Origin: Thermodesulfobacteriota bacterium
GTDB lineage: Bacteria; Desulfobacterota_D; UBA1144; Nemesobacterales; Nemesobacteraceae
DNA length: 64,000 bases
Direction: 5' to 3'
Assembly (NCBI GenBank): GCA_965202785.1
Contig: OZ241855.1
Coordinates: 1,216,001-1,280,000 of the forward strand
Shown here one piece after another: positions 1 to 64,000 of this stretch. The notes under the pieces were generated by a model. It was not told the origin of the DNA. It did no database searches and saw only the letters and a list, made by a program, of their open reading frames with translations. Both the position numbers and the translations under genes were made by a program. Positions within the stretch are counted from its first letter, which is position 1. Each line of letters opens with the position of its first letter.

Positions 1-68
1 GCGATGTTATCAGTCAAATGAGTCTTGTCCCGGAACTGCATCTGCGCGGACAGTTCCCGGAGGGTTAG
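1..68 (+). CDS. 3' end of an upstream gene (partial, unidentified)
   Basis: Frame 3 is open from the window edge (DVISQMSLVPELHLRGQFPEG) to TAG at 66-68, 2 nt before the pgpA start. Confidence 0.35.
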   Translation, partial: DVISQMSLVPELHLRGQFPEG

Positions 69-70
69 CC

Positions 71-523
71 TTGATAAACAGGATATGCGTTGTTTTCTCG
101 ACTTTTTTCGGGGTGGGATATGTGCCCGGAGCCCCCGGAACGGCGGGGACTCTCGCGGCGGTCGGGGTCGTATACCTGCTCAGCCTCGCGGATGGCGCGG
201 TTTTTTATTCGGCATTCACGTTGGGACTGATCCTTGCCTCTTTTATCGCCGCTGGCCGTTGCGTGCCGATTTTTAAAAGGGAAGATCCTCCTGAGGTCGT
301 GATTGATGAGGTATGCGGATTTTTGGTGTGCATGCTTTTCATAACGCCTGATCCACTTAACCTTGCAGTCGGTTTTTTCCTGTTCAGGTTTTTCGATATA
401 GCAAAGCCGTTTCCGATAAGAAGGGCCGAGAGTCTGCCGGGGGGCTACGGTATCGTTATGGATGACGTTCTGGCCGGGGTGTACGCTAATTTCTGCCTGC
501 AGGTGCTTGTCCGGCTCTATTGA
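71..523 (+). CDS. pgpA: Phosphatidylglycerophosphatase A
   Basis: Motifs GYxPxAPGTxGT, DPPEVVIDEVCG, FRFFDIAKPFPI, GYGIVMDDVLAG; GGAGG RBS before TTG; usual pgpA-cinA-recA context. Confidence 0.93.
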   Translation: MINRICVVFSTFFGVGYVPGAPGTAGTLAAVGVVYLLSLADGAVFYSAFTLGLILASFIAAGRCVPIFKREDPPEVVIDEVCGFLVCMLFITPDPLNLAVGFFLFRFFDIAKPFPIRRAESLPGGYGIVMDDVLAGVYANFCLQVLVRLY

Positions 524-552
524 TGATGCCGCGCTCCCAGTCTTTGCCGGAT

Positions 553-978
553 TCAGGAATAAAGCAGAAAAGGATTCTGCACGGTTACCGTCCCGTACGT
601 GCGTCCATGCTGAAAATCTTCCGAGAGCAGTTCCCTTATGCCGTGAACTTCCGCGTAAGCCCAGATATGGGCGTCAAACCACGACAGGCCGTATGCCACG
701 GCACCGCGCAGAGCCATTCGCAATACGGCGTCATCGGGGTAGATGACCAGGAACTGGGACATCAGTTCTTCTGCTTCGCGTATCGCGTCCGGAAGATCAA
801 GTATGCGGTCCTCGGGCGCTCCCCGGGTTGTAGCTGAGACGAATTCAACAATTGACTGGTGGGCGATGTGAGGACGCTTTCCAGCTATGCCACCACGAAC
901 AACACTCCTTGCAATCCGTTTCTTGTCTGGAAACCGACCGTCATAGCAATAGATCAGCACGTTGGTGTCAATCAGCAT
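553..978 (-). CDS. vapC: PIN-domain (VapC) toxin
   Basis: Likely start is ATG at 978 (MLIDTNVLIY). PIN motifs DTN, E in SIVEF, SWFDAHIWAYA, LLSEDFQHG..NPF. Start overlaps the antitoxin stop. Confidence 0.88.
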   Translation of the reverse strand: MLIDTNVLIYCYDGRFPDKKRIARSVVRGGIAGKRPHIAHQSIVEFVSATTRGAPEDRILDLPDAIREAEELMSQFLVIYPDDAVLRMALRGAVAYGLSWFDAHIWAYAEVHGIRELLSEDFQHGRTYGTVTVQNPFLLYS

Positions 979-1264
979 TTGGACTGCCACGAGTGTAGAG
1001 TTCTTCTCGGGTCCAGCCTCGCTCAGTCGCAGGAGCCCGTGTCCTTCCCGCTTCACGGGCATCTTGCCGGGCCATTGCCTCATCAAACATGCGCAGACGC
1101 GTTTCAGTGTCGAGCTCCTTTTTTTGCGTCCGGGCACCTGCGGGCACCACGCGGATTGTTTCTCCGGCCTCCTCAAAACGTATATCATCTCCTGGCCGAA
1201 TGTCGTAACGCTTGGCAATCGCTTTTGGCACCGTTACCTGTAATTTGCTGCTTACTTTAGCCAT
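968..1264 (-). CDS. vapB: AbrB/MazE-family (VapB) antitoxin
   Basis: N-terminal KVSSKLQVTVPKAIAKRYDIRPGDDIRF swapped-hairpin signature; lies directly upstream of the PIN gene. Confidence 0.88.
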   Translation of the reverse strand: MAKVSSKLQVTVPKAIAKRYDIRPGDDIRFEEAGETIRVVPAGARTQKKELDTETRLRMFDEAMARQDAREAGRTRAPATERGWTREELYTRGSPNAD

Positions 1265-1270
1265 ATCCTT

Positions 1271-1298
1271 ACTTTATCAAAGAAAGTTTCTTTGTCAA
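1271..1298 (-). promoter_or_regulatory. Sigma70 promoter of vapBC with palindromic operator
   Basis: Minus strand reads TTGACA-N16-TAAAGT (TG-extended -10), then 6 nt to the ATG. A perfect inverted repeat CAAAGAAA-g-TTTCTTTG (1278-1294) fills the spacer. Confidence 0.7.
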
Positions 1299-1350
1299 TC
1301 ATGTGATAACCTTTCCACCGGGTTTTCTTACCAGTTAAAATTACCCGGCA

Positions 1351-2595
1351 ATGTGTGTTGAGATAATCACAACCGGAAATGAGATAATGAGCGGTCTCAC
1401 CCGGGATACCAATTTCAGCTGGGTAGCCGCGGAACTGTCCTCATCCGGTATTGAGGTTAAGCACCACTGCGCGGTCGCCGATGATCTTGACGATCTTCTC
1501 GCTTCTTTCGCTACGGCATCAAAGAGAGCCAGATTTGTAATAGTCACAGGAGGGCTTGGCCCCACCGAGGATGATCTGAGCGCGCTTGCCGCCTCGAAGT
1601 TTCTGGGAACTCCCCTTGTTTTTAATCCAGCGGTCTATGGAGACATCGCCCGAAAACTTAGGAGTAGGGGAAGGGAGCCCAACATCCATCATGAAAAACA
1701 GGCCATGTTCCCTGAAAAAACGGCGGTTATTGAAAATCCCGTCGGTACGGCCGCAGGGTTCAGTTTTGTTTCCGGCAACTCGAAATTCTACTTTCTTCCC
1801 GGTGTCCCGAGGGAATTCCGGCAGATGTTCAGAGAACATGTTTTCCCGGATATAAGTGGTGTTGCGGAAAAGGGAAGCATCCTGCGCGTGAGAGTGCTCA
1901 GGACCTTTGGCCTGGGCGAATCCGAGGTGGCGGAAAAACTGGAAGGCTTCTCCCCCGAAGGGGTGGATGTCGGGTACAGGATCCGCCTGCCCGAGATCCA
2001 TCTGCGTCTCACGACCTCGGGTCATGATGGCGAGGTGCTGGATTTGCTTCTGCGCGATGCCTGTGCGCAGGCGAAAGAAAGACTGGGGGATTTTCTCTTT
2101 TCCCAGGAGGACGAACCCCTTGAGGAGGTGACCGCGGCTTTGTTGCTTGAAAAAGACCTGACCCTTTCTGCCGCGGAGTCTTGCACAGGAGGGCTTTGCT
2201 CGAGCCGCTTTACGGACATTCCCGGAAGTTCGGCTTACTTTCTGGGCGGAGCGGTGGTATACAGCAACGAATCAAAGGAGAAGCTTCTCGGGGTAAACGT
2301 GGATACGCTCACCAGGTTCGGCGCGGTGAGCGAGCAGGTGGTTTTCGAAATGGCCCGTGGGGCGAGAGATCTTTTCGGAACCGATATAGGAATTTCCATA
2401 TCCGGGATTGCGGGTCCGGGAGGCGGGACCGCGGAGAAGCCCGTGGGCACCGTGTGGTTCGGATTCAGTCACCCGACCTCGGGGACTTTCTGCGAGAAAC
2501 GGAATTTTGCCGGAACCAGGGACGAGATAAAAAACTTTGCCGCTTCCACAGCCATCGATATGGTTAGGAAGTTCTGCCTTGATTATGTAGGATAG
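1351..2595 (+). CDS. cinA: Competence/damage-inducible protein A (MoCF-like domain plus PncC NMN deamidase)
   Basis: TGNEI..G..DTN, TGGLGPTEDD, LPGVPRE, AESCTGG, SGIAGPGGG..KPVGTV. Confidence 0.95.
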   Translation: MCVEIITTGNEIMSGLTRDTNFSWVAAELSSSGIEVKHHCAVADDLDDLLASFATASKRARFVIVTGGLGPTEDDLSALAASKFLGTPLVFNPAVYGDIARKLRSRGREPNIHHEKQAMFPEKTAVIENPVGTAAGFSFVSGNSKFYFLPGVPREFRQMFREHVFPDISGVAEKGSILRVRVLRTFGLGESEVAEKLEGFSPEGVDVGYRIRLPEIHLRLTTSGHDGEVLDLLLRDACAQAKERLGDFLFSQEDEPLEEVTAALLLEKDLTLSAAESCTGGLCSSRFTDIPGSSAYFLGGAVVYSNESKEKLLGVNVDTLTRFGAVSEQVVFEMARGARDLFGTDIGISISGIAGPGGGTAEKPVGTVWFGFSHPTSGTFCEKRNFAGTRDEIKNFAASTAIDMVRKFCLDYVG

Positions 2596-2639
2596 TAGTT
2601 TCAGAATCCTAAAAAAACCGAAACGGAGATTAAGACGGA

Positions 2640-3671
2640 ATGAGCGATCTTGACGAGAAGAACAAGAATATAGATGTAGCTATCAGCACCATAGAGAAGC
2701 AGTTTGGAAAGGGTTCCATAATGAGACTGGGGGAAGACGCTTCCCTCTCGGACATTCCGGTTATTACCTCGGGTTCCCTTGGACTTGATATAGCGCTTGG
2801 AGTCGGGGGGTTTCCCAGGGGAAGAATCGTCGAAGTTTACGGTCCGGAGGCCTCGGGCAAGACCACCATAGCGCTCCACGCAATCGCGGAAGCCCAGAAG
2901 GCCGGCGGAATAACCGCATTTGTCGATGCCGAGCATGCTCTTTCGACAAGCTACGCGGCGGCACTTGGGATTAAAGTGGAGGACCTTCTTATTTCGCAGC
3001 CCGATTTCGGAGAACAGGCCCTTGAAATTGTCGATACTCTCATAAGAAGCAATGCGGTTGACCTCATAGTGCTTGACTCGGTTGCGGCCCTTACCCCGCG
3101 CGCCGAAATCGAGGGGGAGATGGGAGACACTCACGTAGGTCTTCAGGCAAGGCTTATGTCGCAGGCGCTTCGCAAGATAACTGCTAACGTGAGCCGCTCG
3201 AAAACCATAGTTATTTTCGTTAACCAGCTTCGCATGAAGATCGGGGTTCCGGCGTACATGAACCCCGAAACCACAACCGGGGGTAACGCGCTTCGGTTCT
3301 ACTCGTCGGTGAGAGTTGACATAAGGCGCATTGGATCTCTTAAGGACGGCGACCGTATAATTGGCAACAGGGTCAGGGCGAAGCTTGTCAAGAATAAAGT
3401 CGCTCCGCCTTTTAGGGAGGCGGAATTCGAGGTGATTTTCGGAAGGGGAATATCAAAACTCGGGGAGCTTGTGGATCTTGGAACCAAGTTCAACGTGGTA
3501 AAGAAAAGCGGAACTTGGTATTCCTACGAAGGCGAGAGAATAGGACAGGGCAGGGAGAATTCCAAAAAATTTCTGCACGAACATCCGGAAATTCGCGAAA
3601 AAATAAGAAACGGGATCATAGAAGCCTCGGGGATAGGTTCTTCTGAGGAAGTGGAAACTTCGAAAAAATAA
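2640..3671 (+). CDS. recA: Recombinase A
   Basis: GPEASGKTT Walker [33 protein letters not shown]. Confidence 0.99.
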
Positions 3672-3980
3672 TCTCTATTCTGTTGTCTAGATAAGAATTT
3701 AGCATTTTTAGATTAAGAGAGAAGTGATTTCCTTATTGAGAAAGAGAATCCACACAGTCTGTTTCAGAAATAAGACAGTCTTAAACATTTATTTATTCGC
3801 TTCTTAGCTGGGTAGTTCATGACTTAGTATTCAAGTTTGAACCCTGACTTTGCAAGTGGGTTTCTATCAAGATAAAAAACAAAATAGACCATTATCCTCG
3901 AGAATGTCTCAGTCTTAGAATACCGAATAGAGTTTTATTTACTGCTGAACCATCTGCGATGCTTAAGGGTTAGATCTAAG

Positions 3981-6548
3981 ATGAAATATATAAAAGGAAA
4001 AAAGTTTGTGCGAAGTGTTGAAGATCTCAACCGCGGAGGCGGCCAATCTTCTAAAGTGGCAGATAAGATATTTGCTGCTATAGGAAAGTTAGGTATCGGC
4101 AAAGACCCCTTCAAAGGTTTTAAGCTTACGAGACACGGTGAAAGCCGCATTAAGAACTGTCGAAAATATGATCTGGGAAATGGCTGTCGGCTTATTACTG
4201 TGGTCAAAGATGGAAATTGTTTTTTGCTTTACGCCGGTTCTCACGATGATTGTGATAAGTGGCTTGACAGGCACAGAGGTATTACTCCATCCGTGAATAA
4301 TGATGGAAATATTGTTGAAACGTTTCAATCTAATAATCTTGATCCGTCTATTCGGATAATAGGCAATTCCGATTCTTCGCATGGAAAACTTTTTGAAAAA
4401 CTTGAAGATAAAGACTTTGATTTTCTAGTTGAAGGTGTCTCTTGGAGAATCGTTAATCAAATAACAGATCTGGAATCAATCAACGACGAAGATGAAATCT
4501 ATGAAGTTGTCAAAGATATAGAAGATGAAGACAGGCGGAAAGCAATTTACGATACCTTCGTGAAGCTTAGGCAAGGTGACATCAAAGCTGCCGTTAATTG
4601 TGTGGCTTCTTTACGTGGTGATATTGTTTCTATTGGATCTGATACTGAAGTTAAAAATAGCGATGATTTCCATATTATTACAACAAATTCACCTCGAGAG
4701 TTAGAACAATTTGAATATTACATTCGCAATGCTGATTATCGGGACTGGATGATGTTCATGCATCCAGAGCAGCAAAGAATGGCAACTGCTGAATTTTCCG
4801 GTCCAACCAAACTTACCGGAGTGTCTGGGTCCGGCAAAACCTGTATTGTGGTAAAACGCGCTATCACACTTGCTGAACGTTATCCGGATGAAAAGATTCT
4901 CGTCTTGACTCTGAACCGCCCCTTAGCTGGCCTGATTCAAGATCTTGTTTTGAATTGTTGTGCTTTTCCAGAAGTGCGAGGCCATATTAAGGTAGCACCT
5001 TTTTTTGAGCTTTGCCAAGAATTTCTGGGTGAATTCGAACCGGAAAACAAAAAAACTTATGATGATCAGACGTGGAAAACGCTTGAACACATTGATGATG
5101 TATGGAGGGAGTTTTATAGACTTGAACTTAATAATAGGGATGCGGAGTGTATGTTGCCCGTTCATGATTCTCTTATATCCCAAGGTATTGACGCCGAGCG
5201 TTACATACGAGAGGAGTTTGACTGGATTAGAAGTGCTATGAGTTATGGTCAACGTGAAAGGTATCTAGGCGGAATTGAACGTTCAGGAAGATCCTATCCT
5301 TTACTTAAAGAATTTCGCTCTATGTTATTAAATGGTCTCGAAAAATGGGAACATAAAATGCGGGAAATTGGGATAACCGATTATTTGGGAGTTGCCACGG
5401 CTCTTTACCGCCATAGGGATAGATTACAACCGACTTATAGATGTATACTCATCGACGAGTGTCAGGACTTTGGCACGATTGAACTTGAACTCGTAGTGGC
5501 GCTTGCTCAAGACGGAACTGATAACCTCTTTTTTTGTGGAGATGCAGCACAACATGTTTCGTGGAAACATCAGTCTTTTAAAGATGCAGGTATTTCTTTG
5601 CCTGGGGCCCGTTCAAGGAAAATTGATCAAAACTATCGCAATAGTCGTAATATCTTGCAGGTAGCCTATGAGATCCTCTGTAACAATCTTACTGAAGAAA
5701 TGATTGAGAAAGAAGATTTCGAGATACTTGATCCGAAATTTGCCAATTTCGGTGGACCGAAACCATTACGACTCAAAGCAAGATCGCTTGAGGATGAAAT
5801 AGCATACGCAATTGCTTATGCAAGATCGGAACTCGAAGGTTATCCAAATCGCAAGGCGTGTATCGCTATCTGTGGTTACACCCTTCAACAAATACAAGAA
5901 TTGGGCAAGAGGAACAGTCTCCCCGTTCTTGAAGGTACTCTAAGCATTGAAAAAGAGCCACTTTTTCTTTCAGATCTAGAGCAGACGAAGGGTTTTGAGT
6001 TCGATTTGGTATGTATAGTGAATGCAGGTAAAGGGGTAATTCCTAACCTTGCAACGCCCTCGCACGAGCAGTTCAGGGATTTGTCTAAGCTGTATGTCGC
6101 TATGACTAGAGCGAAACTTAAATTAATACTTTCTTATTCTGGAGATCCTTCTCCTTATCTTGAATTTAACAGAGCGGAAGAGTACTTTCGCTCCGAGATG
6201 TGGGAGGATTCTTTCCACGGGGAGAAAATCCTGAAGCTAGGTGTGCCACCGAATTTAGATGAATTGCACGAGAAGCATTTACGGTACGATTTGCCGTTGT
6301 TTGACAAAATGAAGATAGAAGAGTTTCTCTATACTCCTCAAGCCCGCGGACTTTCACTTAGGCTAATCAGAAAACTCCGGGATTTGGTGAAAGGGAAAAC
6401 TCGAAACAAGAAAAATCCCCTTATAAAGTGGCGAGTGCTGTCTGAAATTGCAGAAAAAGCAATTGAATATCCAGATGAGGCCCGCAAACACTTTGGATCG
6501 GAATACGAAGAATTTCAGGAACTTGTAGAGCGTCTAGGTCTTCACTAA
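3981..6548 (+). CDS. SF1 (UvrD/Rep-like) helicase with N-terminal RelE/YafQ-like domain; candidate defence gene
   Basis: Helicase motifs GVSGSGKT, LIDECQD, GDAAQ, NYRNS, KGFEFD, LYVAMTRAK. The first ~100 aa end in RLITV..FLLYAGSHDD. AT-rich relative to its flanks. Confidence 0.8.
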   Translation: MKYIKGKKFVRSVEDLNRGGGQSSKVADKIFAAIGKLGIGKDPFKGFKLTRHGESRIKNCRKYDLGNGCRLITVVKDGNCFLLYAGSHDDCDKWLDRHRGITPSVNNDGNIVETFQSNNLDPSIRIIGNSDSSHGKLFEKLEDKDFDFLVEGVSWRIVNQITDLESINDEDEIYEVVKDIEDEDRRKAIYDTFVKLRQGDIKAAVNCVASLRGDIVSIGSDTEVKNSDDFHIITTNSPRELEQFEYYIRNADYRDWMMFMHPEQQRMATAEFSGPTKLTGVSGSGKTCIVVKRAITLAERYPDEKILVLTLNRPLAGLIQDLVLNCCAFPEVRGHIKVAPFFELCQEFLGEFEPENKKTYDDQTWKTLEHIDDVWREFYRLELNNRDAECMLPVHDSLISQGIDAERYIREEFDWIRSAMSYGQRERYLGGIERSGRSYPLLKEFRSMLLNGLEKWEHKMREIGITDYLGVATALYRHRDRLQPTYRCILIDECQDFGTIELELVVALAQDGTDNLFFCGDAAQHVSWKHQSFKDAGISLPGARSRKIDQNYRNSRNILQVAYEILCNNLTEEMIEKEDFEILDPKFANFGGPKPLRLKARSLEDEIAYAIAYARSELEGYPNRKACIAICGYTLQQIQELGKRNSLPVLEGTLSIEKEPLFLSDLEQTKGFEFDLVCIVNAGKGVIPNLATPSHEQFRDLSKLYVAMTRAKLKLILSYSGDPSPYLEFNRAEEYFRSEMWEDSFHGEKILKLGVPPNLDELHEKHLRYDLPLFDKMKIEEFLYTPQARGLSLRLIRKLRDLVKGKTRNKKNPLIKWRVLSEIAEKAIEYPDEARKHFGSEYEEFQELVERLGLH

Positions 6549-6704
6549 AAAATGTTCGAATTGCTGGACGAAGTGAAATTAATCAATTGGTAATACTCAG
6601 TTTCAAGGTAGTTGAAGCGTATTTTTAGGTCTGGTGACCGTTTAACCTATTATGCTTCACAGATGTTAGGGGTGATTTCAGCTTTTCTGTTTTGAGGGAT
6701 ACAG

Positions 6705-7391
6705 ATGAAAATTCTGGGAATCGAAACGTCTACTTTCTCGGGAAGCGTGTCAATATCCGATGACGATGCGCTTCTTTGCGAATATGTCTTCAACACCGGT
6801 CCGAGGCATAACGAGGTGCTTATTCCCACGATCGAGCGGCTTCTTTCGGACTGCGGGCTCGGAAAAGATGATCTGGATGCGGTCTGCGTGTCAGTGGGTC
6901 CGGGTTCTTTCACCTCTCTTCGCATAGGGGTCTCCACGGCGAAAACCCTTTGTTATTCCTTGGGAACCGACCTCGCGGGAGTTCCATCCCTTGAAATTCT
7001 CACGTCAAATGCGCTTTGGTGCGGAGATGACGTGTGCGCCATGACCGACGCTGGCAGAGGGGAGGTCTTCTTTTCATTTTATGATTCCAAAGGCGAAGAG
7101 ATAAACCCCGCGGAAATCGCCACACCGGAGTCTGTATGCGCCGGAGTGAGAAGAAAGACCGTTTTTGTGGGCAGCGGAGCCCTGCTCCACGAAAATCTCA
7201 TACGGGATTCCGTGGGGGAGAGAGCCGTGTTTCTGCCTGCGAATCTGAACACCCCGAGGGCGTCTGGCTGCGCGCTTTTGGGGAGAAAAAAGATTCTTTC
7301 CGGACATAAGGACGATCCCTTCACTCTAATTCCTTTCTATCTTCGCCGCTCCGCTGCGGAACGCAAAGCGGTATCAGCGGAAGAAAGGTAA
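6705..7391 (+). CDS. tsaB: tRNA threonylcarbamoyladenosine biosynthesis protein TsaB
   Basis: MKILGIETST, GPGSFTSLRIG, C-terminal PFYLRRSAAE. Confidence 0.95.
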   Translation: MKILGIETSTFSGSVSISDDDALLCEYVFNTGPRHNEVLIPTIERLLSDCGLGKDDLDAVCVSVGPGSFTSLRIGVSTAKTLCYSLGTDLAGVPSLEILTSNALWCGDDVCAMTDAGRGEVFFSFYDSKGEEINPAEIATPESVCAGVRRKTVFVGSGALLHENLIRDSVGERAVFLPANLNTPRASGCALLGRKKILSGHKDDPFTLIPFYLRRSAAERKAVSAEER

Positions 7392-7498
7392 AAATCTTTT
7401 CCCCTAGTGGTCTTGAAGTTGTACGCACGCGGTGATAAATTAAGCGGATGGGTTGTTGGTACTCCACATTTTAAAAACAACCAGGGAGATATAGTAAA

Positions 7499-9211
7499 AT
7501 GGCCAAGATGCTCGGCGCACAGATGTTCTTTGAGACGCTTCTTCACCAGGGTATTGACGTGGTCTTCGGACTGCCGGGAGGTTACGTTCTCAAGGTCTAT
7601 GACGTGATGACCGATTACACCGACAGGATAAATCACGTGCTGGTGAGGCATGAGCAGGGGGCTACGCACATGGCCGACGGGTACGCAAGAGCTTCGGGAA
7701 AACCGGGAGTGGTTCTTTGCACCTCGGGTCCTGCGGCAACCAACACCGTTACCGGTATTGCGACGGCGCAGATGGATTCATCTCCCATAGTTATCTTTAC
7801 GGGACAGGTTCCGACTCAGTACCTTGGAAGCGACGCCTTTCAGGAAGCCGATCATATCGGCATAACAAGACCCTGCACGAAACATAACTACCTTGTACGA
7901 GAAACCAGGGATCTTCCGAGAGCGATGAAAGAGGCTTTCCACATAGCCGGCACCGGAAGACCCAGCCCTGTTCTGGTTGATATGCCAAAGGACGTTCTCA
8001 TAGGAGAAGACGAGCTTGTAATCCCCGAGGATCACGAGATAGATATCAAAGGTTACAAGCCCACTACGAGGGGAAATCCTTCGCAGATAAAAAGAGCGGT
8101 GGAGATGCTGCTTGCCTCAAAGCAGCCCGTTATTTATTCCGGGGGAGGAGTTATCTGGTCCGGGGCTACGGATGAACTGCTTGAGTTCTGCCACCGGCTT
8201 CAGATACCTGTAGCTTCAACACTCATGGGCCTTGGGGGTTATCCGGCGAGCGATCCTCTCTTCATAAGCATGCTCGGGATGCACGGTTCCTACGCCGCCA
8301 ATATGACAGTTACCGAATCGGACCTCGTTATCTCGATCGGCGGACGGTTTGATGACAGGGCTACGGGCGGGAACTTTGATGAGTTTGCTCCCAACGCGGA
8401 GATTATACATATAGATATAGATCCCTCCTCGATAGACAAGAACATAACGGTTCAGTGTCCGATAGTAGGGGATGCCAAAGTTGTTCTGCGCCAGATACTC
8501 GATGCTCTCCCCGGGGAGATTGACCTTGAGGGAAGGGAATCCTGGCTCAGGCGGATACGGGACTGGAACGAGAAGCATCCGCTCACCTATTCCCAGGGAA
8601 GCGAGAAAATTCTCACGACCTACGCCATAGACACGCTTTACAAGCTCACCAAAGGGGACGCCATAATAGTTTCCGACGTAGGTCAGCACCAGATGTGGGT
8701 GGCCCAGTTCTACAAGTTCGAAAGACCGAGAACCCATCTTACCTCAGGGGGCCTGGGAACCATGGGATTCAGTTTCCCTGCGGCTATGGGAGCGAAATAC
8801 GCAAGGCCTGACGAACAGGTTATATGCGTTGCCGGCGACGGAAGCTTCCAGATGAATTTCCAGGAGCTCGCGACTGCGGTTGAAAACAATCTGGATCTTA
8901 AGATTATAGTTTTCAACAACCGTCACCACGGAATGGTAAGGCAGTGGCAGACCATGTTTTTTGAGGGCAATTTCTCGGCATCTCGGTTTGAAGTGCTGCC
9001 GGATTTCGTGAAGCTCGCAGAAGCGTTTGGAGCCCGCGGCCTTCGGGCGGTGAAGCCCGAGGAGCTTGAGCCCACTCTCAGGGAAGGCCTCAACACTCCG
9101 GGAGTTGTTCTCATGGAGATAGAAGTCGATTGTACGGAAATGGTTTATCCGATGATAGCCCCCGGTGCATCGATGGACAACATGATAATGATGCCCGCGG
9201 ATCTTGCCTGA
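7499..9211 (+). CDS. ilvB: Acetolactate synthase, large subunit
   Basis: RHEQGATHMADGYAR, DVGQHQMW, SGGLGTMGF, GDGSFQM..NN TPP-binding motif, GMVRQWQ. Confidence 0.96.
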   Translation: MAKMLGAQMFFETLLHQGIDVVFGLPGGYVLKVYDVMTDYTDRINHVLVRHEQGATHMADGYARASGKPGVVLCTSGPAATNTVTGIATAQMDSSPIVIFTGQVPTQYLGSDAFQEADHIGITRPCTKHNYLVRETRDLPRAMKEAFHIAGTGRPSPVLVDMPKDVLIGEDELVIPEDHEIDIKGYKPTTRGNPSQIKRAVEMLLASKQPVIYSGGGVIWSGATDELLEFCHRLQIPVASTLMGLGGYPASDPLFISMLGMHGSYAANMTVTESDLVISIGGRFDDRATGGNFDEFAPNAEIIHIDIDPSSIDKNITVQCPIVGDAKVVLRQILDALPGEIDLEGRESWLRRIRDWNEKHPLTYSQGSEKILTTYAIDTLYKLTKGDAIIVSDVGQHQMWVAQFYKFERPRTHLTSGGLGTMGFSFPAAMGAKYARPDEQVICVAGDGSFQMNFQELATAVENNLDLKIIVFNNRHHGMVRQWQTMFFEGNFSASRFEVLPDFVKLAEAFGARGLRAVKPEELEPTLREGLNTPGVVLMEIEVDCTEMVYPMIAPGASMDNMIMMPADLA

Positions 9212-9579
9212 TACCGCGCTATGCTTTCCGGGCCGGACTCAAGGTTCTTTCCCCGCCTTCATATATGCTTTTCTGATTGCTGCCATTGCTAAGCCGGCCA
9301 ATGCTGTTTACATAAGTCTGTTGTGTACGCAGATGGCCGTCGGGTTCTGGAAGAAAAACCGCGGGTGGTCGATTCAATCGGCGTTTTAATCTGTCCGATA
9401 TTGTTTCCGGACTTACGCATGAGCCCTGAGAACATCATCGATGTCCGAAAGAATCCTTGAAATAGGCTCAGTTTGGATGGCGGTTAAAATTTAATTCCCT
9501 TCCTGCGCCCTCCTCCTGTTCCTTGAACTATCCGTTCTCGCGGGCAATAATAGTGAGGCAGTTTCTTTAGGACCCTGAA

Positions 9580-10842
9580 ATGAAAAACACCCACTCGGTT
9601 CTGTATGCTTTTATCCTGATCTGCATTCTGGCTTCTTCAGGTTGCCAAAGCAATGACTGTGCGGATGCTTCTCTCTGCATAGGGGTGCTCATCCCCGAGA
9701 GGATTTTTGACGGCAGTTATGACAGCAGACGACAGGCGGTAGTTTCGGCCGTAGAAGATATCAATGCCGCAGGCGGTGATATAGAGCTTGTTTTTGGCCG
9801 CGACACTGACCGTTCTTTTGATTCTGATGCTCTGAGGAATGTTCTGAACAGGGGAGTCGACGGAATAATAGGTCCGACCAGTTCCGCTGATTCCGTGAAT
9901 CTCGTGAATGATCTTGTCCAGGCGGGGATGGTGGCGATATCACCCTCGGCCAGTTCGGTTGAAATAAGCACTTTCGCTGATCGCGGCTACTTCTTCAGAG
10001 TTATTCCATCGGACGCGTTCCAAGCACCCATACTTGCGAAACTGATAAGGCAGGCCGGGGGGAAACGCGCGGCCATACTGTTTCGTGACGACAGTTACGG
10101 AAGAAACCTTAAGGACGGTCTTGTCGAATCCCTTAAACAAGTGGGAGTAAGCTCGCTTGAGCCTGTTGAGTACGGGGAAGGTGCCGAGGCGGCGGTAAAT
10201 GCTGTAGTCGATGCAGTAAACACGGAGGATAACCCTGTAGACTCCGTGGTTCTCGCGCTGTTCCGTGAAGGGGGAGCGAATCTTATGGCAAGCATGCTGA
10301 AGAGGAAGGAACTGAATGGAAAAGTGAAATACTACGGAGCGGATTCACTCTCGATTGAGAGCTTTGCCGAAATAGTTGTCGCCCTTGACCCAGAAGCGCT
10401 TTCGCTTGAGGACATGGAAGGTTTTGTGACCACCATCGCGGGCCCTGATCCCTGCAGACTGGAAGACAGGCAGGAAATTTTTGATGAAACGGTGAGATAC
10501 GCAAGGCAGATATACGATGCTGTTGCGCTGATGAAACTTGCGTCCATTAAAAGCGCATCTTCTGATCCCGCCGTGTATGTCAGGGAAATGACAGGGATAA
10601 GCAGGGACGGAACTAAGTGCAGGACTTATGCTGAATGTGCAAAATTTCTCACCGACGGCGACAGTACCAACGATGATATCGATTATTACGGTTTTTCAGG
10701 CGAGATTGATTTCGATGCTAACGGCGACGTAACAAAGGGTTTTTACTACGTACACACTTATGATGACATGGGCGGAAGGCCTGACCCTGTTCTCGTTGAC
10801 CTGGAAGGGAATCCCGCAGGTGAGTGCGAGGCGGACGACTGA
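9580..10842 (+). CDS. Branched-chain amino acid-type ABC substrate-binding lipoprotein (LivJ/K-like), orphan
   Basis: Lipobox-like SSGC after a hydrophobic signal; INAAGG, IIGPTSS, ISPSAS, FFRVIPSD..Q, YDAV, GFSGEIDFDANGD. Confidence 0.85.
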   Translation: MKNTHSVLYAFILICILASSGCQSNDCADASLCIGVLIPERIFDGSYDSRRQAVVSAVEDINAAGGDIELVFGRDTDRSFDSDALRNVLNRGVDGIIGPTSSADSVNLVNDLVQAGMVAISPSASSVEISTFADRGYFFRVIPSDAFQAPILAKLIRQAGGKRAAILFRDDSYGRNLKDGLVESLKQVGVSSLEPVEYGEGAEAAVNAVVDAVNTEDNPVDSVVLALFREGGANLMASMLKRKELNGKVKYYGADSLSIESFAEIVVALDPEALSLEDMEGFVTTIAGPDPCRLEDRQEIFDETVRYARQIYDAVALMKLASIKSASSDPAVYVREMTGISRDGTKCRTYAECAKFLTDGDSTNDDIDYYGFSGEIDFDANGDVTKGFYYVHTYDDMGGRPDPVLVDLEGNPAGECEADD

Positions 10843-11072
10843 TCGGGCCTGCTGAGTTGTCGGGGGCCGTATTTCCCGTCGGAATATGCGGTTGCGACGA
10901 GACAGCGGATGCTGGCGGACATGCGGGGTCGCAAGTTGCACCAAATCCGATTGCCATATGTGGACGGGGATTAGAAGGGAAAGTCGGACGGCCCTGGCAG
11001 AGAAAATTCCGAGTGCTGCCTAATTAGATATACTTTCCCATAAGACCGCTCTTCGGGTCTTCCGATATCGTT

Positions 11073-13496
11073 ATGGCTTCAGGAAAAATTGTTCAGGTAG
11101 CTTTGCCGATTCATTCCGAACAGCTTTTTCTATATTCGGTTCCGAAGCGTTTCCGGCAAGGGGTTGCTACCGGGAAGAGGGTGTTTGTTCCCCTAGGAAA
11201 CCGCAAGGCCATAGGATATGTGGTAGGAGATGGGGGAGACCGGAAAGTCGATTTCGAGCTGAAGGATATAATCGACATCCTTGATGAATTACCGCTTTTT
11301 GACGAGAAACGCCTGGAATTTTTCCGCCGGGTTTCTGAGTATTACATGGCGCCTCTCGGAATCGTGCTTAAGTTCGCCCATCCTTCTGGGCTTGGCAAAA
11401 CCGTCGGGAAAACCGTGCGGATCACGGAGGAGGGGGAAAGCCGCCTTAAGGAAGCGGGTCTGAATCGCCTTGAGAAAAGAGTTCTGGAAACTCTTCTGCT
11501 CGAGGGAGAACTTGCCTCAGAGAAACTTATTGAACTCAGCGTCGGGACCTCGCTTGAAAATCTTAACTCTCTTAAGAGAAGGGGACATGTAGAATTTGAC
11601 TACAGGGTCATAAGAGATGAGAAGGTAAAGTACGAGAAGATATATGGAATCTCCTGCGATCCCGACACTGTCTCGGAGATTAAGCGGAAAAAACCGGCCA
11701 AGGGCGCCATACTTGAGTTCATAAAGCTCCGCGGTTCCGTTCCCCGCTCGGAACTAAGGGAAATATTCGGCAATTTCACAGTTCACGTAAAGTGGCTTGT
11801 GGATAACGCTTTGGTCTCTGTGGAGCAAAAAGAGATCGGAAGGGATCCCTACGGTGTTCTTGATTCAGAGGAGGAGCCACCTAAGAAACTTACCCAGGAT
11901 CAGCGTATGGCGATGGAGAAAATCCTGCCTTACGTTAAGAGGGAAGAATATCGCTGCTTTCTTCTTCACGGTGTTACGGGAAGCGGAAAGACCGAAGTCT
12001 ACCTAAGGACCGTGAGCGAGGTCATAGCCAGAGGGAAACAGGCGATTGTTCTTGTCCCCGAGATAGCGCTTACCCCGCTTCTGGTAAAGAGGTTCCGTTC
12101 ACGTTTCGCCGACTCTGTCTCGGTGATTCACAGCGCTCTTAGCGAGGGTGAGAGGTTTGATGTCTGGAGAAAGGCCCGCAGCGGGAATCTGAGCGTGGTG
12201 ATAGGTGCCCGCTCCGCGGTTTTCGCTCCGCTTGAGAATCTCGGCCTTGTGGTGGTTGACGAAGAGCACGAATCCTCCTACAAGCAGAACGAGACGCCAT
12301 GTTATAACGCCCGCGACGCCGCGGTCATGCTTGGAAACATATACGGCTGTCCGGTGCTGCTGGGTTCCGCGACTCCTTCTCTTGAATCCTACGCAAACTC
12401 GATCAGGGGCAAGTACGAATATCTTTCTCTTCCCGCAAGAGTGGGGACGAGCAGGCTTCCCGATGTTGAACTCGTGGATATGAAAAACGTGAATGAAACT
12501 GTTTTCTCCCCGCGTCTAAGGGATGCCTTGGTGGAGAATTTCAGCCGAAGGGAACAATCGATTCTTTTTATTAACAGGAGAGGTTTTTCAAGCTTTCTGG
12601 TCTGCGGGGATTGCGGTGAGATCTTCAGATGCCCCAACTGCTCTATAACCCTCACATTTCACAAGAAGGATAATTCAATCAAGTGCCATTACTGCGGGAT
12701 TATGCAGGAATTCGAGAACATCTGCTCAAGCTGCGGGGCCGAATACATGGGCAAGGGTCTCGGGACCCAGAAAGTAGAGGAGCAGGTAAAGAGCATGCTT
12801 CCCGATGCCAGGGTTTTCGTTATGGATAGGGACTACACCCGCGGAAAAACCAAACTTCTCGACCTCTATAAAAAGCTTGAGTCCGGGGAGGTGGATGTTC
12901 TTATCGGGACCCAGATGGTGGCCAAGGGACATGATCTGCCGGGGGTTACGCTTGTGGGTGTTCTCTCGGCTGATCATATGCTAGGGATTCCCGATTTCCG
13001 CTCGGGAGAAAGGACTTTCCAGGTCCTCACACAGGTAGCCGGAAGAACGGGCAGGGGAATAAAACCCGGGATTGTTATTCTGCAGACATATAACCCCGAA
13101 CATCCTTCGGTAAGATTTTCCATTTCCCATAACAGTTCCGGGTTTCTGGATGAAGAACTGGAGCTTAGAGAATCTCTTGATCAGCCTCCTTTTTCAAGGT
13201 TCATATCCTTAAGAGTCAACGGACTTGATGAGGAGAAAACACGAGATTTTGCCGAAAGGATGAAACGCACGGCAGAGAGATTTCTCCTCAAGCTTCCGCC
13301 TGGGTCGCTCCGAGTGCTCGGCCCATCCGAGGCTCCAATATACAAACTTAGAAACAGGTTCAGATGGCAGATCATTATCGTGTCAGAGAATCTGGGGTTG
13401 CTTCGGAACTATGCCTCGGCACTTTACGATTCGTTGAAAAAACACGCCTCGGGAATTAAGCTTGTAGTTGATGTCGATCCCTATGATTTCATGTGA
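11073..13496 (+). CDS. priA: Primosomal protein N'
   Basis: GVTGSGKTEVY, LVPEIALT, DEEHE, GSATPS, Cys-rich Zn region, GTQMVAKGHD, QVAGRTGR. Confidence 0.97.
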   Translation: MASGKIVQVALPIHSEQLFLYSVPKRFRQGVATGKRVFVPLGNRKAIGYVVGDGGDRKVDFELKDIIDILDELPLFDEKRLEFFRRVSEYYMAPLGIVLKFAHPSGLGKTVGKTVRITEEGESRLKEAGLNRLEKRVLETLLLEGELASEKLIELSVGTSLENLNSLKRRGHVEFDYRVIRDEKVKYEKIYGISCDPDTVSEIKRKKPAKGAILEFIKLRGSVPRSELREIFGNFTVHVKWLVDNALVSVEQKEIGRDPYGVLDSEEEPPKKLTQDQRMAMEKILPYVKREEYRCFLLHGVTGSGKTEVYLRTVSEVIARGKQAIVLVPEIALTPLLVKRFRSRFADSVSVIHSALSEGERFDVWRKARSGNLSVVIGARSAVFAPLENLGLVVVDEEHESSYKQNETPCYNARDAAVMLGNIYGCPVLLGSATPSLESYANSIRGKYEYLSLPARVGTSRLPDVELVDMKNVNETVFSPRLRDALVENFSRREQSILFINRRGFSSFLVCGDCGEIFRCPNCSITLTFHKKDNSIKCHYCGIMQEFENICSSCGAEYMGKGLGTQKVEEQVKSMLPDARVFVMDRDYTRGKTKLLDLYKKLESGEVDVLIGTQMVAKGHDLPGVTLVGVLSADHMLGIPDFRSGERTFQVLTQVAGRTGRGIKPGIVILQTYNPEHPSVRFSISHNSSGFLDEELELRESLDQPPFSRFISLRVNGLDEEKTRDFAERMKRTAERFLLKLPPGSLRVLGPSEAPIYKLRNRFRWQIIIVSENLGLLRNYASALYDSLKKHASGIKLVVDVDPYDFM

Positions 13497-13502
13497 CCCG
13501 GC

Positions 13503-16307
13503 TTGATGAAAAAGAAAATCCTTCTTCCCGACGAGGAAAACGCGCGCTTAACCGTTGAGAGATTTCGGGAGATAAACGGCAGACTCTCCGCGGAAAAGGA
13601 AAGAACCCTCCGCGTCATCTCTTCGCACAGCAGATTCCTCGGCAATTCAATCATAAGAAATCCACGTGCGCTAAACGTACTTACTAACGAAAAAGCCCTC
13701 GGGAGAAAAAAAACCCTTTCTTCCCACCGGGCTCCGCTTGCCTCGATTGTGAGGAATTCGCAGGATTCAGAGCGGCTTTCCGAAAGGCTCAAGGAGTACA
13801 AGTACACGGAACTCTCGAGAATAATCTACAGAGAAGTTCTGGGTCTCTGCACTTTTCGCCAGACCATGGAGGAGATTTCCGACCTGGCCGGTTCCGTGGT
13901 CAGGGCGGTGCTTGATTTTTACAGGTCCCGAATCGAGGGCGGAGACCAATTTGAGTTCGTAGTGCTTGGCATGGGGAAACTCGGCGGAAGACTCCTTAAC
14001 CTCAGTTCCGATGTAGACCTCGTTTATCTCTACAGAAGCGAGGACTACGCCGAGCAGATATTCAAGCTTTCCTCATCAGTTACCAGAACGATAAGCTCCG
14101 TCACTCCCGGCGGGTTTCTCTACAGAGTCGATCTGGGTCTGCGTCCTGGGGGCAGCAGGAGTCCGGTCGCGGTTTCGGTTGACGCGGCCCTTGAACATTA
14201 TTACCACTGGGCCGAGACCTGGGAGAGAGCGGTTCTGCTCAAGGCGACCCCTGTTGCCGGGGATATTGAGCTCGGTCGCGAATTCCTCGGGGAACTTGAA
14301 CCGATAATATACCGCAAGCTGCTTGATTACGAGTCCATAGAGGATCTCAAGGACATGAAGGTTCGTCTCGAGAGCATACGGAAGGAAAACGACGTAAAGC
14401 TCGGAAGGGGAGGAATAAGGGATATCGAGTTTTTCGTGCAGGCGACCCAGCTTATGAGCGGAGGAGCGGTGAAGAAGCTCAGGGGGCTCATGAACACTCT
14501 TGACGGCCTTTCCGCCATGGCGACGACGGGGTTCATAACAAAACAGGTAAAGGAAGAGATGGAGCATTGCTATCTTTTTCTTAGAAAAGTGGAGCATTCG
14601 ATTCAGCTCTGGGATGAACTTCAGACGCACAGCATTCCCACGGATGAGAGTTCGCTCGCCAGGCTCTCAAGGAGGATGGGTTTTGAAATGACGGCGGACT
14701 TCAGGGCAGCTTATGAAGAAGTGACCTCGCTTGTCGTGAAGAACTGCGGGAACCTGTTCTTCGACCCCGGGGTGGAGCTTGAGGAAAAAGGCAGGGAATT
14801 CTGGGAGGTGGCGGATTTTATGGCCGAGGGAAATGTAAACCGCGAGGAAGCGATTTCGACCCTCGGAAATCTCGGGTTTTCGGCACCGGACGATGCGATC
14901 GAAATCATATCAAGCCTCATGGATCCCCAAAGAGCCGGACTCACGGAAAGGGGAAGGATGCTTTCGAGGAAAGTGATACCGGCTTTTCTCTCAAACATAA
15001 TCAAGCTTAGTAATCAGGACGCCGCGCTTTTAAATCTTGAAAGATTTATCTCCGGTCTAGGTTCCAGAATGTCGGTCTACTTTCTTCTGAGTGAAAACCC
15101 CAAAATCATTCCTATGCTCTCCAGGCTCTTTTCAAGAGGCGGCATGCTGTCTGATTTCCTTATCAGGCACCCCGAGTATCTTGACTCCATCATACTGAAG
15201 GACGTGACGCAGTTCTACGATTCGAAAGATGCCATGGCACAGGCTCTTGGGGAAGCCGTCTCGGAAGAGGAGTTCTTTGAGGACAAACTCAATGCTCTTC
15301 GAAGCTTCAAGCACATTGAGTCCCTTAAACTTTGCTTCAAGGAACTTTCCGAGGACTTGGAACCGATCTACGTGGGAAAATATCTTTCGATGGTCGCGGA
15401 CGTTGTAATGAGTTCAAGCCTCGAACTTGCCAAGGATGCCCTTAAGTGTTCTCCGGGAAAGAGAAAACTTCTTGATAACATGGTCGTCCTGGGACTTGGG
15501 AAGCTCGGAGGAGGGGAAATGAGCTACGTTTCAGACCTGGACATAATCTTCATTTACGAAGGAGATGACCACGAGCTTTTCTCCAAGTACGGTCAGAGAT
15601 TCATATCCAATCTTTCGGTTTACACTTCCGAGAGCTTCTGTTACAAGGTAGATGTGGAACTGCGCCCGTCGGGAAATTCGGGTACTCTCGTCGCCTCGCT
15701 TGAGGCCTTTGAAGAATATCATAATTCAAGTGCTCACATCTGGGAGAGGCAGGCTCTTGTAAAAGCCCGCGCCGTTGCGGGAAACCGCGCGCTCGGCGAG
15801 AAGGTAATGAAAGTCATAGAGAATTTCGTTTATGCGAAAGAGCTCGCTCCGGATTTTCCCGAGGAAATCCACAGGCTGCGCGGGAGAGTCGAAAAAGAAC
15901 TCGCCAACGAGACGGAATCCAGGTTTAACCTGAAGACGGGAAGAGGGGGGTTGGTTGACATTGAGTTCCTCATCCAGATGCTTCAGCTTGCCCATGGTCC
16001 CGCAAACCCCGAGCTGAGAACGGTAAACACCATGGAGGCCATCGGGGCGCTTTACAGGGCCGGGTTAATTAAAAGCGACGAGGCCCTGACGCTTGGCGAA
16101 GGCTATTTATTTTTAAGAAAAATGGGAAACCTGCTGAGTCTTTTCAACGACAGGAGCAAAAACGAAGTCACGCGGGACGATTTTGACCGAATGGCGCCTG
16201 AGTTCGGTGGTTCCGGTGGAGAGGGAGGTTTTCTCATGTCTGAATACGCGCGCGTGACTGGGGACATCAGAGAAATTTATAACAGGTATTTTACGGGAAG
16301 CGCTTGA
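13503..16307 (+). CDS. glnE: Bifunctional glutamine synthetase adenylyltransferase/adenylyl-removing enzyme
   Basis: Two nucleotidyltransferase domains: GMGKLGG..NLSSDVDL and GLGKLGG.EMSYVSDLD; RVDLGLRP, WER, KLGRGGIRDIEF and KTGRGGLVDIEF. Confidence 0.93.
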   Translation: MMKKKILLPDEENARLTVERFREINGRLSAEKERTLRVISSHSRFLGNSIIRNPRALNVLTNEKALGRKKTLSSHRAPLASIVRNSQDSERLSERLKEYKYTELSRIIYREVLGLCTFRQTMEEISDLAGSVVRAVLDFYRSRIEGGDQFEFVVLGMGKLGGRLLNLSSDVDLVYLYRSEDYAEQIFKLSSSVTRTISSVTPGGFLYRVDLGLRPGGSRSPVAVSVDAALEHYYHWAETWERAVLLKATPVAGDIELGREFLGELEPIIYRKLLDYESIEDLKDMKVRLESIRKENDVKLGRGGIRDIEFFVQATQLMSGGAVKKLRGLMNTLDGLSAMATTGFITKQVKEEMEHCYLFLRKVEHSIQLWDELQTHSIPTDESSLARLSRRMGFEMTADFRAAYEEVTSLVVKNCGNLFFDPGVELEEKGREFWEVADFMAEGNVNREEAISTLGNLGFSAPDDAIEIISSLMDPQRAGLTERGRMLSRKVIPAFLSNIIKLSNQDAALLNLERFISGLGSRMSVYFLLSENPKIIPMLSRLFSRGGMLSDFLIRHPEYLDSIILKDVTQFYDSKDAMAQALGEAVSEEEFFEDKLNALRSFKHIESLKLCFKELSEDLEPIYVGKYLSMVADVVMSSSLELAKDALKCSPGKRKLLDNMVVLGLGKLGGGEMSYVSDLDIIFIYEGDDHELFSKYGQRFISNLSVYTSESFCYKVDVELRPSGNSGTLVASLEAFEEYHNSSAHIWERQALVKARAVAGNRALGEKVMKVIENFVYAKELAPDFPEEIHRLRGRVEKELANETESRFNLKTGRGGLVDIEFLIQMLQLAHGPANPELRTVNTMEAIGALYRAGLIKSDEALTLGEGYLFLRKMGNLLSLFNDRSKNEVTRDDFDRMAPEFGGSGGEGGFLMSEYARVTGDIREIYNRYFTGSA

Positions 16308-17725
16308 TGGGTAGAAGAAAATGCGTTTTTTTTCTTGCCGATGGTACGAGGTTGGATGTTTTCGCCGAACTTCTAAAAAGAGGCGACCTTGAGAACATAC
16401 AGAAATACGTTGTTGAACCCGGAGAGTTTCTTAAGGGAATCACGGTTTTTCCTTCCACAACGGGTCCGGCCTATACCCCGTACCTCCTTGGCAAGTTTCC
16501 AGGCAGGTGCAACCTCCCCGGCATAAGGTGGTTTGACAGAAGGTATTATGATAAAAACCCGTTTTCCCTGCGAAGATTCAGAAGCTACGCGGGTCCCCAA
16601 GCGTCTCTTATTAATTGTGACATAGAGAGCGACTCCCCGACGCTTTTCGGCATGGTTCCGGGGAGCGTAAGCATCCTAAATGAAATAACCAGGGATATAA
16701 GTCCCTTGGGGAAAAACAGGACCAAGTATCTTAAGTATTACCTAGTCGTAAAAAGCCACTTCACGGACAGAAGCGACAGTGTTGAAGAAGCCGCGGGAAG
16801 AATTCTCATTGATTCTCTTAGGGATTCTCCGCGTTTTATTTTCTGCGTTTTCACTGCGGCCGATGCCTACTCTCACCGCTACCATCCGTTTCACCGCAAG
16901 GTTATGGAGTCCTACAGAAGGCTTGACCGGTACGTTGGAATAGTTGCGGAAAAGATCGCCGAGCAAGGTGAACTTGACGATACGCTTTTCGTTGTTGGAA
17001 GCGACCACGGCCTTACGTGCACGCACTCCCATTTTGACTCCTTGGGTTTTCTTCGCAGACGGGGTTTCAAGCCGCTTTACTACACCAACGTGTTCAGGCA
17101 TTACCTTGACGCCGATTCATCCGTCATGGTCTCTGGAAACTCCATGGCGCATTACTATTTCAAAAACTCCGATGGATGGAGGAGACACACCCTTTGCGAA
17201 GAAATACCGGATATAGTGGACGAACTCTCCACGCGGCCGGAAGTGGATGTTGTCTGCGCCAGGACCGGCGGGGCGGGAGGGGAGGTGAAAATAACTAATC
17301 CGAGGGGAGAGGCTCTAGTGAGCGTGGATGAAGAAGGTCTGATCTGCTACAGCAATGTTTCGGGCAACCCTCTCGGCTATAGTTTTTCCTCAAAGAAGAT
17401 GAATCCCTTGGAGTCGCTTCAACTCACGATCGATTCTGATTATCCGGATGCCCCCCTCCAGATTCTCCAGCTTTTCGAATCGCCTCGAACCGGCGATGTG
17501 GTAATGAGTTCAAAACCGGGCTACGACCTTCGGGCCACGCACGAGAACCCTGAACATCACGGTTCTCATGGCTCCCTGCACAAAGACCACATGGTGGTTC
17601 CCGTTCTTATAAGCCGTCCGGCCCGATACGACTGCGTACGAACCGCGGATGTCTTTTCGAGCATCGTCCGTTATCTCGGGTTTGAAGTTCCCCCGGGTGT
17701 CGACGGAAGGGATATTCTTGAATGA
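16307..17725 (+). CDS. Alkaline phosphatase superfamily nucleotide pyrophosphatase/phosphodiesterase, no signal peptide
   Basis: LADG, FPSTTGPA (Thr nucleophile), DAYSH, SDHG, HGSL metal motifs; TGATG overlap with glnE. Confidence 0.85.
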   Translation: MGRRKCVFFLADGTRLDVFAELLKRGDLENIQKYVVEPGEFLKGITVFPSTTGPAYTPYLLGKFPGRCNLPGIRWFDRRYYDKNPFSLRRFRSYAGPQASLINCDIESDSPTLFGMVPGSVSILNEITRDISPLGKNRTKYLKYYLVVKSHFTDRSDSVEEAAGRILIDSLRDSPRFIFCVFTAADAYSHRYHPFHRKVMESYRRLDRYVGIVAEKIAEQGELDDTLFVVGSDHGLTCTHSHFDSLGFLRRRGFKPLYYTNVFRHYLDADSSVMVSGNSMAHYYFKNSDGWRRHTLCEEIPDIVDELSTRPEVDVVCARTGGAGGEVKITNPRGEALVSVDEEGLICYSNVSGNPLGYSFSSKKMNPLESLQLTIDSDYPDAPLQILQLFESPRTGDVVMSSKPGYDLRATHENPEHHGSHGSLHKDHMVVPVLISRPARYDCVRTADVFSSIVRYLGFEVPPGVDGRDILE

Positions 17726-17731
17726 GCGGAT

Positions 17732-18229
17732 TTAGGAGAAGATTTCCTCTATCTGGCTGCTGACTTCTCCCTCTTTTTTCCTAAGTGATATGGAAAGTTC
17801 TTTAACTACGTGGGAAAGGGCGTTTTCCATTATTCTTTTCTCGCCGAAAGAGAGGTTTTTTACCTTTTTCAGATGGTGTATGTCCCTTAGTACCCTGGCT
17901 ATTTCGTATATGTCGCCGCTTTTAACCTTGTCGGCGTATTCTTTATACCTTTTGTTCCAGCTCTGGACTCCCAGCTTGGGCACCTCGCTGTTTTCTTCCT
18001 TTAGTATGTCAAGGACTTTCTTTACTTCCTTCTTGGGCACTACGGGCCTTAAGCCTACGGATTCTATGTTATCCGTGGGGACCATGAGTTTTACGTTACT
18101 TTCAAGAACGTTAAGTATGTAAAAGGCTTTTTTCGAACCCAGTATCTCCTTTTCTTCAACTCCCTGAACCTCAACCACACCGTGAACTGGATACACAGCG
18201 TTTTGTCCTGCTTTAAATTTCCTGCTCAT
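17732..18229 (-). CDS. carD: CarD/CdnL RNA polymerase-binding regulator
   Basis: F..G..VYP.HGV, LMVP....VGLR, WNKRY, LSFGEK. Confidence 0.93.
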   Translation of the reverse strand: MSRKFKAGQNAVYPVHGVVEVQGVEEKEILGSKKAFYILNVLESNVKLMVPTDNIESVGLRPVVPKKEVKKVLDILKEENSEVPKLGVQSWNKRYKEYADKVKSGDIYEIARVLRDIHHLKKVKNLSFGEKRIMENALSHVVKELSISLRKKEGEVSSQIEEIFS

Positions 18230-18308
18230 TTTATTAAGTTATATGAAACAGTCAATATACCTGATTTACACCCCGTTTGCCAGAAAACGGACGCTAAGGG
18301 TCGGAGTA

Positions 18309-19514
18309 ATGGAGAAAAGTTGCGATTTTCTTGTTGTTGGCGGAGGAATTGTGGGTCTTGCAATCACAAATGAACTTCTTCTGCGCGGCTGTAATAACAT
18401 CATTGTTTTGGAAAAGGAAGAAAGCTTGGGGGCGCACTCAAGCGGCCGAAACAGCGGAGTTCTCCACGCCGGGATCTATTACACGCCCGATTCTCTGAAG
18501 GCGCGGTACTGCATTGAGGGAAACCGCCTGATGAGAGATTTCTGCCGCGAAAACGGAGTCGCTATATCCGAATGCGGCAAGGTCATCGTGGCGGACTCCG
18601 AGGAGAAGCTTGAAGGACTCCAGGCGCTTCAGCAGAGGGCGCAGAGAAACGGAGTGGAGTCGTATCTGATCGATGAAAAAGAGCTTGCAGAGATAGAACC
18701 GCATGCCGCTACGTTTGAGAAAGCCATATATTCTCCCGCGACATCGGTGTTTGACCCTCTAGGCGTTCTGGAGGCTCTTTGCTCGAGGATTGAAAAAACC
18801 GGGAAAGCGCGTGTGCTCTTTGACACGGCTTTTATTGGACAAAGAAAAGACCGCGTCGCCCTTACGAGCGGGGGAGAGATAGGTTACGGAAAACTCATAA
18901 ACGCTGCCGGGCTCCACGCGGACGCCATAGCGCGTCAATTCGAAGTGGGTCTTAGGTACAGAGCCATCCCCTTTATGGGTTCCTACAGGGAACTTACAAA
19001 AAAAAGCACTTACCTTGTCCGCGGAAATATCTATCCAGTTCCCGACCCGAGAATGCCTTTTCTGGGGGTGCACTTTACGAGGGGCACTTCGGGACGGGTC
19101 TTTATCGGTCCCACCGCCGTTCCGGTTCTGGGAAGGGAGAGCTACGGATTTCTCGAGGACCTGGGGCTTGAGTCGTTTCGGTTTCTTTACAGAAATGCGT
19201 CGATGTTCCTAAGTGACAGCGGATTCAGGGCAAATGCGCTCTCAGAGGTGAAGAAATATCTGGGATCCCATTTCTACGCAGAAGCCAGAAAACTGCTTCC
19301 TGGGCTCCTGCCCCGTCATCTAGTCTCTTCTGCGAAAACCGGTATCCGCTCGCAGCTTGTGGACTGGAAGGAGAAAAAACTCGTTATGGACTACGTTGTC
19401 TGCAAGGAAGAAAACACCATTCACGTTCTAAATGCCATATCACCCGCTTTTACCTCCTCGATGTCGTTTGCCAAATATGTAGCGGACATCCTGCTTGAGG
19501 AAGAACCTTGCTAG
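18309..19514 (+). CDS. lhgO: L-2-hydroxyglutarate oxidase (FAD-dependent)
   Basis: GGGIVG, SGRNSGVLHAGIYY, IYPVPDPRMPFLGVHFT, NAISPAFTSS; ATG at 18309 follows GGAG. Confidence 0.9.
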   Translation: MEKSCDFLVVGGGIVGLAITNELLLRGCNNIIVLEKEESLGAHSSGRNSGVLHAGIYYTPDSLKARYCIEGNRLMRDFCRENGVAISECGKVIVADSEEKLEGLQALQQRAQRNGVESYLIDEKELAEIEPHAATFEKAIYSPATSVFDPLGVLEALCSRIEKTGKARVLFDTAFIGQRKDRVALTSGGEIGYGKLINAAGLHADAIARQFEVGLRYRAIPFMGSYRELTKKSTYLVRGNIYPVPDPRMPFLGVHFTRGTSGRVFIGPTAVPVLGRESYGFLEDLGLESFRFLYRNASMFLSDSGFRANALSEVKKYLGSHFYAEARKLLPGLLPRHLVSSAKTGIRSQLVDWKEKKLVMDYVVCKEENTIHVLNAISPAFTSSMSFAKYVADILLEEEPC

Positions 19515-19652
19515 GCGCAATGGACAAGGGGCTTTTTTATGCCCGGTCTTATTTTTTCCATTTTTCCTTGAAAAAATTCCGGCAATCGCATTTAATATTT
19601 ATCCGTATTTATCCTTTTTTCCGTTGAGAAGTTGCTTTAACCGGACTAGAAA

Positions 19653-20909
19653 ATGCCCGAGCAGAGAATCATAAGAAATTATGTCGACAGGCCTAACTCC
19701 CATACCATCGGGTCGTATCTATCCTCGGGGGGATACTCGGCGCTGAGAAAAGCCCTCGGCATGGCCCCTGAAGAAGTAACCGACGCGGTCAAGAAATCGG
19801 GTCTGCGGGGAAGGGGAGGGGCTGGCTTTCCGGCGGGGATAAAGTGGAGCTTCATCCCGCCCGACTCCAAGAAACCGGTTTATCTCTGCTGCAACGCTGA
19901 TGAAAGCGAACCCGGAAGCTTCAAGGACAGGGAGATTCTGGAGAAAGATCCCCATCAGATGATAGAGGGCATAATAATCGCCTGCTACGCTATCCGTTCC
20001 CATAAAGCCTACATATACATAAGAGGGGAGATGCCGTACGGGGCCAAGAGGATACAGCAGGCTATAGAGGAAGCTTACGAGCACGGCTATCTCGGCAAGA
20101 ACATACTCCTAAGCAGCTTTGATCTAGATATGAAGCTGTATATAGGTGCCGGCGCCTACATATGCGGGGAGGAAACCGGTCTTCTTGAGTCAATAGAGGG
20201 AAAAAAGGGAGAGCCGAGACCCAAGCCTCCTTTTCCGGCCCAGATAGGCCTTTTCGGCTGTCCCACCATAGTCAACAACGTAGAGACGCTTGCATGCGTC
20301 CCCCATATAATAAACAACGGGGCGGACTGGTTTGCCTCGATAGGGACTCCCAGAAACACCGGAACCAAGATTTTCGGGCTAAGCGGGCATGTAAACAAAC
20401 CCGGGCTTTACGAACTTCCCCTTGGGATAAACCTTCTTGAGCTGATTGAAGAGTACGGAGAAGGAGTTCTCGGAGGAAGAAAAATAAAAGCAGTTTCTCC
20501 CGGTGGCTCTTCTTCCGCGGTTTTTTCCGCGGAGGAACTGGACATTGCGATGGATTTCGATACCGTTGCGGCCGCGGGCTCCATGCTTGGAACGGCAGGA
20601 GTAACTGTGATGGATGAAACGGTAAGCATGATCAAGGTAGCCCAGAACCTTGCCCATTTCTACAGAGATGAGTCATGCGGGCAGTGCGTTCAGTGCAGAG
20701 AAGGGACGTGGTGGCTTGAGAAGATACTGAGGGAAATTGACGAAGGTAAGGGATCCATTGAGCACCTCGACATAATACTTGACGCGTGCTCGCAGATGAG
20801 GGGAACGACCATATGCGCCCTTGCAGATGGCTGCGCCATGCCCGTTGAATCAATAGTGAGAAAATTCAGAGACGAGTTCGAAGAGCATATAAAAAGAGGA
20901 TACGCTTAG
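19653..20909 (+). CDS. nuoF: NADH:quinone oxidoreductase subunit F (stand-alone)
   Basis: SGLRGRGGAGF, NADESEPG..KDR, GAGAYICGEET, NNVET, ESCGQCVQCREG, TICAL. Confidence 0.93.
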   Translation: MPEQRIIRNYVDRPNSHTIGSYLSSGGYSALRKALGMAPEEVTDAVKKSGLRGRGGAGFPAGIKWSFIPPDSKKPVYLCCNADESEPGSFKDREILEKDPHQMIEGIIIACYAIRSHKAYIYIRGEMPYGAKRIQQAIEEAYEHGYLGKNILLSSFDLDMKLYIGAGAYICGEETGLLESIEGKKGEPRPKPPFPAQIGLFGCPTIVNNVETLACVPHIINNGADWFASIGTPRNTGTKIFGLSGHVNKPGLYELPLGINLLELIEEYGEGVLGGRKIKAVSPGGSSSAVFSAEELDIAMDFDTVAAAGSMLGTAGVTVMDETVSMIKVAQNLAHFYRDESCGQCVQCREGTWWLEKILREIDEGKGSIEHLDIILDACSQMRGTTICALADGCAMPVESIVRKFRDEFEEHIKRGYA

Positions 20910-21104
20910 CACTTGTGGCTCGGTTAAAGAAGCAAGGAGTTTTAAGGGGAGAGAGGTAGGATTTTACAACAAGCTTTGGCGCCATCAGGGGATTGAGGGG
21001 CGTACTCCGGATGAAGTTTGTTAAGACTTGGGTGGAAAGTTGCTGAAAAAGGAAGCAGCTTGAGATTGTTCAGAAAAAAAAAGGGAAATTCTTTTTTCGG
21101 ATCG

Positions 21105-22739
21105 ATGAGGCACACTTTTCTAGATGACGTATTCGGCGGTGTTGTCTCCGCGGTCGTAATGCTGCCGCTGGCGTTAGCATTCGGGGTTGCCTCGGGGCTG
21201 GGGCCAGCTGCTGGAATCTACGGTGCCGTCGCGGTGGGATTCTTTGCCGCCGCGTTCGGCGGCACGCCTTCACAGATTTCCGGCCCCACCGGTCCGATGA
21301 CTATCGCCATGGCTGCGGTCGTCACCCTGTATGCCCACGATCTGGCTACCGCCTTCACCATCGTCATGCTAGCCGGCCTGATACAGATCTCCCTGGGGTT
21401 TCTCCGGGTCGGCCGCTTTGTGAGTTACACTCCATATTCCGTGATTTCCGGTTTCATGACCGGGATCGGCGCGATCATCATAATTCTCCAGGTTGTGACT
21501 ATCCTCGGTGCCGACCCGGTCTCTGGAGGGCCTCTTGTCCAGATTGCGGCTTGGCCGGAGGCCATCGCCAACCCCAATCCGCAGGACCTCGTTGTTGGGT
21601 TGACCGCCTTGGCTATTTGCGTTTTCTGGCCCCGCCGGATGCGACGCTTCCTGCCCCCTGCGCTGGCCGCCTTGGCGATCGGCACCTGCATTGCGTTCTT
21701 CGGGCTCACCGAGGCACGAACCATCGGTGCGGTTCCTACGGGCCTGCCTGCGTTTCAGGCACCGCAGATAGAGTTGGGCTTAATCGGGCACTTCTTGGAG
21801 CCGGCGCTGATCCTCGCGCTTCTCGGTTCCATCGACAGCCTCCTTACCTCGTTGGTAGCGGATTCCCAAACCCGCACACGCCACAACCCCGACCGGGAAC
21901 TCGTGGGGCAAGGTCTCGGTAATCTGGCGGCCGGTATTCTGGGCGCGTTGCCGGGCGCAGGAGCCACTCTGGGCACCGTCACCAACATCCGGGCCGGGGG
22001 GCGCAGCCCGCTGGCGGGCATCCTGACCGCAGTTCTGCTGCTCGGCCTGCTGCTTGGCTTCGGCTGGATTGCCGAACCGATTCCGCTCGCTGTTCTGGCC
22101 GGCATTCTGATTAAAGTCGGCTGGGATATTATTGACTGGCGCTTCGTTGTCCACCTGCGGGCGATTCGCCTTGAGTACGTCCTTATAATGCTCCTCACCT
22201 TCCTTGTGACCGTGCTTGTCGATTTAGTCACCGCCGTCGCGCTCGGGTTGATCGCGGCGGGCGTGGTGCGCTCAAGAGACTTGACGCAGAACGAACTGGA
22301 AGGCGTGCTTTCCCTGCCAGTCTTGGACTTCGATTCTTTACCGTCTCTGGCAGAGATCGATCCCTATAGCCTACCGGTGGGACTCATCAAGTTAAGAGGA
22401 AGTTTCTCGATCGCTTCCGCAAACGAACTGACCCGGGTGATTGCCGCGGACATCGAGGATCACGACATCATCATCCTCGACTTCTCCGAGACCACCAGCG
22501 TGGACGATAGCGCTGCGCTTGCAATCGAGGAGCTCGTTCAATCTGCCATTGACGACGATACCGCCTGCGTCGTATTGGGCCTGTCTGGTGACGTGGGTAG
22601 AGTTCTTCAATCTCTCGAGGTCTTCCACCGTGTTCCCGCCGGGAATTTCGTGGACAGTCTTGACGAGGCGAAGAGGTTGTCCAAGCATCTTCTCCACAAA
22701 CGCAATGCTGATGGAACAAAGCCTAGCGAGGGAGGATGA
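21105..22739 (+). CDS. SulP/SLC26 anion (bicarbonate/sulfate) transporter with STAS domain
   Basis: LPLALAFGVASG, ISGPTGPM, RELVGQGLGN, PGAGAT, C-terminal STAS domain. Start could be further upstream (21018). Confidence 0.9.
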   Translation: MRHTFLDDVFGGVVSAVVMLPLALAFGVASGLGPAAGIYGAVAVGFFAAAFGGTPSQISGPTGPMTIAMAAVVTLYAHDLATAFTIVMLAGLIQISLGFLRVGRFVSYTPYSVISGFMTGIGAIIIILQVVTILGADPVSGGPLVQIAAWPEAIANPNPQDLVVGLTALAICVFWPRRMRRFLPPALAALAIGTCIAFFGLTEARTIGAVPTGLPAFQAPQIELGLIGHFLEPALILALLGSIDSLLTSLVADSQTRTRHNPDRELVGQGLGNLAAGILGALPGAGATLGTVTNIRAGGRSPLAGILTAVLLLGLLLGFGWIAEPIPLAVLAGILIKVGWDIIDWRFVVHLRAIRLEYVLIMLLTFLVTVLVDLVTAVALGLIAAGVVRSRDLTQNELEGVLSLPVLDFDSLPSLAEIDPYSLPVGLIKLRGSFSIASANELTRVIAADIEDHDIIILDFSETTSVDDSAALAIEELVQSAIDDDTACVVLGLSGDVGRVLQSLEVFHRVPAGNFVDSLDEAKRLSKHLLHKRNADGTKPSEGG

Positions 22740-22788
22740 ATGTTGGCGTGCAACCGCGTTGGCGCATATGTTCATGCGCACCCATAGA

Positions 22789-24213
22789 TTATCCGAGAGA
22801 ATTTCTGAGCGTTTGATTTACTACTGCGGGATCGGCTTTTCCCCTTGTTGCCTTCATCACCTGACCGACGAAAAAACTGAGAAGCTTTGTGTCCCCGTTC
22901 CTATATCTCTCGACTTCCTTCGGGTTTTCTTCGATTATTTTGCTTATAATAGAAGAGATCTCGTCTTCATCGGTAATCTGGGTAAGCCCCTTTTCGGTTA
23001 CTATTTCTTCTGCGCGTTTCCCCCCGCTTATCATCTCAGAGAATATTTCCTTGGCGGTCTTGCGGTTTATTTTTCCTTCCCCGATAAGATTAAGCAGTTC
23101 AGCGAGGTTCTCGGGCTTAACCGGAAATTCGGCTATGCCGTCTTCATTCTCGACTTCTCTAAGCATCTCGTTTAATATCCAGTTGCTTGCCGCCTTCTTG
23201 TCTTTTACGTGTTTCGCGCACTCTTCAAAGTATTCAGCAAGCGGTCTTGAAGATGAAAGCGTCTCGGCGTCGTTTCTCTGTATATTGAGTTCATCTACGA
23301 ACCTGCTGAGCTTTTCTTCGGGAAGTTCCGGGAGGGAAAGGCGGATTTTCTCCAGATAATCCTCCACCACTACAACCGGCAGAAGGTCCGGGTCCGGGAA
23401 GTACCTGTAGTCGTGAGCCTCCTCTTTTGATCTCATCGCAAACGTGACCCCTTTTTGGGAGTCGAAAAGCCTTGTTTCCTGGACCACCTTTCCTCCGCTT
23501 CGCAGAACCGCTTCCTGCCTCTTTATTTCGTATTCTATGGCCCTTTGTATGAAACGGAAGGAATTAAGATTCTTGATCTCAGTTTTAGTTCCGAGTTCGC
23601 TCTGCCCTGTCGGCCGCACGGAGACGTTTGCGTCGCAGCGCAGGCTTCCTTCTTCCATGTTCCCGTCACAAACCTCTATATATCTAAGGATTGTCCTAAG
23701 TTTCTTTACGTATTCAACCGCTTCTTCGGCGGTTGAGATGTCAGGCTCGCTGACTATCTCCACAAGCGGCACTCCCGCCCTGTTGAGATCCACATGGCTT
23801 TCAAAGTCAGAGTATTCGTGCACGAGTTTCCCCGCGTCTTCTTCCAGATGTATTCGGGTTATCCTGATCTTTTTTTTGTCGTCCCCCGAATCTATTTCGA
23901 GATACCCTCTAAGGCAAAGCGGTTCGTCGTACTGCGAAATCTGATAGCCCTTCGGAAGGTCCGGGTAGAAGTAGTTCTTCCTTGCGAATCTGGATTTGCG
24001 GGTGATTTCGCAGTTGGTTGCCAGTCCGGCCTTTATGGCATACTCAAGAACCCTTTCGTTAAAAACCGGCAACACCCCCGGCATGCCCAGACAGACCGGA
24101 TTTACCTGGGAGTTGGGGGGATTTCCGAATTTCGTCGAGGAAGAGGAAAATATCTTGGATTCAGTGGCGAGTTGTGCGTGTACTTCGAGACCGATTACCG
24201 CTTCGTATTGCAT
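22789..24213 (-). CDS. gatB: Asp/Glu-tRNA amidotransferase subunit B
   Basis: IGLEVHAQL, RKNYFYPDLPKGYQISQ, HLEEDAGK, RCDANVS, DYRYFPDPDL. Confidence 0.98.
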   Translation of the reverse strand: MQYEAVIGLEVHAQLATESKIFSSSSTKFGNPPNSQVNPVCLGMPGVLPVFNERVLEYAIKAGLATNCEITRKSRFARKNYFYPDLPKGYQISQYDEPLCLRGYLEIDSGDDKKKIRITRIHLEEDAGKLVHEYSDFESHVDLNRAGVPLVEIVSEPDISTAEEAVEYVKKLRTILRYIEVCDGNMEEGSLRCDANVSVRPTGQSELGTKTEIKNLNSFRFIQRAIEYEIKRQEAVLRSGGKVVQETRLFDSQKGVTFAMRSKEEAHDYRYFPDPDLLPVVVVEDYLEKIRLSLPELPEEKLSRFVDELNIQRNDAETLSSSRPLAEYFEECAKHVKDKKAASNWILNEMLREVENEDGIAEFPVKPENLAELLNLIGEGKINRKTAKEIFSEMISGGKRAEEIVTEKGLTQITDEDEISSIISKIIEENPKEVERYRNGDTKLLSFFVGQVMKATRGKADPAVVNQTLRNSLG

Positions 24214-24517
24214 TGATCGTTCCTTCGGGAGAAATTTGATAAAGCAGTCAAGCGAAAATTATATATGTACTTGGCCAGCAGGCAACCTCTGGTCCGCGTA
24301 TTTCCATCCAGAATAGGGAATAGGGCTGGCGGAAAGCTCTCTCAACAAGCCCATCGTTTCTTTTTGACCTTTTGGCTCAAAAACTTTATTCTTTTTACCC
24401 ATTAGTGGCGTATCTTCCTGTTGATTAGTTTGCATGAATTCAAATCAACCGGATACGCAGATTTTTTTCAAACCATCCGTACACCAAATTTGAACATAAC
24501 TCAGAGGAGGACATAAG

Positions 24518-25786
24518 ATGAGAATTTTAGCAGTTTTAGCTGTTTCTTTGATGACCCTTCTTTCCTTTATGTCACTTCCCGCCCAGGCTGACAGCAACCA
24601 GAGCATACAGGAGCAGATAGAGGAACTTAAGAAGAAGATAGAAGAACTTGAGCAGCAGATGAACATGAAGGCATACGAAGCCACGGCGAGAGATTCTAAA
24701 GCCTGGTACAATAAGATAAAGGTCAAAACTAAAAAAGGCGCCGGGCTTACTTTCCAGACTGCGGATAAGAACTACAAGCTCAGGATGCGCTTTTTTGGTC
24801 AGTTTCTGGCCAACTACACAGATCCTGATGCTGGCGAAGAGGGTCTCGGTTTCAGTGTAAGAAACCTCTGGTTGATCTGGGACGGTAATGCTTTCGCTCC
24901 CTGGATGAAATACACGGTTCAGTATGATCTCTCAGGGGGTGGAGCGCTAAAGGATATGAGGCTTTCGTTTGCCAAGAACAAGGCTTTTGTTCCCATGATA
25001 GGCCAGTACAAGGTTCCGTTTAGCAGAGAATTTCTTACCTCAATTACCGCCCTGCAGCTTGTGGGAACCTCGATCATAGACGATTACTTTCGGTATGGCA
25101 GGGATATCGGTGGTGGCGTTTACGGTTTTCTCGGCGACGGAATGATCCGCTATGATGCGGGTGTTTTCCAAGGCGAAGGCGCGAACCAGAAAAACGACAA
25201 GGGTGACACTGGTATGCTCTGGGCAGGAAGGGTCCAGGCGGCCGTTATCGGCGGGAAAGCCAAGAGTGTAAAAGAGAATTTTGCCAAAAGGCCAACGCTT
25301 ATGGTTGCAGCTGCTGTTGCGGGTATAGATGTTGAGGATGGAAGTGATGGCAATATAGGAATTCCATCTGGAGAGAGAGACCTTGTAAGCGGCACAGTCA
25401 CTTCCTTTACGGCGGATATAAACTACAGAGATCCGAGGTTCAATCTTACCGGTGAGTATGTCGGAAGGTGGGCCAATCCTGATGAGGGCGGTGTAGACAC
25501 TGCCTATGATCAGGGTTTCAGGGTTCAGGGCGGTTTCTTCCTCCTTCCGAGAAGGATTGAGCTTGCCTCAAGGTACGCGATGGTCATCTTTGACGATGAC
25601 GCCAACGTTCTCGGAGGAAATGACCTTGACAACGTGTGGACGTTCACACAGGGGCTTAGCTACTACCTGAGCGGCAATCACAAGTGGAAAGTGCAACTTG
25701 ACTACACGTTCCAGAGAGAAGAAGATCTCGATGGCGTAGAGTCGGATGAGTCGATGGTAAGAGCGCAGGTTCAGACCTACTTTTAG
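24518..25786 (+). CDS. OprO/OprP-like outer membrane porin
   Basis: Signal peptide, N-terminal coiled coil, GQYKVPFSRE, RDIG, amphipathic beta strands, terminal Phe. Confidence 0.8.
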   Translation: MRILAVLAVSLMTLLSFMSLPAQADSNQSIQEQIEELKKKIEELEQQMNMKAYEATARDSKAWYNKIKVKTKKGAGLTFQTADKNYKLRMRFFGQFLANYTDPDAGEEGLGFSVRNLWLIWDGNAFAPWMKYTVQYDLSGGGALKDMRLSFAKNKAFVPMIGQYKVPFSREFLTSITALQLVGTSIIDDYFRYGRDIGGGVYGFLGDGMIRYDAGVFQGEGANQKNDKGDTGMLWAGRVQAAVIGGKAKSVKENFAKRPTLMVAAAVAGIDVEDGSDGNIGIPSGERDLVSGTVTSFTADINYRDPRFNLTGEYVGRWANPDEGGVDTAYDQGFRVQGGFFLLPRRIELASRYAMVIFDDDANVLGGNDLDNVWTFTQGLSYYLSGNHKWKVQLDYTFQREEDLDGVESDESMVRAQVQTYF

Positions 25787-26145
25787 GGATGCATTTGGAG
25801 ATATAGTCAAATCTGGTGCATGGGAGCATAATCAGGTGGCGGTCTGATAGTCTGTTTTCACCTCTGTTGTTTTACCCATTGCCTGCTTGATTCCATCTTT
25901 GAATTTCCCTCTTTTACGCTTTGACGATATTGAACTCTTTATGCCTCTGAACAATTCTCTGCGATTCAGTGGGAACTTCGGAATTTCAGGGAACTACGAG
26001 ATACAAAATGGGTGGTTTTTCTGAACTATGGACCTTTTCGATGCTTTCTCGACAAAGCGCGCAACAGGGCATTACAGGTATTTTCCTAATTTGAGTTCAC
26101 GGTGTAATTTAGATTCCGGTACTCTTTTCACTGAGAAGGACCGAT

Positions 26146-26811
26146 ATGCAAGAGACAAAAGCCCTTATAGTTTCTCCGCACCCGGATGACCTTGAAATAG
26201 GCATGGGAGGAACTGCCTGCCTGCTTCTGGAAAAAGGTGTTGACGTGGTTTCCGTTGTCGTTACGGATGGAAGGAGAAGTGCGAATCCCCTTGGTATCTC
26301 GCAGGAAGAACTTGTGCAGACAAGGGAACGGGAAGTCAGGGCATCCTCGGAGATACTCGGGGTGGAGGTTTCTCTTCTGAGGTTCTCCGACATGGAATCC
26401 GATTCGAACAAGCGTGAATTCAGTTCCGGGATGGCGGAAATAATAACAAGTCTCCGCCCGGGGGAGATATACCTCCCGCATCCCGAGATTGACAAGCACA
26501 GAACCCACAGGACGGTTTCGCTCCTGACGCTTGATTGTCTCAACGCGGTGCTTGGGGAAAGCCCTTTTGAGTGTGAATGCTGGTTCTATGAGGTATGGAC
26601 GCCTTTTCCTTCATACGACCGGATCGAAGATATAACGTCTTTTGCCGACCGCAAGCGCCGGGCGATTGAGGCGCACAGGAGCCAGACGGCCTACAAGGAC
26701 TACACAGACGGCATAATGGGCCTTAACAGGTACAGGGGTGCTTTTCACGACACCGCGGACGGATTCGCGCCGCTTTGGGCCGAGGTCTTCATAAAGCATG
26801 ACTCCGGGTGA
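26146..26811 (+). CDS. PIG-L/LmbE family deacetylase
   Basis: PHPDDLE, TDG, REREV, D.HRTH, HRSQ. Confidence 0.9.
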   Translation: MQETKALIVSPHPDDLEIGMGGTACLLLEKGVDVVSVVVTDGRRSANPLGISQEELVQTREREVRASSEILGVEVSLLRFSDMESDSNKREFSSGMAEIITSLRPGEIYLPHPEIDKHRTHRTVSLLTLDCLNAVLGESPFECECWFYEVWTPFPSYDRIEDITSFADRKRRAIEAHRSQTAYKDYTDGIMGLNRYRGAFHDTADGFAPLWAEVFIKHDSG

Positions 26812-26813
26812 CC

Positions 26814-27464
26814 TTATCTCGGAATATATCTTCTTTTTCTTGACCAAAGAAGCAGGTCAAATTCATCAAGACTGATTCCCAGATCGTGCGCGGCTTCCGT
26901 CATAAGGTTTTCGGTTTCAAGGTATCTTTTTTTCGTCAGTGGGTACTTCGTTTCGCCTATGACCCCCAGTTCGAAAAGGGATGCCAGATTGTTTCGGTCA
27001 AGAATCGCATAGCCTGAGAATCCCAGATTCCTCAAAAAATGGCTTGCCTGCATGTATCCGAGTCCTTTTATTCCGGGGTTTTTCGCGAAAAAATCTCTTC
27101 TTTCCACTCTGTCTTCAAAGGAGCTGACAAGTGATTTCAGGAGGAACCCGTGTTTTTCCTTAAGATATTCCCTGGTAAAAACAATATAGCGGGACGCGTT
27201 CTCGGCATACTTGTGAATTGCTCCAATGCGTCCCAGCAGTTCGTCTTCTTCTCCGTCCACGAGTTTTTCTCCTATGGCGCTCACGCATTGACCGGCTATT
27301 TTGGGGCCGACCCCGGAACTCAGTATGCAGAATGAAAGTTCACGGAAGACCTGGTGGTTGTCAGCTTCCCCAAAAGCCTGTTTGAATTCCAGCAGCCGGT
27401 TCTGTATCTCTTCTTTTTTAAGCTCGTAGAGTTCTAAAAGTTCCTGTTTTTCTTTCTCTGTCAT
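26814..27464 (-). CDS. Ogg2-type N-glycosylase/DNA lyase paralogue lacking the catalytic Lys
   Basis: ELSFCILS, GLGYMQASHFLRNLG..YAILDRN, YLETE, DLLLW; Met replaces the catalytic Lys. Confidence 0.8.
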   Translation of the reverse strand: MTEKEKQELLELYELKKEEIQNRLLEFKQAFGEADNHQVFRELSFCILSSGVGPKIAGQCVSAIGEKLVDGEEDELLGRIGAIHKYAENASRYIVFTREYLKEKHGFLLKSLVSSFEDRVERRDFFAKNPGIKGLGYMQASHFLRNLGFSGYAILDRNNLASLFELGVIGETKYPLTKKRYLETENLMTEAAHDLGISLDEFDLLLWSRKRRYIPR

Positions 27465-27489
27465 CCGTGGGATCCTGTTTTTCGAGGCG

Positions 27490-28134
27490 TCATTTCAGTA
27501 TTTCGCCTGTTTTCTCGCTCCACAGAAACAGATCCATTTCATCGAAATCAAATCCGTTTTTCTCGGTGAACCTCTTAAACTTGTTTTCAATCTCAATGTA
27601 TTTTGACCTTGAGTGCGGTGCCCGGGCGGAGTCCGTTATGCCTAGTTCGAAGAGACACTGGAGTATGTGTTTGTCAAGAATCGCGTAGCCGCGAAAACCG
27701 ATATTTCTTAGAAAATGGCTTGCTTCCTTGAAGCCGAGCCCTTTTATATCCTTGTTGAGTGCAAGGAAGTCTCTTCGCTCTGCCGGGTCTTCAAAGGAGA
27801 GAAGAAGCGGCCTTAACTTGAGTCCGTACCGACTGGCCAAATAGTTTCTTGTGTGGATCACGTGTTTTGAGCGCACGTTTGGAAATCTGTAAACTCCCTG
27901 CAATTTCGCCCTCAGTTCGTCCTCGCTTGCCCTCGGGAGTATGCTCCTTACGGCACTAAGCGCGCTCAGTCCCATCTTCGCGCTCGTTCCGGCCGTGAAT
28001 ATGCAGAAGACGAGCTCTTCGAAGATTGCTTCTTCGGAGGCGTTTTTGATGATATTCTCAAATTCCCCGAGTTTCTTCCTTATTTCCGGGGCTTTGTGCG
28101 GAAGGTCTTCTCTTATTGACCGTACTGTCAGCAT
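27490..28134 (-). CDS. ogg: 8-oxoguanine DNA glycosylase/AP lyase, Ogg2 type
   Basis: ELVFCIFT, YRFPN.R, GLGFKEASHFLRNIG..AILDKHIL, DLFLW..KTGEILK with terminal Lys. Confidence 0.9.
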   Translation of the reverse strand: MLTVRSIREDLPHKAPEIRKKLGEFENIIKNASEEAIFEELVFCIFTAGTSAKMGLSALSAVRSILPRASEDELRAKLQGVYRFPNVRSKHVIHTRNYLASRYGLKLRPLLLSFEDPAERRDFLALNKDIKGLGFKEASHFLRNIGFRGYAILDKHILQCLFELGITDSARAPHSRSKYIEIENKFKRFTEKNGFDFDEMDLFLWSEKTGEILK

Positions 28135-28141
28135 CCGGGAT

Positions 28142-29719
28142 TTATTTGTAGATGACGAGGTTTCTTCCGGCGATCAGCGTGGTTGAAGACATATTGTTCC
28201 ACCTTTTGATCTGGGGAACCGATACCCTGTAGCGAAGCGCCAACTCGCTCAGCGTGTCGCCGGGGATTATCTTGTGGTGCAGCTTCTTCGGAACGTTCCG
28301 CGGCACATAAGTGTAGGAAAGTCTTTGTGGAATGGAAAGGGTTTTTCCCGCTATTATAAGGGAGCCCTTGAGGTTGTTAGCCCTTTTTATCTCGTCGATT
28401 GTAGTTCCGTACCTTTTTGCCAGAACGTAAATATTTTCCCCAGGGCGGATTCTATGCTTTACGTATATGACGTTTCCTCTTGTGGGTATCTTAAGCCTCT
28501 GCCCGGGGCGTATGATCGAACCCTTGAGGTTGTTTGTGTACTTGAGTTTCTCGACAGACGTTCCGAATTCCTTGGCTATTTCCCAGAGGCTGTCATTCGG
28601 TTTTACCGTGTATCTTGCGGGCCTTGTTCTGAAAGGAGTCTGAACATCCTTGAGGGTCTCCACTTCGCTTTTAACGGCAAGGAGCTTTTCTCCGTAGCCC
28701 TTGGGAACCTTAAGCTTATAGTTCTTCCCGGGAGGAGTGGAAAGTCCGACGAGCGAAGGATTATAATTGGAAATCTCTTTGTATCCCATGTCAAGGAGGT
28801 TGGCGATTTCCGCAAGGCTTTTTCTTGGTGGAACGCTCACTGCTTCATAATCTTTCCCCGTTTCCGTAATCCTGAAACCGTATTTCTCGGGGTTCTTGGC
28901 TATTATCAAAGCGGCGTTGAATTTCGGCACGTAGTTTCTTGTTTCCCTGGGAAGCCTTTTTGACACTGTCCAGAAATCGGTTGAACCCGTTTTCCTGATA
29001 GCCTTAGCCACTCTTTTCTCACCGCAGTTGTAGGCGGCGAGGGCGAGTTCCCACGAACCGAACTCGTCAAACAACTTTCTGAGATACCTGGCTGCCGCCA
29101 AGGTGGACTTCTCGGCGTTCATTCTCTCGTCTACCCAGTAGTTTATTTTCAACCCGTATTTTAGTCCGGTCGGCCTTATGAATTGCCATAGCCCGACGGC
29201 GTTCATTTTTGAGACGGCACGGGGATTAAACCCGCTTTCTATAATAGGCAGATACGCGATTTCTTCGGGAACACCCTCGGAGCGAAGAGTTTCCCTGATA
29301 TCCGGAAGATATTTCCCGGAGCGTCTGAGAATCACGGTGAAATTTCTCTTTCCTTTTCCCGAAAACCGCCGGATATAGCGATCAACCTTTGAGTTCCTTT
29401 CTATCTCGAATTTTATGTCTTCGTAACTCTGCAAAGTGTCTGCGGATTCGGCCTTCGAGGTCTCTTCGGTTCCGAGCGCCACCTGCCCGACCTGCGGGCT
29501 TTGTTCGTCAGAACTAGGAGATGATTGGGCTGCAGGGATTGGATCTGCTTGTGCGGTTTCTTCAGCTTCTTTGGTTGCTGAGATCTCTTCGCTTAACTCG
29601 GTGGATTCTGCCTGTGCTTCTTGGGAGTGTTCGTGGGGTTGCGCTAGGCTTGAGGCGGTAACGGACGCCCACGGGAGAAAAATGGCGAGGAAAACGCAAA
29701 GTATGACTTTTAAATTCAT
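28142..29719 (-). CDS. mltD: MltD-like lytic transglycosylase with three LysM repeats
   Basis: IESGFNP.AVS..AVGLWQF, AAYNCG, ETRNYVPK, three LysM repeats. Confidence 0.88.
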   Translation of the reverse strand: MNLKVILCVFLAIFLPWASVTASSLAQPHEHSQEAQAESTELSEEISATKEAEETAQADPIPAAQSSPSSDEQSPQVGQVALGTEETSKAESADTLQSYEDIKFEIERNSKVDRYIRRFSGKGKRNFTVILRRSGKYLPDIRETLRSEGVPEEIAYLPIIESGFNPRAVSKMNAVGLWQFIRPTGLKYGLKINYWVDERMNAEKSTLAAARYLRKLFDEFGSWELALAAYNCGEKRVAKAIRKTGSTDFWTVSKRLPRETRNYVPKFNAALIIAKNPEKYGFRITETGKDYEAVSVPPRKSLAEIANLLDMGYKEISNYNPSLVGLSTPPGKNYKLKVPKGYGEKLLAVKSEVETLKDVQTPFRTRPARYTVKPNDSLWEIAKEFGTSVEKLKYTNNLKGSIIRPGQRLKIPTRGNVIYVKHRIRPGENIYVLAKRYGTTIDEIKRANNLKGSLIIAGKTLSIPQRLSYTYVPRNVPKKLHHKIIPGDTLSELALRYRVSVPQIKRWNNMSSTTLIAGRNLVIYK

Positions 29720-29972
29720 GTTAATTTCTTGCCTGCGGAAATCCCCTCCATATTAACTCTTGTGGTTCTTAAGTCAAAGATTGGGACGGCTATATCCCGA
29801 GGGGAGACTTCCGGTTTATTTTTCCATCAGTTATTTGTACAATAATTCTAACCACATAGTTTCAACAGTCAAAGCATATTATGGGGAATTTGGTAAGAAC
29901 GGTCCTTTTCAGGTTGTTGTTTTTCTGGGTTCCTCATGAAATCTTTTCCTTAAACATGTCGGGGGTAACAAC

Positions 29973-31085
29973 TTGAGCAAGAAAACAATTGCGGTTCTTT
30001 TCGGCGGTGTTTCGGTTGAGCATGAAGTGTCGCTTATTTCCTCGAGATTTATCATCAGCAACCTTGATCCCTCGAAATTTTCTCTGCTGCCGGTTTTCAT
30101 TTCGAAGGATGGCAGATGGCAGAGGGCCGTTCTTGAGAACTGGCAGGAGGGGCATCCTCCGGCCTTGGTTCCCGATTCCGAGATCGTTCCCATGCTCTAC
30201 GGTTCTCCCCCCGGCCGTTTCGCTGAAATAGTCAAGGGAGAGATAAAAGAGATTTTTTCCGTGGACGCCGTTTTCCCCGTTCTTCACGGAACCTTCGGCG
30301 AGGACGGATCGGTACAGGGCCTCATTGATCTTATGGGTGTTCCCTGCGTGGGCGTGGACCTGCTTGGGTCTTCGCTTTGCATTGACAAGATAGTTTCAAA
30401 AACCATCCTCAGGGATAACGGTATTCCGGTTGTCCCGTTTTTCGGTTTCGCAGGAACCGACTGGCAAAACGATAAGGAAGCAGTTCTCCGCCGCATAGAA
30501 GACGAAATAGGATTTCCCTGTTTCGTTAAATCCTCAAATCTGGGTTCAAGCGTGGGAGTTTCAAGGGTGAGTTCTCCTGGGGCGGTTGCCGATGCGGTTG
30601 AAGCCTCTTTTGATTTTTCTGAAAGGGTCATCGTTGAGAGGGCCGTGATGAATCTAAGGGAAGTGGAGGTAAGCGTAATAGGGAATCAGGACCCGCAGGC
30701 CTCGGTTCCGGGGGAACTGGTTGTGGAAGGAGGCTTTTATGATTACGAAAAGAAGTACCACGACGAGTCAACTCAATTCCGGATTCCATGTGACCTTGAC
30801 CGCGAGACTCGGGAGAGGGTGAGAACCCTCGCTCTTGCTTCCTATACTGCCCTTTGCTGTACCGGTATGGCGAGGGTGGATTTTCTGGTTGACGCCGATA
30901 CGGATCAGGTGTTTGTAAGCGAGATAAACACAATCCCCGGATTTACTCCCATAAGCATGTACCCTAAACTCTGGGAGGCAAGCGGGCTCCGCGTCGGGGA
31001 GATGCTTGAGATGCTTGTTGAACTGGCCGAGCGGAGACATCGGATTAGAAGGGAACTCAGAACGGATTTCTCCGGTTCCGGCTAG
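29973..31085 (+). CDS. ddl: D-alanine--D-alanine ligase
   Basis: FGGVSVEHEVS, HGTFGEDG, GSSVG, YDYEKKY, EINTIPGFT..SMYP. Confidence 0.96.
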   Translation: MSKKTIAVLFGGVSVEHEVSLISSRFIISNLDPSKFSLLPVFISKDGRWQRAVLENWQEGHPPALVPDSEIVPMLYGSPPGRFAEIVKGEIKEIFSVDAVFPVLHGTFGEDGSVQGLIDLMGVPCVGVDLLGSSLCIDKIVSKTILRDNGIPVVPFFGFAGTDWQNDKEAVLRRIEDEIGFPCFVKSSNLGSSVGVSRVSSPGAVADAVEASFDFSERVIVERAVMNLREVEVSVIGNQDPQASVPGELVVEGGFYDYEKKYHDESTQFRIPCDLDRETRERVRTLALASYTALCCTGMARVDFLVDADTDQVFVSEINTIPGFTPISMYPKLWEASGLRVGEMLEMLVELAERRHRIRRELRTDFSGSG

Positions 31086-31088
31086 GAT

Positions 31089-32000
31089 TCACTTACCGAG
31101 AATGTCGTTTTTCTGTCCCCGGAAAAGCACAAGGAAGACGACTCCGGCGATTATTGAGGCTCCGCCGAGAAGTTTCGTAACCGACGGCAGGTCGTCGAAG
31201 AAGACATGCGCGAGGATCAGCACGAAGATCGATTCCATCGGCATGACGGCGGTTGTTCGTGAGATGTCGAGAAGCTTTATGGCGTGAAACTGACTTCCTT
31301 TTGCTATATACGCTCCGCATGCGCCTCCACCCGCCATCACAAGTGCCTGTTTTAGGCTTGGAGGCTCAAATGTCCCGGTGAGTATTAGGTAAATGAAAAG
31401 GACTATGGAGACTCCCAGGGTTCTGAGCGTCGCGACTGTCAGCATGTTCAGGTCCTGCGCTATCTTCTTTACCATGAAAGATAAAAAGGAATATAAAAAC
31501 GCGGCCCCGAGAGCCATAGCGGTTCCGAAAATGAGGTAATCCTCTCTTTGGTAGGCGACCACCGCTCCACCGGCCACCGTCAAGGCTATTCCTACGCTCT
31601 CTCCCTTGTTGAGCCTCTCACCGAGGAAGATTATGCCGAGCAGAAGCGCGAAGAGCGTCTGCGCCTTCATCAGGAACGAGGTAAGGGCCGGCCCGATCGT
31701 CCAGAGCGCAACCATCCACAAGGCGGCCCCTGCCGAGGTTATAACGGAACTCCAGATGAAAATGGCGCGGTACTCTCGGATTCTTCTGAGTTCCTTTCTC
31801 TGCGAGCGAAGAAACGGAAACAGGATTAAGGCGACCACAAAAGCCCCGAAGAACCAGAAAAAAGTGGTGGTCTCGGGGTGAAGGTCGCTTCGCTCAAGCG
31901 CCTTTCCTATTGCGTAGGAAAGCGCCGTGAAAAAAGCGGTGGCTATCAGAAAGAGATAACCCTTTATGGGAAGTTTTTCTTCTTTATTTCTTTTATTCAT
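31089..32000 (-). CDS. EamA/DMT family transporter
   Basis: About 10 transmembrane segments in two repeats, with LLGIIFLGERL. Confidence 0.85.
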   Translation of the reverse strand: MNKRNKEEKLPIKGYLFLIATAFFTALSYAIGKALERSDLHPETTTFFWFFGAFVVALILFPFLRSQRKELRRIREYRAIFIWSSVITSAGAALWMVALWTIGPALTSFLMKAQTLFALLLGIIFLGERLNKGESVGIALTVAGGAVVAYQREDYLIFGTAMALGAAFLYSFLSFMVKKIAQDLNMLTVATLRTLGVSIVLFIYLILTGTFEPPSLKQALVMAGGGACGAYIAKGSQFHAIKLLDISRTTAVMPMESIFVLILAHVFFDDLPSVTKLLGGASIIAGVVFLVLFRGQKNDILGK

Positions 32001-32937
32001 CAATCTTTCTGTGTCTCCATAACCAGGCTATAGCCGCGCCCGAGATATTATGCCAGATGCTGAAAAGCGCGGCGGGAAGGGCGGAGAGATAGCCGAAGTG
32101 CAGATGGGAAAGAGCTGCCGCGAGCCCCGAGTTCTGCATTCCCACCTCAACGGATATCGCCCTGGCGCTGCTTTCTCCGAAACCCAGCGCTTTCGCTATA
32201 AGATAACCGCATGTGAGACCAAGAGCGTTATGAATTATTACTATGAGGAAAACCACCGCGCCGATGGTTTTTATGGATTCCGCGTTCAAAGCCACTATTA
32301 TTCCCACCACAAGAGCTATAACAAGACACGATACTGAGGGCAGGAAGGGCAGTACGGCCTCTGATTTCCTCTCGAGCAGCTTCCTCAATACCACTCCGAG
32401 AAGGACCGGCAGCAGTACTATCTGAAGCGCGGAGATAAAAAGATCGGCAACCGGAACATCTATCCATCTTCCCGCGTAAAAGTACATGAGCGCTGGCAGG
32501 AGAAACGGGCAAAGGAGCGTTGAAACCGAAGTCAGCGTTACGGAAAGCGCGAGATCGCCCCTTGCCAGATAGGTGATCACGTTTGACGCCGTTCCTCCGG
32601 GGCATGAACCGACGAGAACGACCCCCGCGGCGATAAGGGGGGTTGTACCGAAAGCAAAGACAAGGAGAAACCCCAAAAGAGGCATCACGGCATATTGAGC
32701 GAAAACGCCTGTCAGGATCTCAAGCGGTCTTGAAAAGACTCTCCTGAAGTCATCCGTTTTGAGCGTTATGCCCATAGCGAACATTATCACCGCGAGCATG
32801 GGCACTATGAGGAATCCGAGATCCCGAAAAACGGAGGGGAAAAAGTACGCTACGGCTGAGAACAGAATTATCCAGAGGATGAAGAACCTTGTTATAAGGT
32901 CTGCAAGCGAAGTTAAAGCGCTTTTTGTTGAATTCAA
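31993..32937 (-). CDS. Bile acid:sodium symporter family protein (PanS-like)
   Basis: MFAMGITL, QYAVMPL, CPGGTASNV, EVGMQNSGL, FSIWHN. Confidence 0.9.
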   Translation of the reverse strand: MNSTKSALTSLADLITRFFILWIILFSAVAYFFPSVFRDLGFLIVPMLAVIMFAMGITLKTDDFRRVFSRPLEILTGVFAQYAVMPLLGFLLVFAFGTTPLIAAGVVLVGSCPGGTASNVITYLARGDLALSVTLTSVSTLLCPFLLPALMYFYAGRWIDVPVADLFISALQIVLLPVLLGVVLRKLLERKSEAVLPFLPSVSCLVIALVVGIIVALNAESIKTIGAVVFLIVIIHNALGLTCGYLIAKALGFGESSARAISVEVGMQNSGLAAALSHLHFGYLSALPAALFSIWHNISGAAIAWLWRHRKIDE

Positions 32938-32986
32938 TTTTGTTTGTTACCGTCGGGGCTGCCGGGGAAGCGATTGCGGGGGAGTT

Positions 32987-33385
32987 CTATCGCTTAGGCT
33001 CAACTCCGATTGCTATTTTCGAGAACCCCTGGGTTTTCGCCAAGTCCATGGTGCTTACGATCGGGCCGTGCATGGCCTCGGAATCCGCCCTGATTATTAC
33101 GAGGGTGTCTTTGTTGGGTATCCTCTCAAACTCCCGCTTCAAGGAGTTGGCGGAGCGCATAAGCACATCGTTGAAGTAAACTTTTCCGTCTTTGGAAATG
33201 TGTATGTTTACGTCTTTTATCTCGACGATTTCGCCGGTCGCTTTCGGGAGGTTGACTTTTATGCCGCTCGATATGGCGAAATTGAGTGTAAGGGCAAAGA
33301 AAATAAGGAGGTTGAAAATCACGTCCACGATGGGAGCCATGTCTATGCCGGACCTATCGCCTGATTTTCTTTGCGAGAATTTCAT
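32987..33385 (-). CDS. exbD: ExbD/TolR biopolymer transport protein
   Basis: PIVDVIFNLLIFF, VNLP, IIRAD, V..MD. Confidence 0.88.
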   Translation of the reverse strand: MKFSQRKSGDRSGIDMAPIVDVIFNLLIFFALTLNFAISSGIKVNLPKATGEIVEIKDVNIHISKDGKVYFNDVLMRSANSLKREFERIPNKDTLVIIRADSEAMHGPIVSTMDLAKTQGFSKIAIGVEPKR

Positions 33386-34002
33386 AGGGATGCCTTTGCG
33401 GAAAAAGCTTCAAGTATTTTCTTGCCTTCATCTTCGAGCTCGGAGATTATCTCCTTGAATTTTCCGTCTGTGTACTTGTAGGCTATGAGCGCCGGGATTG
33501 CTATCGTGAGTCCGAGGGCCGTAGTATAAAGTGCCTCCGAGATGCCTCCCGCGAGGGAAGGGGGATCCACTATATCCTTCTCCGATATGACGGCGAACAC
33601 CTTTATCATCCCTGATATTGTTCCGAGAAGTCCTATCAGAGTACTTATGCTGCTTATGGTGAGCAGAGTGTCTATATATTTTTCAAGACCTTGGGCCTCG
33701 TTCTTTCCTACGGCCTCAATGGCTTCTTCCATCTCCTCTTTCGATTCGCCTGAGTTCTGCGCGGCCGCGAGAGCCATTTTGGCTACCGCAGAATCGTTCG
33801 ATGCAGAAAGAGATTTTGCCTCTTCAAGCCCCTTTGTCTCGACAGTCTCGTATAGGCTTGAAAGAAATTCTTCGGGAAGAAGCTTTTTTCTCTGAAGGAG
33901 ACTAAGCTTCTGAAGAAAAATCGCAAGTCCGAATATGGAACATAAAATCAGGGGGAAAATATATATTCCGCCCTTGGTAAACAGATCAATAATTGCGTCC
34001 AT
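33382..34002 (-). CDS. exbB: ExbB/TolQ/MotA proton channel
   Basis: LIGLLGTISGMI..F, LAGGISEALYTTALGL.IAIP. Confidence 0.88.
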   Translation of the reverse strand: MDAIIDLFTKGGIYIFPLILCSIFGLAIFLQKLSLLQRKKLLPEEFLSSLYETVETKGLEEAKSLSASNDSAVAKMALAAAQNSGESKEEMEEAIEAVGKNEAQGLEKYIDTLLTISSISTLIGLLGTISGMIKVFAVISEKDIVDPPSLAGGISEALYTTALGLTIAIPALIAYKYTDGKFKEIISELEDEGKKILEAFSAKASL

Positions 34003-34238
34003 GGGGGTTTATCCTTGAATAGAGAGGTTTTTGCTCCGAAGTCTGGTTTTCGATACAACGAAACCATTATAAAACAAATCCGGGTTTTGTCCAAGCGAAA
34101 ATTTGGGGGATCGCTTTATTTGCTTGGTAATAGCTGGTGCCCCGAGCTTGCTGAGTTCTCCCTGGTTTCGGATTCTATAATTGTTTTCCGCCGTTTTTTT
34201 CGGGTAGATTTTCTAGCTTCAAACCCGTGGAGACTTAC

Positions 34239-35504
34239 ATGATGACTTCCGATTTTGAATATACTGACGGCGAACTTTACGTTGAGAAAGTCCCCGTAAG
34301 GAAAATATGCGAGGACTTCGGAACTCCGGTCTATATCTACAGCCACAATTCCATCCGCTCAAGCTTCCTTGAGTATAAGGAGGCGTTTTCTGAAATCGAC
34401 CCCCTGATCTGCTATTCCGTAAAGGCGAACTCTAACATATCCGTACTCAAGATTTTCTCCTCCATGGCTTCCGGTTTCGATATAGTCTCGTCGGGGGAAC
34501 TGCAGAGGGTCGTCGCCGCCGGGGGAGACACCTCGAAAGTGGTATTCTCGGGAGTCGGAAAGACCGAAGAGGAGATAGAGGCCGCAATTCGCTCCCGGAT
34601 ACTCTTTTTCAACGTGGAATCCGAAGCGGAGCTTCAGAAGATAAACGACGTGGCCGTCTCGCTCGGAGAGAAGGCCCCGGTCGCGATAAGGGTTAATCCC
34701 GATGTTGACCCCGACACCCATCCTTACATATCGACGGGTTTTGAGAAAAGCAAGTTCGGAATCGGGATCGAAAAAGCGGTGGATGTATACAGAAACGCCT
34801 CACGGATGGGGGGAATTGAGATAAGGGGAATTGATGCCCATATAGGTTCCCAGATATTTGATCTTTCATCCTTTTCCGAGTCCATATCTAAGCTTGTCTA
34901 CCTTGCCGACAGGCTCGGGAGCGACGGGATTGAAGTTTCCTACATAGATATAGGAGGAGGTCTCGCGATAAGCTACGAGAGCGAGGAAAAGCCCCCGGCA
35001 AAATCCGAGTACGCGCGGGTTTTCGAGGAACATCTTCGCGATACCAGTTACGGGCTGGTCCTTGAGCCCGGGAGATCAATGGTGGGCAACGCGGGAATAA
35101 TGTCCACTAGGGTGCTTTATGTTAAGGAGGGAACCTCGAAGAAATTTGTAATAGTTGACGCCGCGATGAACGATCTTGTGAGACCCGCGTTTTACGATTC
35201 GTTCCACCGGATAGAGCCGGTGCGTGTGGGAGGTTCTGAATCCCGCGAGGTGGTGGACATAGTCGGCCCGATATGCGAATCGGGCGATTTTCTGGCCAGG
35301 GACAGGAGTTTTCCCGAAGTTTCCGCGGGAGAACTGCTTGCGGTTTTCAGCGCGGGGGCGTACGGTTTCGTGATGTCATCTAATTACAACACAAGACCCC
35401 GGGCTGCCGAGGTTCTTGTGAGCGGTGAAAGGTACTGCGAGATAAGGGCCAGAGAAACTCTCGAAGACCTGCTGAAAGCTGAGAGCATCGCAGAATTCCT
35501 CTAG
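34239..35504 (+). CDS. lysA: Diaminopimelate decarboxylase
   Basis: YSVKANS, SKFG, HIGSQ, GGG, EPGRS, GPICESGD, GAYG..MSSNYN. Confidence 0.97.
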   Translation: MMTSDFEYTDGELYVEKVPVRKICEDFGTPVYIYSHNSIRSSFLEYKEAFSEIDPLICYSVKANSNISVLKIFSSMASGFDIVSSGELQRVVAAGGDTSKVVFSGVGKTEEEIEAAIRSRILFFNVESEAELQKINDVAVSLGEKAPVAIRVNPDVDPDTHPYISTGFEKSKFGIGIEKAVDVYRNASRMGGIEIRGIDAHIGSQIFDLSSFSESISKLVYLADRLGSDGIEVSYIDIGGGLAISYESEEKPPAKSEYARVFEEHLRDTSYGLVLEPGRSMVGNAGIMSTRVLYVKEGTSKKFVIVDAAMNDLVRPAFYDSFHRIEPVRVGGSESREVVDIVGPICESGDFLARDRSFPEVSAGELLAVFSAGAYGFVMSSNYNTRPRAAEVLVSGERYCEIRARETLEDLLKAESIAEFL

Positions 35505-35532
35505 TATCGAAACGGCGCTTGGTAATTAAGTC

Positions 35533-37494
35533 ATGAAACAGGGTTTTAACGGGCTCAAGGTAACGTCTTTTGAAAGCCGCCGTTGCGAGGAGATGAAAAA
35601 ACTCATCTCTTATCACGGCGGTGTGCCTAGGGTCGCACCCTCGATGAGGGAAGTCCCCGATCTTAAAAGTCCTTACGTTGCCGGGTTTGCCGATGATCTC
35701 TTCTCAGGCAACATTGATCTTCTTGTCCTCATGACGGGGGTAGGCACGCGGATTCTCTCCGACATCGTAATTGCCGAGTCTGAAGAAAAGAAATATGTGG
35801 ATGCCCTGCGCGCGACGACGATTGTTGCCAGAGGCCCTAAACCCGTGGCGGCACTTCGCAAATTCGGGATAAGGCCGAATATAACCGTTTCCGAACCGAA
35901 CACGTGGAGAGACATACTTTCCACTTTCGACCAGAGGGACATGTCGCTTGAAAACTTGGTTGTGTACGTTCAGGAATACGGGGTCTCCAACGAAGAGTTT
36001 CTCTCTTCTCTTGAAAAAAGAGGAGCTGATGTAAGAAGAATTCCCATTTACAGGTGGGCGCTGCCAGAGGACCTGGATCCACTGCGCGACGCTGTAAGAT
36101 CCGTATCTGAGGGGGAGGAGGACTGCCTCTTGTTCACAAGTTCCCGGCAGGTATCCAACCTTTTTGAGGTGGCGGCCGGGGAAGGATATTCCGATAACTT
36201 CATCGAAGGAATGAAAAAAGCGCTTATATGCTCGATCGGACCGACCACCACGGAGACGCTCAGGGAAAACGGAATATCCGTTGACTATGAGCCCGACAGC
36301 CCGAAGATGGGAAACCTGGTGAGGGAGGTGGCCAGAAGGTCAGCGGCGCTTCTCACCAAAAAAAGAACAGCTTTTGAAAATGGAGTCAATACCCGGAACT
36401 GGAACCGCACGCAGATGGTCTGGTCAGAGGACGGCGCACAGGTCCAAAGGAGAGAAATTACTTCTTCGGGGGCATTTATGAAGGCGTGTCGACTCGAGAA
36501 AGCTGACTATACTCCCATCTGGCTTATGCGACAGGCGGGCAGATTTCTTCGGGAATACAGGGAGACCCGCTCCCGCGTTTCTTTCAAGGAGTTTTGCAAG
36601 ACCCCGGATATGGCCTCGGAAATTACGCTGATGGTGGTTGACCGATTCGGCGTGGACGCGGCAATCATTTTCTCAGACATACTGCTCATACTGGAACCCC
36701 TGGGACTTTCCCTTGAGTATTCAAGCGTCGACGGTCCCGTGATAGCCAAGCCTCTTAGGACCCGAAAGCGCATAGAGGCCCTGAGGGACTTTGATCCCGA
36801 AAGCATGGATTTTGTCTACGAGGCTCTGCGTATCACAAGAAAGGCGCTTGCCCCCGAAGTTTCGCTTATTGGTTTTAGCGGAGCTCCCTTTACCGTGGCT
36901 TCCTACGCGGTTGAGGGAAGCGGTTCAAAAAACTACGTAAACACGAAGAAACTCATGTACGGAGACCCTTCCCTGTGGGAGAGGCTGATGGAGATTCTGA
37001 CCGAGAGCATTTCGGATTATCTCTGCGCTCAGGTGGATGCCGGGGCCGATGCCGTGCAGATTTTTGACAGTTGGGTGGGTTGTCTTTCCCCGGCGGATTA
37101 CGAAAGATTCGTCTTTCCGCACGTAAAGAAACTTATCTCGACGCTTCCGCCGGAAGTTCCGGTAATATTGTTCGGAACCGCAACCGGTTCCCTGCTCGAA
37201 CTCATGGGAGAGACCGGGGCCGGAGTTATCGGTCTTGACTGGAGGGTCGATATTCTTGACGGCTGGCAGAGAGCGGGAAGTTCTCTTGGGGTTCAGGGAA
37301 ATCTTGATCCGGTTTCAATGCTCTCAACCCCGTCTCATGTCGTGGAGGAGGCAAGGAAGATACTGGACAGAGTGAGAGGGAGGCCCGGGCATATATTCAA
37401 TCTGGGTCACGGTGTACTGCCGCAGACGCCGGTTGATAATGTTCTCAGGCTGATTGATGAAGTTCACGAGTATTCCGCGCGAAAGGAGGCTTAG
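35533..37494 (+). CDS. hemE: Fused uroporphyrinogen-III synthase (HemD) and uroporphyrinogen decarboxylase (HemE)
   Basis: N-terminal half: ESRR, MTGVG, ARGPKP, YRW, FTSS.QV, SIGPTT (HemD). C-terminal half: PIWLMRQAGR, IIFSDIL, GAPFT.ASY, QIFDSW, QGNLDP, FNLGHG (HemE). Single continuous 653-aa ORF. Confidence 0.92.
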   Translation: MKQGFNGLKVTSFESRRCEEMKKLISYHGGVPRVAPSMREVPDLKSPYVAGFADDLFSGNIDLLVLMTGVGTRILSDIVIAESEEKKYVDALRATTIVARGPKPVAALRKFGIRPNITVSEPNTWRDILSTFDQRDMSLENLVVYVQEYGVSNEEFLSSLEKRGADVRRIPIYRWALPEDLDPLRDAVRSVSEGEEDCLLFTSSRQVSNLFEVAAGEGYSDNFIEGMKKALICSIGPTTTETLRENGISVDYEPDSPKMGNLVREVARRSAALLTKKRTAFENGVNTRNWNRTQMVWSEDGAQVQRREITSSGAFMKACRLEKADYTPIWLMRQAGRFLREYRETRSRVSFKEFCKTPDMASEITLMVVDRFGVDAAIIFSDILLILEPLGLSLEYSSVDGPVIAKPLRTRKRIEALRDFDPESMDFVYEALRITRKALAPEVSLIGFSGAPFTVASYAVEGSGSKNYVNTKKLMYGDPSLWERLMEILTESISDYLCAQVDAGADAVQIFDSWVGCLSPADYERFVFPHVKKLISTLPPEVPVILFGTATGSLLELMGETGAGVIGLDWRVDILDGWQRAGSSLGVQGNLDPVSMLSTPSHVVEEARKILDRVRGRPGHIFNLGHGVLPQTPVDNVLRLIDEVHEYSARKEA

Positions 37495-37505
37495 GAAGAA
37501 GTTCC

Positions 37506-38447
37506 ATGAAAAATAATTTTGACGCCGTAATGATGATTGGATACGGGGCTCCCGAGAAAAAAGAGGACATAATGCCTTTTCTCAGGAATGTGGCCAGCGG
37601 GAGACCAATACCCGAGGACAGGTTGCGGGAAGTTGCCCATCACTACGAAATCTTCGACGGGAAGTCTCCGCTCAACGAATTCACTTACAAGCAGGCCCGA
37701 AAACTTGAGAAACTTCTTTCCGGGTGGGGGTACGATCTTCCGGTTTACGTCGGGATGAGGAACTGGCATCCGTTCATCAAGGATTCCCTTGAGCAGATGC
37801 GGGAAAACGGTGTGAAGAATCTGGTGGGCCTCATAATGGCTGTTTACCGCTCCGATGCGAGCTGGGAGAGGTACATGAGGGATATAAGCGAGGCCTGCGA
37901 AGATCTCAAGATGCAGCTTCACGTGGAATATGTTCCTCCGCTTTTTAACCATCCTCTTTTCATAGAAGGCTCGGCAGCCAAGGTGACTGAACAAATGCGC
38001 GAAATTCCCGAGAGCAGGCTCGATACCACCATGCTTGTGTTTACGGCTCACAGCATTCCCGAGAGGATGTCGGATTCGTCTCCCTATGCTTTGCAGTTTG
38101 AAACTTCCTCCATGCTGGTGGCGGACAGAGCCGGGCACAAAAAATGGATGATTGCCTACCAGAGCAGAAGTGGCTCTCCGAACGAAAAGTGGCTTGAGCC
38201 GGACATATGCGACGTGATAGTGAACCTTGCCGGCCAGGGCTTCACGGATATCGTGATTCAGCCGATAGGATTTGTCTGCGATCATATCGAGGTACTTTTC
38301 GATATAGGGGTTGAGGCAACCGAGGCCGCCCGTGAGTGCGGGGTGAACCTCTACAGGGCCGAGACCGTGAACGACGATGACCGCTACATAAAGGCTCTGG
38401 GCGACGGGGTGCTGAGGCTCATCGATTCAGAAAACTCTCGGCAATAA
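37506..38447 (+). CDS. hemH: Ferrochelatase, actinobacterial coproporphyrin-ferrochelatase-like
   Basis: YGAPE..D..PFL.NV..GR.IP..RL.EVAHHY, RNWHP, FTAHSIP, YQSRSG, WLEPDI, GFVCDHIEV. Confidence 0.92.
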   Translation: MKNNFDAVMMIGYGAPEKKEDIMPFLRNVASGRPIPEDRLREVAHHYEIFDGKSPLNEFTYKQARKLEKLLSGWGYDLPVYVGMRNWHPFIKDSLEQMRENGVKNLVGLIMAVYRSDASWERYMRDISEACEDLKMQLHVEYVPPLFNHPLFIEGSAAKVTEQMREIPESRLDTTMLVFTAHSIPERMSDSSPYALQFETSSMLVADRAGHKKWMIAYQSRSGSPNEKWLEPDICDVIVNLAGQGFTDIVIQPIGFVCDHIEVLFDIGVEATEAARECGVNLYRAETVNDDDRYIKALGDGVLRLIDSENSRQ

Positions 38448-38462
38448 GTAAGATAATTCGTT

Positions 38463-39860
38463 ATGAAAGTTGCGATTGTCGGCGCGGGGGTCTCGGGTCT
38501 TTCCTCGGCCCACTGCCTGAGAAAGCTTTGTCGCGAGAACAATGTTCCCCTTGAACTTGTTCTTTTCGAGTCCTCCGCACATCCGGGCGGGGTTTTTGAT
38601 ACCGTAAAAACAGGGGACATGGTCCTTGAACTCGGACCTGACTCCTTTATAACTTCAAAGCCTTGGGCGCTTGACCTTGCAAAAGATCTTGGACTTGAGG
38701 ATTCGCTCCTTGGGGTGGGATACGGCAAGCGGAAGGACACGTTCGTTTATCAGACAGGAAGGCTCTGGGCGCTTCCCGAGGGTTTTTTCCTGATGGCCCC
38801 CTCGAAGCTTCTCCCATTTCTTCGCAGCGGACTGTTCAGCGCCGGGGCCAAGCTCAGGGTGCTTCTTGAGCCTCTGGTTCCCCGCGGCGGGGGAGTGGAC
38901 GAAAGCATTCGTTCTTTTGTGGAGAGGAGATTCGGAAGGGAAATTTTCGAGAAGGCCGCGCAGCCTCTTCTGGGCGGAATTTACATGGCCGACCCCGAAA
39001 AACTGAGTCTTTCGGCCACAATGCCCCAGTTCTTAGAGATGGAGAAGCAAAGCGGAAGCGTTCTTTGGGACCTTCTTCGCAATCCACCGACCTCCCGTGG
39101 GGAAAGCGGAGCCAGGTACGGTCTTTTTCTCACTCCGGCGGAGGGCATGTCCGTTATCGTCGAAAGACTTTGCGAAAGTGCCGAATTTGCGAGGCAGGAT
39201 TACAAGACCCCGGTTCTTTCCCTTAAAAAATCAGAAAAGGGATGGCTAGTCGGTTCTGACCGAGGAGAAGAGGAGTTTGACGCTGTCATCCTGTCTGTCG
39301 GGGCCGGTACGGCCGGCCGACTACTTTCTGATGTCGATCCGCAGCTTGGAACGAGACTCTCGGGCGTGCGATATGTTTCTTCCGTCGTTGCGACTCTTGT
39401 TTTCGATGAGAAGGATTTCCGCGGTCTTCCAGATGGTCTGGGGGTCATAATCCCTTCCAAGGAGGGAATGAAACTCGTTGCGTGTTCGCTTTACAGCAGC
39501 AAATTTCCCGGAAAGTCCGGGAGCGGAAAGGTAGTGATAAGATGTTTTCTCGGAGGAGAGCTTAACCCCGATGCGGTGCTTTGGGATGAGGAGGAAATAA
39601 AATCCGTCTTAAGGGAAGAACTTGCGAGGGTTTTCGGATTCGATAACCATCCGACGGAGATTTATATCAGGAGATACAAGATGTCCATGCCGCGTTTTGC
39701 GCCGGGACACAAGGAGGATATCTCGGGCGTTATGCACCGACTTTCGCGTCACTCGGGACTTGCGCTTTGCGGAGCGGCTTACTTTGGCGTCGGGATTCCC
39801 GATTGCGTGCGTTCAGCGGAATTTGCAGCCAGAAAAATTCACGTGGATATGGCACCCTGA
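38463..39860 (+). CDS. hemY: HemY-type proto/coproporphyrinogen oxidase
   Basis: GAGVSGL, ELGPDSF, PLLGGIY, GVGIPDC. Confidence 0.92.
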   Translation: MKVAIVGAGVSGLSSAHCLRKLCRENNVPLELVLFESSAHPGGVFDTVKTGDMVLELGPDSFITSKPWALDLAKDLGLEDSLLGVGYGKRKDTFVYQTGRLWALPEGFFLMAPSKLLPFLRSGLFSAGAKLRVLLEPLVPRGGGVDESIRSFVERRFGREIFEKAAQPLLGGIYMADPEKLSLSATMPQFLEMEKQSGSVLWDLLRNPPTSRGESGARYGLFLTPAEGMSVIVERLCESAEFARQDYKTPVLSLKKSEKGWLVGSDRGEEEFDAVILSVGAGTAGRLLSDVDPQLGTRLSGVRYVSSVVATLVFDEKDFRGLPDGLGVIIPSKEGMKLVACSLYSSKFPGKSGSGKVVIRCFLGGELNPDAVLWDEEEIKSVLREELARVFGFDNHPTEIYIRRYKMSMPRFAPGHKEDISGVMHRLSRHSGLALCGAAYFGVGIPDCVRSAEFAARKIHVDMAP

Positions 39861-39985
39861 TATAAAACAAGATACGCCCACCCATATCTGATTATATCCT
39901 TTTAAGTCCTGTCAGCTTAAAGTGATTATTGAAGGGATCATGTTTACAAAGACTTTTACTGTGGCAAAATTAAAGGCTTATTACT

Positions 39986-40057
39986 GCCGATGTAGCTCAG
40001 TGGTAGAGCAGCTCACTCGTAATGAGCAGGTCAGGGGTTCGAATCCCCTCGTCGGCT
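39986..40057 (+). tRNA. tRNA-Thr(CGT), CCA not encoded
   Basis: Acceptor stem GCCGATG/CGTCGGC, anticodon arm GCTCA-CT CGT AA-TGAGC, T loop GGTTCGAATCC. Confidence 0.96.
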
Positions 40058-40105
40058 GTATGTAGCTTTAGCTCCACCTCGTCGACTAACTACGTGATAC
40101 AGCCA

Positions 40106-41778
40106 ATGGCGAGTCTTTTATCAAAAGAACGTATCGTTAGAGGTCCGGAATTCAACCGCTGGCTGGCTGTGCCTCCATCTATTGCGGTTCACCTGTGCAT
40201 TGGTTCCGTTTACGCCTGGAGCATATATAATCCCGCGTTAATTGAGGTGCTCGGGGTTGCCACTGGTGCGGCGGACGACTGGACTCTGCGTCAGGTAGTG
40301 TGGATATTCAGCGTCGCGATCGCGTTCACCGGGCTTACGGCGGCGTTTGCCGGCAAATGGGTTGAGGAGGTGGGACCACGCATGGTCTGTGTGATGGCAG
40401 CGTGTTTTTGGGGTGGCGGCTATATGCTCAGCAGTCTCGGTGTTACTTTGCATCAACTGTGGCTGATTTATCTGGGTTACGGCGTAATCGGCGGTATCGG
40501 TCTGGGTTTAGGTTATGTTTCTCCGGTCAGCAATCTAATTCGCTGGTTTCCGGACCGACGCGGCCTGGCTGCCGGAATGGCGATCATGGGCTTTGGTGGC
40601 GGAGCGATGGTTGCGGTGCCGCTTAAGGAATTCTTCCTCCAGTACTTTTACAAGGCGCCCCAATACCTGGGGACGGTCGACGCCGTCGATATGATCACCC
40701 GTTCGGGCCGACGCTTTGTTGAAATCGGCGGTCAGCTCAAGGAGGTTGTCGTCGCAGGGGCTGCCGAGGCGGCACATGTGCTGGCGCCTGGAACCGAAGC
40801 GGCCGGAGTGTATGTGGTTGGCACCGGTTCCGCGGGAGTCGCCCAGACCTTTCTTTTCTTCGGAGTGGTTTATTTCCTTGTGATAATGATATCGGCGTTT
40901 TTATATCGTGTCCCGGTTCCGGGGTATAAACCGCAGGGATGGGAGCCGCCGTCCGGCAAGGATTCCAGCGAGCGAATGATCAGTCAGAAAGATGTGCATA
41001 TGGATCAGGCGTTGTGTGGGTCGTACTGTGCCTTAACGTTACAGCCGGCATTGGGATTATCTCTGTCGCCAAGACAATGATGACCGAGATATTCAGTAAC
41101 GCGCTTCCGGATGTTGTTGATGTCACCTTTGCCGCCACTTACGTCTTGATGATCGGCATGTTCAACATGCTGGGGCGCGTTATGTGGGCGAGCGCCTCCG
41201 ACAAACTGGGGCGACGCAATACGTGTTCGATATTCTGCGCGGCCGGTTTTTTGTTGTATTTGTCCATTCCTGTGGCCGCCCATTACGTGAACCTTGATCC
41301 TTCGATTTTCTGGCTGTTAATGTTCTACGCGGCGACGATGATAATTTTTACTTTCTACGGGGGTGTTTTCGCTACCGTTCCGGCATATCTTGCAGACCTG
41401 TTCGGTACTCGCTACGTCGGTGGCATCTATGGACGTTTGCTGACCGCTTGGAGCGTTGCCGGAGTGCTCGGTCCCTTGGCGGTCACCTCGCTTAGAGACC
41501 GTTCGCTTATGGCCGAAATCAATCGCCTCGCCGAAAAGGTATCGCCACAGGAATTCACTAAGACTTTCGGAGCCGGAATTAACGACCTCGAGATACTCGT
41601 GCAGAATAAAACCGTAACGCTTGCGAAACTCATGGATATTGCGCCTGAGGGCACAGTAGACCCGACGGCTTCCTTGTACAACTCGACGATGTATGTGATG
41701 GCGGCGTTGTTAATAATCGCTTTGATAAGCAATCTCCTGATAAAACCGGTTCACGAAAAACATCACATAAAGGACTGA
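40106..41778 (+). pseudogene. OFA-family MFS transporter (oxalate/formate/lactate type), frameshifted
   Basis: N-terminal half (FNRW..HLCIGSVYAWS, WFPDRRG.A.G) and C-terminal half (WVVLCLNVTAGIG, PAYLADLFG, LTAWS) lie in different frames; break at about 41014-41016. Confidence 0.82.
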
Positions 41779-41909
41779 TGTGCGCTAGAGCGGAATAACA
41801 GGAGTTAAGCAAAATCATTGCAAGACCAAATAATAAGATTTCTTGCTTTTTGTCAGCCTTTTTTTTACAATTCCCCTAAGTTGAAAATAACTTTAAGGGA
41901 GGTATAAGC

Positions 41910-42935
41910 ATGAAATTCGGCATTGGTTATTACAGTCTTCAATCACCCTCTCACCATCCAAGACCACATAGTGAACTGTACAGCGAAATGCTGGCTGAAG
42001 TGGAGATGGCGGATCAGATGGGGTTTGACTCCGTATGGCTGACGGAGCATCACTTCCTGGACGATGGTTACTGTCCCTCAATGCTTATAGCCGCTTCGGC
42101 AATCGCCGCCAGGACTAAAAATATCCGTATAGGTACAGGTGTGTTGCTGATACCCCTTCATGACCCGATCCGAATAGCGGAAGATGCTTCCGTTGTTGAT
42201 CTCATTTCCGGCGGAAGATTTATACTGGGACTGGGACTGGGTTACAGAAAAGAAGAGTTTGATGGATTCGGCAGGCAGTTAAAGCAGCGCAGGGGCAGGA
42301 TTGAAGAAAGCCTTGAGATACTGAACAAGAGCTGGAGTGATGATCCGTTCAGTTTTGATGGAAAATATTACCAGGTAGAGAATTTGAATGTAACTCCCAA
42401 ACCCGTTCAACAGCCAATACCCATATGGATCGGTGCTTTCACAGAACCCGCCATAAGGAGAGCAGCTCGGATTGGTGCTCCACTTTACGTTCCGGCAATC
42501 GGCGTAATACCGATTATCAAATACCTTTTTGATATGCATTCATCTTTCTTGAAGGAATATGGCAAAGACCCCGACGAAGTTGAAAAGCCAGTTGTCAGAG
42601 AAATTTATATTTCCGACAAAAAAGCCGATGATGCTTGGGAGGATATAAAGGAGCACGTTACTTATACGGCCAAGGGATATGCTTCATGGGGTTCAATGGT
42701 GGATACTGAGGGCAACTTGCTGAGTGATCCGTCAGATCCGATCTTGTATGACCTTGCAAGGCAGCAGTCAATTATAGGAACCCCCGAAGAATGTGTTGAG
42801 ACTATCATGAATTACCGGGAAAGCTTACCTATAGACAACCTGATATGTAGATTTAAATTCCCGGGTATTTCGCATGAAGAAGCAGTAAGGTCAATGAAGT
42901 TGTTTGTGGACAAGGTGCTGCCTGAAGTAGGATAG
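41910..42935 (+). CDS. LLM-class (luciferase-like) flavin-dependent oxidoreductase
   Basis: GFDSVWLTEHH, AARTKNIRIGT, P.RIAED...D.ISGGR..LG.G.GY, PKPVQQP.PIWIG. Confidence 0.92.
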   Translation: MKFGIGYYSLQSPSHHPRPHSELYSEMLAEVEMADQMGFDSVWLTEHHFLDDGYCPSMLIAASAIAARTKNIRIGTGVLLIPLHDPIRIAEDASVVDLISGGRFILGLGLGYRKEEFDGFGRQLKQRRGRIEESLEILNKSWSDDPFSFDGKYYQVENLNVTPKPVQQPIPIWIGAFTEPAIRRAARIGAPLYVPAIGVIPIIKYLFDMHSSFLKEYGKDPDEVEKPVVREIYISDKKADDAWEDIKEHVTYTAKGYASWGSMVDTEGNLLSDPSDPILYDLARQQSIIGTPEECVETIMNYRESLPIDNLICRFKFPGISHEEAVRSMKLFVDKVLPEVG

Positions 42936-43092
42936 CTCGGCTGTTTCTCAAGCTATATTTTTATGTTTTCCATCTCAGCAAGTGTCAGGCTGAGCTATGT
43001 CAAAACCTTGGATCTGCCCAAGAGTGATTGGGTTATTGTTTTCGGTTTCGGTATCTATACGACCGCGCTGGAAACAAAGGTAGCGTGCGGCG

Positions 43093-44340
43093 TCAGCGGA
43101 AGACTTTTGAGAAGTACTCCCTGAATTCGCCGTTGCTAAGGCTGGTCTGTCCAGAGAGTTCTTTAAGGATCGCGGGCGTTTCGATATCCTCGCGTCTTAA
43201 CTTGATCATGTATTTCTGCGAAACCTCGTAGGCTTCGGTGTTCCTGTCCATATATCTCACTTTAATGCTGTTTGTCTTTTTATCTATTAGTTCCTGAAAC
43301 GGGATCGCCTGTATTTTCCCCGTTCTTACGTATACAAGAGCTCCGCCTCCCTCTCCGCCGAGCAGGTACTTTACGGCACAGTAGCCGAGCTTTCGTGTAT
43401 AATCGACGTCAAATGGAATCGGATTGGCCGAGCGCATTTCATAGCCAAGCCTCTTGTGCACCAGTTCCGCTTCGACTCCTTTTTCGGACAGTTTTTCGCC
43501 AAGAGCTTTTTTCAGAAGCTGACCGAAATTAACGTCAACGTATCTTATTCTTCCCATGCCGTCCTTGTCCATGAGTCCCAGGTCAACGGGATCTATCTTG
43601 TCAAGCATCCCTTCGGCGAGTATGGCTACTCCGTACTCCCTCCCCATGCTCATTCTTTTTATTATGGAACCCTCGAGAATGGCTACGACCTTCTCAAGCG
43701 GCACTTTTTCCTCTTCGAAATCCTCGGGGATTATCGTTATTGTGGCCCCTGAAGACTGCCCGATTCCAAGAGCCAGGTGACCCGTTCTCCTGCCCATGGT
43801 TATAACCAGAAACCATCTGCCCGTAGTTCTCGCCTCTTCCATTATGTTATTCATTATCTTCGCCCCGACGTCCCTTGCGGTTTCGAATCCGAAGGTTGAT
43901 ATATAGTCGGGAAGGGCGATATTGTTGTCTATTGTTTTGGGCAGGTGCGCTATTTTTAACCTTCCCCCGAAGTGTTCGTAAAGCGTTTTTGCGAGAAACA
44001 TTGTTCCGTCGCCGCCTATGGTTATCAGACTGCCTATGCCGAGTTTTTCAATCGAGGAAACCGTGTTTTTAAAGGTCTGCTCAGTTGCGAGGGGGTTTTG
44101 TCTTGATATTCCGATAATAGAACCGCCGGTTGTATGAATCCTTGAAGTGTTCTGGATATCAAGATTCAGGACTTTCGAGGTGTCTCCCATGGAGATCCAC
44201 TTAAACCCGTCGAGAATTCCAATTATCTTCTTCCCCCTGTTTTTGGCCTCGATAGTGGCCGAGCTTATCACGCCGTTTATCCCGGGGGCGGGTCCTCCGG
44301 CCGCTATTATTCCCAGATTATCCATTTTCCTGCTAGTCAT
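43093..44340 (-). CDS. pfkA: 6-phosphofructokinase, PPi-PFK 'short'-clade-like but with GGDG
   Basis: GGPAPGIN, IGGDGT, PKTIDNN, TFGFETA, MGR..GHLAL, GYEMRSA. Confidence 0.88.
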   Translation of the reverse strand: MTSRKMDNLGIIAAGGPAPGINGVISSATIEAKNRGKKIIGILDGFKWISMGDTSKVLNLDIQNTSRIHTTGGSIIGISRQNPLATEQTFKNTVSSIEKLGIGSLITIGGDGTMFLAKTLYEHFGGRLKIAHLPKTIDNNIALPDYISTFGFETARDVGAKIMNNIMEEARTTGRWFLVITMGRRTGHLALGIGQSSGATITIIPEDFEEEKVPLEKVVAILEGSIIKRMSMGREYGVAILAEGMLDKIDPVDLGLMDKDGMGRIRYVDVNFGQLLKKALGEKLSEKGVEAELVHKRLGYEMRSANPIPFDVDYTRKLGYCAVKYLLGGEGGGALVYVRTGKIQAIPFQELIDKKTNSIKVRYMDRNTEAYEVSQKYMIKLRREDIETPAILKELSGQTSLSNGEFREYFSKVFR

Positions 44341-45049
44341 TTTCTCCGTACCACCCCGTTCCGTAACCGGCTTTGTATTTCTTACTTCGGTATCCCCGCG
44401 TGTAAAGAAAACTCCCTCCGGTTATGGCTCCGCAGGCAAATCCCGACATGTGCGCCCACAGACCCTCGGTTCCTGCGTCACCAATATAGCCGATTCCGGT
44501 CAGAAACTGAACGGCAAACCAGAAAATTATGAAAAGATAAGCCCTTATGCGCACGAAGTAGACAAACACCAGGACTATGAAAAGCGTAAGAATCCTTGAT
44601 CTTGGGAAAAAGAGCATGTATGCGCCCAAGACTCCGGAAATCGCCCCGCTTGCTCCTATTACCGGAATTGCTGAGTGGGAGTTTAAAGCCACCTGGATGA
44701 ATACGGCTATCAGTCCGCACACGAGATAGAAAAGCAGGTATCTGGCGTGCCCTAGCAGGTCCTCGATCGCGTTTCCGAATATGTAGAGAAAAACCAGGTT
44801 CCCGGCCAAGTGAAGCCAGTTTTCATGGATGAACATGGAACTGAAATATTTTGCCGTCCTGCCAAGAAATCCGTAGGCTTCAAGAGCGGTTATCTTGCTG
44901 GGCAAAATACCGTGCGTCTGGTAGAACATCTCAAGCGCCTCCCCTGTCAGAGAAAGGGTATACGCGAAAACCAACGCGTTTGCGGCGAGAAGCGCGTAAT
45001 TCACATAGGGGACGATTTCGGTTTTTATTGTGCTTCTAATCGGTATCAT
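44333..45049 (-). CDS. Rhomboid intramembrane serine protease
   Basis: SMFIH..W.HL.GN, GASGAISG, WAHMSGF. Confidence 0.92.
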   Translation of the reverse strand: MIPIRSTIKTEIVPYVNYALLAANALVFAYTLSLTGEALEMFYQTHGILPSKITALEAYGFLGRTAKYFSSMFIHENWLHLAGNLVFLYIFGNAIEDLLGHARYLLFYLVCGLIAVFIQVALNSHSAIPVIGASGAISGVLGAYMLFFPRSRILTLFIVLVFVYFVRIRAYLFIIFWFAVQFLTGIGYIGDAGTEGLWAHMSGFACGAITGGSFLYTRGYRSKKYKAGYGTGWYGEND

Positions 45050-45136
45050 TATGACAATTATACTTAAGGCAGTTCCGGGAGTTAGGGTAAATTGCGAAAA
45101 CGCCGCACGGATGTTCTGACAAGGATAAGAACGGAC

Positions 45137-45595
45137 ATGGAAAAGATGTTCCGCGAGGCCACTTGCCTCTTGGTAAACGTCAGGGTATTTGACTCCGCCT
45201 CGAGCGGCGACCTCGGGATTCCCGAGAACTTGTCTCCGCCCGAGCTTCTTCGGGAATTTCGTTCGCTTGGAGCGGAGATCGTCTTTTACGGTTCCGGTGG
45301 CGGAGACTTTCCCTCAACAAGCGGGTTCGGGGACCTGATCGAAGAAAACGGTCACCGCATAACCGATGATCGCGCTTACCTTCTCGACAGGGCGGGGGAA
45401 AAGGACTGCGTGCTGCTGGGTTCTGAGCTCTCCGACATTGATTTTTTTCTCCCCGGGGTTTTTTCCGTAGTGCCAAGTTCCGCTCCGCTTGACCTCAAGA
45501 CGGTTTCGAGCTACGTATCGAACTTCGATGGAGAAACGGTTTTTACGGAGCTTGGGAACCTGATCGTTAACTCAAAAAGGGGAGACCGGGGGTAG
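45137..45595 (+). CDS. Degenerate KdsC-like HAD-fold protein
   Basis: C-terminal half aligns by eye with KdsC (VLLGSELSD..F..VFSVVPSSAP..K..SSYVS..G..VF.ELGNLI); catalytic Asp motifs are absent. Confidence 0.55.
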   Translation: MEKMFREATCLLVNVRVFDSASSGDLGIPENLSPPELLREFRSLGAEIVFYGSGGGDFPSTSGFGDLIEENGHRITDDRAYLLDRAGEKDCVLLGSELSDIDFFLPGVFSVVPSSAPLDLKTVSSYVSNFDGETVFTELGNLIVNSKRGDRG

Positions 45596-45601
45596 GTTTT
45601 T

Positions 45602-46732
45602 ATGAAAGAGACTACGCGGCTCTCGATGCTTATAAAGAACCGTGCGCTTGCCCTGGGCTTTGACCTTGTGGGAATAAGCCCGGCCGAGAGTCATTACGCG
45701 GAAGCGGATTTTTTTGAGCGCTGGCTCGGGCAGGGTTACGCGGGGGAGATGAACTATCTTGAGAGAGGGCTTCTTAAGAGAAAGGAAGTTGAGAGGGTTC
45801 TCCCCGGCGCCAAGTCGGTCGTCTCCTGCGCCGTTAACTACAATACGGAGAATCCACTCTCGACGGAAGCTTCGGGTGGCGGATGGATATCGAGGTACGC
45901 CTGGGGAGACGATTACCACGACGTAATGGGAGAAATGCTCGGCGGGCTTGCGGACTACATAACGGGTCTTTTTCCCGAGGAAGCCGGCATCAGGGCTTAC
46001 GTGGATACGGGGCCGGTTCTTGAGAAAGTGCATGCGAGCCGCTCGGGAATAGGGTGGGTGGGTAAAAACACCTGTCTTATAAACCAGAGGGTCGGTTCTT
46101 GGCTTTTTCTTGGAGAGGTGATAACCGATATCGAGCTTGACTACGACTCGGCGGCTGAGGACCGCTGCGGCACCTGCACCAGGTGCATAGACGCCTGTCC
46201 AACCGATGCCATAGTGGAACCTTACGTGCTTGACGCCAGGAAATGCATCTCCTATCTCACGATAGAGCTTAAGGGGAAAATGCCGCTTGAACTGAGGGAA
46301 GGAGTGGAAAACAATGTTTTCGGATGCGATGTGTGTCAGGACGTGTGTCCGTGGAACCGCGACGCTCTTTTTACTCTCAAAGAAAGCTTCAGGCCACGTG
46401 AAAAACTGCTCAGTCCCGATTTCAAATGGCTTCTCGAGCTTGACGGGGACGGTTTCCGGGAGGTCTTCAGAAAGAGTCCGGTCAAGAGGGCCAAGCGCAG
46501 GGGTTTCATGAGAAATGTGCTCGTGGCTGTTGGAAATTCGGGAAATAAGGAGTATATAAAATACGCAAGGAGCCTTCTCGGAGATGATGAACCGATCGTA
46601 AGGGCTCACGCGGTCTGGGCGCTCTGGAGGCTTGGCGGAGAGGATTGCCGGGGGGAGCTTGAGTACCTGCTTGAGACCGAAACCGCCGGGGAAGTGCTGG
46701 AAGAAATTCACCATGCTGTTGGTTCCCCGTGA
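45602..46732 (+). CDS. queG: Epoxyqueuosine reductase
   Basis: ISRYAWG.DYH, VDTGPVLEK, GW.GKN, CGTCTRCIDACPT, CISYLTIE, GCDVCQDVCPWN, HEAT-like tail. Confidence 0.95.
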   Translation: MKETTRLSMLIKNRALALGFDLVGISPAESHYAEADFFERWLGQGYAGEMNYLERGLLKRKEVERVLPGAKSVVSCAVNYNTENPLSTEASGGGWISRYAWGDDYHDVMGEMLGGLADYITGLFPEEAGIRAYVDTGPVLEKVHASRSGIGWVGKNTCLINQRVGSWLFLGEVITDIELDYDSAAEDRCGTCTRCIDACPTDAIVEPYVLDARKCISYLTIELKGKMPLELREGVENNVFGCDVCQDVCPWNRDALFTLKESFRPREKLLSPDFKWLLELDGDGFREVFRKSPVKRAKRRGFMRNVLVAVGNSGNKEYIKYARSLLGDDEPIVRAHAVWALWRLGGEDCRGELEYLLETETAGEVLEEIHHAVGSP

Positions 46733-46750
46733 AACTGAGGTTTGTTTCTC

Positions 46751-47173
46751 ATGAGTTACGAAAAAGACGAAATAATAAAGGCGAACAGAAAATTCTACGA
46801 CGCTCGTAATCGCTACGATGTCGAGCTCATAGAGCAGGTCTGGCTTACTGATGGCAGAGCCAAATGCGTTCACGCGGGCTGGCCGATAATTCTCGGATGG
46901 GAAGCGATAAGGGAGAGCTGGAAGACCATTTTCGAGACGGGTGGATTTGACCGCGTTGATGTTTCGAATTTCTTTGTTGATGTGAAGGGAAATTCTGCCT
47001 GGCTTAACTGCGTTGAGAGAGCGACTTACTCAATAGACGATCGCAGGGTTGTGGTGCTGGCCCAGGCGACCAACATATTCGAGCTTGCCGAAGGAGAGTG
47101 GAAAATGGCGCTTCACCACGCCTCCCTGATGCCTATTCCTCGCAAGGAGATTGATTACGAGAATCTTCAGTAA
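46751..47173 (+). CDS. NTF2/SnoaL-like (DUF4440-type) protein
   Basis: AN..FY.A, W....A.CVH.GW..I.GW..I..SW..IF, ATNIF....G.WK...HHAS. Confidence 0.85.
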   Translation: MSYEKDEIIKANRKFYDARNRYDVELIEQVWLTDGRAKCVHAGWPIILGWEAIRESWKTIFETGGFDRVDVSNFFVDVKGNSAWLNCVERATYSIDDRRVVVLAQATNIFELAEGEWKMALHHASLMPIPRKEIDYENLQ

Positions 47174-48170
47174 GGAGACTGAGTCTCTCCCCGATTAAGT
47201 AGACCAGCTGCTGGCAACCTTCTCCCGTGACCGCGGATATGCTGAAGGTTTCGATATCCCTTTCTTTAAACTGCCTTGTTGTCTCTGCGCCTCTGTCCCT
47301 GGCTTCGACGATGTCGATTTTGTTGAGAACGACCAGTTGAGGCTTTTCGGCAAGCTTCGCCGAGTACTCACTTAGCTCCGAGTTGATCTTGTCAAAATCT
47401 TCTACGGGATCCCTCCCCGAAATCGGGTCAAGATCAAGCATGTGAACCAGAAGGCGGGTTCTCTCCACGTGTTTTAGAAACTGACTGCCAAGCCCAAGTC
47501 CCTTGTGGGCTCCCTCGATGATCCCGGGGATGTCTGCGATCACGAAAGACTGGTGGTCTCCGTAGCTTACTACCCCGAGATTGGGAACGAGGGTGGTGAA
47601 AGGATAGCCGGAGATTTTGGGTCTCGCGGCCGAGATCTTCGATATGAGGGTTGATTTTCCAGCGTTTGGAAACCCGAGGATGCCGACGTCGGCAAGCACC
47701 TTGAGTTCAAGTTTTACTTCCCTTCGCACTCCGGGGCGCCCGCTCTCTACTTGTCTCGGCGCCCGGTTAGTCGCCGATACGAACCTTGAGTTTCCCCTGC
47801 CCCCGCCTCCTCCCTTGGCTACGGTAAAGCGCTCACCATTCTTGGTCAGGTCCGCAAGCGTCTCCCCGTCTTCAAAGGAAGTTATCACGGTTCCCGCAGG
47901 AACGGGGATGATTAGATCGGAACCCGATTTTCCATGCTGGTCCTTGCCCCTTCCGGGCTGGCCGTTTTGGGCTTTGTATTCTTTTTTGTACCTGTAGTCA
48001 AGAAGCGAGGACATATTTGCGTCCGCGACTACCACCACGTCTCCCCCCTTGCCGCCGTCGCCGCCGTTGGGACCTCCCTTGGGAACAAACTTCTCCCTTC
48101 TGAAACTGAGGCATCCGTCGCCGCCGTTACCTGATATAACGGTTATTTTCGCCTCGTCTATGAATTGCAT
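47133..48170 (-). CDS. obgE: GTPase Obg/CgtA
   Basis: FIDEAKI...GNGG.G..SFRREKFVP.GGP, GFPNAGKST, YPFTT, DIPG, NKID. 3' end overlaps the NTF2 gene by 41 nt. Confidence 0.97.
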   Translation of the reverse strand: MQFIDEAKITVISGNGGDGCLSFRREKFVPKGGPNGGDGGKGGDVVVVADANMSSLLDYRYKKEYKAQNGQPGRGKDQHGKSGSDLIIPVPAGTVITSFEDGETLADLTKNGERFTVAKGGGGGRGNSRFVSATNRAPRQVESGRPGVRREVKLELKVLADVGILGFPNAGKSTLISKISAARPKISGYPFTTLVPNLGVVSYGDHQSFVIADIPGIIEGAHKGLGLGSQFLKHVERTRLLVHMLDLDPISGRDPVEDFDKINSELSEYSAKLAEKPQLVVLNKIDIVEARDRGAETTRQFKERDIETFSISAVTGEGCQQLVYLIGERLSLLTEDSRNQSPCEE

Positions 48171-48262
48171 TTTGGTTTGGGCGGGTGAGAATCATCTTGC
48201 TGTGGCTTCGGTCTTGCGGATGGTCTGGATGTTTTTCGGACGACCCCCTCCGGGGCGAAGCC

Positions 48263-48685
48263 CTAAAGCTGTTTTTGATGCTCCGCTATGTCCTTTTTTA
48301 CGTTTCCCGTTATACCTTCCCAGTATCTCCACCAGTAGGAATCCGGTTCGTGGTTTGCCTTCTGCTGTTCGGCCCAGATGAGAACCTGCATGTGGTCTCC
48401 GTGATATAGCACCAGCTTCTTCGCGGCGTCGGCAACTTCTTCATCGTTTATCGGAAGCTTGTTGAGCTCCCCGTCAAAAACGGCCTTTATCTCTTTTATA
48501 TAGGGCGCGGCGGCACTTGAAATCTCCTTGATTTTCTCAGCCGGGGTTGCAACATCTCCCGGAAAAGATTCCTTTATGTTTTTCATGAGATCTACGAAGT
48601 CAAGAAGATTATCAAGAGAGTCCTGCGCCTTCTTCACTTCCTTAAGACATTGCGTTAGTTCCTTTACGTTTGTGTTTAAAGACAT
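48263..48685 (-). CDS. Hypothetical helical protein (140 aa)
   Basis: AGGAGG RBS before ATG, host-like codon usage, no competing gene; no recognisable motif. Confidence 0.7.
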   Translation of the reverse strand: MSLNTNVKELTQCLKEVKKAQDSLDNLLDFVDLMKNIKESFPGDVATPAEKIKEISSAAAPYIKEIKAVFDGELNKLPINDEEVADAAKKLVLYHGDHMQVLIWAEQQKANHEPDSYWWRYWEGITGNVKKDIAEHQKQL

Positions 48686-48697
48686 TAACCCGCCTCC

Positions 48698-48711
48698 TTG
48701 ATTGCAATCAT
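48698..48711. promoter_or_regulatory. Palindromic operator, FNR/CRP-box-like
   Basis: Perfect 12-bp palindrome TGATTGCAATCA (48699-48710); TTGAT-N4-ATCAT matches the FNR consensus at 9/10; abuts the RBS of the 140-aa gene. Confidence 0.4.
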
Positions 48712-49109
48712 GCCCCGCCCGGGGACAGTTCTGATTCTACCACTAGATAACGCAAAAACCCAGAATATTTTCACAGTCTGCTTCTTGGTTATCGATGAAA
48801 GAGCCGCGTAATGCTTCTCACACAGCAAGGAGCCATAAAACATATGGCTAGATGCACCCTTATCCTCCGCTCCGTCCAGTGGAAAACCAGCCTTAGCTTC
48901 AAATCATGCCTAGTTATCCGGAAACTCTCTTCCACCTCTCACAAACCCCGGTAATGAGATATAAGCTCCCCCGCCCCTCTCTCCCAATCGTTTCCCGGAT
49001 GTTCACCTTGGTGGAAGCCTGCGAGCTGACCCCGCCTAGGCGCAACCCGCGCATCGTAACGCTGCTACAGGACGCGTAGTGCAGGGAAAGGGCAGATACG
49101 TTGTACGGG

Positions 49110-50126
49110 TTAACTTGGTTTGCGCGCCTTGTGGTAGTACATGGGCGTAAATATCCCCAGACGTCCCGCGTCCACAAGGCTGTCGGCCGCGATATTGAGA
49201 ACTTTATGTACCTCGGATGACCCCTTGGGTACGGCGCGTAAGCTTTCCAGAACGCTCAGGGCCGTCGAGGTAATTTTGCGGCCAAGGGCCGTTCTCGGCA
49301 AACTCCTCAGATTCAGGCTGCTGCCTTCCAGCGGTCTATACCACGGCGTCTTGGGGTCGGCGTCCAGGGCGCGGTCATGCGCCTCGACAAGTTCGAAACC
49401 GACTGCCCGCAGACTGTCGTCTACCTCCGTGAATGAGGCGATTTCGGGAAGAGCGTTGCCATATTCGATTCCTTTCTTGAGTTCCCGATGCTCAGGGTTT
49501 GCGCCGTCGTAAAGCGGGGTCATGCACCAGTCGTAGCCGGCGAAGACCCCACCGGGGCGCAATACGCGGAATATCTCGGCATAGGCGGCGGCTTTATCGG
49601 GCGCATGAGGCATGGCCTCGATATGGTAGGCCGCGTCGAAGCTTCCGTCTTCCGCCGGTATATTCAGGAAATCGCCGTGCAGGACGCCGCAGAGATCGTC
49701 CAGGCCAGCCTTGCTGTTATACGCAGAGCACTTCCCGAGCTGATATTCGTTGATGTTTAGGCCCACGATCGAAGCGCCGAACTTTTTTGCCAGGGCCCGC
49801 TGGGGTCCGCCCACTCCGCATCCGGCATCCAGCACCTTCATGCCCGGTCTCAATCCAATGGCTTCGCCCAGAAAATTCTGATGGCCGGCAATGGATTCCT
49901 CGAAAGACTCCCCCACCTTCATCGGTGCGAAGTGAAACGACTGTCCCCATCCATACTCGTAAAAGTCGGTAATGAGGTCGTAAAACGCCGTCACCATGCG
50001 GGCGTACTCTTTCTTGCCCTGGCCCTGGCTTCTGCGGTACTTCGACAGCGTCTCCGCCGTGTCCTCCGGCCGAATTGCCTTAGAGATTGGGTTATGGAAG
50101 TCAGCCGCCACTCGCTTCTCCCTCAA
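49110..50126 (-). CDS. smt: Sterol C-24 methyltransferase (ERG6/SMT family)
   Basis: Region I FYEYGWGQSFHF, SAM motif LDAGCGVGGP, region III IEAMPHAP, region IV GYDWCMT, IEYGNALP, C-terminal GIFTPMY...RKP. Start may be GTG at 50111. Confidence 0.9.
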   Translation of the reverse strand: MREKRVAADFHNPISKAIRPEDTAETLSKYRRSQGQGKKEYARMVTAFYDLITDFYEYGWGQSFHFAPMKVGESFEESIAGHQNFLGEAIGLRPGMKVLDAGCGVGGPQRALAKKFGASIVGLNINEYQLGKCSAYNSKAGLDDLCGVLHGDFLNIPAEDGSFDAAYHIEAMPHAPDKAAAYAEIFRVLRPGGVFAGYDWCMTPLYDGANPEHRELKKGIEYGNALPEIASFTEVDDSLRAVGFELVEAHDRALDADPKTPWYRPLEGSSLNLRSLPRTALGRKITSTALSVLESLRAVPKGSSEVHKVLNIAADSLVDAGRLGIFTPMYYHKARKPS

Positions 50127-51198
50127 CCGGATTATTGGCGCGGTCGTCCGGGTAGAATTGCTGATACCATTTACGCATCTTATTCAAGGGGCGTTGCCGG
50201 TAAATTTTCCTTTTCCAGACCTCCACATCCTGTCGCCACTGTGAGATCCAGTTACCAATCACGTAGGAAATAAATATTCGCGGCACATATCGGGGAGCGA
50301 ACCACCGGAAAGTTACCCGTTGCTTCAGCGCCTCGACAGGAGTGTGCGTCTGGAACATTATTATTTCGCCGATTCTCGGAATATGGAATTCGAACTTCAC
50401 AATACTCCCGGGACCAAAAAAGGTGATCAGTGCTCTGGCTCTGGTGCTCTCGCGAATCCGGCCTCCTATTTCAAGCATCGTCTCGTCTTGGAAATAGGCA
50501 ATATGCTCAAGTGTGTCATCAAGAAACCATGACGGCTTGTGTCGAATTCTTACCCAAGGCAATTTTATGTTGGTCCAAGGGATGACCATGGTTCCATGGA
50601 GTTGCGAGAAATGATGAAAGTCGACGCTATTCTCGGCAAATTCAATAATGTGCATCTCTATTTCGCCAGCGTCGTACTGACCGCGGTGAATCAACTGCTG
50701 ATTGTCGATCTTGGGCTGAGGCGGTATCCGATATGGCGCCTGTTCGCCCTGCCGCACCGAACGGTAAATCATGATCATGCCGTAGTAGTCGATTGCTTCC
50801 CAATGCCGGTGAACGAGAGGCCGGCCCTCGACGTGGGAGGGTGGATGGCAAACCCTGCCGCCTCCGTCCAGCTGCCAGCCGTGAAAAGGGCATTCCAATC
50901 GGTCCCCTTTGACTTTACCATAGGCCAGGTTTGCACCCAGATGCGGGCAGAATGCATCTAAAGCCGCAATCCGGCCGGATGTCTGGCTACGAAACAGAGC
51001 GATTTGCTCCCCCAAGCACTGAACATGCTTCACTTTTCCCTGCTTGATTTCTTTGGAAGATGCTACCCTGTACCAACCGTCTGGAAAAGGCGGCGGGTAG
51101 GTGGACTCTCTATAACTTGTCAGATTATTAGATATGAAAGGGCCTCCATTCCCGATGGAACCACAAGCGATTTTACCGCCGGGGCAACTTGCTAACAC
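50101..51198 (-). CDS. Rieske non-heme iron oxygenase, Neverland/DAF-36 (cholesterol 7-desaturase) or KshA-like
   Basis: PPPFPDGWY, Rieske CPH-x16-CPFH, iron motif ENSVDFHHFSQLH, QDVEVW..K, RKWYQQFY; AGGAGG RBS before GTG. Confidence 0.85.
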   Translation of the reverse strand: MLASCPGGKIACGSIGNGGPFISNNLTSYRESTYPPPFPDGWYRVASSKEIKQGKVKHVQCLGEQIALFRSQTSGRIAALDAFCPHLGANLAYGKVKGDRLECPFHGWQLDGGGRVCHPPSHVEGRPLVHRHWEAIDYYGMIMIYRSVRQGEQAPYRIPPQPKIDNQQLIHRGQYDAGEIEMHIIEFAENSVDFHHFSQLHGTMVIPWTNIKLPWVRIRHKPSWFLDDTLEHIAYFQDETMLEIGGRIRESTRARALITFFGPGSIVKFEFHIPRIGEIIMFQTHTPVEALKQRVTFRWFAPRYVPRIFISYVIGNWISQWRQDVEVWKRKIYRQRPLNKMRKWYQQFYPDDRANNPVEGEASGG

Positions 51199-51275
51199 TG
51201 TCCCCCTCCTCCCATTTTTTGCCTATGGGAGAACTTTAGGTTTCATGGTTTCGCACCTCTGTTTTTCAAAATTCT

Positions 51276-51296
51276 ACATATAGTAACATATAGTAA
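51276..51296. repeat. Tandem 10-bp direct repeat (ACATATAGTA x2) upstream of the sterol operon
   Basis: ACATATAGTA-ACATATAGTA-A read directly from the sequence. Confidence 0.6.
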
Positions 51297-51565
51297 GTAC
51301 TGAGTCATTTAAAACAGTCGCTATGAATAAAATTTTCAGGGATGATTAAGTTGTTTCATTGTGTTATCTCTCATGATAAATGACCTCCCTGATCAAAAAT
51401 TCTCCTTTTTTTCAGGATAGCCAGCCCCTTGCAAACGAGAAGATCAAATCATGATGATTGTGGACGGTTTAAAGTTTAAGTGGTGAGAGGAAATTGCCGG
51501 GAGAGTCACGGCAACTGATAATTTCCACTACTTGATAAAGTCTTTCTGGGAATGCTCTTTAGTGA

Positions 51566-52381
51566 CTACTTTGTTCTATACATCAAGAGCCCAGGCTTGT
51601 TTCTCATGTAGGTGGCAAGCTCCTCGTCCAGTACCTTTCCGTGTACTGTGGAAGCGTGACGCAGGTAAACCACGCCGTCCTTTCTAACGGCGATTCCCGT
51701 GTGAGAGACGTCAAGACCGTCTTTACCGGAGTAGATTCCGAGGTAGTCCCCCGTTTTTATCTCCCGCAGCACCTGCGGGTTTAATTTTTCAGAAGGAACA
51801 TAGCTTAAGTCCCTTTTTACTGTCGCAAGCCCTGGAAGCCAGGGAGAGCCGTCTGTTTTTCTGTTCAGTTCCTTGGTCACGGTTACCGTTGCGTCGCCCC
51901 CGACTTCCCGGGTTACATCACGAGCGTTCTTATCGTCTCCGGTCACCCAGTCGGAGAAAAAATGTTTCCTGTTCTCCCATCGCACCGTACCGTCTTTGTA
52001 TCTTGTTTTCGCAAGCTTTTCCTTGAATTCTCCGAAATTTTCCGAAAGCCTGAGCGACTCCACGTAGTCGATATAGGTAAAGCAGTCAACCCCCGAGAAA
52101 TCCACCGTAAGCTGCTCCGCCTCGCCGCTTGCCCCCCCAAGGGTGTTTCCGGCATAGGGAGTTTTGAGAAATTTTTCCGAGAGAAATTCTATTTTGGCTT
52201 CGGGACCGTCTTTTAAAGCTGCCTGTTCCATAAGGGTTTCTATCTCCTGCTGCGTCCAGTCTCCAAGGATCACCTTTTCTGAGTGTGCGGTCGAGAAGTC
52301 TTTTCCGAAGACCGTGAACAGGAACTTGGCCGCGATAACTATGACGACCAGAAGAAAGAGATTTTTGATTATTCTTCTCAT
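51566..52381 (-). CDS. DUF1460 NlpC/P60-like amidase
   Basis: N-terminal membrane anchor, TPY..NTL, DCFTY, R.HFFSDW, GLDVSHTG, HAS. Confidence 0.85.
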   Translation of the reverse strand: MRRIIKNLFLLVVIVIAAKFLFTVFGKDFSTAHSEKVILGDWTQQEIETLMEQAALKDGPEAKIEFLSEKFLKTPYAGNTLGGASGEAEQLTVDFSGVDCFTYIDYVESLRLSENFGEFKEKLAKTRYKDGTVRWENRKHFFSDWVTGDDKNARDVTREVGGDATVTVTKELNRKTDGSPWLPGLATVKRDLSYVPSEKLNPQVLREIKTGDYLGIYSGKDGLDVSHTGIAVRKDGVVYLRHASTVHGKVLDEELATYMRNKPGLLMYRTK

Positions 52382-52385
52382 AGTT

Positions 52386-53252
52386 CTACCCCGGCGACCC
52401 GATATTTATTCCGGCAAGGAGGAAAAGATCATCTCCGAGCAGGTAAAGAATGGCCGAAAGCGAAAGAAAGGGACCGTAGGCTATGGCATGTCCCGGATCT
52501 TTCTTGCGCAGTATTATAACCGAGAGCCCGATCAGGGTTCCGAGGATGGAACTCAGAAATATTATGACCAGCACCCCCCACATTCCGAAAAAGGCTCCCA
52601 GCATCGCTACGAGCTTTACGTCGCCCATTCCCATTCCTTCTTTTTTTCTCAAGTTCCTGTATGCCATGGCGATCAGTAAAAAAGCTCCTCCTCCGAGCAG
52701 CGTTCCCCCTATAGAGTTGAAAATGGCAATACTGGCCGTCGCGGGCAGAAAGTCCGCAAGGCCGGAGGAGAAAACCACCTCGGCCGCGCCTCCCCAGTCT
52801 GTTCTGATCACGTTTAGCACAACTCCGGCCGCTATTCCTGGAAGCGTTATCATGTCGGGGATTATCAGGTGTCTTATGTCTATCAGTGTTATAGCCACAA
52901 GTCCCGTGCAGAGCGCCAGGTAGAAAAGCAGTTCGAGCGACACTCCGAACTCCCTGTAGAGGAAAACCGCCAGCACCGCGCAGAGAAGTTCCACAAGCGG
53001 GTACTCGGCTGATATCCGCTCTTCGCAGTAGGCGCACCTTCCTCCGAGCAATAGCCAGCTTAGAATCGGAATGTTGTGAAGGGCCTTTATGGGGGTTTCG
53101 CAGCTCGTGCAGCGGGAGCGGGGAGAGACTATGGATACCCCGGCTGGAATCCTCCTTGTGCAGACATTCGCAAAGCTTCCGAGTGCTGCTCCCAGAATGA
53201 ACAACCATATTTCGGGAACGATGCTATCAAGAAAGAGAAAAGAACTTTCCAA
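52386..53252 (-). CDS. pilD: Prepilin peptidase/N-methyltransferase
   Basis: GSFANV...R.P, RS.C..C, NIP..SW.LL.G.C..C, IDI....IPD, GMG.GDVKL, GPFL. Confidence 0.93.
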   Translation of the reverse strand: MESSFLFLDSIVPEIWLFILGAALGSFANVCTRRIPAGVSIVSPRSRCTSCETPIKALHNIPILSWLLLGGRCAYCEERISAEYPLVELLCAVLAVFLYREFGVSLELLFYLALCTGLVAITLIDIRHLIIPDMITLPGIAAGVVLNVIRTDWGGAAEVVFSSGLADFLPATASIAIFNSIGGTLLGGGAFLLIAMAYRNLRKKEGMGMGDVKLVAMLGAFFGMWGVLVIIFLSSILGTLIGLSVIILRKKDPGHAIAYGPFLSLSAILYLLGDDLFLLAGINIGSPG

Positions 53253-53281
53253 GTCGACTCCTGTCTAAGTTGCGGCTTTCG

Positions 53282-55381
53282 TTAAACGTTTCTTTTCTGC
53301 AGTTCTGAAAGCGCCAGGTCAAAATGTCTTCTGCAGAGCTTGATGACTTTCCTGTTTTTCCCCAGATGTTCTCTTATGGCGTGCAAAGATGCCCTGTTGC
53401 ATACGAGCCTTATGTCTGCTCCAGTTCTGCCCTCAAGCTGTTCTGCAAGCGCGGTGAGTTTCACGTCTGTCCCGAGAGGTTTTTTCCGTGTGTGGATTTT
53501 CAGGATTTCGAGAATCTCCCGTTTTGCCGGAGTCGGGATCTCGACTATCAGATCGAATCTTCCCGGTCTCAGGAGCGCCGGTTCTATCATATCAATCCTG
53601 TTTGTTGCGGCAAGCACCAGCACGTCCGGAAGTTCCTCGACCCCGTCAATCTCGGCGAGCAGCTGGCTTACCACTCTTTCGCTCACGCGGGTCGAGTTGG
53701 ATTCGGAGCGTCTCGGGCAAAGGGCGTCAAGCTCGTCGAAAAACACTATGCAGGGAGAAACCTGCTTCGCCTTTTTGAAAACTTCCCTTACGGCACGCTC
53801 CGACTCGCCGACATACTTGGAGAGAAGCTCCGCTCCTTTTATGGAAATGAAGTTGACTTCCGTTCTGTTGGCAAGAGCTTTTGCGAGAAGGGTCTTTCCC
53901 GTTCCTGGAGGGCCGTGAAGAAGTATTCCCTTGGGTGACTTTACGTCCAAGGCCTCGTAGAAGTTCCTGTGCTTCATAGGCCATATGACGGATTCAATAA
54001 GGTCGTCCTTTACGTTCTCAAGACCTCCGACATCATCCCAAGAGGTTTTCGGTATCTCAGCCACTATCTCCCTTATTGCGGAGGGATGGATATTTCGAAG
54101 TGCCTCAAGGAAGTCTTCCATGCCGACTTCGACAAGAAAGCTGTGTGCGACGTTGGAGACGAAGTCCTGTTCCATGTCCGGCAGGATGTTGGTAAGAGAA
54201 TTTATGGCCGCCTCCCTGCAGAGATTCTCTATATCGGCTCCCACATAGCCGCTTGAGAGCTCGGAAAGCCTCTGAAGATCAACGTCGTTTGAAAGCGGCA
54301 TGCTTCTTGAATGAACCTGGAATATTTCTAGACGGGCCTGGGTATCGGGAACCGGAAGGTGGATTTCCCTGTCAAACCTGCCCGGGCGGCGCAGAGCGGG
54401 GTCGATCATGTCCGGAAGGTTGGTCGCTCCGATAACCGTAACGTTTCCTCTGTGCGTGAGTCCGTCCATGAGGGATAGAAGCTGGGCCACCACCCTTTTT
54501 TCAACGTCCCCCGTAACCTTGTCTCGGCGGGGAGCTATCGCGTCGAGTTCATCCAGGAATATTATGGACGGCTGGTTCTTGGTAGCGTTCTCAAATATCT
54601 GGCGCAGCTTGGCTTCGCTCTCTCCGTAGAACCTGTGAATTACCTCGGGGCCGTTTATTACCTGGAAATTTGAATCCGTCTCAAACGCTATGGCTTTTGC
54701 GAGCAGGGTTTTTCCGCTTCCCGGGGGGCCCGTGAGAAGGATTCCCCTGGGCGGCTGAACCCCGAGCTTTTCAAAGAGCGAGGGAAAGCGTATCGGAAGC
54801 TCGAGAATCTCTTTTATTCTTTTTACCTGGGTTGAAAGTCCCCCTATGTCCGTATACGAAACCCTTTCCGCATCCACCTTTGTTTTTGGCCTCTGTATCA
54901 CGTCCATGCGGGTTTTCTGGCTTATGACAACCGAGTGCTCAGGCATCGTGGTAAGCACGTCGAAATCTTCGGTCTTGGCGGCGGACACTCTCACAGATAC
55001 CCTGTCTCCGACCGTTACGGCGAGTCCTTCAAGCCTGTTGCAGAGGTGCTTGCTCTTGGCCGGGTCGTAGAGAAACGCCTTGTTTCTCGGACACAGGGTT
55101 ATCCTGCTCGCTTTCTCAAGGTCGGCTTTCGTCACTATTACTATGTCGTCAAGCTCAACTCCCGCATTCTCTCTCGTTACAGTGTCTATTTCTATTACGG
55201 CCCCCATTTCCCGTTCTTCGGCGTCAAGCGGCAGAGCTCTCACGACGGTTTTCCTCCTTCCGTCTATCTGTACCAGATCCCAGGAGGTAAGGCCCAGCTC
55301 CCGCATGTCCATGGGGCTTATCCTGGCGTAACCCTTTCCCGAGTCTCTTGAGTGGATTTCCGAAATTTTAAGCGATATCAT
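53282..55381 (-). CDS. CDC48/VCP/VAT-family double-ring AAA+ ATPase
   Basis: N domain (RD.GKG.ARI...GDRV), D1 [25 protein letters not shown]2 [21 protein letters not shown], linker PSAIRE...P...W.DVGGL. Confidence 0.92.
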
Positions 55382-55492
55382 TAGCCCTCACCTTTCAAAA
55401 AAGATATTAACGCTTAAAATTTTATGGTCAAGAAAGCACCCGAGGGAAGGGAGGAAGCGGCTTTTCCCCGGGAAAAACGGTCGGCGAATCAA

Positions 55493-56584
55493 GTGCAGCT
55501 AAAACATCTGAGCCTTAGGAACTACAGAAATTACGAAAATCTCTCTCTCCCGTTCTACACGGGACTGAACGTCATCCACGGACGAAACGCCCAAGGGAAA
55601 ACCAACCTTCTCGAGGCAATCTATCTTGTCTGCGGGATGCGGCCTTTTTCGGGCGCGAAAAACTCTGAACTCGTGCGCTTCGGCTGCGAAGCCTCGCTCG
55701 TTAAGGGAGAGATTCTTTCCGCAAACGGTTTAAATGAAGTGCATATAACCATAAAGAAAGAGGGCCGCCACACTCGGCTTAACTCAAAGACCGTGCGGAG
55801 CATAAGCCAGCATTTCGGCCGCTTCAAGGTCGTTTTGTTCCTTCCCTCGGACATAGAGATAGTTAAGGGAGGTCTTCAGGCGAGGAGGAATTACCTCGAT
55901 TCCGTCGTAAGCGCCATACACCCGGCCCACATAAAGCAGCTTCGCGATTACCAGAGGGCCGTAAGCCAGAGAAACCACATGCTCGGATTAAATGAGAAAG
56001 TGTCCCCGCTTTCCGTGGAACTCTGGGATGAGCAGATAGCCAGAATCGGAGCCGACATCGTGGGCAGACGGATCGAGATGATAAAAAGCTTTAACCGCAA
56101 ACTGGCGGAGGTTTACGGGGAACACGGGGAATCGGACATGTCGGCGCGCGTGAGCTACGGGTTTTCGTTTGAACGCGGGGCGGATATCGCAGAGGCGATA
56201 AGGGAAGCCCTTTCCAAGAACTTTCCTTCTGACAGAAAAAGGGGTCACACGACTGTGGGCCCCCACAGGGACCGGGTCGGTTTTCTGCTTAACGGGCAGG
56301 ACGCTTCGCGCTTTGCCTCTCAGGGGCAATCGAAAAACCTGGTTCTGGCGCTTAAGGCCTCTGAGATAAGACTTTTTAAGGAACACACAGGGACTAACCC
56401 CATACTTCTTCTCGACGACATAACGAGCGAACTTGACATAAAGCGCAGGAGCTTTCTTTTCAGAACTCTCTCGGAATTCACCGGGCAGGTGTTTGTCACC
56501 TCGACCGATAAGAACGAGATACCCCGCCGGGGGCAATTTCACTCGTTTCTCGTTGACTCAGGCCGGGTAAAAGCCGGCGCTTAA
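55493..56584 (+). CDS. recF: DNA replication and repair protein RecF
   Basis: NYRNY, G.NAQGKTNLLEAI, RR.YLD, GPHRD, SQGQ, LLDD..SELD. GTG at 55493 is the likely start. Confidence 0.95.
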   Translation: MQLKHLSLRNYRNYENLSLPFYTGLNVIHGRNAQGKTNLLEAIYLVCGMRPFSGAKNSELVRFGCEASLVKGEILSANGLNEVHITIKKEGRHTRLNSKTVRSISQHFGRFKVVLFLPSDIEIVKGGLQARRNYLDSVVSAIHPAHIKQLRDYQRAVSQRNHMLGLNEKVSPLSVELWDEQIARIGADIVGRRIEMIKSFNRKLAEVYGEHGESDMSARVSYGFSFERGADIAEAIREALSKNFPSDRKRGHTTVGPHRDRVGFLLNGQDASRFASQGQSKNLVLALKASEIRLFKEHTGTNPILLLDDITSELDIKRRSFLFRTLSEFTGQVFVTSTDKNEIPRRGQFHSFLVDSGRVKAGA

Positions 56585-56684
56585 GAGATTCTACTCTCCG
56601 CGGTCAATGGTTTTAAACAGAGGTCAGAGAAGTTATCATAAAAGGTTAACCAAAAGGTACGTTTAGTTGAAAGGAGGCAGTGAA

Positions 56685-57146
56685 ATGTATAAAATCACTC
56701 TGGTTCTGATAGCGGGCTTAATAGCTATTATGCCGACGTTGGCGGCCGCGGACGATTGCAGTACGGTTGAAAACAACAATCTTGCGATTCACGCGGTGCC
56801 GGAACTCATTCACCAAAAGGTCACGTTTGACGTAACGGCGTCGTATACCCCGTTTGATGAAAAGTACTCGGAGCTTGATAATATCAGCGTGTTTACTGGG
56901 GGAGCGGGCTTCAAGGTAGCGGGGGTGAAACTGGGTATGGGTATCAGCCACTATACAAACGGGACGTCTTACCCGGTAAAGGACGGAGATCCGTGTGTAG
57001 GTAATACAGCGTTGGCCGTGGCGGGTTTTGTTAATCTGGGCGAGAGCGCAAGGCTAAAACTGGGGATTGCCAGAAGTAGCGACCTAATAGACTCACCATC
57101 AATCGACAACACTACTTTTCACGCAGGGTTACGTTTCGGATTCTAA
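56685..57146 (+). CDS. Small secreted or outer-membrane beta-strand protein of unknown function
   Basis: AGGAGG RBS, signal peptide ending LAAA, alternating beta pattern, C-terminal FHAGLRFGF. Confidence 0.65.
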   Translation: MYKITLVLIAGLIAIMPTLAAADDCSTVENNNLAIHAVPELIHQKVTFDVTASYTPFDEKYSELDNISVFTGGAGFKVAGVKLGMGISHYTNGTSYPVKDGDPCVGNTALAVAGFVNLGESARLKLGIARSSDLIDSPSIDNTTFHAGLRFGF

Positions 57147-57184
57147 AAAAAGAGCAACAGTAATTTTCAGGAGGACAAAACCAA

Positions 57185-58081
57185 ATGGACTTAAAGATCA
57201 TTGACCTTAATTTCTTTATGACTGAAACGATAGCCTCTTACGTTATCGAAACCGGCGAGGGGCCGATACTTATAGAGACGGGTCCCGAGACCGTGTTCGA
57301 GAATCTCAAAAGCGGGCTTTCGGATCTGGGATACTCCCCCTCGGACGTAAAACATGTGTTCGTAACCCATATCCACCTCGATCATTCCGGGGGCGCTTGG
57401 CGTCTCGCCGAGACGGGTTCGACGATATACGTTCACCCGGTGGGAGCTCCACACCTCATAGAGCCGGAGAAGCTCATGAAATCCGCGACGAGGATATACG
57501 GGGAGGACAACATGAAACGCCTCTGGGGCGAGGTTGGGGGAATGGACAAAGACCGCGTGGTTGCCATTGAGGACGGCCAGAGCATCAACATCGGGGGCGT
57601 TGAAATAAGGGTCGTAGAGACCGCCGGACATGCCGGGCATCATCACTGCTACCTGATTGAGAATGCACTTTTTACCGGGGATACGGCGGGATGCCTGATG
57701 GCGGGCGGTCCCATGATTCCCGCGACTCCTCCTCCCGAGATACACCTTGAGAAGTGGCACGCTTCCATTGACAAGATGAGGGAGATATCCCCCGACATAA
57801 TTTATCTAACCCATTTCGGCGGGTACACGGATGTGGGTCCCATGCTTGACGCCGCAGCCGAGAAGATCGAAGAGTGGTCTGAGTGGATCGGCGAGAGAGT
57901 ATCGGCCGGAAAGAGCGACGAGGAAGTAACCGAGGAGTTCGGCGCCTACTTCAAAGAGATATTCGAGCGTGAGGGCGTAAACGAAGAGGTCTATAAAAAG
58001 TATGATCTTATGGCTCCTTACCACATGAACGCCGGCGGCCTTGTAAGATACTGGAAGAAATACAGGCTTCCGGCTTCTTGA
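57185..58081 (+). CDS. Metallo-beta-lactamase-fold hydrolase
   Basis: THIHLDHSGG, GHA.HH, FTGD, THFG. Confidence 0.92.
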   Translation: MDLKIIDLNFFMTETIASYVIETGEGPILIETGPETVFENLKSGLSDLGYSPSDVKHVFVTHIHLDHSGGAWRLAETGSTIYVHPVGAPHLIEPEKLMKSATRIYGEDNMKRLWGEVGGMDKDRVVAIEDGQSINIGGVEIRVVETAGHAGHHHCYLIENALFTGDTAGCLMAGGPMIPATPPPEIHLEKWHASIDKMREISPDIIYLTHFGGYTDVGPMLDAAAEKIEEWSEWIGERVSAGKSDEEVTEEFGAYFKEIFEREGVNEEVYKKYDLMAPYHMNAGGLVRYWKKYRLPAS

Positions 58082-58147
58082 GCTTTTTATCAGAATTGCG
58101 GTTTTGTTTTCTTCGGGTCCTGTCGTTATAATTACTCGTTTTTAAAT

Positions 58148-58223
58148 CGGGGTGTGGCGCAGCTGGGAGCGCGCAGCATTTGGGATGCTGAGGTCGGAGG
58201 TTCGAGCCCTCTCACCCCGACCA
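58148..58223 (+). tRNA. tRNA-Pro(TGG)
   Basis: Acceptor stem CGGGGTG/CACCCCG, anticodon arm CAGCA-TT TGG GA-TGCTG, ends in ACCA. Confidence 0.95.
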
Positions 58224-58258
58224 TTTTTCTGCGATTCGACGCATGTTCGGATTTTTTC

Positions 58259-58333
<75 letters not shown>

Positions 58334-58360
58334 CATTTCGGTGCTGCGAAAATTTCTTTT

Positions 58361-59740
58361 TCAAAGAAGCGCAGCGCCCAGGAAGAGGTAGAAGGCGGTA
58401 CCGAATATATCGTTGAACGTAACCAGAAACGGTCCCGAGGATACTGCCGGGTCCATCTTTAGCCTGTTAAGAACCAGTGGGCCCGCGACGCCAAGAAACG
58501 AAGTTGTAAGCGTAGCTCCCACGATCCCCGCGAATATTACAAGAAACAGCCTTACGAAATCGGTATCCGCGGTGTTCAGCAGAAGTCCGATCAGGGCGCC
58601 CAGAAGGCCGCTTATTATCCCGAGAGCCAGTCCCACCTTGAGTTCCGCCAGAAGAAGATCCTTTATCTGGTCTTTTACGAAATCACCGGTGGCCAGGACC
58701 CTGACGGTGATGGTATTTGTCTGAACTCCTACGTTTCCGCCGGTGGCCATGACCAGAGGAAGCAGGGCCGCAAGTATGATGAAATTCTCAAGCGTGGTCT
58801 GAAACTTCTGCATTATTATAAACGCCACCAGAAGCTCGCCCACGAGAGCGAGCATTATCCAGGGAGTCCTCAGCCTCAAGTTGTCGTATATGGAAGTGTG
58901 TACCGGGTGCAGTCCCTCGCCGGTTATACCGCCGAGTTTGTATATGTCTTCTCCCGCCTCTTCGGATATTACGTCGAGTATGTCGTCGGCGGTTATCCTG
59001 CCGAGCAGCTCCCCAGACTCGTCCACCACGGGAAGCGACACTTCATCGTATTTCCTGAAAATCTTGGCTACTTCCTCCTGGTCCATGTCCGGAGTGGCCG
59101 TGATCTCGACCGGATCCATTATTGTCCAGAGGGGGGATTCAGGCGCCGCCGTCGAGAGCTTAAGGGGGAACACCCTTCCAACGAGCCTCCCCGTTTCGTT
59201 CACCACGTAGACCATGTGCAGGTCCTCTACGTCGTCTTCGTCTTCTTCCTCGATCTGTCTTATCAGTTCAACGGTTTCCCTTGAGGTGGCGTCGTGCGGA
59301 CTTTTAAGAACCTCGGTCTGCATGATTCCGCCTGCGGAATCTTGCGGATACTTTAGAAGCGGCGTCACCTCCTCGCGTTCTTCCGGATCCATGGTTTCGA
59401 GAACTTTCTTCGCCACATCTTCCGGCAGTTCTCCCAGGAAGTCTGCGGCGTCGTCCGATTCCATTTCTTCGGCCATCGCGGTGAGGGAAGTCTCCCTCAT
59501 GAGCTTCAATATGCTTACGCGTTCCTCGGGGTTAAGCTGGAAATAGACTTCGGAGGCTACTTCCGCGTCGAGAGCCTCAAGGATGAGATGCTTTTCTTCC
59601 TGAAGGGAAGCAGCCTGTATAAGCGAGGATATTTCTGAGGGATGCATTGACTGGGTTATGCTTCTTACGGCATCCCAGTTCCCCTTCTTAACAGCCCTGT
59701 CTATCTTCTTTACCGTCTTTTTTACGTTAACCGCCATCAC
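58361..59740 (-). CDS. mgtE: Magnesium transporter MgtE
   Basis: DDAAD, Y..DSAGGIM, CBS pair, R.PW, GGN.G.Q, DPA..SGPF..T..D. Confidence 0.94.
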   Translation of the reverse strand: MMAVNVKKTVKKIDRAVKKGNWDAVRSITQSMHPSEISSLIQAASLQEEKHLILEALDAEVASEVYFQLNPEERVSILKLMRETSLTAMAEEMESDDAADFLGELPEDVAKKVLETMDPEEREEVTPLLKYPQDSAGGIMQTEVLKSPHDATSRETVELIRQIEEEDEDDVEDLHMVYVVNETGRLVGRVFPLKLSTAAPESPLWTIMDPVEITATPDMDQEEVAKIFRKYDEVSLPVVDESGELLGRITADDILDVISEEAGEDIYKLGGITGEGLHPVHTSIYDNLRLRTPWIMLALVGELLVAFIIMQKFQTTLENFIILAALLPLVMATGGNVGVQTNTITVRVLATGDFVKDQIKDLLLAELKVGLALGIISGLLGALIGLLLNTADTDFVRLFLVIFAGIVGATLTTSFLGVAGPLVLNRLKMDPAVSSGPFLVTFNDIFGTAFYLFLGAALL

Positions 59741-59974
59741 AATTACTCTCGGTTCCGTGTTTTTTCAGGAGGCGTGTCGAGACATTGCCCCTTTTCTGAA
59801 CAAATTAGAATACAGTTTTCGGTATCGATTACTATAAAAATATGTTCTGCGGTTTTTTTTATTTGCTGAGGCTTTTCTGGGTTCGGAATAGAGTCAGCAG
59901 TTTGTTTTCCAGCTTTCCGTAGCGAAACAGATGTTTGCGGAGCTACTGTTTTAGAGGTGTCCCACTTTGCTCGG

Positions 59975-60235
59975 TTATTCCAAAGAAGCGATTTTATCAG
60001 GTGTTTCCATCCGCTTTATTTTGTTCCAAGCTTCCCGCAGTTCTTCTTGCCGGAGAGATGCCCATTCAACAACTAGCCCATGAGCGCGCGGAGGAAGGTG
60101 CCCGCGCAATACTGCCAAGGTTTCGATATTCATCAGTACTTGATATTCCCCGTAAAACGCATGGAAGTGAGGAGGTGCGTGGTCATCAAAATACATGCGT
60201 ATGATGATTCCGTAGAAGCGGCAGAGTTCAGGCAT
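59975..60235 (-). CDS. DUF4160 family protein (putative TA component)
   Basis: MP.LCRFYGIIIRMYF.DH.PPHFHA.YG...LV.EWA. Confidence 0.88.
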   Translation of the reverse strand: MPELCRFYGIIIRMYFDDHAPPHFHAFYGEYQVLMNIETLAVLRGHLPPRAHGLVVEWASLRQEELREAWNKIKRMETPDKIASLE

Positions 60236-60509
60236 TTGCAAAAGAACCGTCTACGTCCGCCATCTCCGCAATTGATTTTCCGGTCAGTCGCATGTAGAGG
60301 GCATCCGGACAGAGCTCAATGTCATCTCCCCAAGCTATTGCCCCATGCAAGGTTATGCGCACCATCTCAAAGCATTTACGATCATTCCAGGCTTTGAACA
60401 CGCCGTGCCCTGCCAAGTGAGATAGATTGATTTCCCCGGCCGTGCCATCCGAGTAGGAAAGCCAGATACGGTAGCCGTCTCGCGGTTTTATTTCCGTTGC
60501 TCTGATCAT
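60228..60509 (-). CDS. DUF2442 family protein (putative TA component)
   Basis: Y.IWL.YSDG..G..L......GVF......F.......G.IAW...I.LCPD.LY. Confidence 0.85.
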   Translation of the reverse strand: MIRATEIKPRDGYRIWLSYSDGTAGEINLSHLAGHGVFKAWNDRKCFEMVRITLHGAIAWGDDIELCPDALYMRLTGKSIAEMADVDGSFANA

Positions 60510-60703
60510 CTTCTGTTTGCCCCAGTGCTGATTTTGCGTTTTGTCTCCATAATCTTATTGCGCCGTTTAACGTGAGGGAAAATGTCGTTTAAATTCTCAC
60601 TCGCAGTTATTAAGCACTCCGCATAAGGCGTATGGAACTTCCGTTAACAAGGATGATTATAACTTTTGCCGTGCGTGGTTCAAATTCGTACCGACAAAAC
60701 TGA

Positions 60704-60928
60704 TTAAATCGAAAGCTGCCAGCCGATTGTCAAACTGTAATCGCTTTTAAGCTGCGGTCCGTCAAGGTCCTGATAAAGTGGCAATCCGATTTCAACCGTC
60801 AGGCGGTAGGAGATCATCCATTCACCCGCTTTGTGGGCATGTTCCCCTATAACTCCTATGGGGGCGTCATCATCAGGAAGCGAGGCTCCGTCGGCAGACA
60901 GGGTCTCGCAGAGGAATGAGAGAAAAAG
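60704..60928 (-). pseudogene. Relic of an outer-membrane 'transporter' gene with its middle deleted
   Basis: N-terminal family motif APIGVIGEHAHKAGEWMISYR is joined directly to the C-terminal motif LTVEIGLPLYQDLDGPQL...LTIGWQ. Confidence 0.65.
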
Positions 60929-60970
60929 TCGCGGCCAAGGCGAAAAGGGACACTTCCCGCCTTGGCCGCG
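60923..60970 (-). terminator. Intrinsic terminator downstream of aceA
   Basis: 13-bp stem CGCGGCCAAGGCG (60930-60942) / CGCCTTGGCCGCG (60958-60970), followed by a T tract on the minus strand. Confidence 0.75.
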
Positions 60971-61004
60971 CAAAAAAACAGGCTCTTTTCAATCCGGCAC
61001 TCCG

Positions 61005-63278
61005 TTACTTCTTCTTGCGTCTGCCGGTTTTTTTCGCGATAAGCTTCTTCAGTTCCCTGCGGTCGGGGCTCAGCAACTCTTTTACGTAATCGACGTTTAC
61101 CTTGGTCACTATTATATGGCCGACTTCGGTGTTGACCGATTCGTAGATTCCGAGCTTCATCATTCCCTTGGTCTGCATGAGGTTGTCTTCCGTGGGGCTT
61201 ACGTAATGCACGAAATCCGTTCTGTAACGGTGAATCAGGAACAGGTGAAGTATAGTCGCGAGGCGTTTCCGGCGAAGGGATGTATCAAAATTGTTCTCAT
61301 CCCTTACGGTGAGTATTTTCTCTCCTTTTCTGTCCTGCAGTATTTCGAATATGACGTCCGCCACTTTCTCGCCCTTGCTGTTTAGGATATTAAGTTCAAG
61401 AACGAAAGTTCCCACGGTGTGGGGCTTAAGTTCGGCGGTGAATGTGTCCTTGATTTTATAGTGCCTAGTCCAGGACTCAAACCACTCCTCAAGAAGCTTG
61501 ATGGAAACCTCCGTCTGGACCAGATGCTGGAACTGCGTCGAACCCTTGCCCATGGCCTTAGTGGTCGCGGTTCTTCCGGAACTTGCAACGAGCGCTCCGT
61601 CCATGCGGGGTCCTCCGACATGGGTCTGCGGAGTCTTGTAAGGCGAATCTATGAGTCTCAGTCTTCTCTGCACGCGGGCCAGGGCGAGCATTCCGTCTTC
61701 CATAAGCGCGGTTGCGAACTCTTCTGCGGCCATACCGTCGATCTGGTGGCCTCCGTAGGTTATGAAATCGAACACGAAGCCGAGCTTTCCTATCTCTTCG
61801 GGGAATTTCTTCATCTCCTCGTCGGTCATTCCCGTCGTGTCCCAGTTAAAGGAGGGAGAGAGGTTATAGGCAAGCATCTTGTCCGGAAAAACTTCGTGGA
61901 TGGCGTCTGCGAACTGCCTTGCGTCCTCAAGGTCTGCCGTCTTGGTTTCCATCCAGAGCAGGTCGGCGAAGGGCGCCACGGCAAGCGACTTGGCGATAGC
62001 GTACTCGATCCCGCCTTTTACCTGGTAGTATCCCTCGGGCGTTCTTGAAATCTCGGGGTCCCATATGTAGTCGATCCCCAGGGAATCGGCCTTTTCCATA
62101 GCGTCTTGAGTGGAGGCGGTCTTGGCAAACTCCCTCCACTGCTCGACGGTCATGTCGAATTCAATGCCCTGCTCCATGTTAAACTCCATGAGCGTCTCTA
62201 TCGTTTCGCCGAAGGTGCTCAGGCCGGATTCCTCTTCCCATATCTCGACGAACTTGGTGACTACGGAATCCAAAGTGGTCTCAAGCTTCTGGGTGTCCCC
62301 CTTCATTGCCTCTATGTTCTCGTCCACAAACGACCCTATGCCGGTTTCCTCAAGCCACTTGTCCGTTTCCGCGTAGGTCTCTTTGCTTATCTTGTAGAGC
62401 TTGTGGCCGTTTATCTCCTTTACGCCTTTTTCGTGGATTCTTTTAAGGATCGTCAGGTAGGCGTTTTTGTAGCTGGGAATGTTGAGCTTGGTTGCTCCCA
62501 GGACAAACGGCTGGTCGCGCTCGTCCCCGTTTCCGTCAAGAAGGGTGGCGGCTTCGGCATCAGTCCTTGAAACTATTATTCCGGGCACTTCCATTATATC
62601 GAGCTGGAACCGTGCGGTGTTAAGCCTCTTTATCTGCTCGTCGGAAGGAACGAGAACCTTTCCGCCCTGGTGACCGCATTTCTTGGTTCCGGGCTTCTGG
62701 TCCTCTATGTGATAGCCTGTAACGCCCGCCTCGACGAACCTTCTGATGAGGTTTCTAACGTGGGCGTCTCCGCCGTGCCCAGTGTCCGCGTCGGCGACTA
62801 TGAATGGGCTGTAGTCGATCACGGGCGTCTGCTTCCTTTCCTTCTCGGTCATCCTTGCGCGGTTGTATCTCTGGTTCTTGTCCGCGGCCAGAAGAGCCCT
62901 CACTATGGGGGCTGCCTCGTCTGGTACCTGGCTTAGCGGATAGCTCGCGAGATCCGCTCCCTGGTCCTCGCCGATCGATCCCTTTGCCGACGTGGCCCAT
63001 CCGCCGAGATATATGCCCTCTATTCCCTTTCTTTTCATCATGACCGCCTGGCCGGGCGAATAGGGGCCGAAGGACGTTATCTGCTTTCGCTCCGAGAAAA
63101 GCTCACGGAGTCTATTGTAGAACGCCCCCGCGGCGTTTTTCGCGATCGAGTAGTCCCTTCTTATGGTTCCTCTCTGCTCCACCACCTGGCGGGGCGAGTA
63201 AAGACGGGTTATTCCCCTGAAGCGGGCGCTTGAAAAATACCTTTTCGTCTTCCTTATCTCAGCTTCTAACTGGCTCAT
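61005..63278 (-). CDS. aceA: Isocitrate lyase, long ICL2 type
   Basis: [27 protein letters not shown] catalytic motif, [18 protein letters not shown], plus a C-terminal extension of about 170 aa. Confidence 0.95.
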
Positions 63279-63322
63279 CGATATGCTCTCCTGAAAATAA
63301 AAATGATTGTTTCTTCGGGAAC

Positions 63323-64000
63323 CTAGATTACGAAATCGAGGTTCTCAGTGATTCTCGTGTCATTGCCCGCGAACTCCGTCATGTAGAGTTCGATTCTCTG
63401 CGAGGCCACGTCGTGGTCGTGGTTGTTTAGGTTTATGTTGAGCAGGTCTATGTACCACGGCACCTTTACGTCGTCAAGCACGTAGGCTTTCACTATCTGC
63501 TTCGCTATCGGAAGGGTTGTGGGCTTAGAGATGTCGTGGACGTCCCTGTCGCTTGCCGCCTGAAGCTTTGCGTACTCTTCCTCAAGAAGCCTCTCGAAGA
63601 CCTCGACGGTGAACGTGTCTCCGGCCTTAAGCCCGGTCTCGGCATCATCCTCGGTGAGATCCGCTCCCTTGTGGATCCACTCCCAGAGTATGCTGAGCCT
63701 TATCTCCCCGGTCGCGGCGTCCTCCATCAGGTAGAGGATATCGTCGTTTCCGAAGAAGTCGGCGGGCTTAAGCGCCGCGGCCTGGAATCCCTGGCCGAAC
63801 GCGTTTCCGTACTGAAGTCCGACGCTAAGCAGGTTGCGCGCCCCTCTTATCGTTCTCGGGGCGGGCTCAAGAAGTATGAGGCCGTCTGCGTCCTCCTGGG
63901 TGTAGGTAAGTGGTGGGAACTCTCTTCCGAGTTGGTTCTCCTCGCCTGCCTTGTCCCAGACAGGTCTTATTATGTGGACCATCTTCCAGTGGGCAACCCA
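63323..64000 (-). CDS. aceB: Malate synthase (3' part; continues beyond the window)
   Basis: [26 protein letters not shown]; frame is open to the window edge; sits upstream of aceA. Confidence 0.85.

Follow-up and report, generated by a model that had tools for sequence, protein, structure and literature searches.

A RelE-fold domain fused to a UvrD-type helicase at the recA-tsaB site: a horizontally acquired relative of ArmD and candidate defence protein

Between recA and tsaB in a Thermodesulfobacteriota bacterium lies a gene whose product, referred to here as P0001, joins a small toxin-like domain to the body of a helicase. What kind of protein this is, how it came to this site and whether it serves in defence are the questions raised by this locus. 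They have been addressed within a window of 64,000 nucleotides (the whole stretch of DNA that was analysed), in which the gene occupies positions 3981-6548 of the + strand, starts with an ATG and encodes 855 aa without internal stops. From the N- to the C-terminus, P0001 consists of a RelE-fold domain, an acidic linker, a UvrD-type SF1 helicase and a helical tail.

The gene is borne by a foreign inserted segment of 3,049 nt (3656-6704), which takes the place of a recA-tsaB spacer of ~100 nt in relatives. The left flank is recA (2640-3671, + strand; Pfam RecA, 437 bits), and the right flank is a tsaB-like gene (6705-7391, + strand; Pfam TsaD family, 100.6 bits). The last codons of recA are unlike those of relatives because the insert starts at the recA stop codon; similarity to the junctions of genomes G014 and G011 is lost at this stop and comes back ~10-20 nt before the tsaB ATG. 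A preliminary description of this DNA had remarked that the gene and its flanks are richer in AT than the neighbouring genes, and this is borne out by the composition of the insert, which shows 40.0% GC versus 51.3% in the remaining window, the lowest value among 220 other segments of 3,049 nt being 46.9% (sd 1.8%). The upstream spacer inside the insert (3672-3980, 309 nt) is also AT-rich (34% GC), and its inspection revealed neither terminator-like sites nor, on the + strand, promoter-like ones; no RNA family was matched in it (Rfam, E<=0.1). Neither direct nor inverted repeats were found at the edges of the insert, and no integrase was found inside it. The gene had been said to stand alone, without an antitoxin gene, and so it does: both spacers that flank it contain unconserved ORFs of 21-29 aa, plus a 90-aa antisense ORF overlapping the gene start, no antitoxin gene is present in them, and at 82 homologue loci no conserved small neighbour was found.

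The distribution of the insert has been examined in the genus. The gap between recA and tsaB measures 83-242 nt in 17 of 18 relatives, and the exception (G003) carries 9 kb at this position, with type I R-M genes, an AAA_15/AAA_21 ATPase and a 313-aa ORF. Of 25 genus genomes, 2 contain a full-length homologue of P0001 and another one contains a decayed remnant. Empty sites are also found in contigs from sequencing runs X1 and X5, where 107 other letters connect position 3655 to 6705; contigs bearing the insert come from runs X1, X2 and X3. This presence and absence demonstrates that P0001 is of foreign origin and was acquired horizontally, and not inherited vertically, as a role in defence had been expected to entail, and within the genus recA-tsaB constitutes a minor hotspot of defence genes. 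Plasmid and phage collections contain no close homologue, all matches being below 60% identity and at about 25%.

The largest part of the protein is a UvrD/Rep/PcrA-type SF1A core (residues 256-724; 4746-6152, + strand), in which the complete UvrD-type motif set of the preliminary description has been recovered. Pfam UvrD-helicase matches residues 263-526 (48 bits, cut-off 23) and UvrD_C residues 638-720 (54.3 bits, cut-off 25.6), while the SF1 motif positions Q264, G280-T287 (Walker A, with K286), D492/E493/Q495/D496 (D492/E493 being the Walker B pair), G520/D521/Q524, N551-N554, K670-F674 and T709/R710 are invariant across 50 homologues. With the full-length model, Foldseek ranks UvrD, PcrA and Rep highest, at E 5e-17 and weaker. 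An orthologue of uvrD, rep, pcrA or helD was ruled out, as the NCBIfam equivalogs are all far below cut-off. Matches of PADLOC 2.0 to P0001 are restricted to this core.

On both sides of the helicase, Pfam finds nothing above cut-off (residues 1-255 and 725-855), and residues 1-260 give sub-threshold matches only (DUF2482 at E 0.084, and Gp49). The region preceding the core is a beta-hairpin followed by an acidic helical linker domain (residues 101-255; 4281-4745, + strand; pI 4.35), collinear with the corresponding region of ArmD, a protein discussed below. The C-terminal tail (residues 725-855; 6153-6545, + strand) is mostly helical according to the AF2 secondary structure, and an alignment of 33 tail sequences (A3) was made for it. 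It had been described as an unassigned stretch of ~110 aa; it indeed lacks a Pfam match, but its length is ~130 aa. No match to the tail was obtained in the PDB profile search, Pfam or the ESM Atlas, and the linker has no family or ESM Atlas match; the scores of 0.77 (tail) and 0.89 (linker) reached in the ESM Atlas, to unnamed clusters, are leads only. The idea of a helix-hairpin-helix tail was discarded after an hhalign comparison to a neighbour with an RNA polymerase alpha-CTD domain (probability 0.1%). Other members of the family show a different C-terminal region in place of the tail, with variants of ~1,050 aa. The combination of a basic N-domain (pI 9.8) and an acidic linker (pI 4.35) represents a charge pattern that is usual for a toxin and its antitoxin.

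The N-terminal domain (residues 1-100; 3981-4280, + strand) had been proposed to be a basic domain of ~100 aa with a RelE fold, and it contains 22 K+R versus 11 D+E, giving a pI of 9.8. The AF2 model of residues 1-110 (pLDDT 91.7) exhibits the order strand-helix-helix-four strands-helix (E2-5, H9-18, H21-35, E48-50, E60-66, E69-76, E79-87, H88-97). When this model was compared with the PDB by Foldseek, 18 of 18 hits at E<=0.001 were RelE/ParE toxins (HP0894, YafQ, YoeB, RelE and HigB). VIA, which is independent of Foldseek and covered 48,161 chains, gave E. coli YafQ as its top match (Z 9.5, rmsd 2.9, 88 aligned), next to which stand M. jannaschii RelE (Z 9.4) and HP0894 (Z 8.3), with YoeB at Z 7.0; RNase-type toxins thus outscore ParE (Z 6.0-6.5). 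Residues 1-100 are therefore modelled as a fold of the RelE/YafQ/YoeB (BECR) type, in line with the original proposal.

The two ways of checking this assignment gave different outcomes, since Foldseek with the model of residues 1-110 recovered the RelE/ParE toxins, but PDB profile searches with the N-domain and with the tail recovered no relevant match. An hmmsearch of PDB sequences with a profile of 44 N-domains yielded three unrelated matches at E>2 and no toxin. None of the curated RelE, ParE, YafQ, YoeB, HigB and Gp49 Pfam profiles scores above cut-off on the N-domain, the best toxin match being Gp49, which reaches 14.4 bits (cut-off 23.9) in one of the 44 members, and hhalign assigned a probability of 0.2% to the alignments with E. 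coli YafQ and with E. coli YoeB, each taken as a single sequence. CREG_beta-barrel matches in 10 of the 44 N-domains (Pfam, E>=0.0038) were judged to be noise because the fold is different. The 10 short N-domain-only proteins that were checked, mostly fragments, provide no evidence of a free-standing form: they are singletons or small clusters, and six of the ten lie on contigs of <=1,370 nt, three lack a contig record, one lies on a 6.1-kb contig and one represents the split copy in locus L089.

Conservation of the N-domain (mean column identity 51%) equals that of the whole protein (52%) within one percentage point, and T50, G53, E54, R56, K62, R70, L71, H88 and W94 are invariant in the 44-sequence alignment, with D64 nearly so. 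Residues 61-90 of P0001 read RKYDLGNGCRLITVVKDGNCFLLYAGSHDD. The histidine of the G-S-H88 motif, as the preliminary description had anticipated, falls at the position of YafQ H87 and YoeB H83, judged from the ends of the aligned ranges and from inspection of the E. coli sequences. We take E46, R65 and H83 of YoeB and H87 of YafQ to be catalytic residues, their positions having been checked on the E. coli sequences.

P0001 belongs to a large family, in which matches to the whole protein amount to 558 clusters (90% identity) and the N-domain is present in 630 representatives (50% identity), with members in Pseudomonadota, Binatia and Thermodesulfobacteriota. No conserved partner gene was found across 82 loci. 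A scan of genome contigs with word patterns derived from one sequence yielded 2 loci. Homologues had been expected to lie among defence genes, and defence-type genes (R-M, BREX, DISARM/ARMADA-like, GmrSD, McrBC, Hachiman, NERD, AbiE and HerA) do appear within 3 ORFs at 22 of the 61 dereplicated loci where one or more neighbours were scanned, and at 13 of the 25 loci with at least four, both being raw, uncontrolled counts.

The fusion of a RelE-fold domain to a UvrD helicase is not a new architecture, as it has already been described for ArmD, the RelE-like::UvrD helicase of ARMADA type II (armABCD) and the only relative that has been tested. In the available part of the preprint on this system, armA is a BrxHII-like SNF2 protein, armB a PglX-like methylase and armC a YprA/DUF1998 helicase-nuclease; ARMADA type II protects E. 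coli, the Walker A mutation K266A in ArmD abolishes protection, all four genes are required, so that ArmD needs armABC, and protection is non-abortive (bioRxiv 10.1101/2025.09.15.676423). In EHEC, deletion of armD had the mildest effect. The need for all four genes, the non-abortive protection and the mild effect of the armD deletion argue against a self-sufficient effector that kills by blocking translation.

The two proteins are related. The full-length P0001 profile aligns by hhalign with E. coli Sakai ArmD (ECs_5264) at a probability of 99.9% (E 2.4e-35, 639 columns), residues 28-729 of P0001 corresponding to 27-701 of ArmD, and BLASTP finds 25% identity over 530 aa (E 2e-37). The N-domain alone gives a weak alignment with the ArmD family (E 0.0033, probability 9.7%), and the ArmD N-domain is also below the Pfam cut-offs (ParE_like, 13.4 bits). 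Both families hold the RelE-like domain, the linker and the UvrD/GajB-like SF1 core collinearly and in the same order; they have in common a basic residue at 62, D64, R68/R70, H88 and W94 (the ArmD-family invariants include R62, D64, R68, H88 and W94), as well as the Walker A Lys, which is K266 in ArmD and K286 in P0001. However, identity between them is just 25-26%, and ArmD proteins are mostly 702-750 aa long among those listed, whereas the P0001 family adds the ~130-aa tail; in E. coli ArmD the chain stops just behind the helicase, where residue 729 of P0001 is aligned. Their contexts differ too, as P0001 has recA and tsaB at its flanks instead of armA, armB and armC, and neighbourhoods are variable in its family. 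In a quick IQ-TREE analysis (61 rows), the 41 rows of the tail family and the 18 of ArmD form separate clades, each with an SH-aLRT of 99 and with branch lengths of 1.43 and 1.59; the outgroups are long-branched and the root is unsure.

The explanation that we favour, with moderate confidence, is that P0001 stands alone, was acquired horizontally and belongs to a large family sister to ArmD, and that its role is most likely anti-phage or anti-plasmid defence. According to this explanation, the UvrD-type motor, driven by ATP, would load on foreign or aberrant nucleic acid, for instance phage replication or recombination intermediates, and the variable C-terminal tail may help to choose the target or the partner. 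The basic RelE/YoeB-type N-domain, in which a Glu-Arg-Lys-Arg-His constellation is kept (E54, R56, K62, R70 and H88), would act as an RNase-type effector or as a module contacting RNA or the ribosome. The motor would license this domain, which at rest may be masked by the acidic linker. We infer the RNase activity of the N-domain, its substrate, its coupling to the motor, the masking by the linker and the sufficiency of the single gene. The preliminary description had put forward a candidate one-gene anti-phage system with a translation-inhibiting RelE domain autoinhibited in cis, a proposal that is supported in part, namely for the fold, the horizontal acquisition and the defence genes around homologues.

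The preferred explanation has to be weighed against a rather unlikely one, in which P0001 would serve methylation-based systems of the ARMADA, BREX or type III R-M kind as an accessory, either orphaned or acting in trans; it would be idle when alone and would represent here inert cargo or a partner of unlinked host restriction genes. The dependence of ArmD on ArmABC reported in the available part of the preprint agrees with such a role (bioRxiv 10.1101/2025.09.15.676423), and so do 9 of 70 dereplicated loci at which the gene directly follows, on the same strand and at <=70 nt, the gene that closes an R-M-like operon, so that it may be an accessory and not a system. The upstream gene encodes a methylase at three of these loci (L012, L029 and L068), a type III Res at L024, L063 and L066, BrxL at L014 and L076, and McrC at L081; L012 and L068 hold YprA-type (MZB), SNF2 and Eco57I-type methylase genes. 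There is also an Eco57I-family match in the host genome, 230 kb from P0001. Nevertheless, most loci lack an upstream gene of this kind and the partners vary from one locus to another, the P0001 ORF is intact with every motif conserved, and ARMADA-like contexts appear in the tree at two separate places within the P0001 clade. Moreover, the host genome (96% complete, 1 contig) gives 0 matches to MZB/DUF1998, and therefore it has no ArmC-type gene.

Two further alternatives concern the function of the parts. It is improbable, in our opinion, that the RelE-fold head is a non-catalytic module binding RNA, ribosomes or proteins (or a ParE-like inhibitor), in which case the protein would work purely by unwinding or translocation, in the manner of GajB or UvrD. 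The N-domain indeed shows no similarity in sequence to active RelE families, activities vary widely within a fold that ParE toxins share, according to the part consulted of a survey (Gerdes 2025), and no test of the RelE-like head or RNase residues of ArmD is reported in the available part of the ARMADA preprint (bioRxiv 10.1101/2025.09.15.676423). But the invariant polar residues listed above suggest an active site over a scaffold, ArmD partly shares them (R62, D64, R68 and H88), and the best structural matches are RNase-type toxins. Far less credible is a housekeeping or repair helicase placed by chance near recA and acting, for example, on stalled transcription-translation complexes. Such a role would fit the position of the gene, on the same strand and downstream of recA, with a spacer in which the search gave no terminator-like site, and the fact that UvrD-family helicases act in repair. 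It is contradicted by the presence of a homologue in so few genus genomes, the strongly different composition, the empty-site alleles and the other cargo (type I R-M) of G003 at the same site, as well as by a separate 747-aa frame resembling a UvrD-type helicase elsewhere in the genome.

A bolder version of the defence explanation can be put forward only tentatively. The tail-bearing RelE-fold::UvrD family might amount to an immune system that needs no other protein, and might represent the ancestor-like, free-living form of ArmD, in which the variable C-terminus would sense a phage cue, the motor would move the acidic linker and the unmasked RNase would cut RNA, with ARMADA and some R-M/BREX operons having recruited it as a plug-in. 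If this were true, toxin, cis-antitoxin and sensor would be found in one polypeptide. Of the ARMADA components, ArmD is understood least, and the P0001 family offers its head and motor without fixed partners. Should the single gene protect, it would provide a simple handle on the coupling of a UvrD-type motor to a RelE-fold domain, it would mean that an autonomous module was taken up into ARMADA, and defence catalogues would gain a common gene that they do not list.

Among other known systems, Gabija resembles P0001 in its defence-associated UvrD-like helicase, GajB, whose PADLOC models match the P0001 core (best 70.1 bits). However, these matches are confined to the core, no OLD-family GajA adjoins P0001 between recA and tsaB, and GajB, to our knowledge, has no RelE-fold head. 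The YafQ, YoeB and RelE toxins share with the N-domain its fold, size, basic character and, judged from the ends of the aligned ranges, probably also the position of the C-terminal G-[ST]-H histidine, but they show no detectable sequence homology to it, P0001 has no antitoxin gene beside it, and its N-domain is fused to a helicase body of 755 aa. A further comparison is that with CnuH, whose helicase is presumably of the UPF1 type. In CoCoNuT types II and III-A, a predicted defence system, this SF1 helicase carries a RelE/colicin D-fold 'RNase toxin-like' domain, found only by structure; as far as the available text describes it, CnuH is set apart by this domain, which has an OB fold on one side and the helicase on the other, and by its McrBC-type operons (eLife 2024, PMC11090510). 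In the part consulted of the survey of RelE/ParE multidomain toxins, the word 'helicase' occurs 0 times (Gerdes 2025). Finally, the RelE-fold region of Cami1 (PDB 8phb; residues 264-372 of a 379-residue chain) matches the N-domain model with a Z of 6.4, a match of fold only, taken from the PDB listing. The remainder of Cami1 we take to be the CARF sensor of a CRISPR-associated effector.

P0001 is encoded by an uninterrupted ORF of 855 aa (window 3981-6548, + strand), and the sequence string quoted in the preliminary description is located at its residues 61-90. Pfam matches above the curated cut-offs are confined to UvrD-helicase (residues 263-526) and UvrD_C (residues 638-720), with zero such matches in residues 1-255 and 725-855. 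Across 50 aligned full-length homologues (44-88% identity), the invariant columns include the Q motif and Walker A (G280-T287), the Walker B residues D492, E493, Q495 and D496, and the motifs GD..Q (520-524), NYRN (551-554), KGFEF (670-674) and TR (709-710), indicating that the helicase motor is intact. This protein is none of the housekeeping orthologues, since its scores against the NCBIfam equivalogs UvrD, Rep, PcrA and HelD all fall far below cut-off. UvrD, PcrA and Rep are the best PDB matches of its full-length AF2 model (pLDDT 85.8), and the PADLOC 2.0 models match it in the helicase core only, the best being a NERD+UvrD candidate (90 bits).

The N-terminal domain was aligned over the first ~112 codons of the window gene and of 43 loci (44 sequences), in which T50, G53, E54, R56, K62, R70, L71, H88 and W94 are invariant. 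The AlphaFold2 model built from this alignment (pLDDT 91.7) shows a strand-helix-helix-four strands-helix topology, and Foldseek against the PDB returned 18 matches at E<=0.001, every one a toxin of the RelE/ParE superfamily (among them HP0894, HP0892, YafQ, YoeB, RelE and HigB, with ParE just under the threshold). A second, Foldseek-independent structure search over 48,161 representative chains had E. coli YafQ as its top match (Z 9.5, rmsd 2.9 over 88 residues, model 1-93 onto chain 4-92), followed by M. jannaschii RelE (Z 9.4), HP0894 (Z 8.3), YoeB (Z 7.0, model 1-89 onto chain 1-84), Cami1 (Z 6.4) and ParE toxins (Z 6.0-6.5). In this search Z <8 often arises by chance; three rows exceed 8, and the top 26 belong nearly all to one superfamily. 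Judged from the ends of the aligned ranges, H88 of P0001 is placed on YafQ H87 and YoeB H83, and a comparison with the E. coli sequences by eye places R70 on YoeB R65; these three toxin residues have catalytic roles. The RelE-type fold that the preliminary description had proposed for this domain thus agrees with the AF2 model and with both structure searches. Since none of the sequence methods used detects a relation to RelE/ParE toxins, the claim is limited to a predicted RelE-type fold with a plausible active site, a likeness of fold short of demonstrated homology or activity. Elsewhere in the window's own genome, a 95-aa frame (L104, G000:C1:163168-163362, minus strand) weakly matches YoeB_toxin at 19.4 bits, below cut-off.

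The N-terminal domain has a basic pI of 9.8, and the 155 residues after it a strongly acidic one of 4.35. In the full-length AF2 model, residues 101-269 form a linker domain consisting of a beta-hairpin and helices, and residues 732-851 a mostly helical tail. This tail is kept in 33 aligned homologues (mean identity 36%), with zero matches among PDB sequences, Pfam and the atlas. Variants of ~1,050 aa are found at seven loci (L069, L071, L076, L062, L079, L080 and L087), where a C-terminal region of ~310 aa matches neither the P0001 tail nor any Pfam family. In one lineage (L026 and L027) the family members have an additional DuOB domain (PF22557, E 6e-45), and two DUF488 genes come next at these loci. 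The variable part of this family seems to be the C-terminus.

The gene is flanked on the left by cinA and recA, and on the right by a tsaB-like gene and the gene for a thiamine-pyrophosphate enzyme (570 aa). The GC content of the insert (window 3656-6704) is 40.0%, versus 51.3% for the remaining window and a minimum of 46.9% among 220 other windows of 3,049 nt. When window 2640-7391 was compared by BLAST with 30 relatives, the distance between the recA and tsaB matches was 83-126 nt in 16 genus genomes, 242 nt in G005 and 9,034 nt in G003, the closest relative (recA 95% identical). In the latter genome, the site (L101, G003:C6:9000-19900, positions 1311-10085) encodes a type I R-M system (hsdR, hsdM and hsdS), a 573-aa AAA_15/AAA_21/DUF3696 ATPase and a 313-aa ORF without a family. 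Because a different 9-kb cargo occupies the same site, recA-tsaB is a defence hotspot in the genus.

By alignment with two empty junctions, the insert begins at the recA stop codon and ends just ahead of the tsaB start. As RecA ends in ...EEVETSKK in the window (3640-3671) and the stop directly follows ...EEAE in the relatives G014 and G011, the insertion rewrote the final RecA residues. Searches for flanking repeats, an integrase or an RNA family at the insert found none. Among public sequencing runs, the insert is present without any difference in contigs of X1 and X2, and a 21-kb contig of X3, from a separate study, spans it with 112 differences. In empty-site contigs of X1 and X5, 107 nt of different sequence separate positions 3655 and 6705; these contigs are ~91% alike and so derive from a related population. 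Empty-site and insert-bearing contigs have similar depths in X1 (16.2 vs 16.4), so one sample contains both carriers and non-carriers. Among 25 genus genomes searched, full-length homologues were found in only two: the genome of the window and G006. The G006 copy shows 65% identity and lies in a different genomic place, adjoining a HerA-like ATPase and a methylase. In G005, a remnant (L005, G005:C1:1036673-1036933) interrupted by two stop codons shows 74% identity to residues 433-519. Low GC, this sparse distribution and the empty-site alleles bear out the foreign origin suggested in the preliminary description. Another decayed copy, at L089:1311-3164, is interrupted by an in-frame stop codon following residue 94.

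At E<=0.001, a word-indexed search with P0001 retrieved 558 proteins; of the 120 matches listed, nearly all are full length. Source names indicate Pseudomonadota, Binatia and Thermodesulfobacteriota. With the N-domain profile, 630 representatives were retrieved from 1.84 billion proteins, and the short N-domain proteins checked are mostly fragments from small contigs. Neighbour genes were called at 82 loci with a simple longest-ORF script, and in an all-against-all BLAST of the 373 neighbours the largest family spans <=6 loci, so the helicase has no conserved partner or antitoxin. After removal of 12 near-duplicate loci (L022, L025, L035, L037, L040, L042, L047, L070-L073 and L082), 70 were kept, 61 of which have at least one ORF of at least 100 aa inside three genes; 197 proteins were scanned with Pfam. 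By Pfam names, a defence gene lies near the helicase in 22 of these 61 loci, a raw count in which related loci are not independent, and in 13 of the 25 loci with at least four scanned neighbours, in keeping with the defence flavour noted earlier. The usual background share of loci with defence neighbours is well under 10%. The types found are type I, II, III or IIG R-M, BREX PglZ, BrxL or BrxB, sets of MZB, SNF2 and Eco57I-type methylase, and GmrSD, McrBC, HamA, NERD, AbiEii, AAA_21, HerA or HNH; five further loci hold transposase, recombinase or AlpA genes. At nine of the 70 loci, the final gene of an R-M-like operon stands directly upstream of the helicase gene, on the same strand.

Genes for Hsp70-like ATPases of ~600 aa also recur near the helicase in several unrelated loci (L029:5784-7550, L030:3191-5017, L085:3653-5458, L045:1774-3606 and L056:10944-12359); four group by BLAST, and that of L056 is a weaker Pfam match. 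A 982-aa ORF adjoining a family member (L055:3434-6382) weakly matches the T4 Gp23 major capsid family (E 1.7e-6). In a temperate Vibrio phage (L110, PQ189353.1), a lone 756-aa gene (9097-11367), labelled GajB_3 in the record, shows 25% identity to residues 2-722 (E 1e-57). Located between the lysis and replication modules, it adjoins genes annotated as Shedu SduA and RelE-like.

The RelE-like::UvrD architecture has already been described, as ArmD. A RelE-fold domain detected by structure only is also reported for the CoCoNuT helicase CnuH (PMC11090510), and in a 2025 survey of multidomain RelE/ParE toxins (PMC11980606) the word 'helicase' occurs 0 times. A literature search, with the ARMADA preprint supplements outside its scope, found no stand-alone form. 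Compared with ArmD of E. coli Sakai (ECs_5264, 704 aa), P0001 is 25% identical over 530 aa by BLASTP (E 2e-37), and the profile of its full-length family aligns with ArmD across 639 columns (residues 28-729). The N-domains alone align weakly (E 0.0033), and share as invariants a basic residue at 62, D64, R68/R70, H88 and W94. In a quick maximum-likelihood phylogeny (61 rows), 41 tail-bearing and 18 ArmD-family proteins separate with SH-aLRT 99 each; the root is unsure because the outgroups are long-branched. Two family members inside ARMADA-like gene sets, away from the published ArmD position, occupy separate places within the tail family: L012 (YprA-type MZB protein, SNF2, methylase, P0001-family helicase) and L068 (SNF2, methylase, P0001-family helicase, AbiE pair, 2,098-aa DEAD/MZB helicase). 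The window's genome gave zero matches to DUF1998/MZB.

According to the ARMADA type II preprint (10.1101/2025.09.15.676423), all four genes are required for protection, ArmD K266A abolishes it, and protection is non-abortive; according to a second one (10.1101/2025.09.22.677730), armD deletion causes the mildest defect. ArmD, the sole tested relative of P0001, is neither autonomous nor abortive. For P0001 we infer the activity and substrate of the head, its masking by the linker and the self-sufficiency of the single gene. P0001 is most likely a stand-alone, tail-bearing sister of ArmD serving defence, in which the helicase motor would license a RelE-fold, RNase-type head.

Follow-up and report, generated by a model that had tools for sequence, protein, structure and literature searches.

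A putative mobile sterol-tailoring cassette pairing a Neverland-type Rieske oxygenase with a sterol C-24 methyltransferase in a Dadabacteria-type genome without sterol synthesis genes

Introduction

Why would a bacterium that appears unable to build the sterol nucleus still maintain, duplicate and move genes for sterol editing? The question is raised by two overlapping genes, coding for a Rieske oxygenase and a sterol C-24 methyltransferase (SMT), in a 64,000-nucleotide stretch of DNA that was analysed as a whole and is hereafter called the window. Because steranes with alkylated side chains serve as markers for early animals and algae, it is of interest which organism makes alkylated sterols inside sponges. 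An initial annotation of the window described the two genes as a compact module editing host or dietary sterols. At a rough probability of 0.6, we propose that the pair is a mobile, translationally coupled cassette that would methylate imported sterols at C-24 and, probably, desaturate them at C-7. The editing idea is sustained by the protein families, the clade of the oxygenase, the recurrent linkage and the absence of synthesis genes, while the claim of a lone module did not hold up and the link to C28-C30 biomarkers is weakened.

Organization of the gene pair

Both reading frames are intact, lie on the minus strand and overlap, in agreement with the initial annotation (Table 1). The overlap measures 26 nt with the longest SMT frame and 11 nt with the start at GTG 50111. 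We prefer the latter form, since SMT homologues are mostly 333 aa long and AGGGAG stands just upstream of this GTG, which precedes the Rieske stop by 8 nt. Such an arrangement is as in translational coupling and might serve it here.

Table 1. Features of the locus and the sterol-related gene set of the same genome
Feature	Position in window	Strand	Details
Rieske oxygenase gene	50101-51198	minus	365 aa, GTG start
SMT1, sterol C-24 methyltransferase gene	49110-50126	minus	338 aa from TTG 50126
SMT1, likelier form	49110-50111	minus	333 aa from GTG 50111
Gene overlap	50101-50126	minus	SMT GTG 50111 inside the Rieske 3' end (Rieske stop 50101-50103)
Insertion with the gene pair	48744-51566	no strand	2.8 kb, between the stop of the AmiA-like gene and the upstream region of a 140-aa ORF
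Upstream non-coding flank	51199-51565	minus	AT-rich, GC 0.38; GGAGG-type ribosome-binding site immediately ahead of the Rieske GTG
Downstream non-coding flank within the insert	48744-49109	minus	repeated stretches and a terminator-like hairpin
Genome sterol toolkit, oxygenases and transferases			3 SMTs, 2 Nvd-type Rieske, 1 KshA-like Rieske, 2 GPP34-P450
Genome sterol toolkit, other enzymes			2 ERG4/ERG24, 3-beta-HSD-like protein (30 bits), FAD oxidoreductase
Genome sterol toolkit, transport			2 RND proteins with sterol-sensing-domain matches, LolA-like protein, weak DUF1302-like barrel

The pair is bordered by long non-coding flanks (424 nt at 48686-49109 and 367 nt on the other side) and by genes for housekeeping products, namely QueG, a SnoaL-like protein, Obg, an AmiA-like amidase, a prepilin peptidase and a CDC48-type AAA ATPase. 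Its description as isolated is correct within the window but fails genome-wide, as the genome also has paralogues of the pair and, 9-72 kb past the window end, at least 15 other genes of sterol type.

Both genes seem to evolve under purifying selection. The dN/dS ratio was 0.13-0.25 for the oxygenase against four homologues, and 0.16-0.29 for SMT1 against its paralogue SMT2 and the SMTs of two loci from other genomes (L012 and L003). Taken together, seven of the eight pairs fell within 0.13-0.29, the exception being SMT1 with the divergent paralogue SMT3 (0.58).

The oxygenase groups with Neverland/DAF-36

The oxygenase scored 79 bits against the Pfam Rieske family (cut-off 20.3) and 51 bits against KshA_C (cut-off 23.3). 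Its Rieske CxH...CxxH cluster ligands (C84, H86, C103, H106) and the 2-His-1-carboxylate iron site of its KshA_C-type catalytic domain (H196, H201, D324) were invariant among nine aligned sequences. The PPPFPxGW start noted earlier is present as YPPPFPDGW near the N-terminus. The WYxQFY end is there as well (KWYQQFYP, near the C-terminus), but it is not specific to Neverland, since solved KshA also has WYxQFY.

In a careful tree of 38 rows, the named animal and protist Neverland (Nvd)/DAF-36 sequences and 22 bacterial rows composed one clade (support 100/99, branch 1.24), the outgroup being actinobacterial loci that are only distant KshA relatives (119 bits). The clade persisted (SH-aLRT 96) in a quick tree of 42 rows, to which true KshA (623 and 776 bits to solved KshA) and SdmA-like rows (416 and 403 bits) were added. 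The latter came from two genomes and formed a clade of their own; genomes with a de novo sterol cluster carry such an SdmA-like gene in addition to the Nvd-type one. The phylogeny thus places the window protein with named Nvd/DAF-36 and apart from true KshA and SdmA-like proteins. In both trees the bacterial rows, the window protein included, were the sister group of the eukaryotic rows and were not nested within them. Identity to eukaryotic Nvd is about 30-35% (about 30% to named animal Nvd in the multiple alignment), and the same alignment showed that the window protein has no eukaryotic-type N-terminal extension of about 80-100 residues. In eukaryotic Nvd/DAF-36, this extension is a membrane anchor.

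Two other identities were considered and rejected. A KshA 3-ketosteroid 9-alpha-hydroxylase is contradicted by 93 bits to 4qdf against the 623-776 bits of true orthologues, and an SdmA C-4 sterol methyl oxidase by 59 bits to NF052579 (cut-off 600), in a match confined to residues 42-196; both belong to separate clades. The window protein is most likely a member of the Neverland/DAF-36 clade, and hence a predicted sterol ring-B (C-7) desaturase. To our knowledge, the characterised relatives act on ring B, Nvd at C-7/8 and KshA at C-9. Public annotation pipelines call homologues with 46-49% identity 'cholesterol 7-desaturase/dehydrogenase'.

Automatic names in the ESM Atlas include 'cholesterol 7-desaturase' and '7-dehydrocholesterol reductase-like', which we treat as leads and not as evidence. 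One of ten cluster representatives bears a name, a Heterolobosea transcript, which was the query that yielded the named Nvd sequences. Among 27 Rieske representatives longer than 500 aa and five of 417-499 aa, no N-terminal extension matched a Pfam domain at E <= 1e-5, and hence no fusion of GPP34 or SMT with a Rieske protein was seen in this set.

The methyltransferase and its predicted product range

The second protein matched Sterol_MT_C (PF08498) with 75 bits (cut-off 21.7) and Methyltransf_11 (PF08241) with 72.5 bits, and contains FYEYGWGQSFHF and LDAGCGVGGP. Region I (GWGQSFHF), Tyr81 and Region II (DAGCGVGGP), in yeast numbering, are present in both SMT1 and SMT2. Together with the Sterol_MT_C domain, these regions bear out the ERG6/SMT assignment made initially. 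Among the 25 residues conserved in all SMTs with activity in vitro (Brown & Welander 2025, 10.64898/2025.12.19.695621), 19 match in SMT1 at a constant numbering offset; the other six (W286, G333, L341, G352, F357, P359) were placed by eye in its C-terminal domain after a shift of the offset.

The initial annotation had also seen a bearing on C28-C30 sterane biomarkers. According to the available part of a preprint (10.64898/2025.12.19.695621), Gly249 is necessary for C30 products, and a G249N variant retains C29 but loses C30. In SMT1, positions 81 and 83 are Tyr and the offset-equivalent of 249 is Asn, unlike the Gly249 with Phe81 and/or Phe83 that marks propylating, 24-isopropyl-forming SMTs. 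The lack of these residues weakens the C30 angle, and for SMT1 we would predict a single methylation or two (C28, perhaps C29) and not three. The same part of the preprint reports activity in vitro for only four of ten further sponge-metagenome SMTs (10.64898/2025.12.19.695621). An SMT sequence would accordingly be no guarantee of activity, and this counts against our best reading.

Sterol genes elsewhere in the genome

The host genome measures 1.64 Mb, consists of a single contig and is 96% complete. The initial annotation had found no cyclase or squalene epoxidase in the window, and the absence extends to the whole genome: the cyclase C-terminal domain PF13243 (the family used for the cyclase search), squalene epoxidase PF08491 and squalene synthase SQS_PSY PF00494 gave no match at E <= 0.001. 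No cluster for de novo bacterial sterol biosynthesis is thus encoded. The host is a Dadabacteria-type bacterium with a reduced genome and, apparently, without a sterol pathway of its own. Its habitat is indicated by a run labelled as sponge metagenome (X3, see below) and by the GPP34-P450 fusions in the genome, such fusions being reported only from sponge symbionts in the available text of a 2025 article in Microbiome (PMC11706023).

SMT2, the copy in the island past the window end, is 93% identical to SMT1 and retains about 80 nt of a Rieske 3' end. The pair in the window does not form a module by itself but is an additional copy, recently inserted, that belongs to a larger set of sterol-tailoring and transport genes (Table 1).

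Recurrence of the gene order

The oxygenase gene was followed by an SMT, whole or decayed, at 7/12 loci of close homologues (Rieske 66-75% identical), found in symbiont MAGs labelled as four phyla, against none of 51 KshA-family loci. The linkage on which the initial proposal depended therefore recurs. A full SMT stood immediately downstream at four of the 12 loci, all with the same junction (L003, L006, L009, L012), and a 5' remnant of about 100 aa at three (L008, L010, L011); one locus had SMT pieces about 7 kb off and four had no SMT. The pair is decayed in genome G067 too. At a Polyangiales locus (L019), the order is reversed, with the SMT immediately upstream. Binatia loci have the Rieske gene among FA_hydroxylase, GPP34-P450, ERG4/ERG24, P450 and a squalene-epoxidase/cyclase fusion. 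A metagenome scan with the Rieske protein returned no close relative (best 46%, L115), with SMT genes nearby in one of 80 loci (L146), and so left the linkage count as it was. Some 60 close homologues of the Rieske protein also occur on contigs of sponge MAGs in ENA.

Within the genus, an Nvd-type Rieske gene is kept in 3/35 other genomes as opposed to an SMT in 26/35, which suggests that the oxygenase is dispensable and often lost.

A recent insertion

Alignments to same-genus genomes, from which the insertion borders were drawn, place the pair in a 2.8-kb insert. The sequences on its two sides (window 46742-48743 and about 51567-53252) are at most about 31 nt apart in 29/35 other same-genus genomes, as read from the match table, and none of the 35 has the pair at this site. 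An empty-site contig of X3, the sponge-metagenome run of another study, joins 48743 to 51588. X3 also contains near-identical pieces of the insert, and thus both states of the site. Contigs of two public runs, which may be the source sample, bridge both junctions without mismatch. In a second species the pair occupies a different site, and this site is empty in the present genome; the insertion sites in G000 and G044 have the coding part alone in common. Such evidence is best read as pointing to a mobile, recently inserted cassette.

No terminal inverted repeat or target-site duplication was found at the insertion. The insert flanks are unique within their own genome and hold no Rfam family. 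The promoter of the pair presumably lies in the upstream flank, where a sigma-70 consensus scan gave no minus-strand site and a count not above that of shuffled sequences. In the downstream flank, stretches of 153 nt (48817-48969) and 35 nt (48745-48779) recur in other same-genus genomes, including three 84%-identical copies in G038. The 153-nt stretch is not unusually structured (z = -1.3), and the terminator-like hairpin at 48803-48826 is not significant (one site against 4.0 expected).

Proposed function and alternative readings

We propose that SMT1 would use SAM to methylate C-24 of sterols bearing a side-chain double bond, and that the oxygenase, drawing on O2 and on a generic ferredoxin system for its electrons, would introduce a C-7(8) double bond into ring B. 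Jointly, the enzymes could yield 24-alkyl delta-5,7-type sterols. The sponge host, or co-symbionts that make sterols, might supply the substrates, with import probably through the RND, LolA-like and outer-membrane-barrel genes bordering the older copy of the pair. The intact genes, their families and clade, the insertion, the recurrent pairing and the lack of de novo synthesis genes are seen in the data; that sterols are the substrates is a strong inference, our confidence in C-7 regiochemistry is moderate, and the direction of transport and any benefit to host or symbiont are suggested weakly. Counting against this reading are the failure to find a KshB-type reductase (PF00175) and the single Fer2 match in the genome, the frequent loss of the oxygenase within the genus, and the position of the bacterial rows outside the eukaryotic ones at low identity.

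A bolder version of this scenario is a tentative and rather doubtful one. Here the cyclase-less symbiont would take up host sterols and convert them to 24-alkyl delta-5,7 (provitamin-D/ergosterol-type) products by the horizontally circulating cassette together with the reductases and GPP34-P450s, and would return them through the RND, LolA-like and outer-membrane system. Delta-5,7 sterols occur commonly in some sponges. If this were true, part of the 'unusual' sponge sterol profile would be bacterial, made from animal precursors.

The alternative that survives best accepts that both enzymes act on sterols and assigns the oxygenase another chemistry, either KshA-like hydroxylation of rings B/C or a side-chain desaturation/hydroxylation that creates the delta-24 bond for the SMT. 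We consider it unlikely, given that the clade with Nvd is well supported and that the characterised relatives known to us are ring-B enzymes. No feature seen points to the side chain, and the side-chain desaturase suggested in the initial annotation gained no specific support. It would nevertheless account for the tight coupling of the genes, which our preferred reading leaves unexplained by chemistry, because neither ring desaturation nor side-chain methylation depends chemically on the other. Also in its favour, the bacterial clade stands apart from the assayed eukaryotic enzymes, at the low identity given above, and the Binatia gene belongs to a de novo cluster with no evident use for a cholesterol-type C-7 desaturase.

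It is improbable that the pair serves to break down sterols or steroids or to detoxify those of the host, and not to make tailored sterols for membranes or signalling. SMTs, which add carbon, play no part in catabolism, no KshB-type reductase (PF00175) was matched in the genome, and 1.64 Mb would leave little room for a many-gene degradation pathway. The neighbouring genes are of biosynthetic type, ERG4/ERG24 and P450s, the latter being the two GPP34 fusions only, with CYP51 as their best solved relatives (73 bits). What speaks for breakdown is that the best-known role of KshA_C-family oxygenases lies in steroid catabolism, and that the KshA-like paralogue adjoins the 30-bit 3-beta-HSD match in the island.

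More improbable still is that the substrate is not a sterol but some other lipid of the holobiont, polycyclic or isoprenoid. The idea draws on SMT3, in which the sterol-binding Region I motif is altered (Cys81, Arg83, Ile89), and on the resemblance of the RND pumps to hopanoid transporters too. However, in SMT1 Region I is canonical and the sterol-MT domain at the C-terminus is retained, the genome has neither a squalene-hopene nor an oxidosqualene cyclase, and relatives of the Rieske gene adjoin ERG4/ERG24 and the squalene-epoxidase/cyclase fusion. Finally, the inserted copy might be a redundant passenger en route to decay that contributes nothing, as the deleted or broken Rieske gene in most relatives, the SMT remnants after it at three loci, and the two other SMTs and second Nvd-type Rieske of the genome could suggest, yet this is very hard to reconcile with two intact frames with ribosome-binding sites, an apparently full set of catalytic residues and dN/dS well below 1, even between SMT1 and its 93%-identical paralogue SMT2 (0.29).

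Overall, our preferred reading, that of a mobile sterol-tailoring cassette, would point to sterol exchange between host and symbiont and not to independent bacterial synthesis, and the residue pattern of SMT1 speaks against a role in 24-isopropyl sterols specifically. The bacterial genes would encode the first candidate Neverland-type enzymes of bacteria with a clear genomic context. If the bolder version above were true, their clade would also bear on the origin of the entry enzyme of the animal ecdysteroid/dafachronic-acid pathways.

Comparison with known systems

The window oxygenase shares its clade, the Rieske and mononuclear-iron ligands and the KshA_C catalytic domain with Neverland/DAF-36. 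Unlike these, it is bacterial, lacks the N-terminal extension, belongs to a sister group and stands in an operon with an SMT, and its activity is a prediction. KshA and SdmA share with it the Rieske/KshA_C superfamily and steroid substrates but form separate clades.

We found no published description of a Neverland-type/SMT pair. Methylation of host-acquired sterols was already raised, for a cyclase-less Chlamydiae MAG, in the discussion of Brown et al. 2023 (PMC10070321), in whose main text the words 'Rieske' and 'desaturase' do not occur and no Nvd-type query was used. Sponge-symbiont SMTs, as far as the available text describes them (PMC10070321; 10.64898/2025.12.19.695621), are like SMT1 in enzyme family, habitat and conserved residues (19/25 at a constant offset). 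The bacterial SMT clusters described there are de novo ones with OSC, CYP51, ERG24 and true sdmA/sdmB (44-47% to MCA1016; PMC10070321), whereas SMT1 has an Nvd-type oxygenase as its coupled partner and its genome lacks OSC. In comparison with the C30-forming enzymes of the preprint, SMT1 is without Gly249 and the Region I Phe residues.

The clusters of steroid genes (CSGs) in symbionts of Ircinia sponges (Kelly et al. 2022, PMC9531527) resemble the present case, so far as the available text goes, in the horizontal spread of sterol genes over many symbiont phyla, in purifying selection and in the enrichment of SMT. They are, however, ERG24-CYP51-LSS synthesis operons, while the present genome has tailoring genes only; Rieske, 7-desaturase and Dadabacteria are not mentioned in that text. 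In the available text on GPP34_L, this protein is linked to phagosome evasion and sterols do not occur (PMC11706023). In the present genome, two GPP34-P450 fusions are found together with a KshA-like Rieske, an FAD oxidoreductase, a divergent SMT and RND pumps, so that these 'symbiosis' proteins are now placed beside sterol genes. The pair in the window differs from that island set in its Nvd-type rather than KshA-like Rieske and its canonical rather than divergent SMT.

Structure and Origin of the Gene Pair

Both ORFs of the pair (49110-51198) are intact and co-oriented, with the Rieske gene upstream and SMT1, the sterol C-24 methyltransferase gene, downstream. The motifs claimed for the two proteins in the initial annotation were recovered in the translated ORFs and the alignment. 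This includes the WYxQFY end of the Rieske protein, which, however, is not specific to Neverland, since it also occurs in solved KshA. A GGAGG-type site lies directly ahead of the Rieske GTG start. As SMT homologues are mostly 333 aa long and the GTG at 50111 is preceded by AGGGAG, SMT1 probably starts there, 8 nt before the Rieske stop codon. The resulting 11-nt overlap would be typical of translational coupling.

Housekeeping genes surround the pair (QueG, SnoaL-like, Obg, AmiA-like amidase, prepilin peptidase and CDC48-type ATPase). GC content of the SMT genes is 0.57-0.58, against 0.507 for the genome. The lowest GC of the window (0.41 at 4001-6000) falls in an 855-aa plus-strand ORF (3981-6548) with UvrD-type helicase domains, preceded by an N-terminal part of ~260 residues without a match.

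We searched window positions 46742-53252 against the genomes of 35 other species in the genus, and none carried the pair at this site. In 29 of them, by our reading of the match table, the conserved left (2,002 nt) and right (~1,690 nt) flanks lie at most ~31 nt apart; five more were too diverged to judge and one gave no match. Alignment sets the insertion borders at 48743/48744 and about 51557-51566. Contigs of two public sequencing runs, X1 and X2, which may be the source sample, span both junctions with 0 mismatches. A run from a different study, X3, labelled as a sponge metagenome, yielded an empty-site contig joining 48743 to 51588, along with low-depth insert pieces with one mismatch each. 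Searches at the insertion for inverted repeats, a target duplication and RNA families were negative, and its flanks have no second copy elsewhere in the genome. In another species of the genus (G044), the pair occupies a different intergenic site as a 2.4-kb insertion (L012:7705-10064); this site is empty in the window's genome (C1:895386-895465), and the two insertions have the coding part alone in common. We read this pair as an additional, strain-specific copy of a two-gene cassette that is mobile within the genus and in circulation among sponge symbionts.

We would also like to mention three non-coding flank stretches (48817-48969, 48745-48779 and 51351-51460) that recur elsewhere in other same-genus genomes and are absent from the rest of the window's own genome. 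The first of them, 153 nt long, has three 84%-identical copies in one such genome, G038.

Coordinates of the gene pair and of sterol-type features on the same contig (C1; L087-L089 are stretches past the window's end)
Feature	Position	Strand	Remarks
Rieske oxygenase	50101-51198	minus	365 aa; Pfam Rieske 79 bits, KshA_C 51 bits
SMT1	49110-50126	minus	338 aa; Pfam Sterol_MT_C 75 bits, Methyltransf_11 72.5 bits
Lone ERG4/ERG24	C1:1289165-1290265 (L087:9165-10265)	plus	230 bits; amid RecO and menaquinone genes
Island, whole	C1:1308388-1337956 (L088, L089)		28-58 kb past the window's end
Island, part 1	C1:1308388-1315893		protein with 3-beta-HSD match (30 bits) and DUF2867, KshA-like Rieske, RND pump, second Nvd-type Rieske
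IS1595-type zinc-ribbon-only ORF	L088:15495-15893	minus	132 aa; directly upstream of second Nvd-type Rieske
Island, part 2	C1:1322908-1337956		FAD oxidoreductase, two GPP34-P450 fusions, second ERG4/ERG24, SMT3; then weak DUF1302-like barrel, SMT2, LolA-like protein, second RND pump
GPP34-P450 fusions	L089:4436-6454, L089:6810-8828	minus	672 aa each; adjoin ERG4/ERG24 and SMT genes
SMT3	L089:10404-11405	minus

Phylogeny of the Oxygenase

The closest relatives of the Rieske protein share 66-76% identity with it and belong to MAGs titled Binatia, Thermodesulfobacteriota, Alpha- and Gammaproteobacteria (including Ca. Poriferihabitaceae) and Ca. Dadabacteria. Nannocystis and Enhygromyxa follow at ~48%. 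Many homologues are labelled cholesterol 7-desaturase by annotation pipelines. For comparison, named eukaryotic Neverland/DAF-36 (Nvd) sequences were gathered from Drosophila, Danaus, Bombyx, Hyalella, Caenorhabditis, Capsaspora and others. A quick tree of 63 rows gave a 55-row Nvd clade (16 eukaryotic, 39 bacterial; SH-aLRT 99). A careful tree of 38 rows, from which 25 had been dropped, the eight longest branches among them, supported the Nvd clade (11 eukaryotic and 22 bacterial rows) and its bacterial part at 100/99 each, and a nine-row multi-phylum group holding both copies from this genome at 100/100. Because the outgroup of these trees was distant KshA kin only, a 42-row quick tree was built with true KshA, scoring 623 and 776 bits against solved KshA, and with SdmA-like genes, at 416 and 403 bits. 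The Nvd clade was retained in it (SH-aLRT 96). The comparison with Nvd/DAF-36 and KshA proposed initially therefore places the protein within the Nvd clade. The Rieske and iron ligands are all conserved in the alignment. An identity as SdmA was rejected, the SdmA model scoring 59 bits where 600 are required. Judging by sequence, the oxygenase is of the Neverland type, and C-7 desaturation would be the best guess from its clade membership.

Methyltransferase Residues

Residues are numbered as in yeast, following a 2025 preprint (Brown & Welander, 10.64898/2025.12.19.695621). The motifs of Region I and Region II occur in SMT1 as well as in its paralogue SMT2. Of the 25 residues that active SMTs conserve, 19 match in both at a constant offset; the other six, in the C-terminal domain, were placed by eye. 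Positions 81 and 83 are Tyr in both proteins, and the equivalent of 249 is Asn. A link to C28-C30 biomarkers had been proposed for the pair, whereas the preprint reports that C30 products require Gly249 and that G249N retains C29, so that this part of the proposal is weakened. SMT1 looks active but not propylating, and its function as an SMT is well supported. In the second paralogue, SMT3, Region I is non-canonical, with Cys81, Arg83 and Ile89. Compared with SMT1 it gives a dN/dS of 0.58 at a dS of 0.20 (0.13-0.29 in the other seven gene pairs computed), and such a ratio at low dS suggests an altered substrate or relaxed constraint.

Recurrence of the Pairing

The linkage survey called for by the initial annotation covered 12 close loci from 11 genomes (Rieske 66-75% identical), and an SMT, full or remnant, stood directly downstream of the Rieske gene in seven. 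Four have a full SMT on the same strand (L003, L006, L009 and L012). The other three (L008, L010 and L011, ~9043-9393), in MAGs of Binatia and Thermodesulfobacteriota, hold the pair in truncated form, with the first ~100 SMT codons alone retained ahead of a DUF2332 gene. SMT pieces lie ~7 kb off the Rieske gene in L002, and L001, L004, L005 and L007 have no SMT. An SMT lies directly upstream of the Rieske gene in one (L019, Polyangiales) of 17 more distant Nvd-type loci, and is absent from all 51 KshA-family loci. The window's flanking genes were found at none of the Nvd-type or KshA-family loci surveyed.

In two Binatia loci (L001 and L002, ~5487-13933), the Rieske gene sits amid FA_hydroxylase, DUF7802, GPP34-P450, ERG4/ERG24 and P450 genes, with a 1,269-aa squalene-epoxidase/oxidosqualene-cyclase fusion (L002:11490-15299). 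These are de novo sterol clusters, and an SdmA-like gene follows ~11 kb beyond (G121:C5:752490-753509). Since the Binatia clusters hold both genes, the Nvd-type gene is regularly part of sterol clusters in bacteria and is distinct from SdmA.

Two further arrangements were noted. In the gammaproteobacterial MAG loci L004 and L007 (~4229-7654), an MMPL/RND pump and a BNR (YCF48-like) protein adjoin the Nvd-type Rieske, with no SMT within 8 kb of it. Outside the sponge clade, one metagenome contig (L146:2864-7516) carries consecutive SMT, KshA-like Rieske, SMT-like and ERG4/ERG24 genes.

Genome Content and the Sterol-Type Island

The genome is a single contig of 1.64 Mb, 96% complete, and its genus is Dadabacteria-type; one locus of a same-genus genome matches a locus titled Ca. 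Dadabacteria with 100% identity across 3,999 nt. As to the osc/sqe search suggested earlier, no PF13243 cyclase domain, squalene epoxidase, SQS_PSY or NAD_binding_1 match was found in the genome at E <= 0.001, nor FA_hydroxylase above cut-off. The cassette would have to act on imported sterols, because its bearer cannot build the sterol nucleus.

The pair had been described as a lone unit, which does not hold for the contig as a whole: further sterol-type genes lie past the window's end (see the table). The lone ERG4/ERG24 is more canonical than that of the island. The island itself reads as sterol-type tailoring and transport in a genome without a cyclase. Both of its RND pumps match the sterol-sensing domain, and CYP51 is the best solved match (73 bits) of the P450 domains in the GPP34-P450 fusions. 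The IS1595-type ORF is likely a mobile-element remnant.

SMT2 is 93% identical to SMT1 at the DNA level, and the match extends ~80 nt into the Rieske 3' end. At the same spot in G067, the Rieske gene is broken and the SMT partial. SMT2-type genes of G039, G048 and G063 retain 35-130 nt of the Rieske 3' end. Such remnants indicate that barrel-Rieske-SMT-LolA-RND was present on the ancestral island. An SMT is present in 26 of the 35 other same-genus genomes and an Nvd-type Rieske in three, and both are absent from the 84 other-genus genomes of our phylum sample. The oxygenase is often lost.

Comparison with Known Systems

Our literature search found no pairing of an Nvd-type oxygenase with a bacterial SMT, in agreement with the initial annotation (of the preprint, the search covered the Results), and no description of sterol genes in Dadabacteria. 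Hoshino & Gaucher 2021 mention neither Rieske nor Neverland. The GPP34-P450 fusion was defined as sponge-symbiont specific in a paper that does not mention sterols (PMC11706023). Unlike the eukaryotic Nvd proteins, the window's Rieske has no N-terminal extension. Among bacterial systems, Kelly et al. 2022 (PMC9531527) describe ERG24-CYP51-LSS clusters. Brown et al. 2023 (PMC10070321) describe symbiont SMTs that are active and encoded in de novo clusters alongside true sdmA, and raise host-sterol methylation for a Chlamydiae MAG only.
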